The notes beneath the pieces were generated by a model that saw only the letters and a program-made list of their open reading frames with translations, was not told the origin of the DNA and did no database searches. Made by a program: the position numbers and the translations under genes. 58,734 bases of DNA from Fibrobacteria bacterium (lineage in GTDB: Bacteria > Fibrobacterota > Fibrobacteria > UBA11236): contig JBJHDK010000008.1 in the NCBI GenBank assembly GCA_050486505.1, forward strand, positions 1 to 58,734. The letters run 5' to 3'. How positions within the stretch are numbered: position 1 is the first letter of the stretch; every line of letters starts with the position of its first letter. Below, piece by piece: positions 1 to 58,734 of the stretch.

Positions 1-558
1 GTCCAGGAAGGCGCCGAGCAGCTGCATCCCGGCGCTGGTCAGGATGGACTCGGGGTGGAACTGCACCCCCTCCACGTCCACCTCACGGTGGAGCAGACCC
101 ATGATCAGGCCGTCCGAGGTCTCCGCGGTGACCTTCAAGACCGCCGGCAGGGTGGCCCGCTCCACGATCAGGGAGTGGTATCGGGTGGCGGTGAAGGGAG
201 AGGGGAGCCCCGCGAACAGGCCCTTTCCGTCATGCTCCACCTCTGAGACCTTGCCGTGCAGAGGCTCGGGCGCGCGCAGTACGATCCCGCCGAATGCCGT
301 GCCGATGGCCTGGTGCCCGAGGCAGACTCCGAGGAGGGGAATCTGCGGCGGCACGGCGCGGATGAGGTCGACGGAGATTCCGGCTTCGGCGGGGGTGCAG
401 GGGCCGGGGGAGACCACGATATGCGACGGCTTCATGGCGAGAACTTCCGCCACCGTCGCCTTGTCGTTGCGCACCACGCGCAGGTCGGGCTCCATCTCGC
501 CGAGGTATTGCACCAGGTTCCAGGTGAATGAATCGTAATTATCCAGGAATAGAATCAC
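1..558 (-). CDS. trpG: Anthranilate synthase component II (class I glutamine amidotransferase), 3' end runs off the window
   Basis: Not in the ORF track. Manual translation from GTG at 558 (GTGA overlap with the trpE stop) gives MILFLDNYDSFTWNLVQYLGEM...GVQFHPESILTSAGMQLLGAFLD. Confidence 0.93.
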   Translation of the reverse strand, partial: MILFLDNYDSFTWNLVQYLGEMEPDLRVVRNDKATVAEVLAMKPSHIVVSPGPCTPAEAGISVDLIRAVPPQIPLLGVCLGHQAIGTAFGGIVLRAPEPLHGKVSEVEHDGKGLFAGLPSPFTATRYHSLIVERATLPAVLKVTAETSDGLIMGLLHREVDVEGVQFHPESILTSAGMQLLGAFLD

Positions 559-2057
559 GATACGTTCCCCGATGATGCCATTTCCACCGCCAGCATGGCC
601 GCGCGGGCCTTGTGGCGTGTCTCATCGTATTCCGTGACGGGCACGGAGTCGGCCACGATCCCCGCGCCGGCCTGCGCGTAGGCGATGCCGTCTTTCAACG
701 TCAGCGTGCGGATGGCGATGGCCGAGTCGAGGTTGCCGCGGAAGTCGAGGTAGCACACCGCCCCGCCGTAGATGCCGCGGCGCGTGGGTTCCAGGTCGTC
801 GATGATTTGCATTGCGCGGATCTTCGGGGCGCCCGAGAGCGTGCCCGCGGGCAGGCACGACATCAGCGCGTCGAGCGCATGCTTGTCCTCACGCAGCCTT
901 CCCTTCACCACCGAGACGATGTGCATCACGTGGCTGAGGGGCTCGACCTCCATGAACTGCGCGACGCGCACGCTGCCGTAGGCGCACACGCGCCCGAGAT
1001 CATTGCGTCCCAGGTCGACCAGCATCACATGCTCGGCGCGTTCCTTCGGGTCGGCAAGCAGCTCCGCGGCCAGGGACTTGTCTTCCGCATCATCGCGCCC
1101 GCGCGGTCGCGTGCCCGCGATGGGCTTGGTCTCCGCTTCGCCGCCCTGCACCTTCACCAAAGTTTCGGGCGATGCTCCCACGACTTCGAAGTCGCCGTGG
1201 CCGGAGAAGTCGAGGTAGAACATGTAGGGCGACGGGTTGATCGCGCGCAGCCGGCGATACACCGACACCGCATCGGCGGAAACGGGCGCCTCGAAGCGCT
1301 GCGACAGCACGATCTGGAACGCGTCGCCCGCGCGAATGTATTCCTTGCAGGCTTCGACGCCTTCGAGGAATTGATCCCGCGTCATGTTCGACTTCCAGTC
1401 GAAAGAAGGCGGGAAGGACGCGGGGGACTCCAGGAGTCCGCCCCCTGCCAGGGGCGAGCGGAGTTCGGCTTCCAGGGAGTCGATCAGGGATACTGCGCGG
1501 TCGCGTGCGGCCTCGAGGCTGCCGTACACGTCGGGCATGACGTTGGCGACGATGCTGAGGCGGTGCTTGAGGTGATCGAACACCACGAAGGCCTCGTAGA
1601 TGCCGAAGTCGAGGTCGGGGATGCCGTAGTCGTCGCGGCCCTGCGCGGGGATGGTGTCCTCGAGGAGACGCACCGAGTCGTAGGCGAAAAACCCCACCGC
1701 TCCGCCCGCGAAGGCGGGCAGGTCGGGCTCCTCGACCGCGCGGAAGCGTTCCAGAAACTTCCGGAACTCATGGAGGGCGTCGCCCTCGAAGTCGCGTTCT
1801 TCCCTGCCCCGAACTGCGATGGATCGGCCGCGTGCACGGAAGACATAGAGTGGGTCGCGGCCAAGGAAGGAATAGCGCGCCAGTTTTTCGCCGATCTCGA
1901 CGCTTTCAAGCAGGAAAGCCCTTTCACCGGAGCGCTTCAGCTTCATCAGCGCGGTGATTGGGGTTTCCAGGTCGGGCAGGAAGTCGCGGCTGACGGGCAG
2001 CACGTTCGCACCGGATCGTTCCAGACGTTCGCGCATGGTGTCAATGGTGGGTATCAC
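555..2057 (-). CDS. trpE: Anthranilate synthase component I
   Basis: Motifs GDAFQIVLSQRF, NPSPYMFY, PIAGTRPRG, EHVMLVDLGRND, PAGTLSGAPKIRAMQII; coupled to trpG. Confidence 0.95.
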   Translation of the reverse strand: MIPTIDTMRERLERSGANVLPVSRDFLPDLETPITALMKLKRSGERAFLLESVEIGEKLARYSFLGRDPLYVFRARGRSIAVRGREERDFEGDALHEFRKFLERFRAVEEPDLPAFAGGAVGFFAYDSVRLLEDTIPAQGRDDYGIPDLDFGIYEAFVVFDHLKHRLSIVANVMPDVYGSLEAARDRAVSLIDSLEAELRSPLAGGGLLESPASFPPSFDWKSNMTRDQFLEGVEACKEYIRAGDAFQIVLSQRFEAPVSADAVSVYRRLRAINPSPYMFYLDFSGHGDFEVVGASPETLVKVQGGEAETKPIAGTRPRGRDDAEDKSLAAELLADPKERAEHVMLVDLGRNDLGRVCAYGSVRVAQFMEVEPLSHVMHIVSVVKGRLREDKHALDALMSCLPAGTLSGAPKIRAMQIIDDLEPTRRGIYGGAVCYLDFRGNLDSAIAIRTLTLKDGIAYAQAGAGIVADSVPVTEYDETRHKARAAMLAVEMASSGNVS

Positions 2058-2114
2058 AGCCTTGTTCCCGCGAAAAAACCGTAAAAACAGTCGAGGAATA
2101 ATAGTTTAAGACCC

Positions 2115-3728
2115 ATGCCCGCCCCGTGGATCCGCTTGTTGCCGCTTGTCTTCTGCACGGGTTTTGCCTGGGCCGGTGACGCCCCCGTGAAAGTCTGGGT
2201 CGAGCTGCGCGACAAAGGCCCCACGGCCTCCGGCCTGACGGGGCTTGCCTGGGAAGACGCCCCCGTGCATCCGCCTTACCTCGAAGCGTTGCGATCCGGG
2301 GGGCTCGACATCTCCGTGACACTGCGGTGGCAGAACCGCATCTCGGGGCGCGTCGAGCCTTCCCGCGTGCAGGCGTTGCGGGCGCTTCCCTTCGTTCGGG
2401 CGGTGGAAGAGTTTCCGCGCAAGGTCCCGCAGGCCCCGGCCAGGGGCGCGTCCCCGCGCGTCCCCCCATCTCTCGCCAAATCCTCCACGACGGACTTTTG
2501 GGAGTTCGGCGCCTTGTTCGCGGGAACCGGCCTCGGAGCCTTGCGTGACACGCTCGCGCTCCGAGGGTTGCTTTCCGGGCAGGGAGTGCGCATCGCCCTG
2601 ATGGACGCGGACTTCTTTCTCGGTCACCGTGCCTTTGATTCACTGCGCGCATCGGGGCGGATCGTGGATCAATGGGATTTCGTGGGGGACACCTCCGTGG
2701 CCGTACTGGATTCCGTGGGCCCGAGTCACGGCGCCCTCGTCCTGTCACTGCTTGCGGGACGCCTTCCCGGCACGCTGGAGGGGGCGGCTCCGGACGCGGA
2801 ATATCTCCTCTACCGGACCGAGGACGAACTCGTCGAAGATTACGTCGAGGAGGATTTTCTGGCCGCGGCCTTTGAACGCGCGGTTGATTCCGGAGCTCAA
2901 GTGATCAACGTCAGCCTCGGCTACCGGTACGATTTCGATACGCTTCCCGATTTCCCGCATGCCATGATGGACGGCCGCACGCGTCCCTCCTCGCTCGCGG
3001 CGATCGGCGCGGCCCGGCGCGGAGCGATCGTGGTGGTGGCGGCGGGGAACGAGGGACTGCTGCGCGACGGAGAACCGACGCTCACGGCGCCGGCGGATGC
3101 CGACAGCATTCTCGCCGTGGGCATGGTCACCGCCGCGGGCACGCGATGCGGCTACTCGAGCACGGGGCCATCGTTCGACGGGAGGATCAAGCCCGATCTT
3201 TCCTCGCTGGGATGCATTGTGCGCGTGGCCAGTCCCGCGACGCTTTCAGGGGTCTCGAATTCCGGAGGCACGAGTGTGGGGGCACCGGTGGTGGCGGGTG
3301 CGGCGGCGCTTCTCTTGCAATTGCACCCGGGAGATGCAGGGGTCGGGGCCGCCCAGCAGGTTCGCAGGGCGCTGCTCGAAGCCGCCTCCCGGGCCGCGAA
3401 TCCGGACAACCTCGCCGGGCACGGCCTGATGCGTGCAGCCGAGGCCCATTGCGCGCTCGCCTTCGGCGGTGCGTGCGTCCCTCCGCGCCCCCCGCTTGCA
3501 GCGAAGGGCGTGTACATGTGGCGCGGCGGGACGCTGGGCGCGCTGCCGTGGCCCAACGACCTCGACATGCAGCGCGCGCGCGCATGGGATCTTCAGGGGC
3601 GCTCCGTCCCCATTCGGGGAACGCAGGTGCTCGATGATGACGGCAACGCCCTGCTGCGCTCTCCCGTGCGCCGCGCGCCGGGCCCGTACATCTTGAGAGT
3701 TCCTGCCGTGGAAGGAGGCTCCCCGTAA
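2115..3728 (+). CDS. Secreted S8 (subtilisin-like) serine peptidase with T9SS-like C-terminal tail
   Basis: Signal peptide; catalytic-triad motifs IALMDA, HGALV, GTSVGAP; oxyanion AAGNEG; C-terminal AWDLQGR...PGPYILR. Confidence 0.9.
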   Translation: MPAPWIRLLPLVFCTGFAWAGDAPVKVWVELRDKGPTASGLTGLAWEDAPVHPPYLEALRSGGLDISVTLRWQNRISGRVEPSRVQALRALPFVRAVEEFPRKVPQAPARGASPRVPPSLAKSSTTDFWEFGALFAGTGLGALRDTLALRGLLSGQGVRIALMDADFFLGHRAFDSLRASGRIVDQWDFVGDTSVAVLDSVGPSHGALVLSLLAGRLPGTLEGAAPDAEYLLYRTEDELVEDYVEEDFLAAAFERAVDSGAQVINVSLGYRYDFDTLPDFPHAMMDGRTRPSSLAAIGAARRGAIVVVAAGNEGLLRDGEPTLTAPADADSILAVGMVTAAGTRCGYSSTGPSFDGRIKPDLSSLGCIVRVASPATLSGVSNSGGTSVGAPVVAGAAALLLQLHPGDAGVGAAQQVRRALLEAASRAANPDNLAGHGLMRAAEAHCALAFGGACVPPRPPLAAKGVYMWRGGTLGALPWPNDLDMQRARAWDLQGRSVPIRGTQVLDDDGNALLRSPVRRAPGPYILRVPAVEGGSP

Positions 3729-3801
3729 TTTTTCGATCGCTCCGCCGCCTCGTGAGCCGCTTCGCAATTCCCGTCAATTCTTGTTTCACTACTATTCCCC
3801 C

Positions 3802-4578
3802 ATGAGTCGCAAGACATTCCCGTTCGTTGCGGCGCTGGTGTTGCTCGCCGGCGGCTTCGCCGAGGCGCAATGGTCGCGAACCCCTGTCGTGCGCCCCGAG
3901 ATCCTCGCAGGGCTGCCGCACGACACCTCCGCCTTCACTCAGGGGCTTCTGTGGCTTGATGGAAACCTTTTCGAGAGCACCGGGCAATACGGAAAATCAT
4001 CATTGCGCGAGGTCGAGCCCGAGACGGGCAAGGTGCTTCGAATTCAGGCGCTTCCCGACCGGTATTTCGGCGAGGGGCTGGCTTGGTACCGCGGCGAGTT
4101 CGTGCAGCTCACCTGGCGCGAGGGCGTGGCATTCCGCTGGGCGCGTGACGACTGGAGCGAGCCGCTCGGCACCTTCACGTACGATGGTGAAGGGTGGGGG
4201 CTTGCCGCGATGGACGGCGCGCTTTGGATGACCAACGGATCCGACACCCTGTATCGCCGCGACGCTTCGTTCCGGGTGACCCGCAAGGTTCCGGTCCGCC
4301 TCGATGGCCGTCCGGTGCCTCGGCTCAATGAACTGGCGGCCGTGCGGGGAAAAATCATCGCCAATCTTTTCTATTCGGATTCGCTCGTCGTCATCGATCC
4401 TGAGTCCGGGCGCGTTCTCGCCGTCGTCGACGGAAGCGGGGTCGCCGCTCGCAGCGGTCGCCGCTCCCGGCACGACGTGATGAATGGCGTGGCCTGGGAT
4501 CCGGGTCGCAACGAGTTTTATCTCACGGGCAAGAATTGGCCTGTCATGTTCCGGGTTCGCATTCCTTTTGCATTCTGA
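3802..4578 (+). CDS. Glutaminyl-peptide cyclotransferase (plant/bacterial type)
   Basis: PHDTSAFTQGL, ESTGQYG, FGEGLA, QLTW, EGWGL, LNEL, MNGVAWD, TGKNWP motifs; start chosen at MSRKTF with a signal peptide. Confidence 0.92.
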   Translation: MSRKTFPFVAALVLLAGGFAEAQWSRTPVVRPEILAGLPHDTSAFTQGLLWLDGNLFESTGQYGKSSLREVEPETGKVLRIQALPDRYFGEGLAWYRGEFVQLTWREGVAFRWARDDWSEPLGTFTYDGEGWGLAAMDGALWMTNGSDTLYRRDASFRVTRKVPVRLDGRPVPRLNELAAVRGKIIANLFYSDSLVVIDPESGRVLAVVDGSGVAARSGRRSRHDVMNGVAWDPGRNEFYLTGKNWPVMFRVRIPFAF

Positions 4579-4581
4579 GCC

Positions 4582-5730
4582 GTGAATCACCCACGTACCC
4601 GAACGTTTGCCTTTCTTGCGCGTCTCCCGACACCGGGTCGGGTGATGCTGCGAGCCGCCCCGCTCCCGGCGTTGCTCGCGCTCATGGTTGCATCCGACGC
4701 CTCCGAGTTGCGCTGGGTGCGCACCGCCGAATGGCTGGGGAACGATTCCGCGGCGACACTGGTGGTGCGGGAGCCGTGGCAGGGTGCGCGGGAACCCTTG
4801 GGCTACACCTTCATTCCGCCGACGGCGCCGCGCCGGGGCGCCCCCCCGACGGCGGTGCGCCTGCCGGTGCGGCGCGTGGCCGCGCTGGCGTCGGTGCACG
4901 TCGCCATGCTTTCGGAACTGGGCGAGGCGGAGCGCATCATCGCCGTCGACGCACGAAGCCATGTGTATGATGCATCGGTGCGCGCCGCGGTGGCCGAGGG
5001 GAGAGTTCTGCCGGCGGGCTCGGGGCCGCAACTGAACGTGGAGCGGCTGCTGACGATGCGCCCCGATCTCGTGCTGGCCAATGCCGTCGGGGCTTCGGAG
5101 CATGCCGCGCTACAGAGGCTGGCTCGCGCGGGGGTTCCCGTGGTCATCACTTCCGAGTGGATGGAGAACCACCCACTGGCCCGTGCGGAGTGGCTGCGCG
5201 TCATCGGTCGTCTCGTCGGGCGCGCGGAACGGGCTGACTCGATCTTCGCTTTCGTCGAGTCCGCCTATCTCGAGCAGGCGGAGATCGCGCGCGCGCGGGA
5301 GGAAAAACCCTTCGTGATGCTGGGTGCCCCCTTCCGGGACCAGTGGTTCGTGCCCGGGGGACGCAGTTACATGGCGCGCTTTCTCGAGGATGCGGGCGCG
5401 TATTACCTCTGGCGCGACGACCTCAGTGCCGGAGGCATTCCGCTGAGCATCGAAACGGTGCTGGCGCGAGCTGCCGGCGCGCAGCTTTGGCTGAATCCGG
5501 GCGACTGGCGCAGCCTTGGAGACGGGGTTTCCCGCGACTCCCGCTTCAGTGCATTCTCCGCGTTCCGGCGCGGCGACGTGTACAACAACGATGCACGCCT
5601 TCATTCCGACGGAGCCAATGATTTCTGGGAATCTGGTGCGGTCCGCCCCGACCGCGTGCTGGCCGACCTGATTTCCATCTTTCACGGGACCGAGGACGCG
5701 CTTTACTACTACCGGAGGCTGCCGCCGTGA
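4582..5730 (+). CDS. ABC transporter periplasmic binding protein, cobalamin/iron-chelate family (BtuF-like)
   Basis: EWMENHPLARAEW and NDFWESGAVRPDRVLADL motifs; upstream of a FecCD permease and an ATPase. Confidence 0.85.
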   Translation: MNHPRTRTFAFLARLPTPGRVMLRAAPLPALLALMVASDASELRWVRTAEWLGNDSAATLVVREPWQGAREPLGYTFIPPTAPRRGAPPTAVRLPVRRVAALASVHVAMLSELGEAERIIAVDARSHVYDASVRAAVAEGRVLPAGSGPQLNVERLLTMRPDLVLANAVGASEHAALQRLARAGVPVVITSEWMENHPLARAEWLRVIGRLVGRAERADSIFAFVESAYLEQAEIARAREEKPFVMLGAPFRDQWFVPGGRSYMARFLEDAGAYYLWRDDLSAGGIPLSIETVLARAAGAQLWLNPGDWRSLGDGVSRDSRFSAFSAFRRGDVYNNDARLHSDGANDFWESGAVRPDRVLADLISIFHGTEDALYYYRRLPP

Positions 5731-5733
5731 TTC

Positions 5734-5876
5734 AGTTGCGAGTTACGAGTTACGAATCAGGAGTGTGGGGAGTTTCTTTTTGGAAACGGAGTTTCGCAAA
5801 CATCGGCAGCAATGCGCGTGTACACTTCACACAAACACAGTCCTTGCGCTCGACTCGTAACTCGTAACTCGTCACT
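5734..5876. repeat. Inverted heptamer tandem arrays (AGTTACG x3 / CGTAACT x3) around ~100 bp of spacer
   Basis: AGTTGCG-AGTTACG-AGTTACG at 5734-5754 and CGTAACT-CGTAACT-CGTCACT at 5856-5876. Confidence 0.85.
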
Positions 5877-5888
5877 CACAAAGCATTC

Positions 5889-6908
5889 ATGCCGAAGCAT
5901 CTTCTCATCTTCCCCCTCCTCGCGATGCTTGTCGTCGTCGCGTTCGTGGTGGACGTTTCGTTCGGCCCGGTGTTGCTTCCATGGCGCGAAGTGCTGGCCG
6001 TGCTCACGGGCGGCGGCGATCCCGATCCCGTCGCGCGCGTGATCATTCTCGAGTTTCGGCTGCCGCGCGCCGTGGCCGCCCTGGTCGCGGGTGCGAGCTT
6101 GGGAGTCGCGGGGTTTTTGCTGCAGACGCAGTTCCGGAGTCCGCTCGCAGGCCCCGCGGAACTGGGAGTGAGCTCGGGCGCGGGGCTCGGAGTGGCGGCA
6201 TTGCTGATGGCCCAGCCGCTTCTGCCGGTGGCACTGCTCTCCGCCTTCGGGCCGTGGCCGATGGCGGGTGCCGCGGCGCTGGGCGCTGCCGGAGCCATGG
6301 CGATCGTGCTGGCGCTCTCGGCGCGCCTGTGGGATTCGGCATCCCTGCTGTTGGCAGGATTGATGATCGCCAGCGCGTGCGGTGCCGTGATCAGCCTCAT
6401 GCAGTACTTCAGCGATGCGGAACAGCTCAAGGCCTACGCCCTGTGGGGATTCGGGAACCTCGGCGGCGTGACCTGGCCACAGAACGGCGTGATGGCGGCA
6501 TGCACGGTCGTCGGTCTCGTCGCCGCCATGGGGCTTTCGCGCCCGCTGTACGCGACCTTGCTGGGCGACTCCGCGGCCGCGGCCCTGGGGGTTCCCGTCA
6601 AGCGTTTTCGCATGGCAACGCTGGCGGTGGCCGCCCTGCTGGCCGGGGTCATCACGGCCTTTTGCGGTCCCATCGCCTTCGTCGGCCTGGCGGTACCCCA
6701 CATCGCGCGGGCCTTGCTGCGCCGTTCCGATCCACGCGTGCTGCAGCCGGCATGCATGCTCGTGGGAGCCGCCCTATTGCTGATTTGCGACAGCCTCAGC
6801 CACTTTCCGGGACGAGATGCGGTGCTGCCGCTCAATGCCATCACATCGTTGTTCGGCGCACCGACGGTGCTCTACTTCCTCTTGCGTCGCGCGAGGACCT
6901 CGGCATGA
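5889..6908 (+). CDS. FecCD/BtuC-family ABC permease
   Basis: RLPRA, FRSPLAGP..LGVSSGA, GPIAFVGLAVPHIAR; multiple TM segments. Confidence 0.92.
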   Translation: MPKHLLIFPLLAMLVVVAFVVDVSFGPVLLPWREVLAVLTGGGDPDPVARVIILEFRLPRAVAALVAGASLGVAGFLLQTQFRSPLAGPAELGVSSGAGLGVAALLMAQPLLPVALLSAFGPWPMAGAAALGAAGAMAIVLALSARLWDSASLLLAGLMIASACGAVISLMQYFSDAEQLKAYALWGFGNLGGVTWPQNGVMAACTVVGLVAAMGLSRPLYATLLGDSAAAALGVPVKRFRMATLAVAALLAGVITAFCGPIAFVGLAVPHIARALLRRSDPRVLQPACMLVGAALLLICDSLSHFPGRDAVLPLNAITSLFGAPTVLYFLLRRARTSA

Positions 6909-7696
6909 ACGGCGCAAGGCCTTCCTTTCCGCCCCTCTCGGCGCGGGGGCTCGCCGTTGGATACGCGCATGCGCTGTTTCCCGCATTCGATCTCGATCTC
7001 AATGCCGGCGAGCTCACCTGCTTGCTGGGCGGCAACGGGGCGGGGAAAAGCACCTTGCTGAAAACCCTCGCCGGCATTCTTCCCGAGGTCTCCGGCACGG
7101 TTCGTTTGGGGGGTGATCCCTTGCAGGAACTCTCCGGAAGGGAACGTGCCCGTCGTGTCGGCCTGTTGCTCACGGATTCCGGGTTGCCGCCCTATCTGCT
7201 CGGGCGCGAGCTGGTGTCGCTCGGCCGCACGCCGCATGCCTCGTGGTTCCCCGCGGTCCGCGACGAGGACGATGGCGTGGCCGAAAGCGCGATGGAGAGC
7301 CTGCGTTGCATGCACCTCGCGGACCGGCGCCTGGGGGAGATCAGCGACGGCGAAAAGCAGCGCCTGTGTCTTGCGCGCGTGCTGGCCCAGGACGCTCCGG
7401 TGCTCTTGCTCGACGAGCCATTGGCGCACCTTGATCTCCCGGCCAAGGCCGAGCTGCTTTCCCTGCTGCGCGACTGGGTGCGCGCCGCGCCCGGGCGCAC
7501 GGCGCTGGCAGCAGTGCACGAAGTCGACCTTGCATTGGGGCTTGCGGACAGCTGCCTGATGGTGGCTTCTGGAGAATTTCCGTTCCACGGGACACCTGAG
7601 GACGCGACCGGGGACGCATTGCGACGCACGTTTCCCGGGTGGCCCGACTTCTGGGATCCCCTCGCGCTTCGCCGCGGATATCTCGGGCGATCCTGA
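6905..7696 (+). CDS. ABC transporter ATP-binding subunit (BtuD/FecE-like)
   Basis: Walker A GGNGAGKST, signature ISDGEKQR, Walker B LLLDEP; ATG at 6905 overlaps the permease stop. Confidence 0.9.
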   Translation: MNGARPSFPPLSARGLAVGYAHALFPAFDLDLNAGELTCLLGGNGAGKSTLLKTLAGILPEVSGTVRLGGDPLQELSGRERARRVGLLLTDSGLPPYLLGRELVSLGRTPHASWFPAVRDEDDGVAESAMESLRCMHLADRRLGEISDGEKQRLCLARVLAQDAPVLLLDEPLAHLDLPAKAELLSLLRDWVRAAPGRTALAAVHEVDLALGLADSCLMVASGEFPFHGTPEDATGDALRRTFPGWPDFWDPLALRRGYLGRS

Positions 7697-7714
7697 CCTC
7701 ACCGACCGGGTCCG

Positions 7715-10240
7715 CTAGATCTTCAACTTCCCCTCGATTCCGAACATCAGGAACAGTCCCAATCCACGGGTCACGACCGGGAACAGTTCCCCATTCTCGG
7801 TATCGCGCGTCCAGCCGCGCCGCCGCTCGTTGCGCCCGCCCAGCATCGATGCCCAGCCTTCGTCGTAGTCCGCGAAGATGTTGTTGGCCTCGAAGAAGAA
7901 ACGCATCGACTCCAGCGGACGCCAGTCGCTCTTCAGGTCGATGTTCACGCGCAGGTCCAGGCGTTGGCGCGAAACGGTGGGGTAGTTCGAGCTTTGGTAC
8001 ACCGCCCGCTGTCCGGTGGAAACGCCATCCACGCCCTCGTCGGGGTTCCACAGGCCGCGATATTCGTAGAGCGGCGCGCCGTTATGGATGCCGTAGGTCA
8101 GGATGAAACTGAAAAGTGAATCATCGCGAGGGAGGAACCGCACGTTCGAGACCAGGTCGAGGGTGCGGTTCGACTCCCAGGGCAGGGTACCGCCGTCGCG
8201 CATGTGGTACTGTCCCTGGATGATCGATGCGTTCATGCCTACGCCCACGTGATGGCCCGGCAGATACGTCAGCGTCAGGTTCGCGCCCTGCACGACGGCA
8301 TGGCTCGCCTCGCGGATTTCCGCGTAGTTCCAGAAGACTTCGGGATCGGGCAAGCTCGGGTTGTCGTACCATCGGGTATATCCGCTCCAGGCATAGCGCA
8401 CCGGTTCTCCGAGGAAACCGTTGCCGCCGAACTTGCCTTCGGCGCTGGGCGTTACCTTGATGCCGAGCCGGTTGTAGCCGGAGGGCTCAAGCACCGCGGA
8501 ATGCCGTCCCGCGACCTCGGCGAAGAGCGTGTGGTCTTCGTGCACGGGGTGTGTGTAGCGAAGCGACGCCATGGGAAGGGGGGGGACGCTTTCCGCGTTT
8601 TCCCCGTTGCGGGGGGCATCCTGCGCCCACGCGACGCCCGCGGAGCTCTCGATGGAACGGCCGCCGCCGAGATTCCAGCGCAGGCGGTAGAGCGCATTGA
8701 CCAAGGTCATGTCGCGCTCGATCTCGCGCTCAGAAACGGGGCCTCCGCCCACATTGGTGCTCGGGTTCCCGTTGGTGTAAAGCGTGCTGTGGTCGCGGAA
8801 GCGGCGCGACTCGCCGGTATATTCGAATTCGATGCCGTAGGAAGGCATCGCGCCCAGGAAGGGTTCGTAAGGGGACCACATGCCCGAGAGAATCACCTGG
8901 CGGTCGCGCCGGTTGCCCTGGCCCAGCCGGAAGAATTTGTCCGACTGTCCGTCCAGTGGGTACCAGCGCCGCTCATCGAAGAACGCTTCCTGATCGTTGA
9001 TGAAAGGCCGGGTCGTGTCGCGGTAGGCATCGCGGTAGTTGCGGTTCAACATCGAGAAACCCCATTCCAGGTCGCCGGTTTCCCGCGGGCGCACGGATTC
9101 GTAGGAGTACAGCCACGCGCCTTGAAAGCCCCTTTGCAGCACCTGCGGGGTCGCTTCGGTCTGTGTGAGCCCCTTGTCCTCGCGGATGGTGTATTCGTCG
9201 TCGAGCACGAGCAGGGTGTGACGCCCGAAGCCTCCCGTGGCGGTGTCGCGCTTGAAGGTGCTGAAGAACAAGTCGCCCGTCGTGAACTCGAGAGGATCCT
9301 CCAACTGTTGGCAGGGGTTCGCATCGGAGCAGGGTTCTCCGCCGGGGTTGATGCGCGCGTCCTTCGGCGTGGTAAAGAAGCGGCGGCCCAATGCTCCGAG
9401 ACCGTTGGGGTCGAGCATGCGAAAACTGGTCACGAAGGTGCGCTCGCCCCAATAGGCGGTGAGATTGAATTCGCGGTTCACCGAACCGAGAACGACATCG
9501 CCGTGGATGGCCTCCGGGTCGCCGTCCTTGAGATCGTACACCAGCGCCGAGGCGTTGCCCTGGTTGAGCGGCCCTCGCGCCATGTTGTCCGCGAGGGTCA
9601 CCGACTTGAGGACCCGCGGATTGAGCACGCTCTGGTTGCCCGGGAAGCCGAAGTCGAGGTGGCGCAGGCTCGGAACGCGGCTGCGTCCCAGGTAGTGGGT
9701 CACATCCTGTGTGCGCGAGCCATGCACCGAAATGTCGCTGGTGAACTCGTTCATGCCCGCCACGCCATGCATCTGTCGAAGGTGGTCGTTGAGGTCCATG
9801 CGCATGCCCTGCATGGCCTCCAGCTCCTCGATGCTTTGGGCCTGGGTCGGATCGATGCGGCGGCGCGGAGCGCGGGCCACGACTTCGTCGAGTTCCTGCA
9901 CCACCGATTCAAGGTAAATGTCCACATCGATGAGTCGGGGCAAGGTGCCGATGTTCAGCTCGTAGTCGCGGTACCCGTCGGCGCGGAACACGATTTCGGC
10001 GCGGCGGTTGTTGACGGTGATCTCGAAGCGCCCCGTGCTCTGGCTGACGCCGAGCGGACGACCGTCGGCCATGGTGATTTCCACCCCGGCGATGGGGTCG
10101 CCGCGCAAGTCGTCGCGGATGACGCCGACGACATTCCAGGTCTGGGCCGCGGCAGGGGAGGCGAGGGCCAGCAGGCCGACGAGAGCAGCGGCCACGGCGG
10201 CGAAGGTTGAATGAAGTGCGTGGGGACGCGCCGTGGGCAT
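7715..10240 (-). CDS. Divergent TonB-dependent receptor-like outer membrane protein with N-terminal carboxypeptidase-regulatory-like domain
   Basis: Signal peptide; VVGVIRDD..GDPIAGVEI; plug-like segment LRQMHGV...ISVHGS...HLDFG...SVLNP; beta-barrel-like C-terminus (LMFGIEGKLKI). Confidence 0.7.
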   Translation of the reverse strand: MPTARPHALHSTFAAVAAALVGLLALASPAAAQTWNVVGVIRDDLRGDPIAGVEITMADGRPLGVSQSTGRFEITVNNRRAEIVFRADGYRDYELNIGTLPRLIDVDIYLESVVQELDEVVARAPRRRIDPTQAQSIEELEAMQGMRMDLNDHLRQMHGVAGMNEFTSDISVHGSRTQDVTHYLGRSRVPSLRHLDFGFPGNQSVLNPRVLKSVTLADNMARGPLNQGNASALVYDLKDGDPEAIHGDVVLGSVNREFNLTAYWGERTFVTSFRMLDPNGLGALGRRFFTTPKDARINPGGEPCSDANPCQQLEDPLEFTTGDLFFSTFKRDTATGGFGRHTLLVLDDEYTIREDKGLTQTEATPQVLQRGFQGAWLYSYESVRPRETGDLEWGFSMLNRNYRDAYRDTTRPFINDQEAFFDERRWYPLDGQSDKFFRLGQGNRRDRQVILSGMWSPYEPFLGAMPSYGIEFEYTGESRRFRDHSTLYTNGNPSTNVGGGPVSEREIERDMTLVNALYRLRWNLGGGRSIESSAGVAWAQDAPRNGENAESVPPLPMASLRYTHPVHEDHTLFAEVAGRHSAVLEPSGYNRLGIKVTPSAEGKFGGNGFLGEPVRYAWSGYTRWYDNPSLPDPEVFWNYAEIREASHAVVQGANLTLTYLPGHHVGVGMNASIIQGQYHMRDGGTLPWESNRTLDLVSNVRFLPRDDSLFSFILTYGIHNGAPLYEYRGLWNPDEGVDGVSTGQRAVYQSSNYPTVSRQRLDLRVNIDLKSDWRPLESMRFFFEANNIFADYDEGWASMLGGRNERRRGWTRDTENGELFPVVTRGLGLFLMFGIEGKLKI

Positions 10241-10377
10241 CAAGCGGGGGACTCCGTTCGGGAAAATTCCGGTACAAACTAGCAAGACGGCCTGCCCGGC
10301 ACCCTGTGCAAGTGCTTCACGCGTCCCCAAATACGGGCATCCGTTCTAGATTTTCCGTTTCAGGAGAAAACCCCGCC

Positions 10378-11658
10378 ATGCTCGATCCGAAACTGTACCG
10401 CGACAATCCCGACCTGGTCCGCGAGGGCCTTCGCCGCAGGGGGGCGTCCTTCGACCTCGACGGCCTGCTGCGGCTCGACAGGGAGAAGCGCGAGCTCGGC
10501 GTGGAGCTCGAGGGCCTGAAGGCCGCGCGCAACGCGGCCTCCGAGTCGATCGCCAAGCTCAAGCGCGCCGGGCAGGACGCATCGTCGGCCATCGAGGAAA
10601 CGCGCGTCACGGGCGACAGGATCAAGGAACTGCAGGCGAAATACGACGCCGTTGAGCGGGCTGCGCTCGACTTGGCCTTGCTCTGCCCCAACCTCCCGCA
10701 CGAATCCGTCCCCGACGGCAAGTCCTCGGCCGACAATCGCGTGGCGGCGACTTGGGGAGAACCCGCCGCGAACCGAGACGTGCCGGACCATCTCGAGATC
10801 GGCGCGAAGCTGGGATTGTTCGATTTCGAGCGCGGCGCGAAAATCTCGGGGAGCGGGTTTCCGATCTACACCGGTGCCGGCGCGCGGCTGGAGCGCGCCC
10901 TGATCAACTTCTTCCTCGACACGCACACCCAAAAATTCGGGTTCACCGAAGTGTCCCCCCCGTACCTCGTGACACGCGAGACCATGACCGGCACGGGCCA
11001 GCTTCCCAAGTTCGAAGAGGACATGTACCGCTGCGACGGCGAATCGAGCGAGCGAGACCTCTTCCTCGTGCCCACTGCCGAGGTGCCGGTGACCAACATG
11101 CATGCCGGAGAGATCCTCGACGAGTCGACGCTCCCCCGTTCTTATTGCGCCTATACGGCATGCTTCCGCCGCGAGGCGGGCTCATGGGGGGCTGACACGC
11201 GCGGATTTTTGCGCCTGCACCAGTTCAACAAGGTGGAGATGGTCACGTTCGCCTCCCCCGACAAGTCGTGGGAGGCGCTCGAAGCTTTGCGGGGTCATGC
11301 GGAGGAACTCCTGCGCATGCTCGAACTGCCCTACCGCGTGCTGGAGCTGTGCGCGGGCGACATGGGTTTCGGCGCAGCCAAGTGCTACGACCTCGAGGTG
11401 TGGGCACCGGCGGAAAAGAAATGGCTCGAGGTTTCGTCCTGCTCCAACTTTCTCGACTTTCAGGCGCGTCGCGCCAACATCCGGTGCAAGGCGGGGGGTA
11501 AACCCCGCTTGGTCCATACCCTGAACGGGTCCGGCCTGGCGACCCCGCGCGTGCTGGCCTCGTTTCTGGAAACCCATTTCACGGAGCGGGGCACGGTGCG
11601 CATTCCCGCTGCCTTGCGTCCCTGGATGGGCGGCCTCGAGGAAGTCGCTCCGGCATGA
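10378..11658 (+). CDS. serS: Seryl-tRNA synthetase
   Basis: MLDPK start; GTGQLPKF, PTAEVP, FRREAG, LHQFNKVE, EVSSCSN, HTLNGSGLA. Confidence 0.97.
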   Translation: MLDPKLYRDNPDLVREGLRRRGASFDLDGLLRLDREKRELGVELEGLKAARNAASESIAKLKRAGQDASSAIEETRVTGDRIKELQAKYDAVERAALDLALLCPNLPHESVPDGKSSADNRVAATWGEPAANRDVPDHLEIGAKLGLFDFERGAKISGSGFPIYTGAGARLERALINFFLDTHTQKFGFTEVSPPYLVTRETMTGTGQLPKFEEDMYRCDGESSERDLFLVPTAEVPVTNMHAGEILDESTLPRSYCAYTACFRREAGSWGADTRGFLRLHQFNKVEMVTFASPDKSWEALEALRGHAEELLRMLELPYRVLELCAGDMGFGAAKCYDLEVWAPAEKKWLEVSSCSNFLDFQARRANIRCKAGGKPRLVHTLNGSGLATPRVLASFLETHFTERGTVRIPAALRPWMGGLEEVAPA

Positions 11659-13265
11659 ACGGTTTTTCCTTCCCGCCGGGGAATCCACCCAGGAAGCTGT
11701 TGTGGCTTGACGCGGAGATCGAGTTTCTCCGCGCGCACATCCGTTTTCTGGAGTCCAACGGTTTCAGGGTCGATGGCGTGTCGTCGCTCTCCGACGTGTT
11801 GCACCTGATGCAATTACCCGATTGCGACTACGATGTCGTCGTTCTGGACGAGCAAACGCTGGGCAAGGAAGGCGCTTCGACGGTGGAGCGCGTGCGCAGG
11901 CACTGCCCGCATCGTGTCCCCCTCTTGCTGGTTTCAAAGGGGGACGAGACGCGCGCGGCCTCCTCCGAGCGGGGCAAGGATGCCGACGGGTTCATCGGCA
12001 AGCCCGTCAATCCGAGACAGATGCTGACGTCGTGTCGGTCGGCGCTGCTGGCGCGCGCGGAGAGGTCCGATCCCGTGACGGCCGCCTACGTTCGTTCGCG
12101 CGGGGAAATCCGTTCGACCTTGCTCGCGACTCCATCGCCCTCGCGCTGGGAGAAGATCCATTTCCAGATCAGCCGATGGGACGATCAGGTGGACGCTTCG
12201 CGCGACGAGGCCCTCCAGGAGACCCACGCGGAACACAAGCGCACGCTTTCCCGCGAGTTCCTGGCCTGGACCGAAAACCATTATACGGAGTGGGTGGGGC
12301 GCCGCGGGGGAAACCCCGACCTGCACCTGTATTCGTTGCGACGCAAGCTGCAGCCGGTGCTTCAAGCCGGCGGGCCGGCGGCGCTGGTGGTGCTCTCGGG
12401 GCTGCGCTTCGACCAGTGGCACCTGATGCAGAAGGATGTCGGGGCGTGGTTTCGCGTGGAGAATGCAGCGGCTTGGGCGCTTTTGCCCACTGAGCGGGAT
12501 TTTTGCCGCACGGCCCTCTTCTCCGGCCTGCTCCCGCGCGATGTGGCGCTGGATCAACCGACATTGTGGGCCCGCCTGCGCGAAGGCGGCGACGAGGCGG
12601 CTTGCCTGCGCGAGCTGTTGCGCGTGCACCTGCGTCGACTCGGGTCGGATATCGATGATCCCCGCATTTTTTCCATCGACACGCGCGCGGCTTGCAAGGA
12701 ACTTCCGAAGACATTGGCGGAGAATGCCGATGCGCGCCTTGTGGTGGTGGTGATCGAGTTGCTCGATCTGTTGAGGCCCGAGCATCCCGATGCTTGCGTG
12801 CCGATGGCGCCGGGAATGTCCGAGGCCGCGGTGCGCGCGGCCGCGGTGGAGACGTTCAGAAGCTGCGGCATCGGGGACTCCCTGAAGGCGCTGGCCGATC
12901 AGGGGCGCACGGTCGTGCTCACGGCCGATCACGGATCCGTGCGGGCCGATACGCCCGCCGAGGTTTTTTGCCAGGAAGAGCAGTCCGCCCACCCGCGCGT
13001 GAAGATCGGCCCCAACATCTCGTGCGACGAGCGCCAAGCCCTGTTCGTGGAGGCACCCGAGCGTTTCGGTCTTCCGGGCGAGGAAGGGGACACTGCGTAT
13101 GCCATCGCGAAGGATCGTTTCTACTTCGTGTACCCCAACAAATACCAGTACTTCGTGACACCTTACAAGGATCGCATGGTGACCGGTGGCCTGTCGATGG
13201 ACGAGGTGATCGTGCCGCTGGCGACGTTGACGCCCCTGCCGGCGGCGCAGCCTCCGGCAGGGTAA
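11655..13265 (+). CDS. PorX-like response regulator: receiver domain plus PglZ (alkaline phosphatase-fold) domain, degenerate
   Basis: Receiver (LLWLDAEI, VVVLDEQ, IGKPVNP) and PglZ-like LRFDQW, LPT, TADHG, FVYPN, GGLSMDEVIVP; directly upstream of tsaE, as porX is in Bacteroidota. Confidence 0.8.
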   Translation: MNGFSFPPGNPPRKLLWLDAEIEFLRAHIRFLESNGFRVDGVSSLSDVLHLMQLPDCDYDVVVLDEQTLGKEGASTVERVRRHCPHRVPLLLVSKGDETRAASSERGKDADGFIGKPVNPRQMLTSCRSALLARAERSDPVTAAYVRSRGEIRSTLLATPSPSRWEKIHFQISRWDDQVDASRDEALQETHAEHKRTLSREFLAWTENHYTEWVGRRGGNPDLHLYSLRRKLQPVLQAGGPAALVVLSGLRFDQWHLMQKDVGAWFRVENAAAWALLPTERDFCRTALFSGLLPRDVALDQPTLWARLREGGDEAACLRELLRVHLRRLGSDIDDPRIFSIDTRAACKELPKTLAENADARLVVVVIELLDLLRPEHPDACVPMAPGMSEAAVRAAAVETFRSCGIGDSLKALADQGRTVVLTADHGSVRADTPAEVFCQEEQSAHPRVKIGPNISCDERQALFVEAPERFGLPGEEGDTAYAIAKDRFYFVYPNKYQYFVTPYKDRMVTGGLSMDEVIVPLATLTPLPAAQPPAG

Positions 13266-13306
13266 GGGCGAGCCATGGCTCGCCCGTACAGCGGCACGAT
13301 CCGGAC

Positions 13307-13786
13307 ATGACGAATCTCATCTCACGCTCCGAAGACGAAACCCTGGCGATCGCCGCGGAGTTCGCCGCGACTCTCAAGGCGGGGGACGCGGTGGCGTTGC
13401 ACGGTGATTTGGGGGCGGGGAAAACCCTGTTCTCGCGCGGCGTGGCGCGAGCCCTGGGTTACGACGGGCCGGTGAGTTCGCCCAGCTATGCACTGGTTCA
13501 CGAGTATTCAGGCCGCGTTCCGGTGTACCACATGGACCTCTACCGCCTCGCGCCCGGTTCCGACTGGGAGGAGATCGGTCTCGCGCACTATCTCGACCCT
13601 TCGACCAGCTCAGGGGGGGCCGGGCGTGGGATTTGTCTGGTGGAGTGGCCGGAGCGGCTGCCCCCGGCCCTCACCGGGGTTGGCCCCGGTGCCTTTGCCG
13701 GGCCGGGTTCCCGCAGAAATCTCTTCACGCATTCGGTGACGCTGGAGCACGCGGGGGAGACGGAGCGACGGATCGTGATCGAATAG
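13307..13786 (+). CDS. tsaE: tRNA threonylcarbamoyladenosine biosynthesis ATPase
   Basis: GDLGAGKT, SSPSY, HMDLYRL, LVEWPE. Confidence 0.95.
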   Translation: MTNLISRSEDETLAIAAEFAATLKAGDAVALHGDLGAGKTLFSRGVARALGYDGPVSSPSYALVHEYSGRVPVYHMDLYRLAPGSDWEEIGLAHYLDPSTSSGGAGRGICLVEWPERLPPALTGVGPGAFAGPGSRRNLFTHSVTLEHAGETERRIVIE

Positions 13787-13803
13787 TCCGCCGCGGCCGT
13801 CCC

Positions 13804-14244
13804 CTATTCCACTCCCAGCGCGCGTTTGGCCGAGTCGAGCCAGCGCTGCTCATCGGCGCGCAGCAGGCCGCGGAAGGTCGCCGCTTCGATCTCCGCGCGC
13901 ACCCCGGCCGAGTCACCCGCCGCGAGGCGGGCGCGCAGCAGGCCCACGAGCCTGCGCTCCTCGTCTTCAAGCTCCGCGATCGCGAACAACCGCTCGTACA
14001 GGACACTGTCATCGCGCGCCGTCAGGTATGAGGCCGTTTTCAACTCTTCGTACAACTTCGCTGCCGCACGCAGGTCACCGGCCTGGTAGAGGCTGTCGGC
14101 CTCGGCGAAACGATCCACCGAACTGCGCTTCTGGTACTGGTAATAGAACGTGAATCCTCCCACGAGCGCGAGCAGGCCCAGGCCGATGATCCAGTCCCAC
14201 ACGGCCGACTTCTTCTTCTCTTCTTCGTTTTCCAGAAAGCTCAT
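13804..14244 (-). CDS. Hypothetical single-pass membrane protein with TPR-like helices
   Basis: N-terminal TM helix (WIIGLGLLALVGGFTFYY), then FAEADSLYQAGDLRAAAKLY. Confidence 0.7.
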   Translation of the reverse strand: MSFLENEEEKKKSAVWDWIIGLGLLALVGGFTFYYQYQKRSSVDRFAEADSLYQAGDLRAAAKLYEELKTASYLTARDDSVLYERLFAIAELEDEERRLVGLLRARLAAGDSAGVRAEIEAATFRGLLRADEQRWLDSAKRALGVE

Positions 14245-14345
14245 GAGGCGCCTCCATTGCGAGAATCACCGGGAAATGCCCCCGAGAGGCCGCGGCGAAC
14301 GCGGCAAAGTGTAGCCATTGTCCTCGGCATCCGGAACGCCCCCCT

Positions 14346-15212
14346 TCAGGGGCGCTCACGCAGGTGCGTGTAAACCTTGGCGCGCCAACCCGCGAGGCGC
14401 GGCCTGCGCCAGTGTCGCCATGCCCTGCGCCCGAGCCTGACCGCGGGAAATGCCAAAACGAGGCGAACCCCGAACATTGCAAGGGTCAGCGCGGAGAACC
14501 CCCCGTCCAAACGGATTTTGAAGGAGGGGTGGCGATCCTGAAAACGGAAGCCGAGCGCCGCCCGGCGCGTCTTGAGAAGGGGACGGATGGCGTACCACTT
14601 GCCGGCGGTGCGCCCGAGAAATGCCGGATCAGGGTGGCCGATCGCAGCCGCGACGCGCGGGTCGAGCAGGCGAAACGTGAGAACCGCAGCGCGAACTCCG
14701 TAGTCGCGCGTCCATGCCCACACATCGGAGTCGGTTGCCAGCAGGAACAACATGCGCATGCGCCGCTCACGCCGCGACAATTCCGCGGGCGGTGATGATC
14801 CAGGTGTCTGCCGTTCGGTCTCCGGCGCGGGCTGTTCCGAAGCCGTCGCTTCCGGAGTTTCGGCGCGCGGTCGTTCATGGGAGGTTTCGGGGGTCGCTCC
14901 CCGTGGTCGTCCCGCCGGCGGGGGAGGCGGTGTGGGCCTCGCGTGTTCCGGGGGAGCGGGCTCCGGTTGCGCGGAAGGCCGCGCATCCTCCCGGTTTTCC
15001 GCCGCCTCGCGCGGCGGGAGCTCCCACGCGCGTTTGACGCCAGGGAAACGGAACTCCACCCGCGCCGCCATGCTCCCGCGGCTGGCATCGACGCGGCCGG
15101 TCCACATGCCCTCCGCCTCGAACCGGTAGCGCAGGCGCGCCGCGGCAAGCAAGAGCGCGAGAAGGCCCGCGAAGGTGAAAAGGACGGTGAGAACCCAGGC
15201 CCAGGCCGGCAT
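14346..15212 (-). CDS. Hypothetical membrane-anchored protein with a Pro/Glu-rich linker
   Basis: N-terminal TM segment and low-complexity centre; co-oriented with the mlaC-like gene. Confidence 0.6.
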   Translation of the reverse strand: MPAWAWVLTVLFTFAGLLALLLAAARLRYRFEAEGMWTGRVDASRGSMAARVEFRFPGVKRAWELPPREAAENREDARPSAQPEPAPPEHARPTPPPPPAGRPRGATPETSHERPRAETPEATASEQPAPETERQTPGSSPPAELSRRERRMRMLFLLATDSDVWAWTRDYGVRAAVLTFRLLDPRVAAAIGHPDPAFLGRTAGKWYAIRPLLKTRRAALGFRFQDRHPSFKIRLDGGFSALTLAMFGVRLVLAFPAVRLGRRAWRHWRRPRLAGWRAKVYTHLRERP

Positions 15213-15230
15213 GGGGAAACGTGACGGGCG

Positions 15231-15896
15231 CTAGGGCGTCGCCGCGCCGGCTCCCGTGCGTTCCGATTTGGCCTTGACGTTGTCGGTGGCGACGGGTTGC
15301 GCCGTGGTGCCGGCATCGTCGCGCGCGCGGTCCTCGAGGCGGCGGATCAGTTCTTCGTAGTCGTTGTCCTGGAGAATGCGCCGGAACTGGTCGCCATAGT
15401 TGCGCGCCGTGCTCAGGTCGTCGAGGATGAGATCCCAGGCGCGCCATTCCCCTTCGCGCAACTGCAGGCGATACACGGCGATCGACTCCACGCCCTTCGA
15501 GAAGACATGCGCCGTGACGGTGGCGCGGTCGTCCTCGATTTCGGGAGGCTGATAACGCGTCGAGTCGCTGGAGTAGGCTTCGAGGCGCTTTACCGACGAG
15601 TTCTCGACCATGGAGCGGAAGGCCTTCACGAAGCGCTCCTGCTGCGCTTCGGTCATCCGCCGCCAGTGCGTGGGGCCAAGCGCGCGGCGCCCGAGTTCGC
15701 CGAAGTCGAAGATTCCGTTGATGAGCTCCTTCACCCGTTCGGTCTGGTCGCCCACGTTCGGGTCGCGCAACAGGATCTGGAGCTCCGTGTCCTGGTCCCG
15801 GATCATTTCGACCGGGTCCGGAGCGGCCCACGCGGCTCCGGCGACACCCATCAGGGTCGCCATCAACATCGCAGGCAGTTTTTTCGTGATGTTCAT
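15231..15896 (-). CDS. MlaC/Ttg2D-family periplasmic lipid-binding protein
   Basis: FDFGELGRRALG.HW, QQERFV..F, WRAWDL...STARNYGDQF...LIRRL. Confidence 0.85.
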   Translation of the reverse strand: MNITKKLPAMLMATLMGVAGAAWAAPDPVEMIRDQDTELQILLRDPNVGDQTERVKELINGIFDFGELGRRALGPTHWRRMTEAQQERFVKAFRSMVENSSVKRLEAYSSDSTRYQPPEIEDDRATVTAHVFSKGVESIAVYRLQLREGEWRAWDLILDDLSTARNYGDQFRRILQDNDYEELIRRLEDRARDDAGTTAQPVATDNVKAKSERTGAGAATP

Positions 15897-17392
15897 CGCG
15901 GCTCCTCCGCGGCGCTTCCGCCGTGGTTCAAGCTACCAAGGTAGTCGGAGAGCGTCCATCCGGTCTCCCTGAAGAGTCGGGCCACGGCGACGTTGTAGGC
16001 CAGCACCGCGCGATAAAAGTCGCGCTTTGCGACCAACGACTGCCGGAACGGGGCGATCATGCCCGGTGCTTCGGACGGGTCGAGGTCATAGGCCATGGAC
16101 GCGCCACGCAACCAGGCATCGGCGGCGCGCAGTGCTTTTTGTGCTTCCTCCACGTCGTCGCGTGCCGTCATCGCGCGCAGGTAGGCGTCCTCCACCCGCA
16201 GCAACACGCCACGGGCGGCATAAACCTCCGTGCGCTCGAGCTGGCGCAGTTCGAGGCGTTCCTTGCGGTAGCTTTGTTGCCGCTGCCAGAAATTGAGGCG
16301 CAGGCGCATGCCCAGACCGCCCGCTCCCGTCAGCTCGTTGAGGGGGTCGCGCGCGAACGGGTCGCTGGTTCCGGTTTGCCGGTCCGAGGACCACGATTTG
16401 GTGTACTGGAAGCTGCCGAAGAGAAAAATGTCGGGTCCGATCTCGCCTTGCGCGACCTTGAGAAGTTCCTGGCGGGCGGCCAGGCCGTTGCGCAGGCGCG
16501 AGAGATCCGGGTGCCCGCGCAGGGCGGCCAGGCGCAGGGTATCGAGGTGCGGAATCCGTTCTTGACGGACGGTGAGCACGCTGTCGGCCAGCACCGGCTC
16601 GATGTCGTCGGGAAGCATCAGCATGAAGCGCAGCGAAAGCGCTGTGCGGCGCTCCCCGAGCACGGCCTCGTTCCATCCCTGGTCGAGCGAATAACGACCG
16701 GCCCGCAGCTGCAGCAGGTCGGTTTGGCTGACGCTTTCGTCCCCGTCGTCGAGCAGGTCGGAGATGCGGCGCTGGGCGCGGTCAAGGTCACGGCGCGCTT
16801 CGTCCAGCTCGCGATGCATGGTCAGGGCGTAGAGTCGCTGGAAGTAGATCTCCTGCGCTTCTTCCGAGACCGCGATCTGTTCTTTTTTGAACTCCGCTTC
16901 CGTCACGCGCACGCGGAGGTTCGCGGCGCGCCGTCCCGCGCGGTAACGCGCAAAGTTCAAAGGTTGAACGATATTCCCCTGGATGCCGAAATACGGGCCC
17001 CACTCGCCGAGGTCGTAGCGGCGACGGGTCTCGAAATAAGGGTCTGGGTTTGCGCCGAAGCGTTGCAACGTATCGCGCACCACTTCCCGGATTCCCGGCG
17101 CGGGACCGACCCCGGTTTCGAGGTCGAAACGGGGCAGGATGACACCCATGTCGACATCGCGTACCCGCTCGCGAGCCTTGTCGATGTCGAGTTCCTTCTC
17201 CGCCAGCACGGGATGATCCGCTAGGGCGATCCGTTCGAGATCGGCCAAGGTCAGTCGTGGTTGCGCGGGAGGCGCGAGTCCGGCGTCGTCGGCTTCCACC
17301 GCGTCCTGCGCGTGCGCGGATCCGGCGCACAAGGCAAGGATCAGCGCCGCAGTGAGCAGCGAGACGGGGGAAGTGTGGGTGCGAAAGGGCAT
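15893..17392 (-). CDS. TolC-family outer membrane channel
   Basis: Signal peptide; LTLADLERIALADHP; duplicated helical repeat (ALRGHPDL); YNVAVARL C-terminus. Confidence 0.85.
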   Translation of the reverse strand: MPFRTHTSPVSLLTAALILALCAGSAHAQDAVEADDAGLAPPAQPRLTLADLERIALADHPVLAEKELDIDKARERVRDVDMGVILPRFDLETGVGPAPGIREVVRDTLQRFGANPDPYFETRRRYDLGEWGPYFGIQGNIVQPLNFARYRAGRRAANLRVRVTEAEFKKEQIAVSEEAQEIYFQRLYALTMHRELDEARRDLDRAQRRISDLLDDGDESVSQTDLLQLRAGRYSLDQGWNEAVLGERRTALSLRFMLMLPDDIEPVLADSVLTVRQERIPHLDTLRLAALRGHPDLSRLRNGLAARQELLKVAQGEIGPDIFLFGSFQYTKSWSSDRQTGTSDPFARDPLNELTGAGGLGMRLRLNFWQRQQSYRKERLELRQLERTEVYAARGVLLRVEDAYLRAMTARDDVEEAQKALRAADAWLRGASMAYDLDPSEAPGMIAPFRQSLVAKRDFYRAVLAYNVAVARLFRETGWTLSDYLGSLNHGGSAAEEPR

Positions 17393-17542
17393 TAAGGACG
17401 TTTGAAACGTGCGGATTCGCGCGGAAACGCGGTGCATCGGGGCACAAATCTAGTTATCGCCCCCGTCAGGGAATGCCGGATGCCGCCGGGGTCGCGATGA
17501 ACCTGTCGCGGGAGAGCGCGGAAAACGCTATATACATGCGAG

Positions 17543-18610
17543 ATGTCTGCAACCCGCTTGAAGCTTCCCGTCGATCTGTCTCCCGATGCAGTGGAGGCGC
17601 TCTCCACAGAAGCCGCGCAAATGTTGCGCCGGGGTGAAGACGTGCACGTCGACTGCGGCGAGGTGAAACGGCTGGATTCGCTGGGCCTCGCCTTGTTCGC
17701 CTCCCTGCGCACGGAGGCCGAGGCCGCGGGCCGTGAACTCGTGTTGCACGCCGTGCCCGCATCCCTCACCGAAGAGCTCGGCAAGGTTCCGCCCCCTTCC
17801 ACGCAAGTGTCGGCAGGGGATGCCCCCGGCCTTTTCGAACGGATCGGCGACGGGGCGATCGCCCTGGGACGCGAATGGAAACACATCGCGTTGCTGCTTT
17901 CCGAATCCCTGTATTACTCGACGTTCGGGTGGCGCAAGCCCAAGACCTTGTTGCGGGGCGACACGATCAAGCACATGATCCGCCTGGGCAGCACGGCCCT
18001 GCCCATCGTTTTGTTGTTGTCCGCGCTGATCGGGTTCACGCTGGCGCTGCAGTCGGGCCTGCAACTGGTCAAGTACGGCGCGGCGATTTTCCTTGCCGAC
18101 GGCATCGGCATCAGCATGGTCACCGAGATCGGTCCGCTCATCACCGCCATCATCCTTGCGGGGCGCTCCGGAAGCGCGATCACCGCGGAGCTGGCCACCA
18201 TGACGGTGCAGGAGGAGGTGTCCGCCCTGCGTTCGATGGCGGTGAATCCGCTGCAGTTCCTCGTGCTGCCGCGCTTCTGGGCCCTGAGCGCGGTGCAACC
18301 GCTGCTGACCATCGTCTCGGCGATGGCGGGAATCTTCAGCGGCCTGATCGTGGCCATCCTGTTCTTCGACATCGCTCCCCAGGCATTCCTGCACCAGCTG
18401 CGCGACGCGGTCGAGATGAAATACGTGGGCCAGATGCTGGTCAAGTCGGTGACCTTCGCCTGGCTGATCGTGCTCATCGCGGTCGTGAAAGGTTTGGCCG
18501 TGCGCGGCGGCGCCGATGCCGTCGGCCGTGCAACCACGGCCTGCGTGGTGACCTGCATTTTCGCGATCGTCCTCGCCGATGCCCTCTTCTCCTTCGTCTT
18601 TTACCTGTGA
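17543..18610 (+). CDS. MlaE-family ABC permease with N-terminal STAS domain
   Basis: STAS DCGEVKRLDSLG; EIGPLITAIILAGRSGSAITAELATM; GGADAVGRATT. Confidence 0.92.
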   Translation: MSATRLKLPVDLSPDAVEALSTEAAQMLRRGEDVHVDCGEVKRLDSLGLALFASLRTEAEAAGRELVLHAVPASLTEELGKVPPPSTQVSAGDAPGLFERIGDGAIALGREWKHIALLLSESLYYSTFGWRKPKTLLRGDTIKHMIRLGSTALPIVLLLSALIGFTLALQSGLQLVKYGAAIFLADGIGISMVTEIGPLITAIILAGRSGSAITAELATMTVQEEVSALRSMAVNPLQFLVLPRFWALSAVQPLLTIVSAMAGIFSGLIVAILFFDIAPQAFLHQLRDAVEMKYVGQMLVKSVTFAWLIVLIAVVKGLAVRGGADAVGRATTACVVTCIFAIVLADALFSFVFYL

Positions 18611-19434
18611 TGGCCGGCAATACATTTGAAGGCGGGCGCGTGCCCGGAAAGAGTCCCGCCTTGCGCGTCGCGGGATTGCGCACGGGTTACGGGAAAAAGA
18701 CGATTCTCGACGGAATCGACATGGAGGTCGCCACGGGCGAGATCCGCATCGTGCTCGGGGGGTCCGGGTGCGGCAAGTCGACGCTGCTGCGGGCCGTGAC
18801 CGGGCTCGAGCGGCCGTGGGAAGGGACGATCGAGCTGTTGGGAAAGCCGCTCGACTGGTCCGAGGGGCAGCCCTCCGGGGAGACCTACGAGAACATGGGG
18901 GTGCTGTTCCAGGGCGGGGCGATGATTTCGTCGCTGACAGTCGAGGAGAACGTGGCCCTGCCTTTGCGTGTCAGGCATCCGGGATTGCCTGGCTCCGTGT
19001 TGCGGGAACTCGCGAACGTCAAGCTGCGCCAGGTTCGGCTCGACGGGGCGGGCGAAAAACTTCCAGGCGAATTGTCGGGCGGCATGCGCAAGCGGGCGGG
19101 CCTGGCCCGGGCCCTTGCGACCGATCCTGCGTTGTTGTTCTGCGACGAGCCTTCGGCGGGGCTCGACCCCGTGACGTCGCGCGGGCTTGACGATCTTTTG
19201 CTCGAGTTGCGCGAAACGCTGGGGATCACCATGGTCGTGGTCACGCACGAGCTCGATTCGATCCGGGCGATCGCGGATCGCATTACGTTTCTTTCCTCGG
19301 GGAAGGTTATTTTCGAGGGGACGCTGGACGAGGCCGCCGAGGGCCCGGACGAGGTACGCGACTTTCTGGAGCGCCGCCTCCCCGAAGCAGCCGAAAAAGG
19401 CGAGGCCTCGGCGCCGTTTCGAATGGAGCCCTGA
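18610..19434 (+). CDS. MlaF-family ABC ATPase
   Basis: GGSGCGKST, LSGGMRKRAGLARA, DEPSAGLDP; ATG overlaps the mlaE stop. Confidence 0.92.
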   Translation: MAGNTFEGGRVPGKSPALRVAGLRTGYGKKTILDGIDMEVATGEIRIVLGGSGCGKSTLLRAVTGLERPWEGTIELLGKPLDWSEGQPSGETYENMGVLFQGGAMISSLTVEENVALPLRVRHPGLPGSVLRELANVKLRQVRLDGAGEKLPGELSGGMRKRAGLARALATDPALLFCDEPSAGLDPVTSRGLDDLLLELRETLGITMVVVTHELDSIRAIADRITFLSSGKVIFEGTLDEAAEGPDEVRDFLERRLPEAAEKGEASAPFRMEP

Positions 19435-20318
19435 TGGAAGCCACGCGCGCCGAAAAGACCCGGTTGGGCATCTTCTTCGTCACGATCATCGCCTTGTTCG
19501 TGGTTTCTGTGTTGTACTTGCTCGGTGGGAAGCTTTTCGTGCGGACCGATGCATACTTCACCCGCATGGAGGAGTCCGTGACGGGATTGCGCCCGGGCTC
19601 GGCGGTGAAGCAAAACGGCCTCGATGTCGGCAAGGTCCTTTCCATCAGCTCCGACACGGGCGACGTGCGCATGACCGTGGTGCACTTCGGGGTGGCGCGG
19701 GGCACCCCGATGAAGGAGGACATGTCCGCCTCGCTCGGAAGCTATGGCATCACGGGACTCAAGTACCTGGAAATCTCCGGGGGAAGCTATGCCGCGCACG
19801 ACATCGCCCCCGGGGGCGAGGTGCCCTCGAGCCTTTCCATGGTCGGGCGCCTGGCCTTGCGCGCGGATTCGATCGCCTACAAGGTCGATCGCCTGCTCGG
19901 CAACGTCATTGCCATCACCGATCTCGACAACCGGGACAACCTCAATCGCATGATGGCCGCTTCCGCGGGCCTTGCCGAGACGCTCGACGACATGCTTCGC
20001 GACCTGCAGGGCCTGCAGCCCGGTCGCCGGCTCGCGGGCCTGCTCGACGACGGCGAGGCGACGCTCGCCGCTTTGCGCATGCGGATCGAGAACGCGGAGA
20101 TCGACGGGCTCGTCAACGACTACCGTCTTGTGGCTCAGGATGTGCGCCAGGTGGCCACCAACCTCGATATTACCGTGCGCCGCACGCAGGAGGATCTGAT
20201 CGTCTCGATGTCGGATCTTCGCGAAACGCTGCGCAACATGAGTTCCTTCAGCCGCCAGATCCGCGAGTCGCCGTCGATCCTGCTGCGGCGCGAGGAGAGG
20301 CAGGAGCGTCGCAGATGA
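19434..20318 (+). CDS. MlaD/MCE-domain protein
   Basis: TM anchor, SVTGLRPGSAVKQNGLDVGKV, GITGLKYLEI, coiled-coil tail. Confidence 0.9.
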   Translation: MEATRAEKTRLGIFFVTIIALFVVSVLYLLGGKLFVRTDAYFTRMEESVTGLRPGSAVKQNGLDVGKVLSISSDTGDVRMTVVHFGVARGTPMKEDMSASLGSYGITGLKYLEISGGSYAAHDIAPGGEVPSSLSMVGRLALRADSIAYKVDRLLGNVIAITDLDNRDNLNRMMAASAGLAETLDDMLRDLQGLQPGRRLAGLLDDGEATLAALRMRIENAEIDGLVNDYRLVAQDVRQVATNLDITVRRTQEDLIVSMSDLRETLRNMSSFSRQIRESPSILLRREERQERRR

Positions 20319-20986
20319 TCGTTGTCCGGATCGTTTCCGTATTCATGGCGACCTTGATCGTCGCCGGCTGCTTTTTCGGAAGCCGCACGCCGGAAACCAA
20401 ATACTATACGCTGGGGTACACCCCCTCCGTGGATCCCGCCCGCCTGGAGCGCGGACCTTATCCGTTCACGTTGCGCCTGCGCGAACCCACGATCGCGGAA
20501 GCTTACCGCCGCAGCCAGATCGTGTACCGCCAGAGCGCCTTCCAGATGCAGTTCTACAACTTCCATTTATGGGCCGTCGATCCGGAACGCATGATCGGGG
20601 ACCTGCTCCTCAAGCACCTGAATGCGGTCCGCCTCTTCGAGCACGTCTCGCGCTCCATTGAGGCTTACACCCCGGATTTTCAGCTGACGACCGACATCCG
20701 CGCCATTGAGGAATACGACAGCCCCGACCGCTGGTACGCGCACCTTGCCATCGAGTACCAGTTGATCGACGAGCGGAACGGCCAGGTCCTGTGGAAGGAG
20801 GTTTACGATTTACGCAAGGCCGTGCCCCAGCAGGAGCCGGTGTTCGTCGTGCGCGAGTTGTCGGCGCTGCTCGAACACATGCATGACCGCCTGACGCGCG
20901 ACCTGGAGCCGGTGCTCGAGAACCTGGCGCAGCGTCGCGAGCAGCGATCGCCCTCCAATCTCATGCCACCCTCCAGAACCCGATGA
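20315..20986 (+). CDS. PqiC-like ABC auxiliary lipoprotein
   Basis: Lipobox IVAGC; YYTL, IVYR, WAVDP; follows the MCE gene. Confidence 0.82.
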   Translation: MIVVRIVSVFMATLIVAGCFFGSRTPETKYYTLGYTPSVDPARLERGPYPFTLRLREPTIAEAYRRSQIVYRQSAFQMQFYNFHLWAVDPERMIGDLLLKHLNAVRLFEHVSRSIEAYTPDFQLTTDIRAIEEYDSPDRWYAHLAIEYQLIDERNGQVLWKEVYDLRKAVPQQEPVFVVRELSALLEHMHDRLTRDLEPVLENLAQRREQRSPSNLMPPSRTR

Positions 20987-22587
20987 AGCCGTTCCTCGCC
21001 GCCCTCTGCCTATTGCTTCCCGCGGCCGCCGCGGCCTTCGACGGCCTGCCCGGGATCGAGGTCGTTCTCGATCCCGACGTGACGCCGCCGTTGCGGCCAC
21101 AGCATGTTCAGCAGGCGCCGGATTCCGTTTCGGGGGCGAACTGGCTCGCTCCCTCCGTGCCGGAGCAGCTTTCGCGCGACCAGGCGCTCATCGCCCTGGG
21201 CAAGGGCGCACTCTTCCTGCCCACCTACAGCGAAGCGCGACGCGAGCCCGACATCGCGATCTTCGATGCCGAGGGAGATCTCGTGACGACGGGGCAACCG
21301 GGCCATCGCGTTCTTCTCGATGCCGGTGAGTACGAGATCCGTTTCGGATCGGGTGTCAGCGGACAGCGCCTCACGCGGGTCGGGGTGGTCGTCGAGGAAG
21401 GACGCACGACGACGGTCTTTCCCGACTGGTCGGGGCTGCTGGTTGAGACCCTGAACGAAACCGGGGAATACATCGACGGGCAGTACGACCTCATCCGCAT
21501 GGATGAATGGATCAATTACGGCCGCGGACAAGGATACCGGGAAGAGCGCCTGCAGGACATCGACATCTGGATCCTGCCGCCGGGCCTCTACCGCATTTCA
21601 CGCGTCGGCGAGTCCTACACCTCCCTGGTGAACTACATCACCGTGCAGTTGAACCCCGGCGAACTGCATACGGTCGAAATCGTCTTCAACTCCGAAGGAT
21701 CCCTGATCGCGGGGGGAACCAAAACCCTGACGACACGGGCCCGCGCGGGGCGCTACTGGACCTACGGCCTGCGCGCCGGAGGCAATCTTGCCTTCACCCG
21801 CGACGTGGACGAGGGCGATCTGACGCGACAGAACATCCTCGTCTCGACCGACGTCCGCATGCGGGCGCGCTATGACAAGGCATCCTACTTCGGCATCAGC
21901 GAGATCTTCCTGCAGAACAGCTTCGTCAAGGAAGACGACGAGGCGTTGCGTCCCACGCGTGACTTCCTGCAGGCGCGCAGCACCTGGGTGCGCAGGCTCA
22001 ACAACTACGTCGGCCCCTACGTGCGTGGACAGATGGCCACGCACCTCTTTCCCTCCGACGTCAACCTCGACACCGTGTACGTCATCAGCGCGGCCGGAGA
22101 CACCGTCCCGCGCGCCACCGGCGGGACCTTCCGCAGGCAGCCGTCGCTGTTCCCCGTTTCATTCGCGCAGGGCGCTGGCGTCAACGTCGACTGGTTGTCG
22201 CGCTACTATGCCGAGATCTCGACGCAAACGGGAATCGCCGCGCGGCAGGATCTTTCCAGGGGCGATTACATCGCCCGGCCGTCGAATGAATATCCGAACC
22301 TGTACGAGCGGGCGGAGTCCGCCTACAACGTGGGCGCCGAAGGCGTGCTCAACAGTCGCCTGCGCCTCTCCGCCTTGCTGACGGTCGATTTGCGCGCCGA
22401 GGTCTTCGCCGAGAATGCCAACCTCGGCAAGGTGACGCTCGAAAACTTCGAGGCGGATTTCCGCTACTTCCTCACGCGCAATATCGAGATCGGCTATCTC
22501 TTCCAGGTGCGCGAGTTTTCCGAGAACGTCGAAAACCGCTTCCCGCGCACCCATAATCTCTCGCTGCGCCTCAGCTTCAATTACTGA
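20983..22587 (+). CDS. Hypothetical secreted/outer-membrane beta-barrel protein
   Basis: Signal peptide, beta-rich C-terminal half ending LSLRLSFNY; coupled to the MCE operon. Confidence 0.65.
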   Translation: MKPFLAALCLLLPAAAAAFDGLPGIEVVLDPDVTPPLRPQHVQQAPDSVSGANWLAPSVPEQLSRDQALIALGKGALFLPTYSEARREPDIAIFDAEGDLVTTGQPGHRVLLDAGEYEIRFGSGVSGQRLTRVGVVVEEGRTTTVFPDWSGLLVETLNETGEYIDGQYDLIRMDEWINYGRGQGYREERLQDIDIWILPPGLYRISRVGESYTSLVNYITVQLNPGELHTVEIVFNSEGSLIAGGTKTLTTRARAGRYWTYGLRAGGNLAFTRDVDEGDLTRQNILVSTDVRMRARYDKASYFGISEIFLQNSFVKEDDEALRPTRDFLQARSTWVRRLNNYVGPYVRGQMATHLFPSDVNLDTVYVISAAGDTVPRATGGTFRRQPSLFPVSFAQGAGVNVDWLSRYYAEISTQTGIAARQDLSRGDYIARPSNEYPNLYERAESAYNVGAEGVLNSRLRLSALLTVDLRAEVFAENANLGKVTLENFEADFRYFLTRNIEIGYLFQVREFSENVENRFPRTHNLSLRLSFNY

Positions 22588-22741
22588 TTCCGCCCGGGTG
22601 ATAGCTTCCGGGAAACTTTTCCGGACGTTGTCCAGCAAGTGTGACGCGATTACTTCCAGCGACTCTCCGGTGTTGGCGGTATATTCCATGAATGTTTTTT
22701 CAGCGCGTCCCCTGCCGGGGATTGCCGATCCAGGGGAGACC

Positions 22742-24667
22742 ATGAAGACACACAAGACGCACGGGGGGATCCCCCGCAATCATTCGATGTTCGGGGCCGC
22801 GCTGCTTGCATGCGCAGGGATCTTCGCCGGCGCCCAACCTGCGCAGGCGGCGACGCCTCTCAACTCGGTGCATCCCGCCTTCACGTTGCACAACCTCAGG
22901 CCCACCGCAGGGTTTCAGCCCATGGTGGGCGGCATGGCGTTTCTTTCGGACGGGCGCCTCGTCGTGGGCGACTGGAACGGAACCCGCAACGCCTGCTGCC
23001 CCGCGGGAAACTTCGGCGGCCGGCAAATGACCGGGCGCGTGTACATCCTCAGCGGCGTCACCGGGAGCAACCCCAACGTGACCGTGCAGCTTTTCGCAAC
23101 GGGCCTCGAGGACATCATGGGCCTCACCGTGGTTCGTGACACCATTTACGTTTCGGGCGGCAACAACATCGTCCGCCTCGTCGATACCAACGGCGACGGT
23201 ACCGCGAACCGGATCGATACCATGTTCACGTTGCCGGGAACCCCGCAGAACTCGGGCCCGAATGCCGGTGATTCGTTGCATCCGGTGAAGGGGCGCAGTG
23301 AGTGGATGTACGGAATGGTCGCACGCAACGACACGTTCTACGTCAACCCTTCCTCGATGTACCAGGGAAGCCTGGCGGGCGGCACGGGCCAGGTCAACCC
23401 CCATCGTGGCCGCCACATCGCCGTCACGCTGGGAAACGGCACCACCGACAAGCGGGGAAGTTTCCGGGTACGCAGCACCGGATTCCGCCACCACACGGGC
23501 CTGACCTTCGGCCCCGGAGGATCGCTGTGGACCAATGAGACCCAGGGGCACTGGGTTCCCACGAACAAGCTTGTTCATTTAAAGGAAGGCGCCCACTACG
23601 GTTACCGTCACAACGCCGGGGGCGTCGCCATTTCGGACGACATCGGCTGGGCCGATCTCCCCGAAACTCCCGCCGCGGTCTTTCTGCCCCAGGAAGGCGG
23701 TGGCGGCAACGGCAACATGAACGCCGCGGGCGTTTTCTCCAATTCACCCGGACAGCCGCTTTACCTGACCAGCGGCCCATATGCCGGCCAGTTCATCATG
23801 GGAGACGTCAGCTGGGGCGGCGTGCAACGCTTCTTCGTGGAGCAGGTCAACGGCGAATACCAAGGGGCCGGCTTCGTCTGGATGGGAGGCCTGGAGGCGG
23901 GCGTGTATCGCATCGCGCAGGGCCCCGACGGTCACATCTATTTCGGCATGCTGGGCACGACCGGTGACTGGAGTTGGAACGGGCAGTTCCATGGATTGCA
24001 GAAAGTGAGTTACAACGGATCTCCGGCCTTCGAAATGCTGGCGGTGCGTTCCCGCGCCCAAGGCATGGAAATCGAGTTCACGTTGCCCGTGGACACGGTC
24101 GCTGCGAAGAACCCGGCGAACTACCAGGTGACCACCTACTACTATCAGCCGACGCAGACGTACGGCGGAAACAAGGTGGGGGGCACGACTCCGTTGTCGA
24201 TCGGCGCGATCCAGGTCTCGGAAGACCGGCGCAGCGTGTACCTCCCCCTGACCGGCCTGCAGGCGCGTACGGGGAACCAGCATCGCATCGTGGAAATCGC
24301 CTTGACGTCCGCGCTGACTTCCGCGACGGGTTCGCCATCCTGGAACCGGAACGCCTACTACACCCTGAACGCGATCTCTCCCAGCGAACCGTTCTCCACC
24401 GTGTCCATCGACCGGAGCGTGGCTCGCACCCGCCTCGACGAGGGCCTTTCCTGGGCGTTGCAGGGCAGCAGCCTGCAGGTGCAGGTCCCCTTCAACGGCG
24501 CCTACACCCTTCGCATGACCGACGTGCGCGGCGCCGTGTTGGCCACGGCCTCGGGTCGCGGCGCGGGTGAGCGGACTCTCGACGTGGGCACCGGAGGCGC
24601 GCGGGTGGCATTCCTGGAGGCCCGCGGCGACGGTGTGACTCTGCGCCGTACCGTGCTGCTGCGTTGA
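22742..24667 (+). CDS. Secreted beta-propeller protein (sugar dehydrogenase-like repeats) with T9SS-like C-terminal tail
   Basis: RBS GGGGAG; signal peptide; GMAFLSDGRL, DTNGDG, GFRHHTGLTFGPGG, RIAQGPDG blades; tail YTLRMTDVRGAVL...RTVLLR. Confidence 0.65.
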   Translation: MKTHKTHGGIPRNHSMFGAALLACAGIFAGAQPAQAATPLNSVHPAFTLHNLRPTAGFQPMVGGMAFLSDGRLVVGDWNGTRNACCPAGNFGGRQMTGRVYILSGVTGSNPNVTVQLFATGLEDIMGLTVVRDTIYVSGGNNIVRLVDTNGDGTANRIDTMFTLPGTPQNSGPNAGDSLHPVKGRSEWMYGMVARNDTFYVNPSSMYQGSLAGGTGQVNPHRGRHIAVTLGNGTTDKRGSFRVRSTGFRHHTGLTFGPGGSLWTNETQGHWVPTNKLVHLKEGAHYGYRHNAGGVAISDDIGWADLPETPAAVFLPQEGGGGNGNMNAAGVFSNSPGQPLYLTSGPYAGQFIMGDVSWGGVQRFFVEQVNGEYQGAGFVWMGGLEAGVYRIAQGPDGHIYFGMLGTTGDWSWNGQFHGLQKVSYNGSPAFEMLAVRSRAQGMEIEFTLPVDTVAAKNPANYQVTTYYYQPTQTYGGNKVGGTTPLSIGAIQVSEDRRSVYLPLTGLQARTGNQHRIVEIALTSALTSATGSPSWNRNAYYTLNAISPSEPFSTVSIDRSVARTRLDEGLSWALQGSSLQVQVPFNGAYTLRMTDVRGAVLATASGRGAGERTLDVGTGGARVAFLEARGDGVTLRRTVLLR

Positions 24668-24690
24668 TCGTCGGGCAACCCCGTGCCATG

Positions 24691-24720
24691 AAAAAAGGCT
24701 TCCCGACGGGAAGCCTTTTT
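24691..24720. terminator. Bidirectional intrinsic terminator
   Basis: AAAAAAGGCTTCCC-GAC-GGGAAGCCTTTTT between convergent genes. Confidence 0.9.
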
Positions 24721-24742
24721 CGTGCGAGACATCCCGGGGACC

Positions 24743-26212
24743 TCAGGCCAGTGCCTCCTTGGCCGCCGCGCGTTCCGCCTTCTTGATTTCCTTGAGCTGC
24801 CCGAACTCCGGCATCGACTTGTAATACTCGTCGAGCGGGTAGCAGCCCGACTTGAGCCCGTTGCGGGGAGCCGTAGTGCAATCGGAGAACGTGCGGCAGA
24901 TTTTCCTTGTTTCGATCGCGCCATTCTTCAGCGAGTCCGCGACGATGCCGGGGTATGACAGCATCATGCGCCCGATGCCGAGAACGTCGGTCCACCCTTC
25001 GCGCACGAGCGCCTGTCCGACCTGAGGGAGCCATTCCTGCAGGTAGGTCAGTCCCGAGCTGACGAGCGGCATGCCGGGCACGGCGCGCTTGAGTTCGCGC
25101 ACGACGGCGGCCTGGCGTGCCACGCCGACGACCGGATCCTCGGGAGGCTGGTAGCCGTCGGAGGGCGGGTACAGGGCGGGTCGCTGGATGTGAGGGTTGT
25201 AGTACGGGGAGCCGCAAGAGACGTTGACTGTCGCGACACCCCAATCCTTCATCATCCGGAGGTAGCGAACGGGTTCGGAGATGTCCATCTCGACAGGGTT
25301 TTCGGGGTTGATGCCGAATCCATAGCGGTACGGAAGCAGGGAGCCGAAGTCTTCGGGAACGCCACGCCCGCCTTCGGGGCCCTTGCGGAACGGAACAAAG
25401 TCGAATGCCGAGAGGCGTACCCCGATGACGAGGCGCGGCGCGGCCTGGCGGATGCCCTCGATGATTTCCCGGGCGAAGCGGCTGCGTTCCTCCAGCGAGT
25501 CCCCCCCGTACCGCCCTTCGCGCGTGAAGGCGGAAAGGAACTCGTGGCCGAGGTAGCCGTGGCATTGTTTCACGTCCACGAACGGGACGCCCGACTTTTC
25601 CGCAAGCACTGCCGCGGCGACATAGTCGTCAACGAGCCGGCGCACATCGTCGTCGCTCATCACGGAACAGGCGGCGGAAACGTTGTACTTGCGGTCGATG
25701 ATCGGGTGCCGGTAGGCGAGGGACGGCTCGAAGCGGGTTTTCTCGTTGGGGCGCGAGAAGCGCCCCGAGTGCGTCAGTTGGTAACCCCACAGCACATCGT
25801 CGGTGGTTCCGAAGATGCGAGCATGGGTTTCGAGGGTGCGCTCCGCCGCCTCGCGGATGAGCGGGGCGTTCTCCGCATTCAGCACCAGCTGGTTGGGGTT
25901 CGCGCGTCCGTCGTGGCGCACGGCCATGGCTTCGAATCCCCAGATGAGTTTGGCGCCAGACTCCCCGAAGCGCTCCCAGCGCCTGATCAGGTCGGGAGTC
26001 GGTTTACCGTCGTGCGTAGCATCCCAGCCTTCCATCGGATGAACGGCATAGCGGTTTCCCACCCTGAAGCCGCCGATTTCGAGAGGCGAGGCCAAGGGTG
26101 ATTCCGGTGCTTTTTGCACGGAGTCGTCGATCGGAAGGTCGATGCCAAGCTCGGCCATGCGGGAGCGAAAAGCGGCGGGTGTTTTGAGCAGCGGGATTTT
26201 TCGGATTTCCAT
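24743..26212 (-). CDS. NADH:flavin oxidoreductase (Old Yellow Enzyme family)
   Basis: HPMEGWD, QLTHSGRFS, DVKQCHGYLGHEFLSA, GRMMLSYP, CRTFSDC. Confidence 0.9.
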   Translation of the reverse strand: MEIRKIPLLKTPAAFRSRMAELGIDLPIDDSVQKAPESPLASPLEIGGFRVGNRYAVHPMEGWDATHDGKPTPDLIRRWERFGESGAKLIWGFEAMAVRHDGRANPNQLVLNAENAPLIREAAERTLETHARIFGTTDDVLWGYQLTHSGRFSRPNEKTRFEPSLAYRHPIIDRKYNVSAACSVMSDDDVRRLVDDYVAAAVLAEKSGVPFVDVKQCHGYLGHEFLSAFTREGRYGGDSLEERSRFAREIIEGIRQAAPRLVIGVRLSAFDFVPFRKGPEGGRGVPEDFGSLLPYRYGFGINPENPVEMDISEPVRYLRMMKDWGVATVNVSCGSPYYNPHIQRPALYPPSDGYQPPEDPVVGVARQAAVVRELKRAVPGMPLVSSGLTYLQEWLPQVGQALVREGWTDVLGIGRMMLSYPGIVADSLKNGAIETRKICRTFSDCTTAPRNGLKSGCYPLDEYYKSMPEFGQLKEIKKAERAAAKEALA

Positions 26213-26453
26213 GCGATTCCTGTTGCGTGAGTACGATTTCCGCATATATTATATCGCGAACGCAGGATTTTCGCTTATGATTTTTCTAATAAAACATGTT
26301 TTGATTCCACAATTTTTTGTGGCGTCACGGAAACAAGAAGGGATGGAAGTGCGGTTTTTCGGTAAAAATCGCATTGTGTCGGAACACTGACTTTTTTGAT
26401 CCCCGCCGTGCGCCTTCCGGGCGCGATCCACGGGGCAACACGGGAGGAAGGCA

Positions 26454-26984
26454 ATGGCATCAGGACACTACAATTTCACGATCCTTCGCAGTTTGCGAAA
26501 ATCGCAGGGGTACACGATCGCCGACGTGGCGGAAATTTCCGGGATCTCGACGGCGGTGATTTCACGCATCGAGCGCAACCAGGCCATGCCGGAGCTGGAA
26601 ACCCTGGCAAGGTTATCCAAGGTGTTCGGCATCTCCGCCACGGATCTCCTCGGTCTGGCGGAGAACCGCACGGCCCGCGTCGTGAGCGCGCAGCATTACA
26701 ACTCGGGCGGATTCCAATTCCAGAACGTGCACTTCCTTGATCTTCAGGTCTTCATCGGAACGGCCATGGCCGGTTCGACGGTGAACCGTCCCGAGGTCCA
26801 CCATAACGACACCGAAACTTGCTGGGTGCTCTCCGGAAGCATCGAACTGACCGTGGGGACGGACAAGTACACCCTGAAGGAGGGGGAGGCCATCCAGTTC
26901 GACGCGATGCTCGAGCATGCCTACCGTGCCCTGCAGGATTGCAAGATCATGCTGCTGCACCTGCACAAGGGAAAGAGGAACTAG
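26454..26984 (+). CDS. XRE-family HTH regulator with C-terminal cupin domain
   Basis: LRKSQGYTIADVA...ISRIERNQAMP; cupin EVHHNDTE...GEAIQFDAMLEHAY; RBS GGAGG. Confidence 0.9.
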   Translation: MASGHYNFTILRSLRKSQGYTIADVAEISGISTAVISRIERNQAMPELETLARLSKVFGISATDLLGLAENRTARVVSAQHYNSGGFQFQNVHFLDLQVFIGTAMAGSTVNRPEVHHNDTETCWVLSGSIELTVGTDKYTLKEGEAIQFDAMLEHAYRALQDCKIMLLHLHKGKRN

Positions 26985-26990
26985 ACGAAG

Positions 26991-28379
26991 ATGCGCATCG
27001 ACACCGGCCTGCAACCCGCGGGCCTCGCCTCCGGGATTTCCCGGCTTTGGGAACTCTCCGCCGCCAAGATCCGGTCCCTTGAAGAGAGTTGTCCTCCGGG
27101 AGCCCCCTCTCCCGTCTTCACCGTGAAGGGCCGTTACACCGCTCGGGGCTGGACGGAGTGGACGCAGGGTTTCCAATACGGCTCCGCCGCCCTGCAATTC
27201 GATGCCACGGGAGATCGATCTTTCCTCGACCTGTGCCGCGACCGCACGCTCAACGTGATGGCCTCCCATGTGACCCACGTCGGGGTGCACGACCACGGGT
27301 TCAACAATGTGAGCACCTACGGCAACCTCCGTCGCCTTGCACTCGAAGGGGCCTACGAAGCGTCGCCCTACGAGGTGCATTTCCACGACATGGCGATCAA
27401 GGCCTCGGGGGCCGTGCAGGCCGCACGCTGGACCGCACTTCCGGAGGCCCCCGGCGCCGGCTACATCCGGTCCTTCAACGGCCCCCACTCCCTCTTCGTC
27501 GACACCATCCGCTCCCTGCGCGCCCTTGCGCTCGCGCACCGTCTGGGGCACGTGTTGATGGGCGAGAAGGATGCGCGCATCTCCCTGCTCGGACGCCTCA
27601 TCGCGCACGCGCACGCCACCGCGAAATACGCGATCTGGTACGGCGAGGGCCGCGACCATTACGACGTGCGCGGCCGCACGGCGCACGAGAGCGTGTTCAA
27701 CGTCACCGACGGAAGTTATCGCTGTCCGAACTCGCAGCAGGGCTTCAGCCCCTTCACCACCTGGACGCGCGGGCAGGCGTGGGCCATGCTCGGTTTCGCC
27801 GAGCAGCTCGAGTTCCTTGCGACCTTGTCCGACGCGGAGTTCGAGTCTTTCGGTGGGCGCGAGCTCGTCACGGCGCCCTTCCTGAAGGCCGCCCGCGCCA
27901 CCTGCGACTACTGGATCGAGGACACGCCGCTCGACGGCATCCCGTACTGGGACAATGGCGCGCCGGATCTCCACAAGTTGGGCGACTGGCGCTCCCGCGC
28001 CGCCGATCCGTTTAACGACCACGAGCCGGTGGACAGCTCCGCCGCGGCCATCGCCTGCCAGGGTCTGATGCGCTTGGGGAGATACCTCACCCCGTCCGAT
28101 TCCGGAGACGGCGCGCGGTATTTCCAGGCCGGCCTCACCATCCTCTCGCACTTGCTCGAGGAGCCTTACCTTTCCACGGACGGGAAGCACCAGGGCTTGC
28201 TGCTTCACAGCGTGTACCACTGGCCCAACGGCTGGGACCACGTCCCCGAAGGGGCGAAGGTGCCGCGCGGCGAAGCCTGCCAGTGGGGTGATTATCATTT
28301 GCGCGAAGCCGCATTGTATGCGCAGCGCCTCGCCGAAGGCAGGCCGTATCTCGCGTTCTTTGCGCCGGGGTTCGCATGA
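26991..28379 (+). CDS. GH88-family unsaturated glucuronyl hydrolase-like protein
   Basis: WTQGF, HDHGF, DTI, TWTRGQAW, PYWD, DSSAAAI, WGDYHLREA. Confidence 0.85.
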   Translation: MRIDTGLQPAGLASGISRLWELSAAKIRSLEESCPPGAPSPVFTVKGRYTARGWTEWTQGFQYGSAALQFDATGDRSFLDLCRDRTLNVMASHVTHVGVHDHGFNNVSTYGNLRRLALEGAYEASPYEVHFHDMAIKASGAVQAARWTALPEAPGAGYIRSFNGPHSLFVDTIRSLRALALAHRLGHVLMGEKDARISLLGRLIAHAHATAKYAIWYGEGRDHYDVRGRTAHESVFNVTDGSYRCPNSQQGFSPFTTWTRGQAWAMLGFAEQLEFLATLSDAEFESFGGRELVTAPFLKAARATCDYWIEDTPLDGIPYWDNGAPDLHKLGDWRSRAADPFNDHEPVDSSAAAIACQGLMRLGRYLTPSDSGDGARYFQAGLTILSHLLEEPYLSTDGKHQGLLLHSVYHWPNGWDHVPEGAKVPRGEACQWGDYHLREAALYAQRLAEGRPYLAFFAPGFA

Positions 28380-29149
28380 GCAAACGCGTTGCACTCGTCA
28401 CCGGAGGAACGCGCGGCATCGGGTTCGGTGTTGCCACGGCGCTGGCGCGTGAGGGCTTCGACCTTTGCGTGTGCGGCCTTCGATCCGCCGAGGCGGCGGA
28501 AGAGTCGCTCGCGAAATTGAGAAAAGAAGGTGCGGGGGTTCTCTACGTCCGTGCCGACATCGGATCCCGCGAAGATCGCGCGGCCCTCATCGCCGCGGTG
28601 GAGGCACATTACGGCGCGCTCCATGTGCTGGTCAACAATGCGGGCGTCGCTCCCGAGGTGCGCGCCGACATCTTGGAGGCGACCGAGGAAAGCTTCGAGC
28701 GCCTCATGCGCATCAACCTGCAGGGGCCATATTTTTTGACGCAGGCGGCCGCCAACTGGATGGCGCGGCAGAAGCGCGCCGACGCGGGGTTTTCGGGCGC
28801 CATCATCAACGTGACCTCGGTCTCCGCCGAGGTGGCCTCGGTGACGCGCGGCGACTATTGCGTGAGCAAGGCCGGGCTCGGCATGGCGACGAAGCTGTTC
28901 GCCGCGCGCATGGGCGAATTCGGGGTTCCGGTGTATGAAATCCGTCCCGGCATCATCGCCACCGACATGACGTCGGGCGTGACGGCGAAGTACGACGACC
29001 TGATCGGCCGCGGCCTTCTGGTCGATGCGCGCTGGGGCACGCCCGACGACGTCGGTCGCGCCGCCGCCGCCCTCGCCCGCGGGGATTTTCCCTATGCCAC
29101 CGGAACCGTGATCCACGTGGACGGCGGCTTGACGTTGCAGAGGTTGTGA
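28376..29149 (+). CDS. Short-chain dehydrogenase/reductase
   Basis: TGGTRGIG, NNAG, YCVSK, VDGG. Confidence 0.92.
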   Translation: MSKRVALVTGGTRGIGFGVATALAREGFDLCVCGLRSAEAAEESLAKLRKEGAGVLYVRADIGSREDRAALIAAVEAHYGALHVLVNNAGVAPEVRADILEATEESFERLMRINLQGPYFLTQAAANWMARQKRADAGFSGAIINVTSVSAEVASVTRGDYCVSKAGLGMATKLFAARMGEFGVPVYEIRPGIIATDMTSGVTAKYDDLIGRGLLVDARWGTPDDVGRAAAALARGDFPYATGTVIHVDGGLTLQRL

Positions 29150-29853
29150 TGCGCGCGGATCCAGTCAACCACGAAGGCCTGTACGGGCGACCCGGCGGGT
29201 CGCCCCTACAGCCCGGTGGGATCTTCGACACCATCTCCTCCCATGCCCTCATGCCCGTGATCGTCATCGAACGGGCCGAGGACGGCGTGCCCCTGGCCGA
29301 AGCCTTGGTTGCGGGAGGGCTCCCCGTCGCCGAAGTCACGTTCCGGACCGCGGCGGCGGGTGATGCCATCGCCGCCATGGCGAAAGTTCCGGGGCTGCTG
29401 CTCGGTGCGGGCACGGTGATGACGCCGGAACAGGTGGATCGGGCGATGGACCTGGGCGCTCGCTTCGCGCTGGCACCGAACTTCAACCCGGCCACGGCCG
29501 CGCACGCCCTCAAGAAGGGGTTGCCCTTCGTTCCCGGCGTGATGACGCCGACCGAGATGGGCGCCGCGCTCGATGCGGGATTCCCCGTGCAGAAGTTCTT
29601 CCCCGCGGAACCCGCGGGCGGCGCGGCCTTCCTCAAGGCGGTTTCCGCGCCCATGCGCGGCATCCGATTCGTACCCACGGGCTCGATCGACCTCGCGAAG
29701 CTGCCGGCGTATTTGCAACTTCCCTCCGTATTGGCCGTGGGCGGAAGCTGGATGGTCGCGCCGAAACTGATCGCGGAACGCAACTGGAAAGAAATCACGC
29801 GCCTCGCCGCGGAAGCGGTGGCGGTGGTCGAAGAAAATCGGCAACCCCTGTAG
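29149..29853 (+). CDS. eda: KDPG/KHG aldolase
   Basis: AEVTFRT, GAGTV, PGVMTPTE, KFFPA, PTG, GGSW; TGATG coupling to the SDR. Confidence 0.92.
   Translation: MRADPVNHEGLYGRPGGSPLQPGGIFDTISSHALMPVIVIERAEDGVPLAEALVAGGLPVAEVTFRTAAAGDAIAAMAKVPGLLLGAGTVMTPEQVDRAMDLGARFALAPNFNPATAAHALKKGLPFVPGVMTPTEMGAALDAGFPVQKFFPAEPAGGAAFLKAVSAPMRGIRFVPTGSIDLAKLPAYLQLPSVLAVGGSWMVAPKLIAERNWKEITRLAAEAVAVVEENRQPL
29181..29208. repeat. GTAG-type REP-like palindrome inside the eda 5' end
   Basis: GTACGGGCGACCC-GGC-GGGTCGCCCTAC; reads GTAGGGCGACCC... on the minus strand. Confidence 0.7.
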
Positions 29854-29880
29854 GGGCAAATAATTATTTGCCCCTACAGG
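29847..29880. repeat. Perfect 34-bp GTAG-type REP-like palindrome
   Basis: CCTGTAGGGGCAAATAATTATTTGCCCCTACAGG is its own reverse complement and contains the eda TAG stop. Confidence 0.85.
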
Positions 29881-29906
29881 TACCGCCACCGCATATGGGG
29901 GATGCC

Positions 29907-31001
29907 ATGTTGAATATCAAATCCAGATCCGAATGCCTGTTCGATGAAATTTCATTGGGCGAGGTCATGCTGCGCCTTGATCCCGGTGACGGGCGCGTGC
30001 GCACCGCCCGCAGTTTCCGCGCGTGGGAAGGCGGCGGCGAATACAACGTCGCGCGCGGCCTGCGCCGCTGCTTCGGGCTGCGCACCGCCGTCGTCACCGC
30101 CTTTGCCGACAACGACGTGGGGCGCCTTGTGGAAGACTTTATCCTGCAGGGCGGGGTGGACATGCGCCACGTATTGTGGCGCCCCTACGACGGACTGGGA
30201 CGCTCCGTGCGCAACGGGCTGAACTTCACCGAGCGCGGCTTCGGCGTGCGCGGCGCGGCGGGCACGTCGGATCGCGGCCATACGGCGGCCTCGCAATTGA
30301 AAAAGGGCGATGTGGACTGGGAGGCCGTCTTTGGCCGCGACGGCGCGCGCTGGTTCCACACCGGCGGCATTTATGCGGGCTTGTCGGAAACCACCGCCGA
30401 CGTGATCGAGGAAGCGATGGTGGCCGCGAAGAAACACGGCACCGTGATCTCCTACGATCTCAACTACCGCCCCAGCCTGTGGAAGAACTTCGGCGGCCAG
30501 AAGAAAGCGCAGGAGGTCAACCGTCGCCTGGTGAAACACGTGGATGTGCTGATCGGCAATGAGGAAGACTTCACGGCCTGCCTCGGGTTCAACGTCGAGG
30601 GTGTCGACGCGAACCTGTCCGCGCTCGATCCCGCGAACTTCATGAAGATGATTGCGTCCGTGACGAAGGAATATCCGCATCTCTCCGTCGTTGCGACGAC
30701 GTTGCGCGCCGTAAAGTCCGCCACGTTGAACGATTGGGGCGCCGTGTGCTGGGCCTCCGGTTCGTTCCATGAGGCGACCTTGCGCGAGAACCTGGAAATC
30801 TTCGATCGCGTGGGAGGGGGGGATTCTTTCGCCTCCGGATTGATCTATGGCCTGATGGAAAAGAACGATCCCGGGTTGGCGGTGGAGTACGGCGCCGCCC
30901 ACGGCGCGCTTGCGATGACCACGCCGGGCGACACGTCGATGGCGTCGCTGGCGGAGGTGGAGCATTTGATGAAGGGCGGAAGCGCCAGAGTTGCCCGCTG
31001 A
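29907..31001 (+). CDS. kdgK: PfkB-family 2-keto-3-deoxygluconate kinase
   Basis: LGEVMLRL, GGGEYNVA, DLNYRPSLW, GNEED, DRVGGGDSFASG; adjacent to eda. Confidence 0.88.
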   Translation: MLNIKSRSECLFDEISLGEVMLRLDPGDGRVRTARSFRAWEGGGEYNVARGLRRCFGLRTAVVTAFADNDVGRLVEDFILQGGVDMRHVLWRPYDGLGRSVRNGLNFTERGFGVRGAAGTSDRGHTAASQLKKGDVDWEAVFGRDGARWFHTGGIYAGLSETTADVIEEAMVAAKKHGTVISYDLNYRPSLWKNFGGQKKAQEVNRRLVKHVDVLIGNEEDFTACLGFNVEGVDANLSALDPANFMKMIASVTKEYPHLSVVATTLRAVKSATLNDWGAVCWASGSFHEATLRENLEIFDRVGGGDSFASGLIYGLMEKNDPGLAVEYGAAHGALAMTTPGDTSMASLAEVEHLMKGGSARVAR

Positions 31002-31048
31002 TCCGGGAATTATCTTCGGAGGCATCCGCGTGTTTTTACAATGCGGGG

Positions 31049-32038
31049 ATGCCCTCCCTGCCGAAGATGCGCGCCCTCTCCGGATTCCTGCTGACAGCAG
31101 GACTTTTTGTTTCGGTGTCCCCAAGCGCAGCCGCACCCGCGCAGGACGCCCCCCATCTTTCCCTCTTCGGTCGCATCGCGGAAAGCACGCGGCCCTCGAC
31201 CATTTCTTACGGCCCCGGAACGGTGCATCTCCCCGGAAGTTCCCTTGCGCCCGACAGCATGGCGCTCAGTTTCGAGGCGCGGGTCATTCCCCGGTTCACG
31301 GTGCTGCGGGCCGTGGAAGAGACCGGGCCGCTGGCGGGAAGCTGGTGGCTCACCGTGGATGCGGAGTTCATGGTGCGGCGCCATGCGAACCTTCCGTCCA
31401 ATCCCGTGCGCACGCCGGGGTACCGCCCGGGTGCCACGTTGCACTACGCTCCGCCCGGCGCCTCGCCGGAATCGTTCTGGCATGTCAGCGGCACGTGGTT
31501 CCACTGGTCGAACGGGCAGGAGGGGGAACTCTTCGTCGAGGGGCCGCTCGGTCCGGAGCTCAATACCGTGAACGGGAGCTTCAGCCTGTGGGGGGCGGGT
31601 GCAGCCCTGCACGCGCATCCCTCCGGGCGGTTCATGCCTGCGCACCTGGCGCTGAGGGGGGAGGCGTATTTCTTCAGGGAGGGCTGGCTCGCCGACGTGT
31701 ATCCCCACATGGCGGTGACACTCGAGGCCTTCGGGAAGGGGCGGCATTCCGGGTGGGCCGGGTTTTCGGGGGACACGCGCTGGTGGTCCGAACTGACGTG
31801 GCGGCCCTCGCAGGGAGGCGTGCTCGCGGAGCACTACGGGCCTGCGCCGTTCGGGTTTATGACGATGGCGGCGTATCGCCCCGATTGGCGTCCGGCGTTT
31901 CTTCCCTTTCGCGTGCATACCGGAAGTTTCTTCGCGTTCACACGGCTGTACCTTGGCCCGGATGAATACAACGTGCGCTTCGGCGAGCCGGTGCATCGCA
32001 TCGACTTCGGGTTTCTGGCGGGGCCTGGTGTGCGGTAA
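31049..32038 (+). CDS. Hypothetical outer-membrane protein with an OMPLA-like HxSNG motif
   Basis: Signal peptide; SNPVRTPGYRPG and FHWSNGQ; beta-strand-rich. Confidence 0.55.
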   Translation: MPSLPKMRALSGFLLTAGLFVSVSPSAAAPAQDAPHLSLFGRIAESTRPSTISYGPGTVHLPGSSLAPDSMALSFEARVIPRFTVLRAVEETGPLAGSWWLTVDAEFMVRRHANLPSNPVRTPGYRPGATLHYAPPGASPESFWHVSGTWFHWSNGQEGELFVEGPLGPELNTVNGSFSLWGAGAALHAHPSGRFMPAHLALRGEAYFFREGWLADVYPHMAVTLEAFGKGRHSGWAGFSGDTRWWSELTWRPSQGGVLAEHYGPAPFGFMTMAAYRPDWRPAFLPFRVHTGSFFAFTRLYLGPDEYNVRFGEPVHRIDFGFLAGPGVR

Positions 32039-32073
32039 CCCGTGCGTGGTGGCATTAGCTACGCTTTGACGGC

Positions 32074-33204
32074 ATGCCGGCCACACGCCCAAAAACGCTT
32101 GACGATTACCTCACGACCCCCGAAATGCAGCTGCTTCTCGCGTGTTGCGGCCGGGTCACGGGCGTCACGGACGAACCGGAAATCACCCGCGCGCTCGCGC
32201 GTGACTTCGATGAGAACACTTTCCTTGAATGTTGTCGCGATCACCGTCTGATCGCGCTGGTCTTCCGCCATCTGGTCAAGCCGTATCCGGATCGCTTTTC
32301 CCCGGAAGTTTACGCGGCCTTCGAGGGGGAATATCGGCAGTTGCAAATGGCCCACCTGCGCATGTCGAAGGCGGTGGTCGACCTGCATCGTGAAATGGGG
32401 GGGCGCGGTGTGCATCACCTCTTCCTCAAGGGACCGGTTCTCAATCAGCGCCTGTTCGGGAACGAGTTTTTGCGCTATTGCGGCGATGTCGACATGCTGG
32501 TCGATCACGGAAGCTTCGAGGAAGCCCATGCCGGGATGCTGCGGCTCGGGTACATCCCCCTGTTGCTCTGGTGGCAGCGGGCATTCGGTTTGTCCGTCCG
32601 CCGGACCCACCGCAAGGACGTGACCTACGTGCATCCGCCCTCGGGAGTTTTCGTGGAGATGCATTGGAAGACCGACCTGGTGGAGGTGTCGCTCGAGGGT
32701 TTCGACTGGAAGCGCGACGTGTCGATCTGCAGATTCCACGGCGCCGACGTGCCCGTGTTTCCGGAAGACCGGGACTTTCTTTATCTCTGCCTGCATGCGG
32801 CCAAGCACCATTGGGCGCGTTTTCGCTGGCTGCTTGACGTTGCCGTGATGCTGCGTCGCCCCGGATTCGACCCCGGCGTTGCTCTGGCCTTGGCGGAGCG
32901 GTACGGGTTGGGGGGCGTGGTGGAAGAAGCGCTGTGGATGTCGCAGCGCGTCTTCGGCGTCGAAGCCGCACCGGCGCCCGGGCGCGCCCTTGAAGTCGCG
33001 GGCCGCCGCGCCGAGGAGCGCTTTCTGGCCGACCGGTTCGCGTTCAAGCCGCTGCGCCCCCTGATTCGCACCTGGCACGGGGCGAAGATTTATCCGCGTT
33101 TGGGGCAAAGGGTTACATTCTGGCGCGTATGGCTGACGGAATGGGTGCTGGTGAAGCTGCCGGGGTTGCCTCCGAAGAGGGCAAAAAGCAAATGGTCTCC
33201 CTGA
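32074..33204 (+). CDS. Nucleotidyltransferase family protein (lasso-cluster associated)
   Basis: FLKG, RYCGDVDMLV, VEMHW, LHAAKH, RFRWLLDV. Confidence 0.85.
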   Translation: MPATRPKTLDDYLTTPEMQLLLACCGRVTGVTDEPEITRALARDFDENTFLECCRDHRLIALVFRHLVKPYPDRFSPEVYAAFEGEYRQLQMAHLRMSKAVVDLHREMGGRGVHHLFLKGPVLNQRLFGNEFLRYCGDVDMLVDHGSFEEAHAGMLRLGYIPLLLWWQRAFGLSVRRTHRKDVTYVHPPSGVFVEMHWKTDLVEVSLEGFDWKRDVSICRFHGADVPVFPEDRDFLYLCLHAAKHHWARFRWLLDVAVMLRRPGFDPGVALALAERYGLGGVVEEALWMSQRVFGVEAAPAPGRALEVAGRRAEERFLADRFAFKPLRPLIRTWHGAKIYPRLGQRVTFWRVWLTEWVLVKLPGLPPKRAKSKWSP

Positions 33205-34952
33205 AGCTGAAACGAATCGGCTCGTTCCTCGAGTACTACCGCGCCCTTGCCCGTTTTGCCCCGGTTCGGTTCGCACTGGGGTGCGTGATGTCCGTTGTCA
33301 GTGCCTTGCTCTCGGGCATCGGCCTGCTGATGGCGGTTCCCTTGTTGCATTTCGCCGGATGGCTGCCCGGTGAGGAGCAGGGCGGACTGGTCGGGCACGT
33401 CCTGAAAAGACTCCCTGAGCCCGGGGGTGCGCTTCCGCTCTTCGCGACGCTGGGAGCCTATGTCGTGCTCGTCGCCCTGTCGGCAGGATTCACCTACAGG
33501 TGGCAACTGTTGATGACGCACCTGTTCCAGGATTTCCTGTTTCGGCTTCGCACCGGCCTGAACGAATCCGTGGCACGCTGCGAGTGGTCGCACCTTGCGA
33601 CCAAGCGACTTCAGGAACTGCAGCACATGATCAACGTGGGAATCGATCGGGTCTCTGTGCTGACGCAGCATTCGATCCGGATGACTTCCGAAATTCTGCT
33701 GATTCTGGTGTTTTTCATCATTGCACTGCTTGTGTCCGTTCCGATGGCGTTGATCGCGGTCGCGATCTCCGTCATTCTTTTCCTGGTGCATATCCCCGGT
33801 CGCTCCTACCTGTTCGGCAAGGCTTCGCTTGAGGCGAGCCAGAATCTCTATGCCGAACTCTCGCGGTTTCTGGAGGGCGTCAAACCCGCCAAGGCAGGGG
33901 GGCTCACGGACAGGTATGTCGAGCGCTATGCGTCGCTGCTGCATGGGGAGTTGACTGTTCAACGCCGTTTCATTCGGGGGCAGGCCAAGACGCGATTTTC
34001 TTTTCAGGTGGCGGTCGCGGGAGTGTTTGCTGCTGTCTTCATTGTTGCCGTGAACTTTTTGGGCGCTTCGGCTGCATCCTTGCTGGTTCTGCTCCTGCTT
34101 CTGTCGCGCTTGATGCCGCATGTTCTTGCCCTGTTGGAATCGGTGCGCCAAACAATGAATGCGTTGCCGGCCTATGGCGAGATGCGCCTCATGCTTTCCG
34201 ACCTCACCGCGCATCGCGAGGTAACAACGCACTCAGACCGGCTTCACCTGCAAAAAGCGATCCGCCTCGAAGACGTGCGCTTCACGTACCCTGGGACGAC
34301 GGAGGCAGGCCTTCGCGGCGTGACATGTGAAATCCCCGCGGGCATGATCACGGCGGTGGTCGGGCCGTCCGGCGCGGGGAAGACCACGCTGGCCGACCTT
34401 CTTCTCGGCCTCATCATCCCGCAGGCGGGCCGCGTGACCGTGGACGACGTGCCGTTGTCTTCCGGTAACGCCGGGGGGTGGAAGGCGCGCGCCGCTTATG
34501 TTCCGCAGGATCCGTTCCTGTTTCATGATTCGATCCGCGCCAATCTCGTTTGGGCGGATCCAGGGGCATCGGAGGAGCGCATCTGGAGAGCCCTCGAGGA
34601 TGCCTCCGCGGCCGGTTTCGTGAGGGCGCTTTCCGCCGGTCTTGACACGCCGGTCGGTGATCGCGGCAACCGCTTGTCGGGAGGCGAGCGCCAGCGGCTG
34701 GCGATCGCGCGGGCGCTGTTGCGCGACCCTGAGGTTCTGGTTCTTGACGAAGCCACGAGCGCTCTCGACACTGTCAATGAGGAAACGGTTCATGCCGCGC
34801 TGCGCCGCTTGCGCGGCAAGGTGACGATCGTCCTCATCAGCCACCGACCCGGGGCGCTCGGACTCGCCGATCATGTGATCATGTTGGAGGGGGGGCGGGT
34901 TGCCCGGCCAGGGACTTCGGAGGGGGATTCTTCGTCGTCGCCTTCCGGGTGA
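33192..34952 (+). CDS. ABC exporter (TMD + NBD), lasso peptide D-type
   Basis: TM domain, GPSGAGKTT, LSGGERQR, LDEATSALD. Confidence 0.9.
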   Translation: MVSLKLKRIGSFLEYYRALARFAPVRFALGCVMSVVSALLSGIGLLMAVPLLHFAGWLPGEEQGGLVGHVLKRLPEPGGALPLFATLGAYVVLVALSAGFTYRWQLLMTHLFQDFLFRLRTGLNESVARCEWSHLATKRLQELQHMINVGIDRVSVLTQHSIRMTSEILLILVFFIIALLVSVPMALIAVAISVILFLVHIPGRSYLFGKASLEASQNLYAELSRFLEGVKPAKAGGLTDRYVERYASLLHGELTVQRRFIRGQAKTRFSFQVAVAGVFAAVFIVAVNFLGASAASLLVLLLLLSRLMPHVLALLESVRQTMNALPAYGEMRLMLSDLTAHREVTTHSDRLHLQKAIRLEDVRFTYPGTTEAGLRGVTCEIPAGMITAVVGPSGAGKTTLADLLLGLIIPQAGRVTVDDVPLSSGNAGGWKARAAYVPQDPFLFHDSIRANLVWADPGASEERIWRALEDASAAGFVRALSAGLDTPVGDRGNRLSGGERQRLAIARALLRDPEVLVLDEATSALDTVNEETVHAALRRLRGKVTIVLISHRPGALGLADHVIMLEGGRVARPGTSEGDSSSSPSG

Positions 34953-34962
34953 TCAGGCGCTG

Positions 34963-35577
34963 TTACCGGTTTGCGGCATTCGGACGAAAATGGAAGAACC
35001 AGGTCTTCCAGCGTTCACCCTTGGGGCCTAGATACCAACTCTCCGCCCTTCGGACCTCGGCGAACTTTTCAGCCAGCAGGGCGAGCTTCGGACCTTCGCT
35101 TCCTTGCGGGAGCGTCAGGAGGTAGTGCCCATCGGGGCGAATCAATCCCGAAATGCTTTCCACATAGTCGGAGAAAAACATTTTCGCCTGGCCCGCGAAG
35201 CAGCCGCGATCCACGATCACGTCGAAACGCCTGTCGAGTTTCGTATGAAGGACGTTGTCCTTCACGAACTCGACGTGCACACCGCAGCTTTCCGCATTTT
35301 TTTTCGCCTGGGAAAGACTGAAAGTCGAAACATCCGTCGCGGTCACATTGAACCCCAGCTCGGCCATCCGGATGGCCTGCCATCCGACGCCGGTTCCCAC
35401 ATCAAGCAAGGTTTCTCCATGGATGGATCCGCCTTTGAGGGTCGCGGCGAGATCCTCGTCCAAGGTTTCGATTTCCGCCATGAAGGCGTCCTTCGGGTCG
35501 ACGCCCTTGTTGCGGTTGACGTACTTGGCCTCCCACATCAATCCGAGAATCGCATGGCGGCGTTTTCTTTCGTCCAC
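34963..35577 (-). CDS. Class I SAM-dependent methyltransferase
   Basis: LLDVGTGVG, TATDVS, FDVIVDRGCF. Confidence 0.85.
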   Translation of the reverse strand: MDERKRRHAILGLMWEAKYVNRNKGVDPKDAFMAEIETLDEDLAATLKGGSIHGETLLDVGTGVGWQAIRMAELGFNVTATDVSTFSLSQAKKNAESCGVHVEFVKDNVLHTKLDRRFDVIVDRGCFAGQAKMFFSDYVESISGLIRPDGHYLLTLPQGSEGPKLALLAEKFAEVRRAESWYLGPKGERWKTWFFHFRPNAANR

Positions 35578-35763
35578 GGGCGTCCCTCACATGGGCCGTT
35601 TCGGCCCGTAAATTCGGTGTAAAAGTATATTTCCCGGCGTTCACGTTATAAAACGCGAGTTTGAGGTGTCACTTCTCCGTGCAGGCGGAGACGCGCGCGG
35701 TGGCCGGCCGGCGGGTTCGACGGCGCAGGGGTTCCGTGCGATTCGATGGGGAAAGAGGAAACC

Positions 35764-36066
35764 ATGAGCGGGCATCCGTTGGAAAACCTGGAACTGCAGA
35801 CCCGGCTGGAGCGCAATGCTGAAATCTTCGCCGCCGATGTTGACGATGAAATGGTCATGATGGACGGCGAGCAGGGGTTGTACTTCGGCCTGAACACCGT
35901 GGCCCGCAAGATCTGGGAATTCCTGGATCGGCCTCGCACCTACGGCGAGCTCTTGAAAGCACTCGAAGAATCCTACGACGTGGACGCCGAGCGTTGTCGC
36001 GCCGATGTGGAGCCCTTTCTCCGCAAGATGTTGGAACACGGGCTTGTTCGTGTGCATTCTGAATGA
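35764..36066 (+). CDS. PqqD-family RiPP recognition element (lasso B1)
   Basis: DVDDEMVMMD...YFGLNTVARKIWEFL...YDVD...CRADV..FL..M...GLV; RBS GAGG. Confidence 0.92.
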   Translation: MSGHPLENLELQTRLERNAEIFAADVDDEMVMMDGEQGLYFGLNTVARKIWEFLDRPRTYGELLKALEESYDVDAERCRADVEPFLRKMLEHGLVRVHSE

Positions 36067-36506
36067 TATTGACAGGGCTTGCAAGAGTTTTGGGAAAACG
36101 CGGGCTCGCCGGGCTCTACCTGGAAGCACTGATGGAAATGGCGTGGTGCAAGGTGCTCACGGTCTTCGTGCCTTTCGGTCGCTGGGCGCACCGCCAGGGC
36201 CGCTTCCAGAGTGAGACGCTCAAGGATGACAGATCCGCGGAGCTGCCCCGCATCCAGGCGATCCGGGGAGCGATTCTGCGCATCGCGCGCCGCGCGCCTT
36301 GGAGAAGCAAGTGTCTCGATCAGGCCCTGGTGATGCAGCGCATGCTGGCCCGTCGCGGTCTTCCATCCACCACGTACTACGGCATGAAGCGCGATGCGTC
36401 CGGCAACTGGATCGCCCATGCGTGGGTGCGCTGCGGAAGCATCTGGGCGATCGGGTATCAGCATGGTGAGGAGTACACCGTCGTAGGCGCGTACGCGCGA
36501 TTGTGA
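36063..36506 (+). CDS. Lasso peptide leader peptidase B2 (transglutaminase-like)
   Basis: SKCLDQAL (Cys) and AHAWV (His); coupled to B1. Confidence 0.92.
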   Translation: MILTGLARVLGKRGLAGLYLEALMEMAWCKVLTVFVPFGRWAHRQGRFQSETLKDDRSAELPRIQAIRGAILRIARRAPWRSKCLDQALVMQRMLARRGLPSTTYYGMKRDASGNWIAHAWVRCGSIWAIGYQHGEEYTVVGAYARL

Positions 36507-36513
36507 AAGCGAT

Positions 36514-37722
36514 TCAGGCTGGTTCGACCGATATGCTGTCCGGATGTGCCTGGTTGCCGAATTTGTAGCTGATAGTGAAGCGATCCCCGGGGGACACTCC
36601 GCGAGTTTCCGGCAGGATCCATACCGGGTTGGACCAACTGTTGTCCTCTCCAGACTCATTCGGATGAGTGCTCAAACGGATGCCGCCGCCGAGATCAAGA
36701 GTGAAGTATATGAACAGCCCGTTCCATTTCCCCGTGGCCAAGATTGACACGCTTTCCTTGACGTGGGGCAGTTCGGCTCCACATCGTTGAAAGTCGATGT
36801 CCGACAGTAGAACCGGATCGCTCAGCATGGGCCACTTTCGGATGGAATGCGCTCTTGCGAAAAAACGGGTGGACGTGTTACTTGAAAACCGCTCCAAAGG
36901 GCTGAAGTCGAATCCGTACCACTCCTGCCAGCGTCCTAATCCCGTTGGCTCAAATATGTTGCTCTCCAATTTGCCGTCGCTGATTGTAACCGGGATGCCG
37001 AACACTCGAAGGCGTTCAGGAATCAGCCGGGCGTCAGGCTTAAGAAAGCGTTTTCGTGCATCGGCGGTATAAAACAAAACATTCTCCCCGAATGGATCAT
37101 TGCCGATGATTTCACTAATCAACACGTCCGCGGGCTCGGGAAGGTCGACTCTGGTCGACCACCCCTCGATGATTTGAATACGATCGCCGTATCCATTAGC
37201 GATAAAGTTCTCGCGTGCGGCATATCCAATGCGGTTTGCCTCAATCGCGTACACGCGCCTCGCGCCTGCTCGCGCAGCCGCCATGGCGAGTATTCCCGTT
37301 CCGGTCCCGATCTCTACCACGGTGTCTCCGGGGCGAACAACCTTTTCGATCGCCTTCAGATAGCTTTCAGTTCGAGCGCGATCATTGAGCATGGAGATAT
37401 GAACGGGCGCGGAACCGAATCCGCCCGTTGCGAGTGCGGGGATCTCTTGGCCTTTCGTAATCAATATTCCCGCTGCATAAAGTCGGCGGACTTCCCCCAT
37501 CAACTCGACCATGTCCAAAGGGTTCTTTGCAAACGCCTTTAAGGCTTCAAGTGCACTGGAGACGGTCGTTGGCCTGGAGAAAGCATTCAGCATGGCCAGT
37601 GTATGTATCCCGCCGGCATAGCGATCCCCCTGAACCCTGATCTGTAGTCTGGTGCCGCCCTCCAGCACCATGTGGATCGACGATGCGCACTGCAGAACGG
37701 TGGAAGGGGTCAATTTTTGCAT
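36514..37722 (-). CDS. PRMT-like SAM methyltransferase with N-terminal RRE-like domain
   Basis: HISMLNDRAR..Y, VVEIGTGTGIL, VYAIEA, DVLISE..G....E; visibly lower GC than flanks. Confidence 0.8.
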   Translation of the reverse strand: MQKLTPSTVLQCASSIHMVLEGGTRLQIRVQGDRYAGGIHTLAMLNAFSRPTTVSSALEALKAFAKNPLDMVELMGEVRRLYAAGILITKGQEIPALATGGFGSAPVHISMLNDRARTESYLKAIEKVVRPGDTVVEIGTGTGILAMAAARAGARRVYAIEANRIGYAARENFIANGYGDRIQIIEGWSTRVDLPEPADVLISEIIGNDPFGENVLFYTADARKRFLKPDARLIPERLRVFGIPVTISDGKLESNIFEPTGLGRWQEWYGFDFSPLERFSSNTSTRFFARAHSIRKWPMLSDPVLLSDIDFQRCGAELPHVKESVSILATGKWNGLFIYFTLDLGGGIRLSTHPNESGEDNSWSNPVWILPETRGVSPGDRFTISYKFGNQAHPDSISVEPA

Positions 37723-37857
37723 GCGGGCAAAGGATAACAACAGGTTTGTGCACCGTACTTGGGGGCCTCAAGTCCATGATGACTATATTCGTGCGGCCGA
37801 AAGTCGGGGGGGTACGCGTCCGGGCCGTACTCGGACACAGATTCGCGGGACTCTTTC

Positions 37858-38742
37858 TTGAACCGTTACCGTGCCTTCGGGCTTTCCATTGCATCGAAGT
37901 TCTCCCTGCCGGAGCTTCTCCCCGAAGGGGATGCCGGAGCCTCCGTCGATCTATGGGTCAAGGAGTGGGTGGAAGGCGAGGAAGGGGCGCCTTCCTTCAC
38001 TTCCGGAGACGAGGCGACGGGAAGCCTCTACCACCTCTCCGTTTCGGGAGTGGCCGATTTTCGGATCGAAGACGGCACACGCATTCATTTTCGGCGCGCC
38101 TCGGAAACGGTCGATGATGCGATCGTGCGTTTGTTCTTGTTGGGTTCCGGGTTCGGGTGTGCGCTGCAGCAGCGCGGGTGCATCGTGCTGCACGGGAATG
38201 CGGTGACCACGGACGGGGAAACCTGTCGCATCGTGGTGGGGCATTCCGGTGCGGGCAAGTCGACATCCGCCGCCCTTGCCTACAAGCAGGGAGCCCGGAT
38301 CCTCGCGGACGACGTCTGCGCCATCACGCTGGATTCGAACGGGACCGGGTGGGTGCACCCTGCGTACCCCCAGATCAAATTGTGGAAACGCAGCGCGGAT
38401 CTGTTGGGAATCTCCGTCGAGGGACTGCGGAGGATTCGTCCCTCCGATGAGAAGTATGCGTTGCCGATTCGCGACCGCTATTGGCCGACTCCGCTGCCCC
38501 TTGCGGAAGTCGTCGAATTGAGCGCGGAGAACACGGAGGAAACCCCGTCGCGGGGCTTCGACAAGGCGCGTTGCCTTGCCGAGCACAGCTATCGCAACTG
38601 GTTTCTTTCGAACATGGGTATCAAGGCCGAATACATGGACAAGTTGATGCGGCTTGTTTCCCGGGTCGAGGTGCGCCGCGGTGTGCGTGCCGATCTTTCC
38701 GCCCTGGGTTTTACGGCAAGGCAGGGAGCAGGTGAAGCATGA
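37858..38742 (+). CDS. HPr kinase-like lasso peptide kinase
   Basis: LHGNAV, GHSGAGKST, LADDV, YPQIKLW; coupled to the cyclase. Confidence 0.88.
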   Translation: MNRYRAFGLSIASKFSLPELLPEGDAGASVDLWVKEWVEGEEGAPSFTSGDEATGSLYHLSVSGVADFRIEDGTRIHFRRASETVDDAIVRLFLLGSGFGCALQQRGCIVLHGNAVTTDGETCRIVVGHSGAGKSTSAALAYKQGARILADDVCAITLDSNGTGWVHPAYPQIKLWKRSADLLGISVEGLRRIRPSDEKYALPIRDRYWPTPLPLAEVVELSAENTEETPSRGFDKARCLAEHSYRNWFLSNMGIKAEYMDKLMRLVSRVEVRRGVRADLSALGFTARQGAGEA

Positions 38743-40574
38743 ACGGTTTCAGCGGGGTGTGGTTTTTCGACGGTCGCCCGGTGGATGCGACATTGCTTTC
38801 CCGATGCGCGTACCGGAGCCCCATGTGGGAGCCCGATCATCTTGGCATCCGGTTGTTCGATGGCGCGGGCTTCACGTCCACCCAGCGCTTCGTGATGCCG
38901 GAAGAGCCGCACGCGCTCATGCCCTTCGAGGATGTGGAGTCGGGGTGCGTCATCGTCGCGGACTCCTTGCTTGCGCATCGCGAAGAGCTTGCGGATGCAT
39001 TGGGAGTCGCGCATGCAGCGTCCGATTGCGAACTGATCCTCGCCGCCTGGAAAAAGTGGGGTGCGGAATGTCCGCGTCGCCTTTTCGGGCACTTTTCCTT
39101 CTTTATCTGGGACCCCCGGAATCATCGGGCTTTCGCCGCCACGGATCATTTCGGCATGCGCCCTCTCTACTATGCCTTCGAGCCGGGGCGGGGCGTGACG
39201 ATCTCGAACACCATGGAGCCTTTCCGGATTCTTCGGCAGGGGCTCACCATCAATCTGAACCAGTTCCAGCATTTCGCGGTGGACACCATGCCTGCCGGTG
39301 AAACGTGCTACCGCGAAGTGGCCAAGCTGCCGGCGGCTCATTCCTTGCTCGTGACTCCGGAGCGTGCGCGTACGCGTCGCTACTGGCGCCTCAAGGAACA
39401 GCGTCATCGGCTTCCGCAGTCGACCCGCGAAGACTATTACGAGGCATTTCGTGAACGGTTCGCGCGGGCGGTGGGGACGTATTTGCGCACCGAGCACCCT
39501 GTTCTGGCATACATCAGCGGGGGGCTGGACTCGTCGTCGGTGGCGTCGATGGCCGCGAAGCTGCTGGGCGAAGCGAACCGGAACATTTTGGGGTTCACGG
39601 CGATTCCCCATACGCTGGAGGGGTCGAGTCGTCGGCGCGGATGGTACTATCACGAATTGCCCGTCGCGCGCTCCATTTCGGAACAGTACCCCAATGTCCT
39701 CCATCACGTCTATCGCACCGACCCCGATGCGGATCCGTTGCGCGAGTTGTCGGCCCTGCATTCCCAAGTGGATCATCCGGCACGCAACGTGATGAATTGG
39801 CATTGGATCAACGGCGCGTTCCGCCATGCGATCGCCAACGGTTCGCGACTGACCCTGGGTGGGGACCGGGGCAATGGAAACATTTCCTGGGATGGGGCGG
39901 ACTTGCGCTCGCGGTACAACCTGCTGCGCGGATTCGTCCGGAACTGGCCGTTTGTCCGGCGGCTCCTGCCGGATGCCTATCTCGAGGTGGTGAACCCCGG
40001 TGTGTTGCGGGTTCCCGCAGTTCGGGCCGCGTTGCGCAAGCGTGGGTGTACGCTCGACCTGCACTACTGGATGCTGGCCATGGAGCCGTTGACTCCCGGC
40101 TTCGCCTACATCCGGCACCCTGCCCTGTACCACGGCGTGGAACATGCCGACCCGACCTCAGACGTGCCGCTGACCGAGTTCTGTTTCAACTTGCCGGAAT
40201 GGGTGCACTATCGAATGCCGCGGCGGGAAAGGCGGCCACAACATACGCGATTGTTGGTTCGCGAAGGGCTCGCGGGGATCGTTCCAGAGGCGGTTCGCTT
40301 CAATGTGAACCGGGGTGAGCAGGCGGCGGACGCCTACCTGCAGTACAATCGTCACGGGCAAGCCTGGAGGACGCGCCTCGATTCCATGTCTCCGGCTGCC
40401 GCCTCGGTCTTCGAGCGGTGCATTGACCGCGCCGCTCTCCGCCGCATTTTCGACAACTACCCCCATATTGCGGAGCCACCGGATGAGGAGACGGAGTTCA
40501 CGGTGTGCATCGTGTTGGCGCGCGCACTCGCCGCCGCTGATTTTATCGACTTTCTCGATCGGAACTCCGGTTGA
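38739..40574 (+). CDS. Lasso cyclase (asparagine synthetase homolog)
   Basis: TDHFGMRPLYY, SGGLDSS; lacks the N-terminal catalytic Cys of true AsnB (MNGFSG). Confidence 0.9.
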   Translation: MNGFSGVWFFDGRPVDATLLSRCAYRSPMWEPDHLGIRLFDGAGFTSTQRFVMPEEPHALMPFEDVESGCVIVADSLLAHREELADALGVAHAASDCELILAAWKKWGAECPRRLFGHFSFFIWDPRNHRAFAATDHFGMRPLYYAFEPGRGVTISNTMEPFRILRQGLTINLNQFQHFAVDTMPAGETCYREVAKLPAAHSLLVTPERARTRRYWRLKEQRHRLPQSTREDYYEAFRERFARAVGTYLRTEHPVLAYISGGLDSSSVASMAAKLLGEANRNILGFTAIPHTLEGSSRRRGWYYHELPVARSISEQYPNVLHHVYRTDPDADPLRELSALHSQVDHPARNVMNWHWINGAFRHAIANGSRLTLGGDRGNGNISWDGADLRSRYNLLRGFVRNWPFVRRLLPDAYLEVVNPGVLRVPAVRAALRKRGCTLDLHYWMLAMEPLTPGFAYIRHPALYHGVEHADPTSDVPLTEFCFNLPEWVHYRMPRRERRPQHTRLLVREGLAGIVPEAVRFNVNRGEQAADAYLQYNRHGQAWRTRLDSMSPAAASVFERCIDRAALRRIFDNYPHIAEPPDEETEFTVCIVLARALAAADFIDFLDRNSG

Positions 40575-40862
40575 ACGGGTGAGCTGATGTCGGGTGATAT
40601 CGGGATCAGTACCACACGATGATGCGCTGACGTGGTCGCACATGATCCGCATCCTCGAAAATGATTGTTAATTGACCATCTGCACGAATTCCGCGACTCT
40701 GTCATAAAATCGCGAAGTTGTCATTTAGCCAAAATGTTTCTCCCCGTTTGTCTTTATGTGAAACGGTCAGCCTGTTAGTTTCCCGGCGTGTCCGTTGCAT
40801 TGCGTCTCAGTTTCATTCATTGGAAGCGTGGGTTGGCTTGTAAAAAGCGATACGAGATCTGA

Positions 40863-41048
40863 ATGCGTTTGATCAAAAAAGAAATCAACACTCAGAGCCA
40901 GAACAGTCAATCTTGGGTTGCACCCGTTGTCGAGGCCATCGCAGTCTGGGAAAACACCTTGGCGGCCAACAACTCCTCTTCCGATGGTCCTCTTTGTCTT
41001 GGATCGATGGGCCCTGCCACGAACTGTCCTGTGGAGCCGCTCTCTTGA
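40863..41048 (+). CDS. Lasso peptide precursor A1
   Basis: Leader WVAP...ENTL (Thr at -2); predicted core AANNSSSDGPLCLGSMGPATNCPVEPLS. Confidence 0.9.
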   Translation: MRLIKKEINTQSQNSQSWVAPVVEAIAVWENTLAANNSSSDGPLCLGSMGPATNCPVEPLS

Positions 41049-41341
41049 TCTGTAGGGAGCAAGGTTCCGTCATTCAAGTCAAGTGAGTCGGTTCCCGGCA
41101 CGAATTGGCGTCACCTTGTGGCGTCGCATAACGCGTCGCCACAACTTTATGCCATAATGTCATTTGATTTGGCACAAGTACTCAATTATGCCATTAAAGC
41201 GAAGATTGACATTTAGTCATATGATTTCGCGCATTTGTGGCCTTTTCGTGCAGCAATCGCCTCCTACTTTTTTCGCAGGAAATGGGAAAAATGTCTCGAA
41301 AGCTCGGGAAAATGCCGTTTTCATCACAAAAAGGGAATAAG

Positions 41342-41527
41342 ATGCGTTTTTCGAATCAAACCGAATCCGTCACTCAAAACCAGAAGAATCAGCCCTGGGT
41401 CGCCCCTGTCGTCGAGGCCATCGCCGTTTGGGAAAACACCTTGGCCGCCAACAATTCGACGGCCGATGGCCCGCTTTGTACTGGATCGATGGGGCCGGCC
41501 ACGAGCTGCATCGACCCGATCTCCTGA
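41342..41527 (+). CDS. Lasso peptide precursor A2
   Basis: RBS AAGGGA; leader WVAP...ENTL; predicted core AANNSTADGPLCTGSMGPATSCIDPIS. Confidence 0.9.
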   Translation: MRFSNQTESVTQNQKNQPWVAPVVEAIAVWENTLAANNSTADGPLCTGSMGPATSCIDPIS

Positions 41528-41778
41528 CGTCTTCCCGGGGTTCGGGTGATCTCTGATCCCCTGTCGCTCAGGCCGATAAATTTTGTCCTTATGTCACGCG
41601 TGGCGACTGACAACCGTGTCAGGCCGTTATTCGTTGTTTTGCAATATTGGCAATAGTTTGCGTGTTCCTGATTCCTCGAAAGCGCATTAAGATTGATGCT
41701 CGAAATCGCCTCGCCGTGACACACGCGGATTCGCGAGATCCATTCAGGCTCCCTTGGGGGAGAGAAAAGGGAACGAGC

Positions 41779-41967
41779 ATGCAGAACACAAACATGAACA
41801 GCGAATCCGTTTTTGCGACGGAGAGCCTCAAGTGGCAGGCCCCCGTCGTCGAGACCATCGCGGTGTGGGAGAACACCTTTGCAGCGAACGACTCTGCTTC
41901 GGATGGCCCGCTGTGCCCGGGTATGATGGGTGCCGCCGATCTGTGCTCGGTCGATCCGTCTTCCTGA
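41779..41967 (+). CDS. Lasso peptide precursor A3
   Basis: RBS AAGGGA; leader WQAP...ENTF; predicted core AANDSASDGPLCPGMMGAADLCSVDPSS. Confidence 0.9.
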   Translation: MQNTNMNSESVFATESLKWQAPVVETIAVWENTFAANDSASDGPLCPGMMGAADLCSVDPSS

Positions 41968-41991
41968 CCCACTCATGCGTTGAATTATTCC

Positions 41992-42023
41992 AAGCAGGCC
42001 GCCCAAGGGGCGGCCTGCTTTTT
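41992..42023 (+). terminator. Intrinsic terminator after precursor A3
   Basis: AAGCAGGCCGCCC...GGGCGGCCTGCTT stem followed by a T tract. Confidence 0.88.
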
Positions 42024-42059
42024 GTCGCCAGAGCTGAAGTTCTTGGGGGGGCGACCGAG

Positions 42060-42686
42060 CTATGCCCGGTGCACCCAGCAGTTGATCGCGAAGCGCGAAT
42101 CTTCGAACCGGCCGCTCGGACACGCGACGGGGAGCACTCCGTGCGGGTACCACGACGGGAAAAATGCCAAGGTGTCGTGGTCCGGCAGAATGTCGACATG
42201 CGGCCGGTTTTCCGGGGACCCCTGAACGGGGGAGTAGAGCCGAAGCGTCCCCCCCGAAAATCCCTTGGGAAATGCGTGAAAGTAATAGACGCCGCTGATG
42301 GCGCGCTGGGTGTCGCTGCTTTTCACCTTCACGAACGTGTCGGTATGCGTCGTAAAGAACGCGCCGTTACCGTGCGCGGCCATTTCGAACTCGAAGGCCG
42401 CGGGGGTGAAGGCGGCAACGCCAAGCTGCGAGGTCATTTGAGGCAGGCTTTGTTTGAGGCGTTCCTTGAGATGTTCCTTGATCCCGTGGAGGTCTTTCAG
42501 GATCAGGGAAATCCGTTGCCTGGGATCCACGGCGCTGTGTTCCCCATACCCGGTTTTCGAAGGTTCGAAGCGCTCCCGGTTCGCAAGCGCGAAGTCGAGC
42601 AACTTCCGCGCACCCTCCGCGCCCAGCCAGTCCCGAAGAATCCCGTGCGGCGGCGGGCGGTTGAGGAGTTTTTCGAGCGAGCTCAC
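42060..42686 (-). CDS. 2OG-Fe(II) oxygenase (prolyl-hydroxylase-like)
   Basis: HTD, GGTLRL, FFPSWYPHGV, SRFAINCW; GTG at 42686 overlaps the upstream stop. Confidence 0.85.
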   Translation of the reverse strand: MSSLEKLLNRPPPHGILRDWLGAEGARKLLDFALANRERFEPSKTGYGEHSAVDPRQRISLILKDLHGIKEHLKERLKQSLPQMTSQLGVAAFTPAAFEFEMAAHGNGAFFTTHTDTFVKVKSSDTQRAISGVYYFHAFPKGFSGGTLRLYSPVQGSPENRPHVDILPDHDTLAFFPSWYPHGVLPVACPSGRFEDSRFAINCWVHRA

Positions 42687-44011
42687 CCCGCCCTCACGCA
42701 CTTCTCGTACAACGTCGGAAACCGCCCCTCGGGGTCGTATTTCGCCTTGAGTGCGCGGGCGCCGTCGCCGTTGTAGACGCGGTCGAATTCGGCCTCGTCC
42801 ATGAACGACGACGAGTAGAGCATCTTCACCCCGCCGAGGTCGAGGCACTTGCGGTCCATGATGCGGGTGGCGCCGAAGTCTTCCCCCTCCGACTTGCGCA
42901 CGCGGCAATAGCAACCCAGGTTGAAATACAGCGTATCGGGTTCCACCGGGTAAAGCGTCGGCCGGTGCGGGGTGCGAATGGCCACCGCCAGCCAGGGCTT
43001 GCCGTCCAGGTCGACCGACTCCAGCGCGAAGCGGAGCAGCTCGCCGGCGCGGTCCCACGGCACCTCCCAGTCCTGGATGAGCAATTCCTTGCCGTCCTGC
43101 TTCTTGATTCCGAGGCGCTCCTGCAGGTGCAGCCAGCGCTTGTAGAACCCCGAGTGCCGCATGAATCCGGGGGCCCAGCGGCGCATCAACCGGTAGGGTA
43201 GGGTCTCGGGGATGTTCCAGAACCATTCCGGATCGTAGCGGAAGAGATAGTCCTTCGTGGCCAGCCACAGGTCGCGCCGCTCGCCGACCAGCTTGTAGTA
43301 CACGTTGCGGCGCACGATGTCGTCGGCGCGGGGGGCCTCTTCGATGTAGCGCGACACCGTCAGCAGGAACCGGTCGGGCGCGTACATCAGGGCCTCCACG
43401 AAGTCGGCGTCGGCGCGCTCCGTGGCCTCGCGCATGGCCGCGAGGAAGGCGTCGGTGTCGGCGAAGGTCTCGGTGCGCAGGTGCACGAAGGGTTTGGCAG
43501 GCTCGAGGCGCACCTTCGCGCGCAGGATATAGCCGAGCGTTCCGTAGGAGTTTCCCAGCGCGCGGAAGAGGTCCGCATGCGCGTTGTCGGGGGTGGCGAC
43601 GACGATCTCGCCGGTGGGCAGCAGCACCTCCGCTTCGAGCAGGGAATCATGCACGAAGCCGTGGCGGTGGCAGTTCGATTCGATGCCGATGCCCACGGAC
43701 GCGCCGCCGATGGTGATGTGCTTCAGCTCGGGGGTGACGAGGGGCGCGAATCCGTGCGGCACGGTGGCATCCACGATGGATTCGAAGGTGGCGAGCCCCT
43801 CGACGTCGAGGACGCGGTTCACGGGGTCGAGCCCGAGGACTTCGTTGAACCCGCTCAGGTCGACGAAGGTCACGTCCTTGCCGCGCTTGCGCGGCGTGTA
43901 GCGGAAGAGGTTCGACGCGGTGCGCTTGCGCAAGGCGAACTTCCCGCCGCCCGCGGCGATGCGGGCCAGCAATTCGCGCTTCTTCGCCGCATGCCGTTCG
44001 TGGGTCGTCAT
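42683..44011 (-). CDS. FAD-binding oxidoreductase (TmsA/BfaA/Rv3719-like)
   Basis: SNLFR, PELKHITIGGA..GIGIES, DYLFRYD..WFW, KMLYS, KAKYDP..RFPTLYEK. Confidence 0.82.
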   Translation of the reverse strand: MTTHERHAAKKRELLARIAAGGGKFALRKRTASNLFRYTPRKRGKDVTFVDLSGFNEVLGLDPVNRVLDVEGLATFESIVDATVPHGFAPLVTPELKHITIGGASVGIGIESNCHRHGFVHDSLLEAEVLLPTGEIVVATPDNAHADLFRALGNSYGTLGYILRAKVRLEPAKPFVHLRTETFADTDAFLAAMREATERADADFVEALMYAPDRFLLTVSRYIEEAPRADDIVRRNVYYKLVGERRDLWLATKDYLFRYDPEWFWNIPETLPYRLMRRWAPGFMRHSGFYKRWLHLQERLGIKKQDGKELLIQDWEVPWDRAGELLRFALESVDLDGKPWLAVAIRTPHRPTLYPVEPDTLYFNLGCYCRVRKSEGEDFGATRIMDRKCLDLGGVKMLYSSSFMDEAEFDRVYNGDGARALKAKYDPEGRFPTLYEKCVRAG

Positions 44012-44015
44012 CGCG

Positions 44016-45176
44016 TCACCGCACCGTGGCGTAGCCGCCGGGCACGCCGTTCTTCGACAGCACAAGCTGCCACAACTGGTTCTTGCGGCAACGGAAGGAG
44101 CCCGCGCAGATTGTGAGGTAGTATACCCACATGCGGTAGAAACGTTCGCCGCGCGTCTCCCGGTGCTTCGGCCAGTTCTTTTTGAAGTTTTCGAGCCACG
44201 ACATCAAGGTGGGGTCGTAATCGGGTCCGATGTTGTGCCAGTCCTCGAGCACGAGCAGGTTGTCCATGGCCGCACCGAGCTGGGCCGGCGACGGGAGCAT
44301 GGCGTGCGGGAAGATGTACTTGCCCAGCCAGGGTTCGATCGATGTGACCGACTTGCTCCCCCCGATGGTATGGACAAGGGCGAGTCCCCCCTCCTTGAGC
44401 GAACGGTGGATGGTCTCGAAGAAGGTCCGGTAATTCCGGGCCCCCACATGCTCGCACATCCCGATCGACACCACACGGTCGTAGGTTCCCGCCGCCTCGC
44501 GGTAATCCTGATGGCGGATCTCGACGGGGAACTCCTTGTTGTACTCCCTGCCGTACGCCACCTGCTCCTTCGAGATGTTGTAGGCGGTGACGTGGCAACC
44601 GTAGCGTTCCGCGGCGAAGCGCGCGAACCCGCCCCAACCGCAGCCGAGCTCGAGCACGGTCATCCCGGGCCGCAGGCCGAGCTTGCGGCAAATGAGGTCG
44701 AGCTTGTTGTCTTGCGCCTCCTCCAGCGTGGCCGCCCGTCCGCGCGGGGTGTTCCAGTAGGCGCAGGTGTATTGCATGCGCGGGTCGAGCATGTCGCGGT
44801 AGAAGGCGTTGCCGAGGTCATAGTGGAGTTCCGCGACGGCCTTTGATCCGGATTTGCTCTGCCGGTTCATCAGGCGGGACTTCAAAAGATCCCACGCCAG
44901 CGGCCAGTTGAACCGCAGTTTCGTCTCGAGGCGTGCGCCCATGGCCTTGGCGAAGGCCACGTCGAGCTGGTCGCAATCCCACCAGCCGTCCATGTAGGCC
45001 TCGCCCAACCCCAGGGTGCCCTGTGCCATGATGCGCTGGTAAAGCGCCGGGTTGTGGACGCGGAGGTCCCAGGGACGGTCACCGTTGATCCGGATGTCGG
45101 CCTGGGCCAGGAGGTTCTGGATGAAGCGCGCGGATGTGGACGTGGTTTTGGATGCGCGTGAGTCGTTCAAGAGCAT
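44016..45176 (-). CDS. cfa: Cyclopropane fatty acid synthase-family methyltransferase
   Basis: GLGEAYMDGWW, HYDLGN, LELGCGWGG, VSIGMCEHVG, KYIFP, RMWVYYL. Confidence 0.9.
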   Translation of the reverse strand: MLLNDSRASKTTSTSARFIQNLLAQADIRINGDRPWDLRVHNPALYQRIMAQGTLGLGEAYMDGWWDCDQLDVAFAKAMGARLETKLRFNWPLAWDLLKSRLMNRQSKSGSKAVAELHYDLGNAFYRDMLDPRMQYTCAYWNTPRGRAATLEEAQDNKLDLICRKLGLRPGMTVLELGCGWGGFARFAAERYGCHVTAYNISKEQVAYGREYNKEFPVEIRHQDYREAAGTYDRVVSIGMCEHVGARNYRTFFETIHRSLKEGGLALVHTIGGSKSVTSIEPWLGKYIFPHAMLPSPAQLGAAMDNLLVLEDWHNIGPDYDPTLMSWLENFKKNWPKHRETRGERFYRMWVYYLTICAGSFRCRKNQLWQLVLSKNGVPGGYATVR

Positions 45177-45644
45177 GGTGTTTCCGAAAGCAAAAGGTTT
45201 TTGCGGAGGTTCAAGCTAAGTAACAGTCAAAAAATAAGGCTTGAAGCATTCAGCGGGGTTGATTTTTGCGTTTGAAATCGAAAGTGCAAAAGAGGAGTGG
45301 GGGCTGCGCATGCCGGCAACCCTTCGCTTCGGGCGCTGCCTCCATGAAAGTCCCGTCTCGGGAATCACTGGCAGTACGTCGCCGCGTCAAGAAACCCGAG
45401 CGGAGCCGCAATTGACTTTATGACATTCATCCGCATTAATGTTGCCAAATGACTCTATTTTGTACCCATATTTAATTGCAGCTGGTATTTTCATCGCGTT
45501 GGAAAACGCGCAAAAGTGCAATTTAATTGAAATATTCTGCCAATATGTCAATTTTACGCTATAATGTAAAAAAATCACAGTAATGCCATATAGTCAATAT
45601 TGGTACCCTTGGACGGTCGTGGCGTCGTGGGGATTTTATATGGC

Positions 45645-46652
45645 ATGGACATCAACACATTAAGGGTTGAACACCCGGAATCACAGGCGAACCGGGATGG
45701 AAGTGGTCCGCTCGCGGTGGCCGGTTCTCGTGGCATTCACGGAACCACCAAGGTTCGGCCCCGCGCATTTTCGGGCGGAAGGCTCGTCCGGGGCCTGCTC
45801 GTTGTTCTGGTTCTGCTTTTGTCATCGGCTTGCTCCCGCAACAGAACAGCCGTCGGGCCCGAGGATGATGCCCGCCTCGTTCTGGGTGTGCAGCTCGAGA
45901 ACGTGAACCTTCGCGCGGGTGAAGGTGCGGGGCTCGGCAAGTCCTCGGAAATCATTTTGCAGCACTTGATTCTGACGTTGACCTCGAGCGTGGAATCCGA
46001 TCCGGTGATCCGCGACACGATCCTTGCGGGGGCGGAAGGCTTCTCGCCCAACGCCATGATGCCGCAACAGGTTTCGGCGAGTTACAACGTCAGAGCTTTG
46101 CGCAGCTGGACGATCGATGTCCAGACCCGTGACATCAACGATTCCCTCATTCATTTCGCAACGACGACTGTCGGGAACCTCGGCCTGGGCGAGACCCGCG
46201 GGGTTCTCCTGAACCTTGCATCGCGCTTCGCGGTTTACTCGGCGGGCTTCGTGCTGCCCGACAGCATCGGCTCGGTGACGGGAGAGTTCCGGGAGCAGCT
46301 CAAGGTCAACCGCTTCGTCATCGTTGTGGATGGGGATACCGTGCGGGATACCACGCGTCCGGCACAGCAATACTTTGCTCCCGCCCCCGCGCGGCATGTC
46401 GTGGACTACAACTACGCGCGCGTCGATGCGAGCCACACCGTGGCGCTTTACGTCTACGGGGACCTCAACGACTGGCCGGCAGGCTTACCCCTGTACAGCG
46501 GTGCGTTCGTCATTTCTTCTCCCGATTCCAGCTACACGCCCGTGCTGGCCTGGACAGGCCCGAGCACGGGAATGCCCGGCCTCGAGGTCACTCTTGGCGC
46601 CGTCAACGTCGTGAACATCGAGCCGGTGGTTCCGGTAAATCCTTTGCCCTGA
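45645..46652 (+). CDS. Lipoprotein, paralog P1 of a putative pilin family (start uncertain)
   Basis: Lipobox LSSAC; GLGKS; VRALRSWTI; LPDSI; LAWTGPSTG; C-terminal LEVTLGAVNVVNIEPVVP. Confidence 0.75.
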   Translation: MDINTLRVEHPESQANRDGSGPLAVAGSRGIHGTTKVRPRAFSGGRLVRGLLVVLVLLLSSACSRNRTAVGPEDDARLVLGVQLENVNLRAGEGAGLGKSSEIILQHLILTLTSSVESDPVIRDTILAGAEGFSPNAMMPQQVSASYNVRALRSWTIDVQTRDINDSLIHFATTTVGNLGLGETRGVLLNLASRFAVYSAGFVLPDSIGSVTGEFREQLKVNRFVIVVDGDTVRDTTRPAQQYFAPAPARHVVDYNYARVDASHTVALYVYGDLNDWPAGLPLYSGAFVISSPDSSYTPVLAWTGPSTGMPGLEVTLGAVNVVNIEPVVPVNPLP

Positions 46653-46711
46653 CCTCAAGTTTCATCAACAGCAGAACACCTCACAATCAATCACCACCCT
46701 TAGGAGTCAAC

Positions 46712-47605
46712 ATGAAATCCCTCAACCTCTTAACCCTCGGGGCCTTGGCCCTGGGAACCGCAGTCCTGACGGGCTGCTTCTCCTCGGAGTCGAATCCTGC
46801 ATCATCGGTGCGCGACGACTTCGGTTCCGTCGTCATTCAGGCGCGCACCGGCAACGTGGACGCCCTGGGCAAGCCCGGCCTGGGCAAGGGTGCCGTGATC
46901 ACGCTCGACTCGCTGGTCATCACGGCCATCTCGAATGCCTCGACGCCCGATACCATCGTGGTGGGCCTGGCCGTCGGCGACAGCGGCTTCTCCGCCGATG
47001 CGACCGAGGACCAGAACATCGGCGTCGTGCTGAACCTGCGCGCCTTGCGCAGCTGGACGATCTCCGCCTACACCAAGGATGTGAACGACTCGGTGATCCA
47101 TGTCGGATCCCAGTCCGTCAACAATCTGCTGGCAGGCCAGACGCGCTTCGTGAACCTCTCGGCGAACCCCCTGTTCGCGATGTACAAGGCGAAGTTCAAC
47201 TTCCCCGACAGCATCTTCTCGCCGAGCGGTCTCTTCGGGCAGCAGGTGCAGCTGAGCCGCATCGAGCTGATCATCGACGGGGAACTCGTCGCGGATTCCA
47301 TCGGCACGTTCGATCCGGCCACCGACTACGAAATCTCGTACGATTACGTCTCCGTCGACGCGGACAGCGTGACCTTGCGGGTCCACGGCACCCTGGACGG
47401 TGCGGATGCCCCGTGGAATGCCGAAAACCTTCTCTACACCCGCACGCGTGCCATTGAGGATTTGAACCCGACCGCGGTGACTCAGGTCGCCCTGAACTGG
47501 ACAGGTCCCACGGGCGGCGTTTCGAGCCTCACGGTGAACATCGGCAAGGTCGGCACCTTCGAAATCGAAGGCCAGACGCCCGACACCGTCCTGGCCAAGC
47601 GCTGA
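46712..47605 (+). CDS. Lipoprotein, paralog P2 (candidate major subunit)
   Basis: Strong RBS TAGGAG; lipobox LTGC; GLGKG; LRALRSWTI; FPDSI; LNWTGPTGG; C-terminal LTVNIGKVGTFEIEGQTP. Confidence 0.8.
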   Translation: MKSLNLLTLGALALGTAVLTGCFSSESNPASSVRDDFGSVVIQARTGNVDALGKPGLGKGAVITLDSLVITAISNASTPDTIVVGLAVGDSGFSADATEDQNIGVVLNLRALRSWTISAYTKDVNDSVIHVGSQSVNNLLAGQTRFVNLSANPLFAMYKAKFNFPDSIFSPSGLFGQQVQLSRIELIIDGELVADSIGTFDPATDYEISYDYVSVDADSVTLRVHGTLDGADAPWNAENLLYTRTRAIEDLNPTAVTQVALNWTGPTGGVSSLTVNIGKVGTFEIEGQTPDTVLAKR

Positions 47606-47631
47606 GACGAGGTTTCGCGCAATCCCGACCG

Positions 47632-47671
47632 GATGCATACGGGGAATCCCTGCGATTCTCCGTACAGCATC
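47632..47671 (+). other. Intergenic stem-loop after P2
   Basis: TACGGGGAATC (47638-47648) pairs with GATTCTCCGTA (47654-47664), extended by GATGC/GCATC; no U tract. Confidence 0.65.
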
Positions 47672-47742
47672 GAGCACTTCCAGAGCTGCCACGCATGTCG
47701 CTATGACCTGAAGTTCGAACACGGAATCAAGACAAGGAACCC

Positions 47743-48645
47743 ATGAGACGCAGCACTCCGCAGAACCTCCCGAGAAATGCACGGGCATGGCTCGTCCTGG
47801 CGACGGCCTCGGTGCTGCTTTCGGGCTGTCTCTCCGCGGGGCAGGTCGCGGGGCCGAAGCCCCCAGCGGATGCCGACGACATCGTCCTCAATCTCCGCAT
47901 GGGTGTCGGCAGCGTGGCGACCCTGAATAAATCCGCAGTGATTTCGCTCGACAGAATGGTCGTGGTGATGTCCTCGAGCGCCAACGACACCATCCGGGAT
48001 ACCATCACCACCACGACGACACCGGCCTTGAGTCCCGTCTCCACAACGGGCCAAACCATCCAGAAGAACTACGACCTGAAAGCGCTGCGCTCCTGGAAAA
48101 TCACGGTGACATCCTTCGATGTTCTCGACAGCATCATCCACCGCGACTCCGCGACGATCCCGGTGCTTTACGCAGGAGACTCCGTCGGCGTGAACCTGAA
48201 TCTTTCGTCGCGGTTCGCCATGTACGAAGCGAGGTTCCTGTCGCTGCCCGACAGCATCCAGTCGGCGACCCCGGGGCAACCCAAGCAGGAACTGTGCATC
48301 GACCGCCTCGTGCTCGAAATCGACTCAACCCCCGTCAGGGATTCGACCTCGTCCGGCCCCTGTTTTGCTGCCCTGACGACGCATGTGCTGTCGTATGATT
48401 ACGTCGAAACGGGGACGCGCCAGGTCAGGTTGCTGGCATACGGGCCGATGAACCACTGGGATGTCGCCTTGCCCTTGTTCGATGGATCCACGAACGTGAA
48501 TGTCGGCGCCGGCGCCGATTCGACGGTCGCCCTCAACCTGGCGTGGGTCGGTCCCACGACGGGAAGCGGCAACCTCGAGGTCCAGTTGGGGCGCGTCGGA
48601 AAGGTCACGGTCAACGGGACGCTCCCGGGAACCGTGATGCCCTGA
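47743..48645 (+). CDS. Lipoprotein, paralog P3
   Basis: Lipobox LSGC; TLNKS; LKALRSWKI; LPDSI; LAWVGPTTG; C-terminal LEVQLGRVGKVTVNGTLPG. Confidence 0.8.
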   Translation: MRRSTPQNLPRNARAWLVLATASVLLSGCLSAGQVAGPKPPADADDIVLNLRMGVGSVATLNKSAVISLDRMVVVMSSSANDTIRDTITTTTTPALSPVSTTGQTIQKNYDLKALRSWKITVTSFDVLDSIIHRDSATIPVLYAGDSVGVNLNLSSRFAMYEARFLSLPDSIQSATPGQPKQELCIDRLVLEIDSTPVRDSTSSGPCFAALTTHVLSYDYVETGTRQVRLLAYGPMNHWDVALPLFDGSTNVNVGAGADSTVALNLAWVGPTTGSGNLEVQLGRVGKVTVNGTLPGTVMP

Positions 48646-48646
48646 G

Positions 48647-51600
48647 ATGAAGACGCCTGTCCCCACACGCGCGTGTCGGCGGGTGTTTCCGGCCTGGGCG
48701 CCCGCGCTTGTGGCTGCATTGTTCCTCACGTCGTGCCTGCTGGATTCCCGCGGCGATCAGCGTGCGCGTCCGGGGGCCGGGGAAACCGGAAACGTGGTTC
48801 TCAATCTCGGGCTGGAGCGGAGCCGCGACATCGTCCTCTCCAAGTCCGCGGCGGATACGACCTTCGAGCTCGACTCACTCATCATCGTGCTGACTGCTCC
48901 CGGAGCCGACACTCTGGTTCATCGCTATCCCTTTGCGGGGCGGCCCGACACCGGCAACATCGTGCTCGCCGACCCGCTCGAATTCGAGCTCGATGCCTTG
49001 CGCAACTGGAAGGCGCGCATCTATTCCATCGACATCAGGGAGTCCCCGTTCCGCCGCGACACCGTGCATCTCGATTCCGTAACCTTCGGCGTGCTTCCGA
49101 CCGACACGACCTTCGTTTCGAAAACGGTTTCTCCCGCGTTTTCCATTCTCCGCGTCCGCTTCCTTTCTTCCCAGGCCGATTCGATCCCCAACAACGTGCT
49201 CTACCTGCGGCTGCGCGTCGATGGCGAAACGCGCGACTCCGTGGTGCTCGGCGGCAAGAACGCAAGCCTGAACTGGCTGCAGACCTTGCCCGGGAGCACC
49301 ATCTTCGCCGCGGGGGATTCCGGCCGCATCCTCAAGTCGGTCAGCGACGCCCAGACCAATGATTCGTCAAGCTGGGTCGAGACCGTCGTGTCCACGAACC
49401 CCCTCGTGGGGGGCTACTTCGTCGACGCGAACAACGGGTACGTGGTTTCCGTGACGGGGCAAACCTATGTGACCACCAACGGGGGGAACTCTTGGGTGAC
49501 ACGTGCGACCACGGCGGACTCCCTGAGCGGGGTTTACTTCACGGGCACGACCACGGGCTTCGCGATCGGCCGCAACGGCAGTATCTACAAGACGGCGAAC
49601 AGCGCCAACGGCTGGCATACCTTGGTGAGCAACACCACGCAGCACCTCAACGGCATCAGCTTCCCGAGCGCCGACGTTGGGTATGTCGTGGGAGAGAACG
49701 AGACCATTCTGAAGACCGAGAACGGTTCCGCGCCGGGAGGCAGCGCGCCGGAGTGGGGGGGGGTCATCTGGTCCCCCATTGCGGGGGGATGGTTCCCGCA
49801 GACGAGCGGAACCACGGTGCGCGTTTCCGACATCCATTTCGTCGATTCCCTGTGGGGATGGGTGGTCGGCGAGGGCGGCTATGTGCGGCGAACGGTTAAC
49901 GGAGGTGCCACGTGGCTCGACCGCAGCGGGTTGAACGTTTCCAGCCCCAATGCCATTTGGTTCAGCGACTCGACGAAAGGGTACGCGGTGGGGGCCAACG
50001 GAACCATGAGTCAGTACAGCAGCGAGTGGCACTGGGCCGACCGCAGTGCAAGCAACGGCACGAGCGAACACCTCTACGACGTTCAATTCGTCGGGGTGGA
50101 TACAGGATATGTCGTGGGGGCCAATGGAACATTGTTGCGTACGATCAACGGCAGTAACACTGCCTGGCCGGGCGCGAGCTGGGCACAGCAATTTCTTCCT
50201 GGGTCGAATGACCTGGCCTGGTTCGTCAAAACCTCCGGAACGACGAACGCATTCAACGCCCTGCGTTTCGCGACGGCAACCACCGGCTGGGCCGTCGGCG
50301 CCTCGGGCGTCATCCGCCGCACCACCGATGCCGGCGAAACCTGGACGACGCAATCGGGCGGCACATCGACCTTTCATGCCGTGCATGCCCGCACCGCCTC
50401 GGAGGCGTATGCCGTGGGGGTTTCGGGAACGCTGCGCCGCACCACCGACGGCGGCACCAACTGGGTGTCCGTTCCCACTGGGGTCACGACCGAACTGCGC
50501 GGCGTGGCCGCGAACTCGGGGACCGTGGGCTGGGTGGTGGGCGCCTCCAATGTGATTCGCAGCACCAATAGCCTGAACAACGCGACCCCGACCTGGACTG
50601 ACCGCAATGTCGGAACCGGGGATTACAACGCGATCAACATCACCGGCGGGCGTGTCTGGGTGGTGGGCAGCAACGGGCAGGTGCGCCGCACGGGCAACCT
50701 GAATCACAACTCGGGCTTTTCCCAGGTCGGGAATGCCAACCTTGGAACGACGAATCTGAGGGGCGTGTACTTCCTCCCCAGCACCAACGCCACCGGATGG
50801 GTCGTCGGCGACGGCGGTTTCATCGCCCGCACGACCAACGGGACGGCCGGCAATGCCAACAACGTCACGTGGACGGTTCAGTCCGCGCCGACCACCGAGA
50901 ACCTGACGGACGTGTATTTCGTGGACGCCAACATCGGCTATGTCACCGGCGCCTCCGGTACGATTCTCAAGACAACGAACGGCGGAACGTCCTGGACGCT
51001 TCTCTCTTCCGGCACTTCGCAAGCGCTTTCCGGCGTGCATGCGATCAGCTCCGACGCGGTCCTCGTCGCCGGAGGCAACGGCGTCATCCTGAAAACCACG
51101 ATCGGCGGCACGGTGCCGGCGAACGTCAACCACCTGCGCTCCGTTTCCATGGTCGGGTTGACTACGGCATATGTCGCCGGCGCGAACGGTACGATCGGCA
51201 AGACCGTGAATGCCGGAGGCGCCTGGACGTTGCAGGCTAGCGGCACCACACAGACCCTGAACGGCATCAGCTTCGTGAACGCGAACGTCGGCTGGGCTGT
51301 CGGCAATACCGGAACCATTCTGAAAACCGTGAACGGGGGGGGCACGTGGTCGTCCCAAACCAGTGGCACGACCCAGCATCTTCTCTCCGTGCGGGCGATC
51401 TCCGCCGACGTCGCTTACGCTTCGGGAAACTCCGGCGTCGTCCTCAAAACCGTCGACGGCGGCGCCACCTGGTACCAGCAGGAAACCCCCGTCACCCAGA
51501 ACCTGGGGCGAGTGCACTTCCAGAGCGCCGGCAACGGATTCGTCGTGGGTGAAGACGGGACCATCCTCAAGGCGGGCAACGGAGGTGACAACTGGACGGG

Positions 51601-52198
51601 GGGAGGAATCAAACGCTCCCTCAAGGGGGTTCACTTCGCCAACCCCGACACGGGGTGGATCGTCGGGGCGGATGGCGTCATCCTGAACACCCGTGACGGG
51701 GGCAACAGTTGGACGCTGCAGCACCAGGAAGACGGCCTGACCTTATACGGGATTTATTTCGCGAATGCCTCGACCGGCTGGGCTTCCGGCGAAAACGGCC
51801 GTGTCCTCAAAACCGTGAACGGCGGTAACACCTGGGTTCCCCAGGCCAGCGGTACCGACGTGACCTTGCGTTGGATCCACTTCCGCGACGCCAACCGGGG
51901 ATTCATCATCGGGGGGACCGAATCCATCCTCGAAACTTCGGACGGGGGCTCCGACTGGTCGGGCCTCTTCGTCGGGGTTCCCGGTCAACGCACTTTCGAT
52001 CGTACCCTGTCGTGGAAATACCTGAAGCCGAACCAGTCGAACCAGGTGATTCTCGAGGCGGTCGACCGCTTCAGCCAGCCGATGCGCGGGTATCAATCCG
52101 TCATTAACCTCACGGTCGGGGCTGGGCAGGATTCCACGCTGGTTTCGCCCATGACGCGTTGCGGCTACGACCCGCCCAACGACAACTGCCTCCCGTAG
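48647..52198 (+). CDS. Large lipoprotein P4: same scaffold with ~900 aa of BNR/Ycf48-like propeller repeats inserted (candidate tip adhesin)
   Basis: Lipobox LTSC; VLSKS; LDALRNWK; many GWxVGxxGxIxxTxxGGxxW repeats; scaffold resumes at LSWKY...VGAGQDST. Confidence 0.8.
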   Translation: MKTPVPTRACRRVFPAWAPALVAALFLTSCLLDSRGDQRARPGAGETGNVVLNLGLERSRDIVLSKSAADTTFELDSLIIVLTAPGADTLVHRYPFAGRPDTGNIVLADPLEFELDALRNWKARIYSIDIRESPFRRDTVHLDSVTFGVLPTDTTFVSKTVSPAFSILRVRFLSSQADSIPNNVLYLRLRVDGETRDSVVLGGKNASLNWLQTLPGSTIFAAGDSGRILKSVSDAQTNDSSSWVETVVSTNPLVGGYFVDANNGYVVSVTGQTYVTTNGGNSWVTRATTADSLSGVYFTGTTTGFAIGRNGSIYKTANSANGWHTLVSNTTQHLNGISFPSADVGYVVGENETILKTENGSAPGGSAPEWGGVIWSPIAGGWFPQTSGTTVRVSDIHFVDSLWGWVVGEGGYVRRTVNGGATWLDRSGLNVSSPNAIWFSDSTKGYAVGANGTMSQYSSEWHWADRSASNGTSEHLYDVQFVGVDTGYVVGANGTLLRTINGSNTAWPGASWAQQFLPGSNDLAWFVKTSGTTNAFNALRFATATTGWAVGASGVIRRTTDAGETWTTQSGGTSTFHAVHARTASEAYAVGVSGTLRRTTDGGTNWVSVPTGVTTELRGVAANSGTVGWVVGASNVIRSTNSLNNATPTWTDRNVGTGDYNAINITGGRVWVVGSNGQVRRTGNLNHNSGFSQVGNANLGTTNLRGVYFLPSTNATGWVVGDGGFIARTTNGTAGNANNVTWTVQSAPTTENLTDVYFVDANIGYVTGASGTILKTTNGGTSWTLLSSGTSQALSGVHAISSDAVLVAGGNGVILKTTIGGTVPANVNHLRSVSMVGLTTAYVAGANGTIGKTVNAGGAWTLQASGTTQTLNGISFVNANVGWAVGNTGTILKTVNGGGTWSSQTSGTTQHLLSVRAISADVAYASGNSGVVLKTVDGGATWYQQETPVTQNLGRVHFQSAGNGFVVGEDGTILKAGNGGDNWTGGGIKRSLKGVHFANPDTGWIVGADGVILNTRDGGNSWTLQHQEDGLTLYGIYFANASTGWASGENGRVLKTVNGGNTWVPQASGTDVTLRWIHFRDANRGFIIGGTESILETSDGGSDWSGLFVGVPGQRTFDRTLSWKYLKPNQSNQVILEAVDRFSQPMRGYQSVINLTVGAGQDSTLVSPMTRCGYDPPNDNCLP

Positions 52199-52213
52199 GC
52201 CGGATCCGGCGGA

Positions 52214-52471
52214 TCAGCCGTCGATCAGACCGGGAAGCTTCACTTCGATCGTGACGCTCTCAACCGCCTGCAGCGTCATGGAGAGGGAATCGCTTTCCGG
52301 AGCGGCTGCGGTTTCCTTGGCTCTCACGTCCACGAACTCCACGGCTCCTGCGGATCCGCCGGAATGCGCGGGCGAGACCTCTTCGACGGGAGAAAGCAGG
52401 CAGCCGGTCATCCACGCCGTGACCACCACGAAGCCGATCGACTTGAAGATGTTGGTGCTGCGGGGGAACAT
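52214..52471 (-). CDS. Small lipoprotein P5 ending in the conserved P1-P3 C-terminal strand
   Basis: Lipobox MTGC; GGAG RBS; C-terminal SLSMTLQAVESVTIEVKLPG. Confidence 0.7.
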   Translation of the reverse strand: MFPRSTNIFKSIGFVVVTAWMTGCLLSPVEEVSPAHSGGSAGAVEFVDVRAKETAAAPESDSLSMTLQAVESVTIEVKLPGLIDG

Positions 52472-52508
52472 GGCGGCGCTCCGGGAATGGGGTCTGCCAA
52501 ACCCAGAC

Positions 52509-52523
52509 GCGAAGCCCGTGCCA
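52509..52523 (-). promoter_or_regulatory. Candidate sigma-54 (-24/-12) promoter for P5
   Basis: Minus strand TGGCACGGGCTTCGC has exact GG-N10-GC spacing, ~40 nt upstream of the P5 ATG. Confidence 0.5.
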
Positions 52524-52646
52524 CGGAGAAAAACAACGAATTTTGTCTGATTTCGCAGATGCTGTCGTCAGCGACAGGCCATTCTGGCAGCTTGGCGAGA
52601 GAGGGGCTGCCGTTTCGGCAGAGAGCAGGGGGCACTTTCGTCGGAA

Positions 52647-54110
52647 TCAATCCGCCAGTGCCGCAAGCCCGCTCAACGGAATCTCGACCCAGTCGGGCCG
52701 GTTGTTCAGCTCGTAGAGCAGCTCGTACACCGCTTTTTCAAGCACGAACAGGTCCAGCACCGCGTCGCGGGTTTTCGTGTCGACGGGCCTGCCCGCCGGC
52801 TGTGCGGCGGGGAAGTACCCGGACAGAAACATTTCGCACAGCGCCTCCGCAACCCGGCCAGCATCCCCCGGTCGCCCGACCTCGCGCGCGGCCGTGTGCG
52901 CGGCATAATGGAACGAGCGGAGCATCCCCGCCGCGTCGCGCAGGGGAGACTGCTTGCGCCGTGCCTCCGTCAGCGGACGGCCCGGCTCGCCCTCGAAATC
53001 GAGAATGCGCACGTCATCCCCCGTCGCGAGAATCTGCCCGAGGTGCAAATCCCCGTGCGTGCGCATCTTGCGCCCCAAATCCCCGTCCGAGGTGAAATCG
53101 AGCAGGGCCTCGAGACGGCCGCGCGCGCGCGTCACCGTATCGGCCAACCGTTTTGCTTCCGGAGCAAGCTCGTTCAGACGCTGCTCCAGGATGGCCAAGG
53201 CGTCCTTCAATTGCGTGCGCACGCCGGTGCGCACGCGGTCGAGGTCGGTTTCCTCCAGCGGTTCCGGGGCGAAGTCGGGCACGTCGGCGCGTGAAGCGAG
53301 CGCGGCGTGCAGCTCTCCCGTGCGCGTCCCCAGCAACCGGATCCACGCGGCGAAGGAATCCGGCAGCGCTGCGTCCGCAGTTCCGAAGACTTTCGCGAGA
53401 CGCTTCAGCGCAGCTTCCCAGGCATCCCCGTCCGCCGCCACGAAGTCCACCATCAGGGCGACGGTGACCGGTGTCGATGCGCCCGATTGCTCCCACTCCA
53501 GCGCGGAGGCGAATTCGGGAACGTGGCGGTAGTCCGTATGCTCACGCAGAAAACGCAGTACCTCAGGTTCGGGATTGATGCCGTCGTCGAGCTTGCGGTA
53601 GAGCTTGGCGAAGTGTCCGGATTCATACCGGATGGAGGTGTTGCTTTGCTCGGCACCCAGCACCTTCGATGCGTTGCCCGCGCCCGCGGGGAGCCCCCCG
53701 GCAACGGGCCGTCCGCGAAGAAGCCCCCCCTCCAACTTCGCCTCGCGTCTTCCGGACAACAGGTCGAAAAACGCGGCGCGAAACGTTGCGTCCCATGCGG
53801 CGTCGCACAGCACGCCTTCGCCTTCAGGCGTTTGCACTGTCCCGATTCTTGCGTTCTCCGGAAACGTGTTTCCGGCATCCGGCGAAACAAGGATCAGGGG
53901 GAGCGCGTAGCGTTCCGGTTCTCCGTCAGGGTACTCGGCGCGGATCACCGCGAGGGCGGGGGACTCCGCGGCATCACCCAGCGGGGCGATCGCCTCGATG
54001 GAGACCGATGCGATGGCACGCGCCTTGGAACGGAACCAGCGACAGCGGGGGAGGTAGTCCGGCAGCAGGGCCTCGGTGCGGCGACGCAGAGTGGAGTCGA
54101 GTGTCGTCAA
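52647..54110 (-). CDS. Maltokinase (Pep2/Mak)
   Basis: RWFRSKAR, AEQSNTS, HGDLHLGQIL, LDFEGEP, DAAGMLRSF, YELNNRPDW; TTG start overlapping the upstream stop. Confidence 0.88.
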   Translation of the reverse strand: MTTLDSTLRRRTEALLPDYLPRCRWFRSKARAIASVSIEAIAPLGDAAESPALAVIRAEYPDGEPERYALPLILVSPDAGNTFPENARIGTVQTPEGEGVLCDAAWDATFRAAFFDLLSGRREAKLEGGLLRGRPVAGGLPAGAGNASKVLGAEQSNTSIRYESGHFAKLYRKLDDGINPEPEVLRFLREHTDYRHVPEFASALEWEQSGASTPVTVALMVDFVAADGDAWEAALKRLAKVFGTADAALPDSFAAWIRLLGTRTGELHAALASRADVPDFAPEPLEETDLDRVRTGVRTQLKDALAILEQRLNELAPEAKRLADTVTRARGRLEALLDFTSDGDLGRKMRTHGDLHLGQILATGDDVRILDFEGEPGRPLTEARRKQSPLRDAAGMLRSFHYAAHTAAREVGRPGDAGRVAEALCEMFLSGYFPAAQPAGRPVDTKTRDAVLDLFVLEKAVYELLYELNNRPDWVEIPLSGLAALAD

Positions 54111-54694
54111 TGCGAGTGTCCGTGATGCGCATCGTGGTCGTGGCTCTCTCCGCCCGATGCGCCCGCTCCCGGTTCGATGAGAACGCGCTCGAGCTTGCCG
54201 CAGCGGAACATGCCCGAGCCGTGGTAGGGGTTTTCGAGTCCTTCCTTGGCCTGCAACCATTCCGCGGTATTCCGGCCGCGCACCATGGGGCAGCTGTACA
54301 CGTAGGCGGGCATGTCGCCGGCGTTTTCGGCCTCGGTCATCAAGGTGATCATCCGCTTGCTGAAACTTTCGAAGGCGTGACGGTAGGCCTTGATGTCCTT
54401 CGCTGCGTTCAGGGTACGCAGGTCGGCCAGCAGGTCGGCGGTCTTGACGTTATGGCTGAGTTCCGTCGGGAATTTGTGGGGGGCGCGCACGAAGTCGCGG
54501 GTGACCTTTTGGGCCTTTTCGAAGTCGTCCCGCGCCAGGGCGTGGTGGACGTCGAGGTAGGCGGTGTAGAGGGCGTTCAGCTCGGTGCGGCCGATTTCTC
54601 CGTGGGGTTCGTCGCCGTGGGCGAGGGCCGTTTGCGGGGCGATGAGGGCGAGAGTCAGGGCGAGGGTGAAAAGGGCTGAAATCGTGGTTTTCAT
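54107..54694 (-). CDS. DUF3347-family periplasmic metal-binding protein with a His-rich tail
   Basis: Signal peptide; YSCPM...WLQ...NPYHG.GMFRCG; SHDHDAHHGHSH tail. Confidence 0.8.
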   Translation of the reverse strand: MKTTISALFTLALTLALIAPQTALAHGDEPHGEIGRTELNALYTAYLDVHHALARDDFEKAQKVTRDFVRAPHKFPTELSHNVKTADLLADLRTLNAAKDIKAYRHAFESFSKRMITLMTEAENAGDMPAYVYSCPMVRGRNTAEWLQAKEGLENPYHGSGMFRCGKLERVLIEPGAGASGGESHDHDAHHGHSH

Positions 54695-54794
54695 GGCGGG
54701 TTCCTTTTGTCGAACACCCTTCAATCTACAACGTGACGGCTGCGGATGTCCGGATGGTTTTCGTTCCCGATGTCGCGATTGTATATTCCCCCGC

Positions 54795-55253
54795 ATGATG
54801 CGCTCGCGCACACTTGTTTCCACCGCCGCATTCGTGGCGCTCGCCGCCTGGGCCAACGTGCAGGCCATGGCCTGTTGCTGGTTGCCGGATACCGTCTCCG
54901 CTGCCCGGTCCCTGAGCGGAGTCGAAGTGGAAGGACCCATGGCGGCGGATCATTCCTGCTGTCCGTCCTCGCAGGGCGCGGCGGATTCCGAAGCCTCCGG
55001 CAGTTCTGATGCCTCCGGTGGTTGCGGGATGGATGCCCAAGGTTTCACGTCCCCCTGTTGTGAATCCGGCGAAACCGCAGCGGTTTCCTCAGCGTCCACC
55101 GCAGGCCACAACGAAGCCCCGATGGGAACCATGGTTCTCACCGAGTCCCCTCTCGAAGCCGTGTCTGCGAAGACGTCGTCCCCTGTTCTTGTTTCAGCAT
55201 CTCCTCCGAACGGCTCCCCGCCGTTCTTGTCGTTTCAGCGCCTGCTGATTTGA
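54795..55253 (+). CDS. Cys-rich small protein upstream of the heavy-metal RND pump
   Basis: ACC, HSCC, GCG, PCC motifs and PP..SPP...LLI C-terminus. Confidence 0.6.
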   Translation: MMRSRTLVSTAAFVALAAWANVQAMACCWLPDTVSAARSLSGVEVEGPMAADHSCCPSSQGAADSEASGSSDASGGCGMDAQGFTSPCCESGETAAVSSASTAGHNEAPMGTMVLTESPLEAVSAKTSSPVLVSASPPNGSPPFLSFQRLLI

Positions 55254-55386
55254 TCCTGCGCGGTTTGTAGCCGCGTTCCCCGTCCAGCCAGTTTGTCGGA
55301 TCGCGTGCATGGATGATTCCGTGCGGCCATCCGATCTGAACCGCGATTCCGTCGTATTGCGCGACGCAATTGCACCGGGAGGATCC

Positions 55387-58300
55387 ATGTTGAAGGCCGT
55401 CATCCGGTTCTTTTTGGAAAACAAGCTCGTTACCGCCGTGCTGGCCGCGCTGGCGATCGGTGCGGGGGTGGCAACGGCTCCGTTCGACTGGCGCACGGGC
55501 GCATTGCCGCGTTCCCCCGTGCCGGTGGACGCGATTCCCGACATCGGGGAGAACCAGCAAATCGTCTTCACGGAGTGGATGGGGCGCAGTCCCCGGGATG
55601 TGGAAGACCAGATCACGTACCCCCTGACCACGGCCCTGCTGGGTTTGCCGGGTGTGGAGAGCGTGCGCAGTACGTCGATGTTCGGGTTCTCCACGATCGC
55701 GGTGATCTTCGGGGACGGGGTGGAATACTACTGGAGTCGTTCGCGCGTTCTGGAGAAGCTGGCGGCGCTGCCTCCCGACCTGTTGCCCGAGGGCGTGGCG
55801 CCCACGCTGGGGCCCGATGCCACGGCGCTGGGACAGGTGTTCTGGTACACGCTGGAGGGGCGCGATGCCGACGGGAATCCTGCCGGCGGGTGGGACTTGC
55901 ACGAGCTGCGCTCGATCCAGGATTACCATGTGCGTCCGGCGCTGTCCGCAGCGGCGGGGGTGTCGGAGGTCGCGTCGGTGGGCGGCTTCGTGCGCGAATA
56001 CCAGGTGGAACTCGATCCGGCGGCGCTGGCGGCGCGCGGGATCGGCTTGATGGAGGTGACCGAGGCCCTGCGCAACGCCAATCGCGACGCGGGCGCGAAC
56101 ACGCTGGAGATCAACCGTGTCGAGTACCTCGTGCGCGGCCTCGGCGCGATCCGGTCGATCGAGGACATCGAAGAGGCGGTGATCACGGTAGCCGACGGTG
56201 TTCCCGTCCGCATCCGCGACGTGGCACACGTACAGATCGGGCCGGCACCGCGCGGGCACGGCGGCATTCTCGACAAGGGCGGCTCGGAGGCGGTGGGCGG
56301 CGTGGTGACGGCACGCTACGGTGACAACCCCTTGCGTGTGATCGCCGGGGTCAAGGAGAAGATCGCGGAGATCGCGCCGGGCCTTCCCGCGCGCACGCTG
56401 GAGGACGGGCGCATTTCCAAAGTGACACTCGTGCCCTTCTATGATCGCACCGAATTGATTCAGGAAACCCTGGCGACGCTGTATGACGCCATCAGCCTGC
56501 AGGTGTTGGTCACCATCATCGTCATCCTCATCCTCGTGATGCACCTGCGCGCGGCGCTGGCGATTTCGGCGATGCTGCCGCTTGCGGTGCTGCTGTGCTT
56601 CGTGATGATGCGTCACTTCGGCGTGGACGCCAACGTGGTCGCGCTCTCGGGTATCGCCATCGCCATCGGCACCATCGTTGACCTCGGCATCATCCTCAGC
56701 GAGAACGTGCTGCGGCACCAGCGTGAGGCCATCGACGCGAAATCCGGTCGTCCGGTTTCCGAAATCATCCGCGACGCGGTGTCCGAAGTTTCCGGCGCGA
56801 TCCTCACGGCGGTGGCCACCACCATCGTGAGCTTCCTTCCCGTGTTCACCTTGCAGGCTGCCGAGGGCAAGCTCTTCGGGCCGCTGGCGTGGACCAAGAC
56901 CTTCGCACTGGTCGCGGCGTTGCTCGTCACCTTTCTGCTGTTGCCCGCGCTGCTGCACGTCGTGCTGGCGTTCAAGGCGGCGGGTGCGGACCGGTCACGG
57001 ATCCGTACGGCGTGGCATCTGTTGCTGTTGGTGGGTGGGGGTGTTCTGTTGTTCCTGCTGCCTTGGGCGGGGGTCGCCCTGCTGGCGCTCGGGTTGAGCG
57101 GGATGCTGCGCGGCCTCGATCCCGACCGGTGGAACGCCCCTACGCTCCGGCGCACGCTTCATTGGCACAGCGAGCGGCATGGTGTGGTGACCGTGGCGAT
57201 CCTCGTCGCGGCGACCGCGTGGCTGCTGTCGGATCTCTGGCGACCGCTGGGCGTGGAGAAATCCGTCGTAGTGAATTTCCTGTTCGTTGCGATTTGTATC
57301 GGATTCGTGTTGGGGGCGTTCACGTTCTTCCTCGCGCGGTACACGCGCATGCTGGAGTGGTGCTTGCGACACAAAGCGGCCTTCCTCGCGCTTCCGGTCG
57401 TGCTGGTGCTGTTGGGCTTCAACGTGTGGCTGGGCTTCGACCGCGTCTTCGGCCCCGTCGCCACCGCGATCGAAAAGACGGGCTGGAACGTGCGCGCCTC
57501 CGCGCTGTGGAGCGGGCCGGCACACGCCTTCCCCGGCATGGGCAAGGAGTTCATGCCCTCGCTCGACGAGGGTGCCTTCCTGCTGATGCCGACCACGATG
57601 CCGCACGCGGGCGTGGAGGAGAACCGCGCGGTGCTGCGCGAGTTGGATCGGCGCGTGCAGGCGATTCCCGAGGTGCACACCGTGGTCGGCAAGGCCGGTC
57701 GCGCCGAGACCGCGCTCGACCCGGCGCCCTTGTCGATGTTCGAGAACGTGATCCTGTACAAGAGCGAGTATGGGCGCGATGCCGACGGGAAGCGCGTGCG
57801 CCAATGGCGCGACCACATTCGCACGCCCGACGACATCTGGGACGAGATCGTCGCGGCGACGGCCGACATTCCCGGCGCGACCTCTGCGCCGAAGCTGCAA
57901 CCCATCGAGACCCGCCTCGTCATGCTGCAGACCGGGATGCGCGCCCCCATGGGCGTGAAGGTGTTCGGCCCGGATCTCGAAACCATCGAGGCCTTCAGCC
58001 TGCGGCTGGAGGAGGTGTTGAAGGAGGTGCCGTCGGTGCGCCCGGAAGGCGTGTATGCGGATCGCAGCCTGGGCAAGCCGTATCTGGAGGTCGACTGGGA
58101 CCGGCGCGCGCTGGCCCGGCACGGCCTGTCGGTGGAGGCGGCGCAGCACGTCCTTGAAACGGCGGTGGGCGGCATGGCCATCACCACGACGGTGGAAGGC
58201 CGCGAACGTTATGTCGTGCGCGCGCGCTACGCCCGCGAGTGGCGCGACTCGCCCGAGTCGCTGGCGCGCATCCTGTTGGCGGCCCCGACGGGGGCGCAGG

Positions 58301-58734
58301 TCCCCTTGGGTGAAGTCGCTTCGATCGGCTACCGCGCGGGTCCGATGATGATCCGCGGCGAGGACGCCTTCCCGGTGGGCTACGTGATGCTCGACAAGCG
58401 CGAAGGCTTTGCCGAGGTCACCGTGGTCGAGGACGCCACCCGTTATCTCCAGCGCTTGGTCGCGTCCGGCGAACTGGATGTGCCTGCAGGTGTGAGTTGG
58501 CGTTTCTCCGGAGCGTATGAGAACCAGGTGCGCGCCGAGCGGCGGTTGGCGGTGGTCGTGCCGTTGTCGCTGGCGTTGATCTTCCTCATCCTTCACTTGC
58601 AGTTCCGTTCCACGGCAATTTCGCTGATGATTTTCTCGGGCGTGGCGTTGTCGTTCGCGGGGGGATTCCTGCTGTTGTGGTTGTACGGGTTCGCGGGATT
58701 CATGGACTTCTCCGTGTTCGGTGTGAACCAACAC
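55387..58734 (+). CDS. CusA/CzcA-family heavy-metal efflux RND permease (truncated by window end)
   Basis: Not in the ORF track (no stop in the window). RBS GGAGG; MLKAVIRFFLENK...VDAIPDIGENQQIV...VEDQITYPLTT, LGPDATALG, GIAIAIG, FLPVF, EFMPSLDEG. Confidence 0.93.
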   Translation, partial: MLKAVIRFFLENKLVTAVLAALAIGAGVATAPFDWRTGALPRSPVPVDAIPDIGENQQIVFTEWMGRSPRDVEDQITYPLTTALLGLPGVESVRSTSMFGFSTIAVIFGDGVEYYWSRSRVLEKLAALPPDLLPEGVAPTLGPDATALGQVFWYTLEGRDADGNPAGGWDLHELRSIQDYHVRPALSAAAGVSEVASVGGFVREYQVELDPAALAARGIGLMEVTEALRNANRDAGANTLEINRVEYLVRGLGAIRSIEDIEEAVITVADGVPVRIRDVAHVQIGPAPRGHGGILDKGGSEAVGGVVTARYGDNPLRVIAGVKEKIAEIAPGLPARTLEDGRISKVTLVPFYDRTELIQETLATLYDAISLQVLVTIIVILILVMHLRAALAISAMLPLAVLLCFVMMRHFGVDANVVALSGIAIAIGTIVDLGIILSENVLRHQREAIDAKSGRPVSEIIRDAVSEVSGAILTAVATTIVSFLPVFTLQAAEGKLFGPLAWTKTFALVAALLVTFLLLPALLHVVLAFKAAGADRSRIRTAWHLLLLVGGGVLLFLLPWAGVALLALGLSGMLRGLDPDRWNAPTLRRTLHWHSERHGVVTVAILVAATAWLLSDLWRPLGVEKSVVVNFLFVAICIGFVLGAFTFFLARYTRMLEWCLRHKAAFLALPVVLVLLGFNVWLGFDRVFGPVATAIEKTGWNVRASALWSGPAHAFPGMGKEFMPSLDEGAFLLMPTTMPHAGVEENRAVLRELDRRVQAIPEVHTVVGKAGRAETALDPAPLSMFENVILYKSEYGRDADGKRVRQWRDHIRTPDDIWDEIVAATADIPGATSAPKLQPIETRLVMLQTGMRAPMGVKVFGPDLETIEAFSLRLEEVLKEVPSVRPEGVYADRSLGKPYLEVDWDRRALARHGLSVEAAQHVLETAVGGMAITTTVEGRERYVVRARYAREWRDSPESLARILLAAPTGAQVPLGEVASIGYRAGPMMIRGEDAFPVGYVMLDKREGFAEVTVVEDATRYLQRLVASGELDVPAGVSWRFSGAYENQVRAERRLAVVVPLSLALIFLILHLQFRSTAISLMIFSGVALSFAGGFLLLWLYGFAGFMDFSVFGVNQH

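Follow-up and report, generated by a model that had tools for sequence, protein, structure and literature searches.

The window analyzed here, a stretch of 58,734 nucleotides from a Fibrobacteria genome, contains a real and intact lasso-peptide gene cluster with three precursors at positions 32074-42023. The lasso set is complete (three A genes, B1, B2, C, and D), and all eleven frames of the cluster are open and free of internal stops. The genes are tightly packed, with convergent stops only 7 and 10 bp apart, and the precursor genes are closed by an intrinsic terminator (41992..42020, plus strand), a 13-bp stem followed by a U run. This hairpin, located 3' of the third precursor, has a folding energy of -27.9 kcal/mol (z -4.88), and none of 200 shuffled sequences was equally stable. 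An earlier note had claimed a complete cluster containing B1, B2, a cyclase lacking Cys1, an ABC exporter, a kinase, a nucleotidyltransferase, two methyltransferases, and three precursors; each gene was found in an open frame where it had been placed, the lasso set is supported by Pfam and NCBIfam matches, the cyclase lacks Cys1, and the precursors show Thr at -2, an invariant Asp8, and two invariant tail Cys.

The leader-recognition protein B1 (35746..36066, plus strand) is a PqqD-like RRE protein (PqqD 2.4e-19 in Pfam, lasso_PqqD_Bac 3.9e-18 in NCBIfam), and the leader peptidase B2 (36063..36506, plus strand) is transglutaminase-like (Transglut_core3 1.5e-21 in Pfam), scoring 77.9 bits on NF033537 (lasso_biosyn_B2, NCBIfam) against a cut-off of 33. 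The Asn-synthase-like lasso cyclase (38739..40574, plus strand; 611 aa) matches GATase_7 and Asn_synthase in Pfam and NF033535 at 1.9e-63 in NCBIfam, with a score of 215 bits that lies under the curated cut-off of 525 bits. It begins with MNGFSG and thus lacks the catalytic Cys1 of glutamine-hydrolyzing asparagine synthases, and an alignment of its clade shows no variation in the SGGLDSS motif. Its best foreign homologue is 46% identical, and the nearest named Paenibacillus cyclase among the search matches only 27%. The exporter is a permease-ATPase fusion (33129..34952, plus strand; ABC_tran 1.9e-30, ABC_membrane 1.5e-7 in Pfam), and its overlap with the upstream gene suggests that the start is likely the ATG at 33192.

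The three precursor genes lie at 40863..41048 (A1, 61 aa), 41342..41527 (A2, 61 aa), and 41779..41967 (A3, 62 aa), all on the plus strand; for A2, the gene caller chose a start further upstream, giving 78 aa. A2 and A3 are 72% and 54% identical to A1, respectively. The predicted cores are AANNSSSDGPLCLGSMGPATNCPVEPLS for A1 (residues 34-61), AANNSTADGPLCTGSMGPATSCIDPIS for A2, and AANDSASDGPLCPGMMGAADLCSVDPSS for A3. In A1, Thr32 occupies position -2 and is followed by one residue and a core starting at Ala34, with Asp41 at core position 8, Cys45 and Cys55 in the tail, and Ser61 at the C-terminus. Two Cys at core positions 12 and 22 are found in all three cores, as is Ser at core 5-7, and the cores contain no Arg, Lys, or His and no aromatic residue. 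Arg2 is present in the leaders of A1 and A2 only, A3 having no Arg in the entire precursor. From the Trp/Pro motif to Thr(-2), these precursors have one residue more than the relatives from locus L107 (manual count). Alignment of A1-A3 gives 30 invariant columns, and the DNA repeat among the three genes is limited to their coding parts. The conserved DNA stretch differs in 17-25% of bases while the peptide columns are kept, which fits selection on the peptide. No further precursor genes of this type occur in the 2.4-Mb genome. When eight precursors of the family, taken from four genomes plus one metagenome protein, are aligned, all eight keep W18, P21, D41, G42, and the C-terminal Ser, and the remaining core is variable.

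Four tailoring genes accompany this core. The 376-aa nucleotidyltransferase (32074..33204, plus strand), placed in the cluster like PsmN and BsfN, matches NTP_transf_5 (PF14907) at E 1.1e-40 over residues 45-295. The 294-aa HPr-kinase-like peptide kinase (37858..38742, plus strand) gives only weak single-sequence matches (Pfam E 0.0056, below threshold; TIGR04352 4.2e-6). At the level of profiles the assignment is firm: 39 lasso-linked kinases, taken together, match HPrK/P structures (2qmh and 1jb1, E 2.9e-10), and the catalytic His (H112), P-loop (G133-K134-S135), DD motif (D151-D152), and K199 are invariant in this family; TIGR04352 matches 39/39 members, every one below its curated cut-off. 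The small class I SAM-dependent methyltransferase (34963..35577, minus strand; 204 aa; Methyltransf_31/25/11 in Pfam, E 2e-12 to 3e-9) ends 10 bp from the stop of the exporter gene, matches only generic methyltransferases among solved structures, and is without a homologue among 80 metagenomic lasso loci. The larger methyltransferase (36514..37740, minus strand; PrmA/PRMT_C in Pfam) has 408 aa when read from a TTG, with an ATG at codon 7.

The chemistry of the products is, in all its parts, inferred from sequence. In the proposed pathway, the RRE of B1 would bind the three precursors via a leader motif consisting of Trp, Pro three residues on, and Thr at -2. The HPr-kinase-like enzyme would phosphorylate the precursor, most probably at the invariant C-terminal Ser, and B2 would cleave after Thr-Leu or Thr-Phe. 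The cyclase would then link the new Ala1 amine to the side chain of Asp8, giving an 8-residue ring and a 20-residue tail, in which the two invariant Cys could form a disulfide loop with a class IV-like topology. This tail disulfide may be important as a plug, given the absence of aromatic and basic residues from the cores. The phosphoserine is probably elaborated by the NTP_transf_5 enzyme, a role like that linked to PsmN in pseudomycoidin; the 408-aa enzyme would act as a leader-guided methyltransferase, the 204-aa enzyme may add a second methylation, and the ABC protein would export the products.

The 408-aa enzyme consists of an RRE/PqqD-like domain (residues ~1-105) and a PRMT Rossmann and beta-barrel part (~107-408). 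Its best match in a PDB sequence search was TbPRMT7 (4m36, E 6.8e-28), and Foldseek on the AF2 model (pLDDT 94) retrieved 4m38 (E 6e-26) followed by PRMT3, PRMT6, and CARM1, with TM-scores to target of 0.72-0.84. The GxGxG motif is kept, the double-E loop is intact (E210 in 65/66 family members, E219 in 66/66), and Trp369 of the THW loop is invariant, preceded by Ser here and by His (34/66) or Ser (28/66) in the family. The N-terminal domain, modeled as four strands followed by three helices, has no match to Pfam PqqD; by hhalign, the family alignment of its 105 residues matches a profile of 38 lasso B1 sequences with a probability of 93% (E 3.5e-7, 94 columns), compared with 0.1% for a control B2 profile. 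This RRE-like domain had been overlooked in the earlier reading.

Judged by sequence, a PRMT-fold enzyme beside an Arg-free substrate set is anomalous, because other lasso loci with such enzymes (L071, L073, and L089) have Arg/Lys-rich cores next to the PRMT-like gene. The earlier suggestion that the products may be methylated finds no obvious acceptor: with no Arg, Lys, or His in the cores, the 408-aa enzyme must methylate another group or something besides the cores. It may be idle, may have a non-peptide or immunity target, or may use the leader, in which only A1 and A2 offer an Arg (Arg2). One tentative proposal, which is possible but doubtful, is that this RRE-fused enzyme methylates a non-Arg, non-Lys residue of these lasso peptides; a side-chain carboxamide such as that of the invariant ring Asn3 is the guessed acceptor, because the double-E pocket suits an N-H donor. 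If true, this would represent both new PRMT-fold chemistry and a new lasso-peptide modification. It also appears rather unlikely that the enzyme leaves the cores unmodified and instead methylates the leader or, for self-protection, a protein of the cell, or that it is a passenger retained from a donor cluster with Arg peptides. Besides the composition of the cores here and in the three other loci, the lack of any methyltransferase in the closest related clusters (L107 and L108) and the GC3 of 0.62, the lowest among the large genes of the cluster, are consistent with such a role outside the cores. On the other hand, the frame is intact with all PRMT motifs kept, the homology of the N-terminal domain to lasso B1 argues for leader binding, and the gene is squeezed between B2 and the kinase, with 7 bp to the stop of the former and 117 bp to the start of the latter. 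A further point against this reading is the one foreign precursor homologue (P0002), whose single Arg is not conserved.

The three lasso peptides are probably phosphorylated on the C-terminal Ser in the manner of paeninodin, a suggestion of the earlier note that stands as far as the setting is concerned: all eight family precursors end in Ser, which favors C-terminal phosphorylation, and they accompany an HPrK-like kinase with its motifs kept. The site, however, is a predicted one, because the relative BsfK, the one characterized kinase from a Gram-negative kinase/nucleotidyltransferase cluster, phosphorylates the ring residue Ser3 of BsfA and not the C-terminus, requiring the leader and B1, according to the available part of PMC10368454. 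An action of the kinase here on a ring serine (core Ser5-7), in the same manner, would have a candidate residue in all three cores, but it is improbable given that the C-terminal Ser is invariant while ring residues differ completely among relatives, that BsfA has a C-terminal Asp (same partial source), and that paeninodin-type kinases target the C-terminal Ser (PMC9266682, available part). The same portion of PMC9266682 describes the roles of PsmK and PsmN and C-terminal Ser phosphorylation, and links PsmN to hexose addition on the phosphoserine. The nucleotidyltransferase gene is present here as had been claimed; the pairing of kinase and nucleotidyltransferase is a common rather than an exceptional one, with the two genes found in 43/80 and 17/80 metagenomic lasso loci, respectively.

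The cluster sits in a lower-GC, strain-specific island. Its GC content lies below that of the host (0.595 for the cluster vs. 0.646), and it was not found in 40 relatives, among which no full-length cyclase was detected. Three congeners show synteny of the flanking genes, which enclose unrelated filler there; the site is a variable hot spot. Across 296 genomes of the phylum, a lasso B2 above the cut-off occurs in three and the PRMT-like gene in two, and a literature search found no characterized lasso peptide from the phylum, in agreement with the earlier statement about this lineage. That such a strain-specific acquisition, of lower GC than the host and in a variable hot spot, is silent or decaying, with no product in this organism, is very improbable in view of the eleven open frames, the 30 invariant columns kept across the precursor paralogues, the base differences that fit selection on the peptide, and the intact terminator. 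A horizontally acquired, intact lasso cluster operating by the proposed pathway, the steps of which are deduced from family membership, is quite probable as an overall reading.

Directly 3' of the cluster lies a strain-specific gene that had been overlooked earlier, encoding a prolyl-4-hydroxylase-like 2OG-Fe(II) oxygenase of ~213 aa (42060..42701, minus strand; 2OG-FeII_Oxy_3 E 2e-15 in Pfam; E 1.2e-4 to the P4H structure 6t8m). This candidate tailoring gene may belong to the cluster: a search of 40 relatives at E<=1e-10 gave no match to it, it is absent at the same site in the three congeners, and it has a cluster-like GC3 of 0.78, compared with 0.87-0.91 for the neighboring FAD and CFA genes. 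Two points count against membership: it overlaps the FAD gene at that gene's stop, and 99 loci contained no homologue.

Among known systems, the class IV lasso peptide LP2006 carries a tail-to-tail disulfide, and the putative disulfide here would likewise be tail-to-tail, both Cys being in the tail; to our knowledge, the LP2006 sequence is unrelated to the present cores. The nearest clusters are found in low-GC genomes of another class, with cyclases 40-43% and kinases ~46% identical, the latter value applying to both L107 and L108. L108 shares six core genes with the present cluster (B1, B2, kinase, cyclase, ABC, and nucleotidyltransferase), with identities of 57% for B1, 37% over 573 aa for the exporter, and 31% over 354 aa for the nucleotidyltransferase.

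By description, the paeninodin-type systems (PadeK, ThcoK, and SyanK) share the split B1/B2, Asn-synthase-like cyclase, ABC exporter, HPr-kinase-like kinase, and Ser-ending precursors (available parts of PMC9266682 and PMC10368454); the present cluster differs in phylum and in having two methyltransferases and three precursors, with two Cys in the tail of a 28-residue core. The pseudomycoidin cluster of Bacillus pseudomycoides, a Firmicute, also combines a kinase (PsmK) with a nucleotidyltransferase (PsmN, likened by description), and methyltransferases are not reported for it in the available part of PMC9266682. The bsf cluster of Bradymonas sediminis FA350 (BsfA/B1/B2/C/D/K/N) is Gram-negative and matches the present cluster in seven functions, K and N among them, with B1 assisting the kinase; BsfA has Ile at -2, in contrast to the Thr at -2 and C-terminal Ser here, and no methyltransferase is described in the available part of that source (PMC10368454).

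The 408-aa enzyme shares the fold, SAM motif, double-E loop, and beta-barrel of eukaryotic-type PRMTs (PRMT7, PRMT6, PRMT3, and CARM1) but differs in its N-terminal RRE-like domain, the Ser replacing His of the THW loop, and presumed substrates without Arg. PRMT-like enzymes occur in 4/80 metagenomic lasso loci. A parallel in architecture is an uncharacterized kinase/PRMT-like/nucleotidyltransferase lasso subfamily (L071, L073, L082, and L089), in which a PRMT-fold methyltransferase is likewise linked to an RRE domain in a kinase-bearing cluster. The PRMT domains are only 28-36% identical to the one here; the L073 enzyme (344 aa) lacks an N-terminal RRE, and in L089 and L082 the PRMT-like domain is fused to the B1 PqqD at its C-terminus, ahead of B2. 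If the proposed non-Arg/Lys methylation were true, the arginine methylation assumed for this whole subfamily would need checking. The cores of these loci are rich in Arg or Lys, and those here contain neither residue. The second small methyltransferase also distinguishes the present cluster from this subfamily.

The earlier note had read positions 32074-42023 as a complete lasso-peptide cluster with tailoring genes and three precursors, and every gene that it named was borne out by open frames and by Pfam and NCBIfam searches. The region contains 11 open frames, none with an internal stop. It opens with an NTP_transf_5 nucleotidyltransferase (32074-33204, +; Pfam E 1.1e-40) and a fused ABC exporter (33129-34952, +; Pfam/NCBIfam) whose likely start is the ATG at 33192, followed by a class I SAM methyltransferase of 204 aa (34963-35577, -; Methyltransf_31/25/11), the PqqD/RRE protein B1 (35746-36066, +; PqqD 2.4e-19) and the leader peptidase B2 (36063-36506, +; NF033537, 77.9 bits vs. 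a cut-off of 33). A second methyltransferase, PrmA/PRMT_C-like and 408 aa long (36514-37740, -; Pfam/NCBIfam), precedes an HPr-kinase-like protein (37858-38742, +; Pfam and family profile) and an Asn-synthase-like cyclase (38739-40574, +; NF033535, 1.9e-63), which lacks Cys1, the glutaminase Cys of asparagine synthases, because the protein begins MNGFSG. Three precursors of 61-62 aa (A1-A3) complete the series (40863-41048, 41342-41527 and 41779-41967, all +), and beyond the third comes a hairpin of 13 bp that ends in a U run. Both methyltransferase genes are encoded on the opposite strand, with 10 bp (ABC exporter) and 7 bp (B2) between each stop and the stop that faces it. At the level of sequence, the region has the features of a lasso cluster with an HPrK-like kinase.

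The three precursors are clearly related, A2 and A3 being 72% and 54% identical to A1, with 30 invariant columns among the three, and the DNA repeat among their genes is restricted to the coding parts. No further precursor gene was detected in the 2.4-Mb genome, and a search of 5.8 billion proteins returned a single foreign precursor homologue of 60 aa (P0002). In an alignment of eight precursors (the three window copies, P0002 and four precursors adjoining the nearest cyclase relatives), Trp18, Pro21, Asp41, Gly42 and the C-terminal Ser are invariant, and the other core positions vary freely. Given Thr32 at position -2, the core is predicted to begin at Ala34, with Asp41 as core Asp8, which would give a ring of eight residues followed by a tail of 20. 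Cys12 and Cys22 of the core do not vary among the window precursors and P0002, and two prolines are invariant across the cores. Arg, Lys, His and aromatic residues are entirely absent from the three cores, and A3 has no Arg anywhere in the precursor. The cluster would supply three related scaffolds, which may carry a disulfide in the tail and a phospho(glycosyl) group at the C-terminus. The spacers upstream of the precursor genes (40575-40862, 41049-41341 and 41528-41778) are the AT-richest in the window (GC 0.45-0.53) and are not repeats of one another; each precursor gene may have its own promoter.

Since the single-sequence Pfam match of the kinase was weak (E 0.0056), a profile was built from 39 kinases adjoining lasso cyclases. 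This profile matches the HPr kinase/phosphorylase structures 2qmh and 1jb1 (E 2.9e-10) over a stretch spanning the His, the P-loop and the DD segment, and H112, G133-K134-S135 and D151-D152 are invariant in the family. TIGR04352 matches all 39 members, every one below its curated cut-off. Paeninodin-type kinases are described as phosphorylating the C-terminus (PMC9266682), and the presence of a C-terminal Ser in 8/8 precursors favours a modification of this type for the predicted peptides. BsfK from Bradymonas sediminis, as described in PMC10368454, phosphorylates ring Ser3, and its own precursor ends in Asp; because of this counter-example, the phosphosite of the window peptides is given as a predicted one.

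In sequence searches the 408-aa methyltransferase hits Trypanosoma PRMT7 (E 6.8e-28). An AlphaFold model based on a 66-member family alignment has a pLDDT of 94, and the structures closest to it are PRMT7, PRMT3, PRMT6 and CARM1, with E values from 6e-26 upwards and TM-scores to target of 0.72-0.84. The GxGxG motif is kept in 66/66 family members and the two double-E loop glutamates in 65/66 and 66/66; the THW-loop Trp is likewise found in 66/66, and the preceding His is replaced by Ser in the window enzyme and in 28/66 members. The N-terminal 105 residues are modelled as four strands and three helices. Pfam PqqD finds no match in the first 112 residues, and the assignment of this part as an RRE comes from profile-profile comparison, in which it matches a 38-sequence lasso B1 profile over 94 columns (probability 93%, E 3.5e-7), the control comparison with a B2 profile giving 0.1%. 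On this basis the enzyme is an RRE-PRMT fusion, and this architecture suggests that a leader guides it to a RiPP precursor as its substrate. A complex prediction of the enzyme with A1, run without controls, scored 0.00 and gave no verdict, and it is not counted as evidence. At E<=1e-30 the family comprises 744 representatives in the 50% library; the 90% library gives 782 proteins, nearly all metagenomic and annotated as 'L11 methyltransferase' or 'PRMT1', the best foreign match being 56% identical. A tblastn search of plasmids yielded one weak match only, annotated as L11 methyltransferase.

The wider occurrence of these tailoring genes was assessed in 80 metagenomic lasso-type loci retrieved by the generic cyclase motifs SGGLDSS and RGEQ, all of them ordinary lasso or AsnB loci (26-37% identity) outside the close clade of the window cyclase. 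By tblastn at E<=1e-8, homologues of the kinase were detected in 43 loci, of the nucleotidyltransferase in 17, of both together in 16, of the PRMT-like enzyme in four and of the 204-aa methyltransferase in none; these counts are floors, because many contigs are short. In two metagenomic loci (L089:1177-2670, - and L082:159-1676, -), a PRMT-like domain and the lasso PqqD (B1) domain are fused in one protein of 497-505 aa, followed by B2, and the methyltransferase there takes the place of B1 or extends it. In L073, a PRMT-like gene encoding 344 aa adjoins the nucleotidyltransferase gene. The precursors found in L071, L073 and L089 have Arg- or Lys-rich cores, which would fit arginine or lysine methylation in those loci.

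Because the window cores contain no Arg, Lys or His, either the PRMT-like enzyme of the window methylates another group, or these cores are not its target. Should another group be the acceptor, the carboxamide of the invariant Asn3 is tentatively ranked first, since the double-E pocket would suit an N-H donor. O-methylation of a phosphate or carboxylate by this enzyme is rated less likely, as the acidic pocket should repel anions. In a literature search that covered only a minority of the subscription journals, no paper was found that connects lasso peptides with an enzyme of the PRMT fold, and none on a lasso subfamily combining a kinase, a PRMT-like methyltransferase and a nucleotidyltransferase. 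The cluster is a natural test case, in which an intact, predicted leader-binding PRMT-like enzyme stands beside three substrates free of Arg, Lys and His, and such arginine-free substrates offer a direct test of the arginine methylation assumed for an almost entirely metagenomic family of 782 proteins.

The cyclase has a best foreign homologue with 46% identity and some 24 proteins in the range 34-49%, after which the next falls to 31%; a search of genome contigs with the cyclase alone gave one relative (35% identity), and full-length matches occurred in 4/300 genomes sampled from the class that holds one homologue, labelled Gammaproteobacteria. The nearest related clusters belong to low-GC genomes of another class. 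One (L108, GC 0.34) contains B1, B2, kinase (46%), cyclase (41%), ABC exporter (37%) and nucleotidyltransferase (31%), with no methyltransferase found; the other (L107) contains cyclase, kinase, B2 and B1. Elsewhere, cyclase homologues of 38-43% identity (L109:11365-13182, - and L110:7371-9380, +) adjoin a 605-669-aa protein without a Pfam match and are not beside B1/B2, with precursors of the same leader family nearby, and a cyclase frame on contig G324:C4 carries one in-frame TGA. In two genomes of the same class as the window genome (G287 and G285; L115:3586-5871, + and L116), kinase-like, NTP_transf_5-like and B2-like segments share a single frame of 761 aa; genes for a PqqD protein and an ABC exporter come next, and no cyclase match lies nearby. 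This arrangement may be a cyclase-less relative of lasso kinase systems.

In the window's own lineage, a search of 40 relatives gave no full-length cyclase, the remaining matches being AsnB-like (E>=6e-27) and covering the N-terminal half. Among 296 genomes of the phylum, lasso B2 exceeds the cut-off in three and the PRMT-like gene reaches E<=1e-20 in two, the second of which encodes an enzyme without the RRE domain and, over the 12 kb of contig searched, shows no lasso genes. One genome in these tallies, flagged as unpublished (G276), has no relevant match. Three congeners keep the genes of both flanks in synteny, SDR, Eda and KdgK to one side, FAD oxidase and CFA synthase to the other. In the gap that separates KdgK from the FAD-oxidase/CFA-synthase genes (window 31002-42682), each congener (L111, L112 and L113) carries 4.7-10 kb of unrelated filler, and this gap is a variable hot spot in the genus. 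The cluster block has a GC content of 0.595 vs. 0.646 in the rest of the window, and its GC3 is 0.58-0.77 vs. 0.80-0.91 in flanking genes. The cluster is a horizontally acquired island in this hot spot. Directly upstream (31049-32038, +) lies a gene for a protein of 329 aa whose N-terminus resembles a signal peptide; it has no Pfam or NCBIfam match and is absent at the same site in the congeners. The earlier view that no characterised lasso peptide is known from this lineage agrees with the accessible text of the literature on Fibrobacter and Verrucomicrobia, in which none was found, and the accessible part of a survey of 425 rumen genomes reports complete clusters in Firmicutes only (PMC7533575). 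The island clearly exemplifies the horizontal transfer of a RiPP cluster to a phylum that has few clusters of this kind.

A 2OG-Fe(II) oxygenase gene (42060-42701, -; Pfam E 2e-15), convergent with the precursor genes, lies just beyond 32074-42023. The protein is weakly prolyl-4-hydroxylase-like (6t8m, E 1.2e-4), has no match in the 40 relatives and is absent at the same site in the three congeners. Its GC3 of 0.78 is cluster-like and unlike that of its operon neighbours, and the two invariant core prolines speak for its membership; against it stand an overlap with the stop of the conserved FAD gene and the lack of a homologue in all 99 loci examined. That it is an extra tailoring gene of the cluster is therefore regarded as possible but rather doubtful.

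Phosphorylated lasso peptides are already known, and, judging from its genes, the cluster would work like the paeninodin, pseudomycoidin and bsf systems. It differs from these by its RRE-PRMT enzyme, by an additional small methyltransferase that is matched nowhere in the 80-locus sample, by three precursors whose core is long, Cys-bearing and base-free, and by its host lineage.

Follow-up and report, generated by a model that had tools for sequence, protein, structure and literature searches.

The window analysed here, a stretch of DNA of 58,734 nt, carries a complete lasso peptide cluster, as judged from Pfam, NCBIfam and the list of open reading frames. Within it, between the leader peptidase gene B2 and a gene for an HPrK-like kinase, lies the gene of a methyltransferase that joins an RRE-like N-terminal domain to a PRMT-type core (RRE-PRMT; 36514..37722, minus strand), delimited by the ORF list, a homolog-fitted start and family searches. 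At lower coordinates we find a nucleotidyltransferase-like gene of the NTP_transf_5 type (32074..33204, plus strand; Pfam 1.1e-40), which co-occurs in related loci, an ABC exporter (33129..34952, plus; Pfam ABC_tran and ABC_membrane), a second, small class-I methyltransferase of 204 aa (34963..35577, minus; Pfam Methyltransf_31/25/11), the PqqD-type RRE protein B1 (35746..36066, plus; Pfam PqqD 2.4e-19, NCBIfam lasso_PqqD) and B2 itself (36063..36506, plus; Transglut_core3, NF033537 with 77.9 bits against a cut-off of 33). On the other side, the HPrK-like kinase gene (37858..38742, plus) is transcribed divergently from the RRE-PRMT gene; its product gives weak Hpr_kinase_C and HprK_rel_A matches and clusters with lasso-linked homologs. 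It is followed by the lasso cyclase C (38739..40574, plus; Asn_synthase and GATase_7, NF033535 at 1.9e-63).

The longest form of the RRE-PRMT reading frame starts at a TTG at 37740 (36514-37740, minus strand, 408 aa). Fitting the protein to an alignment with 22 homologs places the start at the ATG at 37722, giving 402 aa and a stop codon, which is also the start implied by the coordinates 36514-37722 of a first-pass annotation made from the sequence. The TTG at 37740 and an ATG at 37671 are alternative starts, and the public gene call for this protein (P0001) has 385 aa. There is no clear ribosome-binding site at either ATG, and a promoter and terminator scan of positions 35500-42100 gave nothing above shuffled expectation.

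Three precursor genes follow in tandem 3′ of the cyclase gene, all on the plus strand: A1 (40863..41048, 61 aa), with a leader extending to T32-L33 and a core reading AANNSSSD...PLS, A2 (41342..41527, 61 aa) and A3 (41779..41967, 62 aa), the latter two defined from the ORF list and the precursor alignment. The three share 54-72% identity. Their leaders contain an invariant segment, W18-x-A-P-V-V-E-x-I-A-V-W-E-N-T32, and their cores conform to the pattern AAN(N/D)S..DGPLC.G.MG.A..C..(E/D)P.S, in which Asn3, Cys12, Cys22 and the C-terminal Ser are invariant. That none of the three cores contains Arg or Lys had been remarked on before and is borne out by the ORF translations: Arg, Lys and His are all missing from the core AANNSSSDGPLCLGSMGPATNCPVEPLS and from those of its two paralogs. 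An arginine is present at position 2 of the A1 and A2 leaders and absent from the A3 leader. A profile HMM of A1-A3 run against the small ORFs of related loci gave only matches with E>1, a search that was void for A3, which had been entered out of frame; a negative tblastn search is void for A3 for the same reason. The predicted complex of the full enzyme with precursor A1 and SAM scored 0.01, a value to which no weight is given here.

By sequence and by model, residues ~105-402 of the enzyme are a true PRMT-type core with an intact double-E loop. The core is composed of a SAM-binding Rossmann part (residues ~105-245; 36988..37410, minus), recognized by Pfam PrmA, by PDB profile alignment and in the family alignment, and of a PRMT β-barrel (residues ~246-402; 36517..36987, minus), recognized by Pfam PRMT_C, Foldseek and the alignment; the corresponding Pfam scores are 2.1e-13 for PrmA and 29.4 bits against a cut-off of 27 for PRMT_C (PF22528). 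A profile of 129 family members matched 87 PDB sequences, and the best 60 of these 87 (E 7e-60 to 1e-36) are almost all named PRMTs, 8rbk being unnamed; PRMT7, PRMT4.2, PRMT8, PRMT6, PRMT1, PRMT9, PRMT2, CARM1 and PRMT3 are among the matches, at E 7e-60 to 1e-43. With the AlphaFold2 (AF2) model as query, the rows listed by Foldseek were all PRMTs, with TM scores of 0.69-0.84 by target length for single-core chains, over 305-346 columns with 22-28% identity. The double-E loop of PRMTs consists of two glutamates nine residues apart which clamp the guanidinium group. Here it corresponds to E204-E213 (SEIIGNDPFGE; 37084..37113, minus), located by conservation among the 129 sequences, by alignment with the PRMT double-E and by clade comparison. 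Both residues are nearly invariant in the family and align with the double-E of PRMT4.2 (SEWMGY...RE) and also of PRMT7. The H108-x-x-M-L-x-D-x-x-R-T motif is present (HisMLnDraRT), motif I reads VVEIGTGTG and post-I VYAIEA, with V135, G139 and G141 invariant and E161 nearly invariant in the 129 sequences. The equivalent of the THW loop is N-S-W; its W363 is nearly invariant, and the places of Thr and His are variable (S/H) among family members. Thus the PRMT hallmarks pointed out in the first-pass annotation, the H..ML.D..R motif and the double-E loop, are upheld by Pfam, the PDB profile, Foldseek and conservation alike. The protein departs from the consensus at 4 of 75 conserved columns compared to a median of 6 among the 129 sequences, so it does not look like a decayed enzyme.

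With eukaryotic PRMTs (PRMT7, PRMT6, PRMT1/8, PRMT3, CARM1) the protein has in common the Rossmann and β-barrel fold, motif I, the H-x-x-M-L-x-D-x-x-R-T helix, the 9-residue double-E spacing and the Trp of the THW loop. It differs from them in lacking the Thr and His of this loop, in carrying an RRE as its putative recruiting module where they have an SH3 domain, a zinc finger or similar, and in being a bacterial protein encoded in a RiPP cluster whose local cores are devoid of Arg; arginine methylation by this enzyme is putative.

The N-terminal domain (residues 1-~92; 37447..37722, minus) is predicted to be a winged helix of the RRE type, with strands at residues 9-12, 17-21, 25-30 and 33-37 and helices at 39-47, 54-64 and 68-83 in the AF2 model. 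The whole protein was modelled with a mean pLDDT of 95.2, residues 1-100 by themselves with one of 87.0. When this domain was compared with 48,161 PDB chains by VIA-align, 16 rows reached Z>=8.0, of which 12 are presumably, as judged mainly from their titles, RiPP proteins with an RRE. They include TigE (Z 11.6), MccB (10.6), TbiB1 (9.2), the lasso B1 protein 6jx3 (8.6) and PqqD (8.2), as well as MibB, MadB, ThcOx, NisB, TbtB, the PbtF RRE and the sactipeptide enzyme 5wgg. Foldseek placed LynD, TruD, TigE, ThcOx and TbiB1 first, with weak E-values (best 1.8e-3). At the profile level, hhalign aligned the N-terminal 100 residues (107 sequences) to 11 lasso B1 proteins with a probability of 88% (E 3.1e-6, 87 columns), pairing AFSRPTTVSSALEAL with FLDRPRTYGELLKAL and RRLYAAGIL with LRKMLEHGLV. 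These are the very segments on which a likeness to the B1 protein of this cluster had originally been proposed, and the winged-helix RRE fold put forward there as a test is recovered by the AF2 model, by VIA-align (Z 8-11.6) and by hhalign. Direct sequence comparison is silent on this relationship. BLASTP of the enzyme against the cluster's own B1 gave no relevant alignment (best E 0.11, in an unrelated stretch), none of 27 family N-terminal domains matched Pfam PqqD at E<=1, and neither PF05402 nor NCBIfam lasso_PqqD matched the whole protein at E<=0.01. The N-terminus is thus, on the predicted structure, an RRE by fold and not by sequence family. The lasso B1 and PqqD-type RREs (TbiB1 5v1u/5v1v, 6jx3, PqqD 5sxy) share with it the strand-strand-strand-helix-helix-helix arrangement (Z 8.2-9.2, rmsd 2.7-2.8, 80-89 residues). 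They are standalone, whereas the present domain forms part of an enzyme, possesses an additional strand at its N-terminus and gives no Pfam or NCBIfam PqqD match. A grouping of B1 proteins with the methyltransferase in an all-against-all clustering proved to be an artefact and not a similarity, because a chimeric ORF (L025, 4051-4704, minus strand) joins an MT2-like fragment (see below) to PqqD.

Searches with RRE-PRMT yielded 744 relatives at E<=1e-30 among 50%-identity representatives, spread over many phyla, and since the matches typically span 95-99% of its length the two-domain form is the rule. The closest relatives, P0002 (56% identity) and P0003, are on contigs of only 2.4 and 1.5 kb. 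In metagenomes no relative came up with the single protein as query; the family alignment brought up about 24 mostly short family loci, which together with 80 loci from species genomes made 104 loci for inspection. The N-terminal domain is present in 95 of the 104, and at least 39 have a lasso marker in the fetched flank (LasC in 29, HPrK-like in 32, B1 in 26, NTP_transf_5 in 21 and B2 in 16), a figure which is a lower bound because many of the loci are short. The family gene of L031, L078 and L042 is on the same strand as HPrK or C and either overlaps that gene or lies directly beside it. When 89 near-full-length members were placed in a quick maximum-likelihood tree, those linked to lasso genes were scattered across most of it, and two well-supported derived clades had other contexts. 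One comprises 20 Solirubrobacterales-type rows next to DUF6325 and unnamed small genes. The other comprises five Streptomyces/Nonomuraea rows in thioamitide clusters, with a precursor ending in SVMAAAATVAFHC, APH, HopA1, a further APH, a flavoprotein, the methyltransferase, YcaO, PhyH and a papain-like protease; in one of these clusters (L043) the precursor ends in ...AFHC. The suggestion that the neighbourhoods of homologs should be examined has thus led to lasso as well as thioamitide clusters.

In the thioamitide clade the family methyltransferase sits at the tsaG/tvaG position, and the genetically characterized thioamitide enzyme TsaG belongs to the RRE-PRMT family. Deletion of TsaG abolishes the bis-N-methylation of histidine, and the enzyme is described as a pfam06325 protein in the parts of that study used here (Eyles et al., PMC8153245), whose main text does not contain the word 'RRE'. 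TsaG/TvaG-type proteins belong to the family over their full length: L043-L045, L066 and L072 align with residues 6-394 at 34-38% identity (35% for L043). They have the same N-terminal domain (HMM 1e-20 to 1e-22; L043 E 1.2e-20), the same pair of Pfam domains, PrmA and PRMT_C, and equally a RiPP cluster as their setting. The differences lie in the cluster type (YcaO/thioamitide versus lasso), in the double-E loop, which reads D...M where RRE-PRMT has E...E, and in the substrate, since TsaG acts on His and the A1-A3 cores have none. Hence RRE-PRMT and TsaG are of the same family and not of the same function. SAM-dependent tailoring of lasso peptides is otherwise represented by StspM/LasF, which form a C-terminal methyl ester, and by the PIMT-type TceM/LihM, which form an Asp methyl ester leading to aspartimide. 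Both are O-methyltransferases of other families, with carboxylate and not nitrogen chemistry and with no RRE fusion reported in the sources at hand. According to the sections consulted of a 2022 review (PMC9266682), StspM modifies the precursor while it is still linear, ahead of B1, B2 and C, and the lasso methylations covered there are C-terminal and Asp O-methylation only. In the open-access literature, a scope outside which most subscription journals fall, we found neither the RRE-PRMT architecture nor Arg-methylated lasso peptides.

The state of the double-E loop separates the branches of this superfamily. The lasso-linked majority, including the enzyme of this cluster, has E...E, and among the lasso-linked members compared L037 alone is without the second glutamate. 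A second PRMT-fold family of kinase-type lasso clusters, here called MT2 (L004 6321-7469, L012 8793-9932, L034), resembles RRE-PRMT in its PrmA and PRMT_C fold and in its occurrence in lasso clusters with an HPrK-like kinase, and the two are ~29% identical over 248 residues. Unlike RRE-PRMT, MT2 is without an N-terminal RRE, and neither glutamate of the double-E is retained (SD..G....R/Q/Y); the cores linked to it are Met-rich. It is absent from the 58,734-nt window and is by far the commoner of the two in Acidobacteriota (18 of 60 kinase-lasso loci versus 3 of 60), and in L004 and L012 both families occur in one cluster. Judging from these alignments, a changed target accompanies a changed double-E loop in this superfamily, and the loop of the present enzyme is unchanged. 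L037, the other case with an Arg-free core, has an altered pocket and the enzyme of this cluster has not, an observation that speaks against an idle enzyme here.

An arginine in the core is almost universal in the sister clusters. We searched the family-linked lasso loci for precursors by leader-motif patterns and curated the matches by eye; convincing candidates came from 23 loci, in 22 of which the core contains one Arg or more, and the single exception is L037, whose enzyme also lost the second Glu. The arginines are often found in a Gly-rich environment (DGGRGS, TRGN, DGRSGR, RGGRGR), with RG or RGG contexts in the cores of L004, L012, L069 and L078. Five Gaiellaceae loci were excluded from the count due to an uncertain leader/core boundary, their cores having a conserved Arg if the boundary is set by the leader motif and none if it is set by the regular expression. 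HPrK-like genes occur in just 3 of 296 genomes of the phylum, including this one, which made an own-phylum control set too small; we used instead 60 HPrK-type lasso loci from 401 Acidobacteriota genomes, i.e., from one phylum, of which 3 contain the RRE-PRMT family, 18 MT2 and 39 neither. Arg was present in 8 of 17 curated cores from kinase-lasso loci with neither PRMT-fold gene. Fisher's test on the interim counts (21/22 versus 8/17) gave p = 0.0009, a value to be read with the caveat that the loci are non-independent and the cores hand-curated. The association with Arg is thus supportive, not conclusive. Taken with the pocket it points to Arg as the normal target of the family. Given the intact double-E and the Arg in 22 of 23 sister cores, the present cluster is an outlier and gives no reason to suppose that the lasso branch in general has a target other than Arg. 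Since all three diverged precursors are without Arg, the mismatch between enzyme and cores is, as far as the precursors are concerned, not a recent one.

Within its genome the cluster has the look of foreign DNA. Its GC content is 55-62%, compared to 64-67% in the flanks, the RRE-PRMT gene is found in none of 40 genomes of relatives, and the rarity of HPrK-like genes in the phylum (3 of 296 genomes) points the same way. The two methyltransferase genes run opposite to the lasso genes, and for RRE-PRMT this orientation is unlike that in most sister loci.

Fold, pocket, sister operon structure and the Arg content of the sister cores all fit the picture of a leader-guided arginine methyltransferase, and the family probably represents, on comparative grounds, a leader-guided Arg N-methylase responsible for an undescribed lasso modification. 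RRE-PRMT would be a two-domain RiPP tailoring enzyme, the RRE domain of which would, by analogy with solved complexes of an RRE and a leader, hold the conserved leader segment W18-T32 (WxxPxV...Tx) of the linear precursors. Members of the family in lasso clusters would most likely convert Arg to omega-N-methyl-arginine in precursors that still bear their leader, ahead of the action of B2 and C, a proposal which we make because of the pocket motif and the Arg content of the sister cores. For the cluster studied here, the reading that we favour, with a probability of roughly 40%, is that the enzyme is predicted to be catalytically competent and lacks a canonical site in A1-A3. It may be a tailoring gene that came along with a cluster acquired horizontally and rearranged, and any activity here would be marginal, for instance on the Arg2 found in the leaders of A1 and A2. 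Against this reading stand the Arg-free cores of all three diverged precursors and the A3 leader with its missing Arg2. What further counts against an idle enzyme is that the gene is intact and well conserved, which speaks for selection and hence for a function in this cluster.

This last point is equally an argument for a more active role, the main idea of the first-pass annotation, in which the enzyme would methylate a non-guanidino atom of A1-A3 (the side-chain amide of Asn3, a Cys thiol, a carboxylate or a backbone nitrogen), with the core brought to the pocket by the RRE in its leader-bound state. An intact, family-typical gene placed between core lasso genes would be in line with such a role, as would the invariant Asn3, Cys12, Cys22 and C-terminal Ser of the cores. 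Moreover, the family has already switched its target once, to His in TsaG, and MT2, having lost the double-E, must also act on something else. However, the double-E is changed wherever a non-Arg target is known or suspected (the TsaG clade, L037 and MT2), while both glutamates and the other pocket motifs of the present enzyme match the Arg-associated majority. The carboxylates of the PRMT double-E suit a cationic guanidinium, for which a thiol, a carboxylate or a phosphate are poor replacements. We regard a non-guanidino target as conceivable and somewhat doubtful, and the complete combination of an intact-pocket, leader-guided PRMT that methylates a non-guanidino atom of Arg-free precursors, e.g. 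the carboxamide nitrogen of Asn3, as rather unlikely.

It would also be possible to look for the substrate outside the three cores, in an Arg-bearing peptide or protein that the N-terminal domain recognizes as its partner, either a precursor encoded on unassembled DNA or a cellular protein. Large non-lasso clades such as the 20 Solirubrobacterales-type loci by DUF6325 imply that a lasso leader is not in every case the partner of this domain, and the genome is in 125 contigs. On the other hand, the genome is 99% complete, and a search of it with A1 at E<=10 returned A1-A3 and one weak match inside a 282-aa frame only, no further precursor paralog being among these matches; the enzyme is encoded by a single copy, without a second one elsewhere in the genome, inside the lasso cluster, and no candidate partner was found. 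We consider a substrate of this kind improbable. Finally, the N-terminus might be a generic winged helix serving in dimerization or DNA binding, and the enzyme a housekeeping PRMT that happens to neighbour lasso genes. The domain indeed has no sequence-level PqqD membership, winged-helix regulators also appear in the VIA-align list with Z 5-9, and the RRE-Finder preprint classed methyltransferase matches as false positives. Yet RiPP RREs strongly predominate among the best-ranked fold matches, which extend over the entire domain, its strands included; hhalign relates the domain to lasso B1 proteins with 88% probability, and a link to lasso and thioamitide clusters is seen repeatedly in many phyla. 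Since the gene is absent from the 40 relatives it is not a housekeeping gene, and we give this last explanation very little credence.

These observations bear on more than this one cluster. A widespread bacterial family joins a domain of the RiPP leader-binding type to a eukaryote-type arginine methyltransferase core, and the modification predicted for dozens of lasso clusters, N-methyl-arginine, is one not yet reported for this class of peptides. Whether the double-E is kept or lost may serve as a simple rule for sorting Arg-directed from retargeted members, and the present cluster, with an apparently Arg-type enzyme and Arg-free substrates, constitutes a natural test case for this rule. Should the enzyme prove active on A1-A3, the PRMT pocket would be more versatile than thought, and a methylation of the Asn3 type would be new both as chemistry of the PRMT fold and as a lasso peptide modification. 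Should it prove inactive on them, the cluster would provide an example of tailoring genes persisting without a site.

Besides the RRE-PRMT gene, the lasso cluster in the window holds a gene for a small class-I SAM methyltransferase of 204 aa (34963-35577, minus strand; Methyltransf_31/25/11), situated between the genes of the ABC exporter and B1; like the RRE-PRMT gene, it is oriented opposite to the lasso genes. The cores encoded by the three precursor genes (40863-41967) all end in Ser, and each contains two invariant Cys residues. The cluster also carries an HPrK-like kinase gene (37858-38742) and an NTP_transf_5 gene (32074-33204); a C-terminal Ser together with these two genes is a combination known for phosphorylated (paeninodin-type) lasso peptides and for those that are decorated further (pseudomycoidin-type). 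Downstream, an ORF of 402 aa (42060-43268, minus strand) matches the 2OG-Fe(II) oxygenase domain of Pfam within its last ~105 residues only and overlaps, in a different frame, an FAD-binding gene (42683-44065, minus strand). The true oxygenase gene is probably about 200 aa long.

Relatives of the RRE-PRMT gene occur in differing surroundings. In five Gaiellaceae lasso loci with a gene of this family, candidate precursor ORFs were found (L019:15381-15587, L020:7273-7527, L021:17434-17757, and in L023 and L027, minus strand) with the consensus MKITFE.P.V.DFG.IS.HTF-MPTPP...GHKGF.NCR.ET.NCELSHP.DGGGGSP, in which the leader is canonical and positions 7-9 of the putative core lack an acidic residue. 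A clade of 20 members in Solirubrobacterales-type loci (L051-L080, for instance L070:9504-9968) has retained the double-E; its genes adjoin those for DUF6325 proteins, together with unnamed genes whose products have about 77 and 197 aa, and lasso genes are absent beside them. The DUF6325 proteins of these loci contain the sequence VLVWENTWA, which weakly resembles the leader segment AVWENTLA of the window precursors (hmmsearch E 2-11), a likeness that is probably due to chance.

The members of a second family of PRMT-fold methyltransferases, MT2, are about 380 aa long; they have no RRE at the N-terminus, and their double-E has been lost. Genes of this family include L004:6321-7469, L012:8793-9932 and L034:5677-6636, with others among loci L170-L226, and MT2 is present in 18 of 60 kinase-type lasso loci of Acidobacteriota. 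Towards their C-terminus, the candidate cores of MT2 loci are rich in Met (GMGMKDKT, GGMQFKTG, SNMMRR, PSMMQKACL). Both MT2 and an RRE-PRMT gene are found in L004 and L012. In L025, an ORF on the minus strand (4051-4704) encodes an MT2-like N-terminal fragment at residues 1-75, followed by a PqqD-type domain at residues 100-190. This fusion is probably a remnant or the result of a frameshift, and the link between B1 and the methyltransferases in the clustering graph, which came from this ORF, is false.

The GC content of the window falls to 55-62% over the cluster (32000-46000) as against 64-67% in the flanks, the RRE-PRMT methyltransferase was found in none of 40 related genomes, and among 296 genomes from the phylum HPrK-like genes were found in 3, the source genome included. 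Taken together, these observations suggest that the cluster was acquired horizontally.

Follow-up and report, generated by a model that had tools for sequence, protein, structure and literature searches.

A lipoprotein gene cluster of uncultured Fibrobacterota with predicted type V-like strand exchange

Four adjacent lipoprotein genes (P1 to P4) of a Fibrobacteria bacterium probably encode a type V-like fibre, as judged from predictions. What the sequences show directly is the paralogy of the genes, their lipoboxes, the conservation of a Lys residue and of a C-terminal tail, the likeness of this tail to the N-terminal anchor strand, and the gene order. That P1 to P4 are subunits of a strand-exchange fibre working like the type V pili of Bacteroidia is the reading we prefer, at slightly better than even chances. 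The source organism is known solely through metagenome assembly and its genome is 99% complete. According to PMC13655056, the N-terminal domain of type V pilins contains an anchor strand, cleavage takes place in the loop that connects strands 1 and 2, donor strands then replace the anchor strand, tip subunits are devoid of donor strands, and these pili are unique to the class Bacteroidia.

The window, which is the whole stretch of 58,734 nucleotides that was analysed, contains the open reading frames and motifs at the positions given by a first-pass annotation of the same DNA (Table 1). The start of P1 is uncertain, with TTG 45600, ATG 45645 or GTG 45717 as candidates, and the stop codon of P3 is located 1 nt ahead of the start of P4. 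The sigma-70-like site upstream of P1 matches the promoter consensus at 10 of 12 positions, and since 2 sites were found in the AT-rich region compared with 1.4 expected, this match is weak evidence for a promoter.

Table 1. Features of the P1 to P5 region, in coordinates of the window; P1 residues are numbered from ATG 45645.
Feature	Position	Strand	Basis	Lipobox Cys	Conserved Lys (codon)	Tail
AT-rich region upstream of P1	45420..45599	+	sequence; one sigma-70-like site 45537-45565			
P1, lipoprotein subunit with tail	45645..46652	+	ORF; family profile E 6.3e-92	Cys63	Lys99 (45939-45941)	about 46569-46649
P2, lipoprotein subunit with tail	46712..47605	+	ORF; most orthologs among members	Cys22	Lys59 (46886-46888)	residues 269-295 (47516-47596)
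P2 N-terminal strand, residues 37-46	about 46820-46849	+	AlphaFold2			
P3, lipoprotein subunit with tail	47743..48645	+	ORF; family profile E 2.9e-89	Cys29	Lys63 (47929-47931)	about 48562-48642
P4, 1183-aa lipoprotein without tail	48647..52198	+	ORF; Pfam PSII_BNR	Cys30	Lys66 (48842-48844)	
P4 residues 19-197, family N-terminal domain and first part of second domain	48701..49237	+				
P5, 85-aa orphan ORF with lipobox	52214..52471	-	convergent with P4	Cys24		

P1, P2 and P3 are paralogs with pairwise identities of 33-36%, far above chance (P2 and P3: 33% over 290 aa, E 1e-34; P2 and P1: 36% over 255 aa, E 1e-42), and the blocks ALR[SN]W, DSI and W.GP..G, on which the first-pass annotation had based this claim, are present in the sequences. 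P4 resembles them in its N-terminal part only (pairwise E 2e-4). It was matched at profile positions 13-170 when the family profile was run against the whole genome (E 1.8e-8), and at positions 10-189 in a two-sequence search (E 2.8e-15). A search of Pfam and NCBIfam yielded no match for P1 to P3, in agreement with the earlier remark that no known pilin family was recognised in the sequences. Members of the family were found in 40 of 201 sampled genomes, exclusively in uncultured Fibrobacterota. A total of 308 representative homologs was retrieved. Among named genomes a search with an 18-row alignment returned one locus, and a search with P2 alone returned none. Short paralogs without a cargo domain, which come in runs of three to five, account for 105 of the 216 family proteins. 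In 60 proteins the tail is not terminal, LamG, LRR, Ig-like or unknown domains being appended to it, and in 8 proteins propellers are inserted into the module.

The N-terminal regions of P1 to P4 have the order of elements given by the first-pass annotation, i.e. a lipobox, one strand and then the L-x-K motif. The spacing between Cys and Lys is nearly constant (36, 37, 34 and 36 residues in P1, P2, P3 and P4) and comprises a single strand, which in the AlphaFold2 model of P2 spans residues 37-46. The lipobox Cys is conserved at 90% or more in both the 34-row and the 89-row alignment. Lys59 of P2 is invariant in all 34 close relatives, and 75 of the 89 aligned sequences have Lys at this position. 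Considering full modules, the column contains Lys in 146 of 169 and Arg in none; about 11 of the 23 remaining modules read as carrying the Lys in a misaligned position. A subgroup of about 12 members, without a representative in the source genome, lacks L-x-K and has K or R directly ahead of strand 2. In the monomer model of P2 the Lys is part of a low-confidence loop (residues 54-60). The residue could also be structural; judged by the strand order, it shares a pole of the domain with Asp123, which is invariant, and the near-invariant Asp126.

The C-terminal tail of P1 to P3 is likewise conserved and is absent from P4, as the first-pass annotation had noticed. Its motif I-G-K/R-V-G is retained across the family (V280 85, K/R279 74, G278 72 and G281 72 in 89 sequences), and the C-terminal ends beyond it vary. 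The tail was compared with the rest of each protein using a leave-one-out profile of 13 columns, which was scanned over 121 proteins (less than 60% identical, plus P1 to P3). The N-terminal strand was the best-scoring window outside the tail in 64 of them; 72, 102 and 114 proteins had it among their top 1%, 5% and 10% of windows, respectively. A profile of 17 columns located one exact register in 49 of 120 proteins and a position within the zone in 54 of 120, compared with 4.1% expected by chance. Among the proteins of the window, the N-terminal strand ranked 1 of 278 windows in P1, 1 of 264 in P2 and 11 of 267 in P3, where it differs from the tail by an indel of one residue. In most family members the tail is, at the level of sequence, a copy of the N-terminal anchor strand. 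After that strand, the hairpin of strands 6 and 7 was picked most often. A tandem duplication, in which the tail would be what is left of a third domain, namely its first strand, found no support, since the tail profile skips the first strand of the second domain.

A monomer model of P2 was built with AlphaFold2 from the 89-row alignment. It predicts two all-beta domains (pLDDT 81.7, pTM 0.73, core above 90), and the low-confidence segments include, besides the Lys loop, residues 283-290 and 295-297, which make up most of the tail end; the tail is left unplaced. Nothing that the first-pass annotation had named as speaking against a pilus was found. For a model of two copies we used residues 60-297, i.e. 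P2 cut after the Lys, a construct from which the first strand is removed by design. The two-copy runs reached an ipSAE of 0.52, 0.50 and 0.43 (median 0.50) compared with 0.00 for the best of three controls, had at least 96% of contacts in common, and showed a partner pLDDT of at least 84. When the tool was calibrated, 20 of 30 solved homo-pairs passed the mark, as did 1 of 23 single chains.

The predicted interface is asymmetric and head-to-tail. The stretch 265-295 of copy 1 packs onto copy 2, first on the N-terminal domain and then onward to the second domain, as expected for the insertion into a neighbour that the first-pass annotation had proposed. Residue 277 contacts residues 68, 103, 121, 130 and 151, and the segment 275-285 follows residues 151-158 in the gap that separates strand 2 from strand 7, which is the usual place of the first strand. 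From the contact lists and the strand order we infer that tail and anchor strand would share one site. It is possible that the predictor places a free amphipathic tail in whatever first-strand slot has been emptied, and also that it remembers solved type V polymers.

The models of P2 were compared with 48,161 PDB representatives. Among the matches listed, the only ones that align both domains with an rmsd below 7 Å are type V pilins of Bacteroidota, namely 4qdg, 3up6, 3gf8, 3r4r, 3liu, 5nfi (Mfa2) and 5nf4 (Mfa3) in 7 of 50 rows for the first model (4qdg: Z 8.4, 186 residues aligned, 4.3 Å) and 4 of 50 rows for the better model. These two-domain matches have Z values of 6.9-8.5 with 167-206 aligned residues and rmsd values of 4.2-6.5 Å, the Z values being no higher than those for FN3, pilotin and C2 folds, to which one domain aligns (2yjl: Z 9.1-9.5), and the second domain looks C2-like. 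According to PMC5789003, 3gf8 and 4qdg are anchor pilins, and 3liu, 3up6 and 4jg5 are shaft or tip pilins. Foldseek gave TM scores of at most 0.31 for type V pilins (E 5e-4 to 2.5e-3). The likeness of the two predicted domains to the type V pilins is middling in Z and TM scores, so homology to these pilins is not shown. Sequence comparisons gave no match either: none of 89 family members hit the fimbrillin families at E up to 1, the family profile found no pilin among PDB sequences at E up to 10, and PF08842, PF06321 and PF13149 retrieved nothing from the source genome (the B. thetaiotaomicron control was positive).

P4 contains Ycf48/BNR-type beta-propellers (Pfam PSII_BNR, E 5.1e-59, 11 stretches) after its family part. 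Residues 1120-1138 show a non-significant match to profile positions 204-221 and are read as a weak second-domain remnant; the same layout is seen more clearly in a 1150-aa protein of the relative G040. The order of short tail-bearing genes followed by a tail-less giant is present in the window, in the relatives G188 and G040, and in two distant loci (L029 and L030), whose last genes are without a tail. P4 is a candidate tip adhesin. The division into shaft or adaptor subunits (P1 to P3) and tip (P4) put forward by the first-pass annotation is supported in silico by the presence or absence of the tail and by the giants in clusters of relatives; its third part, P5 as anchor, was dropped. P5 consists of a lipobox and about 60 residues on the opposite strand, an orientation that the first-pass annotation did not mention. 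It resembles the tail no better than noise (5.2 bits when the search set held two sequences), and neither 5.8 billion protein clusters nor 30 genomes of the same family yielded a homolog. The system consequently comprises four genes instead of the five lipoproteins first assumed. As its codon-position GC (0.59/0.49/0.79) is gene-like, P5 may be a genuine small gene.

An anchor subunit, which in type V pili has a donor strand but no cleavage site, was not found for the system, and no Lys-specific or gingipain-like protease in the genome, whose single Peptidase_C25 is PorU-like. Three genomes of the same genus (G188, G182 and G040) have, ahead of the cluster, a gene for a Reg_prop plus PorV-like protein of about 800 aa and an HU gene. 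The Reg_prop/PorV-like and HU pair of the source genome is located on another contig (C14), followed by PdxA. A PorV-like barrel was set aside as assembly partner, as no family gene lies near it on that contig and it is absent from the distant loci.

In the mechanism we propose, each subunit would be an exported lipoprotein built of two beta-sandwich domains. Its N-terminal domain would contain the anchor strand (residues 37-46 in P2), which tethers the protein to the membrane via the lipidated Cys and is followed by the loop with the conserved Leu-x-Lys. A Lys-specific protease would cut this loop, and the C-terminal tail of the next subunit, whose motif h-x-h-x-h-G-K/R-V-G-x-h is also that of the anchor strand, would replace the anchor strand. 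This replacement would link the subunits head to tail and release the acceptor from its lipid. P1 to P3, which are equipped with a groove as well as a tail, would serve in the stalk or as adaptors; P4, with groove and Lys, no tail and propellers inserted into the second domain, would sit at the tip and bind a ligand, perhaps a polysaccharide. Cleavage, surface location and polymer length are points that we infer from this scheme; the fold and the insertion of the tail in trans are predicted by the models. The proposed scheme agrees with the one that PMC13655056 describes for type V pili.

The proteins might instead be envelope lipoproteins that do not polymerise, with the module as a stalk that displays propellers, LamG or LRR domains, Lys and tail as structural elements, and the strand swap as a dimer or an artefact. 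The members with domains after the tail or with propellers inserted in the module fit such a scaffold. So do the lack of any conserved protease, usher or other assembly gene beside the clusters, the generic beta-sandwiches among the fold matches (Z 7-9) and a two-copy construct that lacks the first strand from the outset. A display function does not account, however, for a tail that in most members repeats the N-terminal strand and that the monomer model does not place, for the dominance of cargo-free short paralogs in runs, or for the fact that it is precisely the tail that is missing from the final gene of a run. We consider it unlikely, yet a serious competitor of the strand-exchange fibre.

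Much less probable, indeed improbable, is a covalent joining of subunits through the conserved Lys as nucleophile, by isopeptide bonds or in a sortase-like reaction, the enzyme maybe being the T9SS sortase PorU. A nucleophile would demand Lys, which a tryptic site would not, and Arg never occurs in this column; in addition, the genome encodes the PorU-like C25 enzyme, and Gram-positive pilins are among the weak Foldseek matches. A Lys-specific protease explains the strict Lys equally well, however. Furthermore, P1 to P4 have neither a T9SS C-terminal sorting domain (Pfam) nor a sortase-type signal, their ends vary after the tail, and the Lys resides in a loop beside the lipid anchor and not in the context of a pilin motif. 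The sortase pili of Gram-positives (SpaA, T-antigens) share tandem Ig-like domains and a conserved Lys with the family, but their polymers are covalent and involve sortases and LPXTG signals, and the sortase pilins deviate from the P2 model by an rmsd of 12-17 Å.

A strand-exchange fibre has its closest counterpart in the type V pili (FimA/Mfa1 stalks, FimB/Mfa2 anchors and Mfa3-5/FimC-E tips). Both have lipoprotein precursors with two beta-sandwich domains (predicted ones here), in which a loop carrying a conserved basic residue comes after the first strand, and in both (here by prediction) a C-terminal strand replaces the first strand of the neighbour and runs into its second domain. The subunit at the operon end is devoid of a tail and has extra binding domains, and the operons of both encode no dedicated assembly genes. 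The systems differ in that sequence or profile similarity is absent, Lys is strict here compared with Arg or Lys in type V pilins, anchor strand and tail have one common motif here, many members carry domains after the tail, neither an anchor subunit nor a gingipain-type protease was found, and the host belongs to Fibrobacteria and not to Bacteroidia.

In chaperone-usher pili (type 1, P) the Ig-like subunits are likewise completed in trans by a donated strand, which has alternating hydrophobic residues and a conserved Gly. These subunits are not lipoproteins, however, and their assembly requires a chaperone in the periplasm together with an usher in the outer membrane; a search with Usher (PF00577) gave no match in the source genome (the E. 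coli control was positive). In addition, the donor strand of those pili is N-terminal and inserts antiparallel, according to PMC13655056.

Fibrobacterota are known for attachment to plant polymers. In our literature search no paper linked type V pili to this phylum or its neighbours. If the family assembles like type V pili, the strand-exchange mechanism gains a wider range, a second, sequence-unrelated system becomes available for asking what strand exchange requires, and the cluster represents a candidate adhesion organelle of uncultured Fibrobacterota. A broader proposal, to which we give somewhat less than even chances, is that Fibrobacterota own a lineage of type V-like pili, independent or deeply diverged, in which Lys-clipped subunits with anchor-copying tails, bearing beta-propeller, LamG or LRR domains within the module or behind the tail, form modular, decorated adhesive fibres. 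Protease-primed strand exchange would then be an invention of the FCB group at large (Fibrobacterota, Chlorobiota, Bacteroidota), beyond Bacteroidia.

The genes P1 to P4 are oriented in the same direction and separated by spacers of 59, 137 and 1 nt. As described in the first-pass annotation, all four products carry a lipobox and a Leu-x-Lys motif, and a common C-terminal strand (the tail) closes P1-P3 and is missing from P4; the motif was located 34-37 residues past the Cys. Pairwise identities of 33-36% among P1-P3 (P1 against P2 36%, E 1e-42; P2 against P3 33%, E 1e-34) confirmed that these proteins are paralogs. P4 belongs to them by its N-terminal part only, which matched family-profile positions 13-170 in a genome-wide search (E 1.8e-8) and 10-189 in another search; its remainder is a Ycf48/BNR-type beta-propeller (Pfam PSII_BNR, E 5.1e-59, 11 stretches). 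Pfam and NCBIfam gave no match for P1-P3 and P5, in agreement with the earlier failure to recognize a known pilin family in the sequences. The small ORF P5 (85 aa) carries a good lipobox, and its codon-position GC resembles that of genes. It lies convergent with P4 on the minus strand and no homolog was found in any collection searched, so that its proposed role as anchor subunit is unsupported and was dropped.

Positions of the cluster and of related features (G000, genome of the window; C, contigs; L, loci)
Feature	Position	Strand	Remark
P1	45645..46652	+	other possible starts: TTG 45600 (ORF opening), GTG 45717
P2	46712..47605	+	
P3	47743..48645	+	
P4	48647..52198	+	
P5	52214..52471	-	
Reg_prop + PorV-like protein, G000	C14:13083-15449 (L022, L025)		
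Reg_prop + PorV-like protein, relatives	L017:427-2862, L018:6300-8678, L036:4949-7303		
DUF4423 protein + ~260-aa protein	L029:10322-11946, L030:5218-6914		
Fifth family member of G000, 651 aa	C38:16464-17273 (L020:5406-7361)	-	module, tail, then repeat domain
S41 protease with PDZ domain	L020:3626-5311		divergent neighbor of C38 protein

The 180 bases 5' of P1 are AT-rich and contain one sigma-70-like site, which is weak evidence as two sites were found and 1.4 expected. The P1 ORF reaches up to 39 codons 5' of the most plausible start; since the GC content at third codon positions falls from 0.75 to 0.59 in this segment (45600-45716), translation of such a long extension at the N-terminus is improbable. 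The cluster is flanked by unrelated housekeeping genes, a cyclopropane-fatty-acid synthase and a FAD-binding protein on the 5' side and a maltokinase-like protein, a DUF3347 protein and an AcrB-type pump on the 3' side. No neighbor gene was kept across the family loci compared. In three genomes of the same genus the cluster comes directly after a pair of genes, the first for a protein of about 800 aa that joins a Reg_prop propeller to a PorV-like outer-membrane barrel and the second for HU. In the host genome (2.4 Mb, 125 contigs, 99% complete) this pair is unlinked to the cluster and has PdxA behind it, as though the cluster had been relocated; the match to the 800-aa protein there contains one in-frame TGA. 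A DUF4423 protein and an unannotated protein of about 260 aa, which may be a local regulator pair, are encoded ahead of the clusters in two distant Fibrobacterota genomes.

Searching 5.8 billion clusters yielded 33 proteins, none of which has a Pfam domain or any name other than "hypothetical"; an exhaustive search of 1.84 billion representatives gave 308 at E ≤0.001, 176 at ≤1e-10 and 32 at ≤1e-30. Within the phylum Fibrobacterota, matches occur in 40 of 201 sampled genomes (including the unpublished genome G194): the taxonomic family of the window has them in 18 of 21 genomes, the largest one sampled in none of 78. Among 216 family proteins, 105 are short with a terminal tail, 60 have extra domains past the tail (Laminin_G_3, LRR, Big_9 or unknown), 8 keep the tail with BNR propellers inserted around profile positions 220-223, and 5 have an extension and no tail; the remainder consist of fragments and of ORFs called too long. 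P4 and a 1150-aa protein of the same-genus genome G040 begin with the N-terminal part, and a weak trace of the second domain reappears at their opposite end; the propellers are therefore insertions, and a tail is absent. Runs of tail-bearing genes ending in a tail-less giant occur in the window, in G040, in a further same-genus genome (G188) and at the distant loci L029 and L030. The C38 protein has about seven AFRDGANG..TVMRW-type units after the tail, with no significant Pfam match, and it is worth asking if the tail-specific S41 protease encoded beside it trims such domains. Eleven separate family-matching stretches in a 1939-aa representative (P0109; best, query residues 162-221) suggest a giant protein in which a portion of the second domain is repeated in tandem.

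The Lys of the motif (Lys59 in P2) is invariant across 34 close relatives and present in 75 of 89 full-length sequences, in which the tail residues V280, G278, K/R279 and G281 occur 85, 72, 74 and 72 times. Of 169 full modules (N-terminal plus second beta domain), 146 have Lys in the aligned column and none has Arg. Among the other 23, about 11 carry a misaligned Lys, and in a subgroup of about 12 a K or R immediately precedes strand 2.

AlphaFold2 modeled P2 with a pLDDT of 68.9 from 34 alignment rows and of 81.7 (pTM 0.73) from 89 rows. The latter model has two domains, both all-beta, with seven and about nine strands and a core above 90; besides the signal peptide, confidence is low in the loop of the Lys (54-60) and for the greater part of the tail end (283-290, 295-297). 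Compared with 48,161 PDB representatives (50 rows per model), the N-terminal domain by itself is similar to pilotins, FN3 and prealbumin-like domains (2yjl, Z 9.1-9.5) and the second domain to C2 domains (Z 7.6-8.5). Among the matches listed, both domains were superposed together only by Bacteroidota type V pilins, in 7 of 50 rows with the first model and 4 of 50 with the better one, and the remaining long alignments had an rmsd above 20 Å. The top Foldseek query TM-scores (0.30-0.31, E 5e-4 to 2.5e-3) also belong to type V pilins (3gf8, 3r4r, 3up6, 5cag, 5nfi). According to PMC5789003, the matched entries comprise anchors, shafts and tips, and Mfa1-4 share 10-15% identity at 3.4-4.5 Å rmsd. 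Two all-beta domains are predicted, and their joint superposition with type V pilins points to a common layout. Z-scores of 6.9-8.4 and these TM-scores fall short of homology, because Z 7-8 is common for unrelated models according to the tool's own guidance.

Type V pilins superposed on both domains of the first P2 model
Entry	Z	Aligned residues	rmsd (Å)
4qdg	8.4	186	4.3
3up6	8.3	191	5.5
3gf8	7.5	181	4.3
3r4r	7.4	183	6.5
3liu	7.2	206	5.3
5nfi (Mfa2)	7.2	185	4.7
5nf4 (Mfa3)	6.9	167	4.7

The multimer model trimmed at the Lys, as proposed previously, was run with two copies of P2 residues 60-297 and the 89-row alignment; the first strand is absent by design. The tail was predicted to insert in trans with ipSAE values of 0.52, 0.50 and 0.43 (median 0.50), compared with 0.00 for the best of three controls; when the tool was calibrated, 20 of 30 solved homo-pairs but only 1 of 23 single chains came up to its mark, counts that apply only roughly to a custom alignment. 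The runs have at least 96% of contacts in common and a partner pLDDT of at least 84. The modeled interface is asymmetric: copy 1 contributes residues 265-295, 168-177 and 228-235, whereas the surface on copy 2 is formed by the N-terminal domain and a portion of the second one, its own tail taking no part. Since Ile277 contacts residues 68, 103, 121, 130 and 151, and 275-285 run alongside 151-158, these predicted contacts put the tail between strands 2 and 7, the position expected of a first strand, and onward to the second domain. Such a predicted head-to-tail geometry can propagate. It agrees with the type V scheme in PMC13655056, in which two strands of a subunit, the anchor strand of its N-terminal domain and one of its C-terminal domain, give way to donor strands; the predictor may, however, be reproducing solved type V polymers.

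An independent argument comes from sequence comparison. In distant members tail and first strand read nearly identically, as in the C38 protein (GQANVSLKLERVG at the N-terminal strand, GQAEMTVTLGAVG at the tail). When 121 proteins (less than 60% identical, plus P1-P3) were scanned with a 13-column tail profile leaving out the scored protein, the best non-tail window was the N-terminal strand in 64, and this strand ranked in the top 1%, 5% and 10% in 72, 102 and 114 proteins, respectively. It was 1st of 278 windows in P1, 1st of 264 in P2 and, because of a one-residue indel, 11th of 267 in P3. With a 17-column profile 49 of 120 proteins matched in one exact register, the Lys lying 16 residues downstream, at a whole-zone chance of 4.1% per protein. 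None of the roughly 15 other strands per protein rivals the first strand. The effect is large, even though the binomial p-value exaggerates it because the scanned proteins are related. That the tail looks like a copy of the first strand is a new observation, and expected if the tail has to fit the first-strand slot.

FimA, Mfa and usher families were not found in the host genome by searches that did detect their positive controls, nor was a gingipain-like protease, the sole Peptidase_C25 being PorU-like; a literature search turned up no description of such pili in Fibrobacterota or neighboring phyla. The strongest point for non-polymerizing scaffolds, which we regard as rather unlikely, are the 60 family proteins with domains past the tail: they disagree with a donor strand that is strictly C-terminal, and fit donor-strand exchange only if the chain can exit the groove and go on. 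Covalent joining of subunits through the conserved Lys seems highly improbable to us, and the donor-strand reading held through all tests run. From the pilus originally proposed, putative strand donation and the tail-less P4 as candidate tip remain, and the P5 anchor does not; the comparisons do not establish membership in the FimA/Mfa superfamily. Taken together, we slightly favor a candidate strand-exchange fiber, in which P1-P3 would serve as stalk or adaptors and P4 would form the tip; it would work like type V pili and is not claimed to be one of them.
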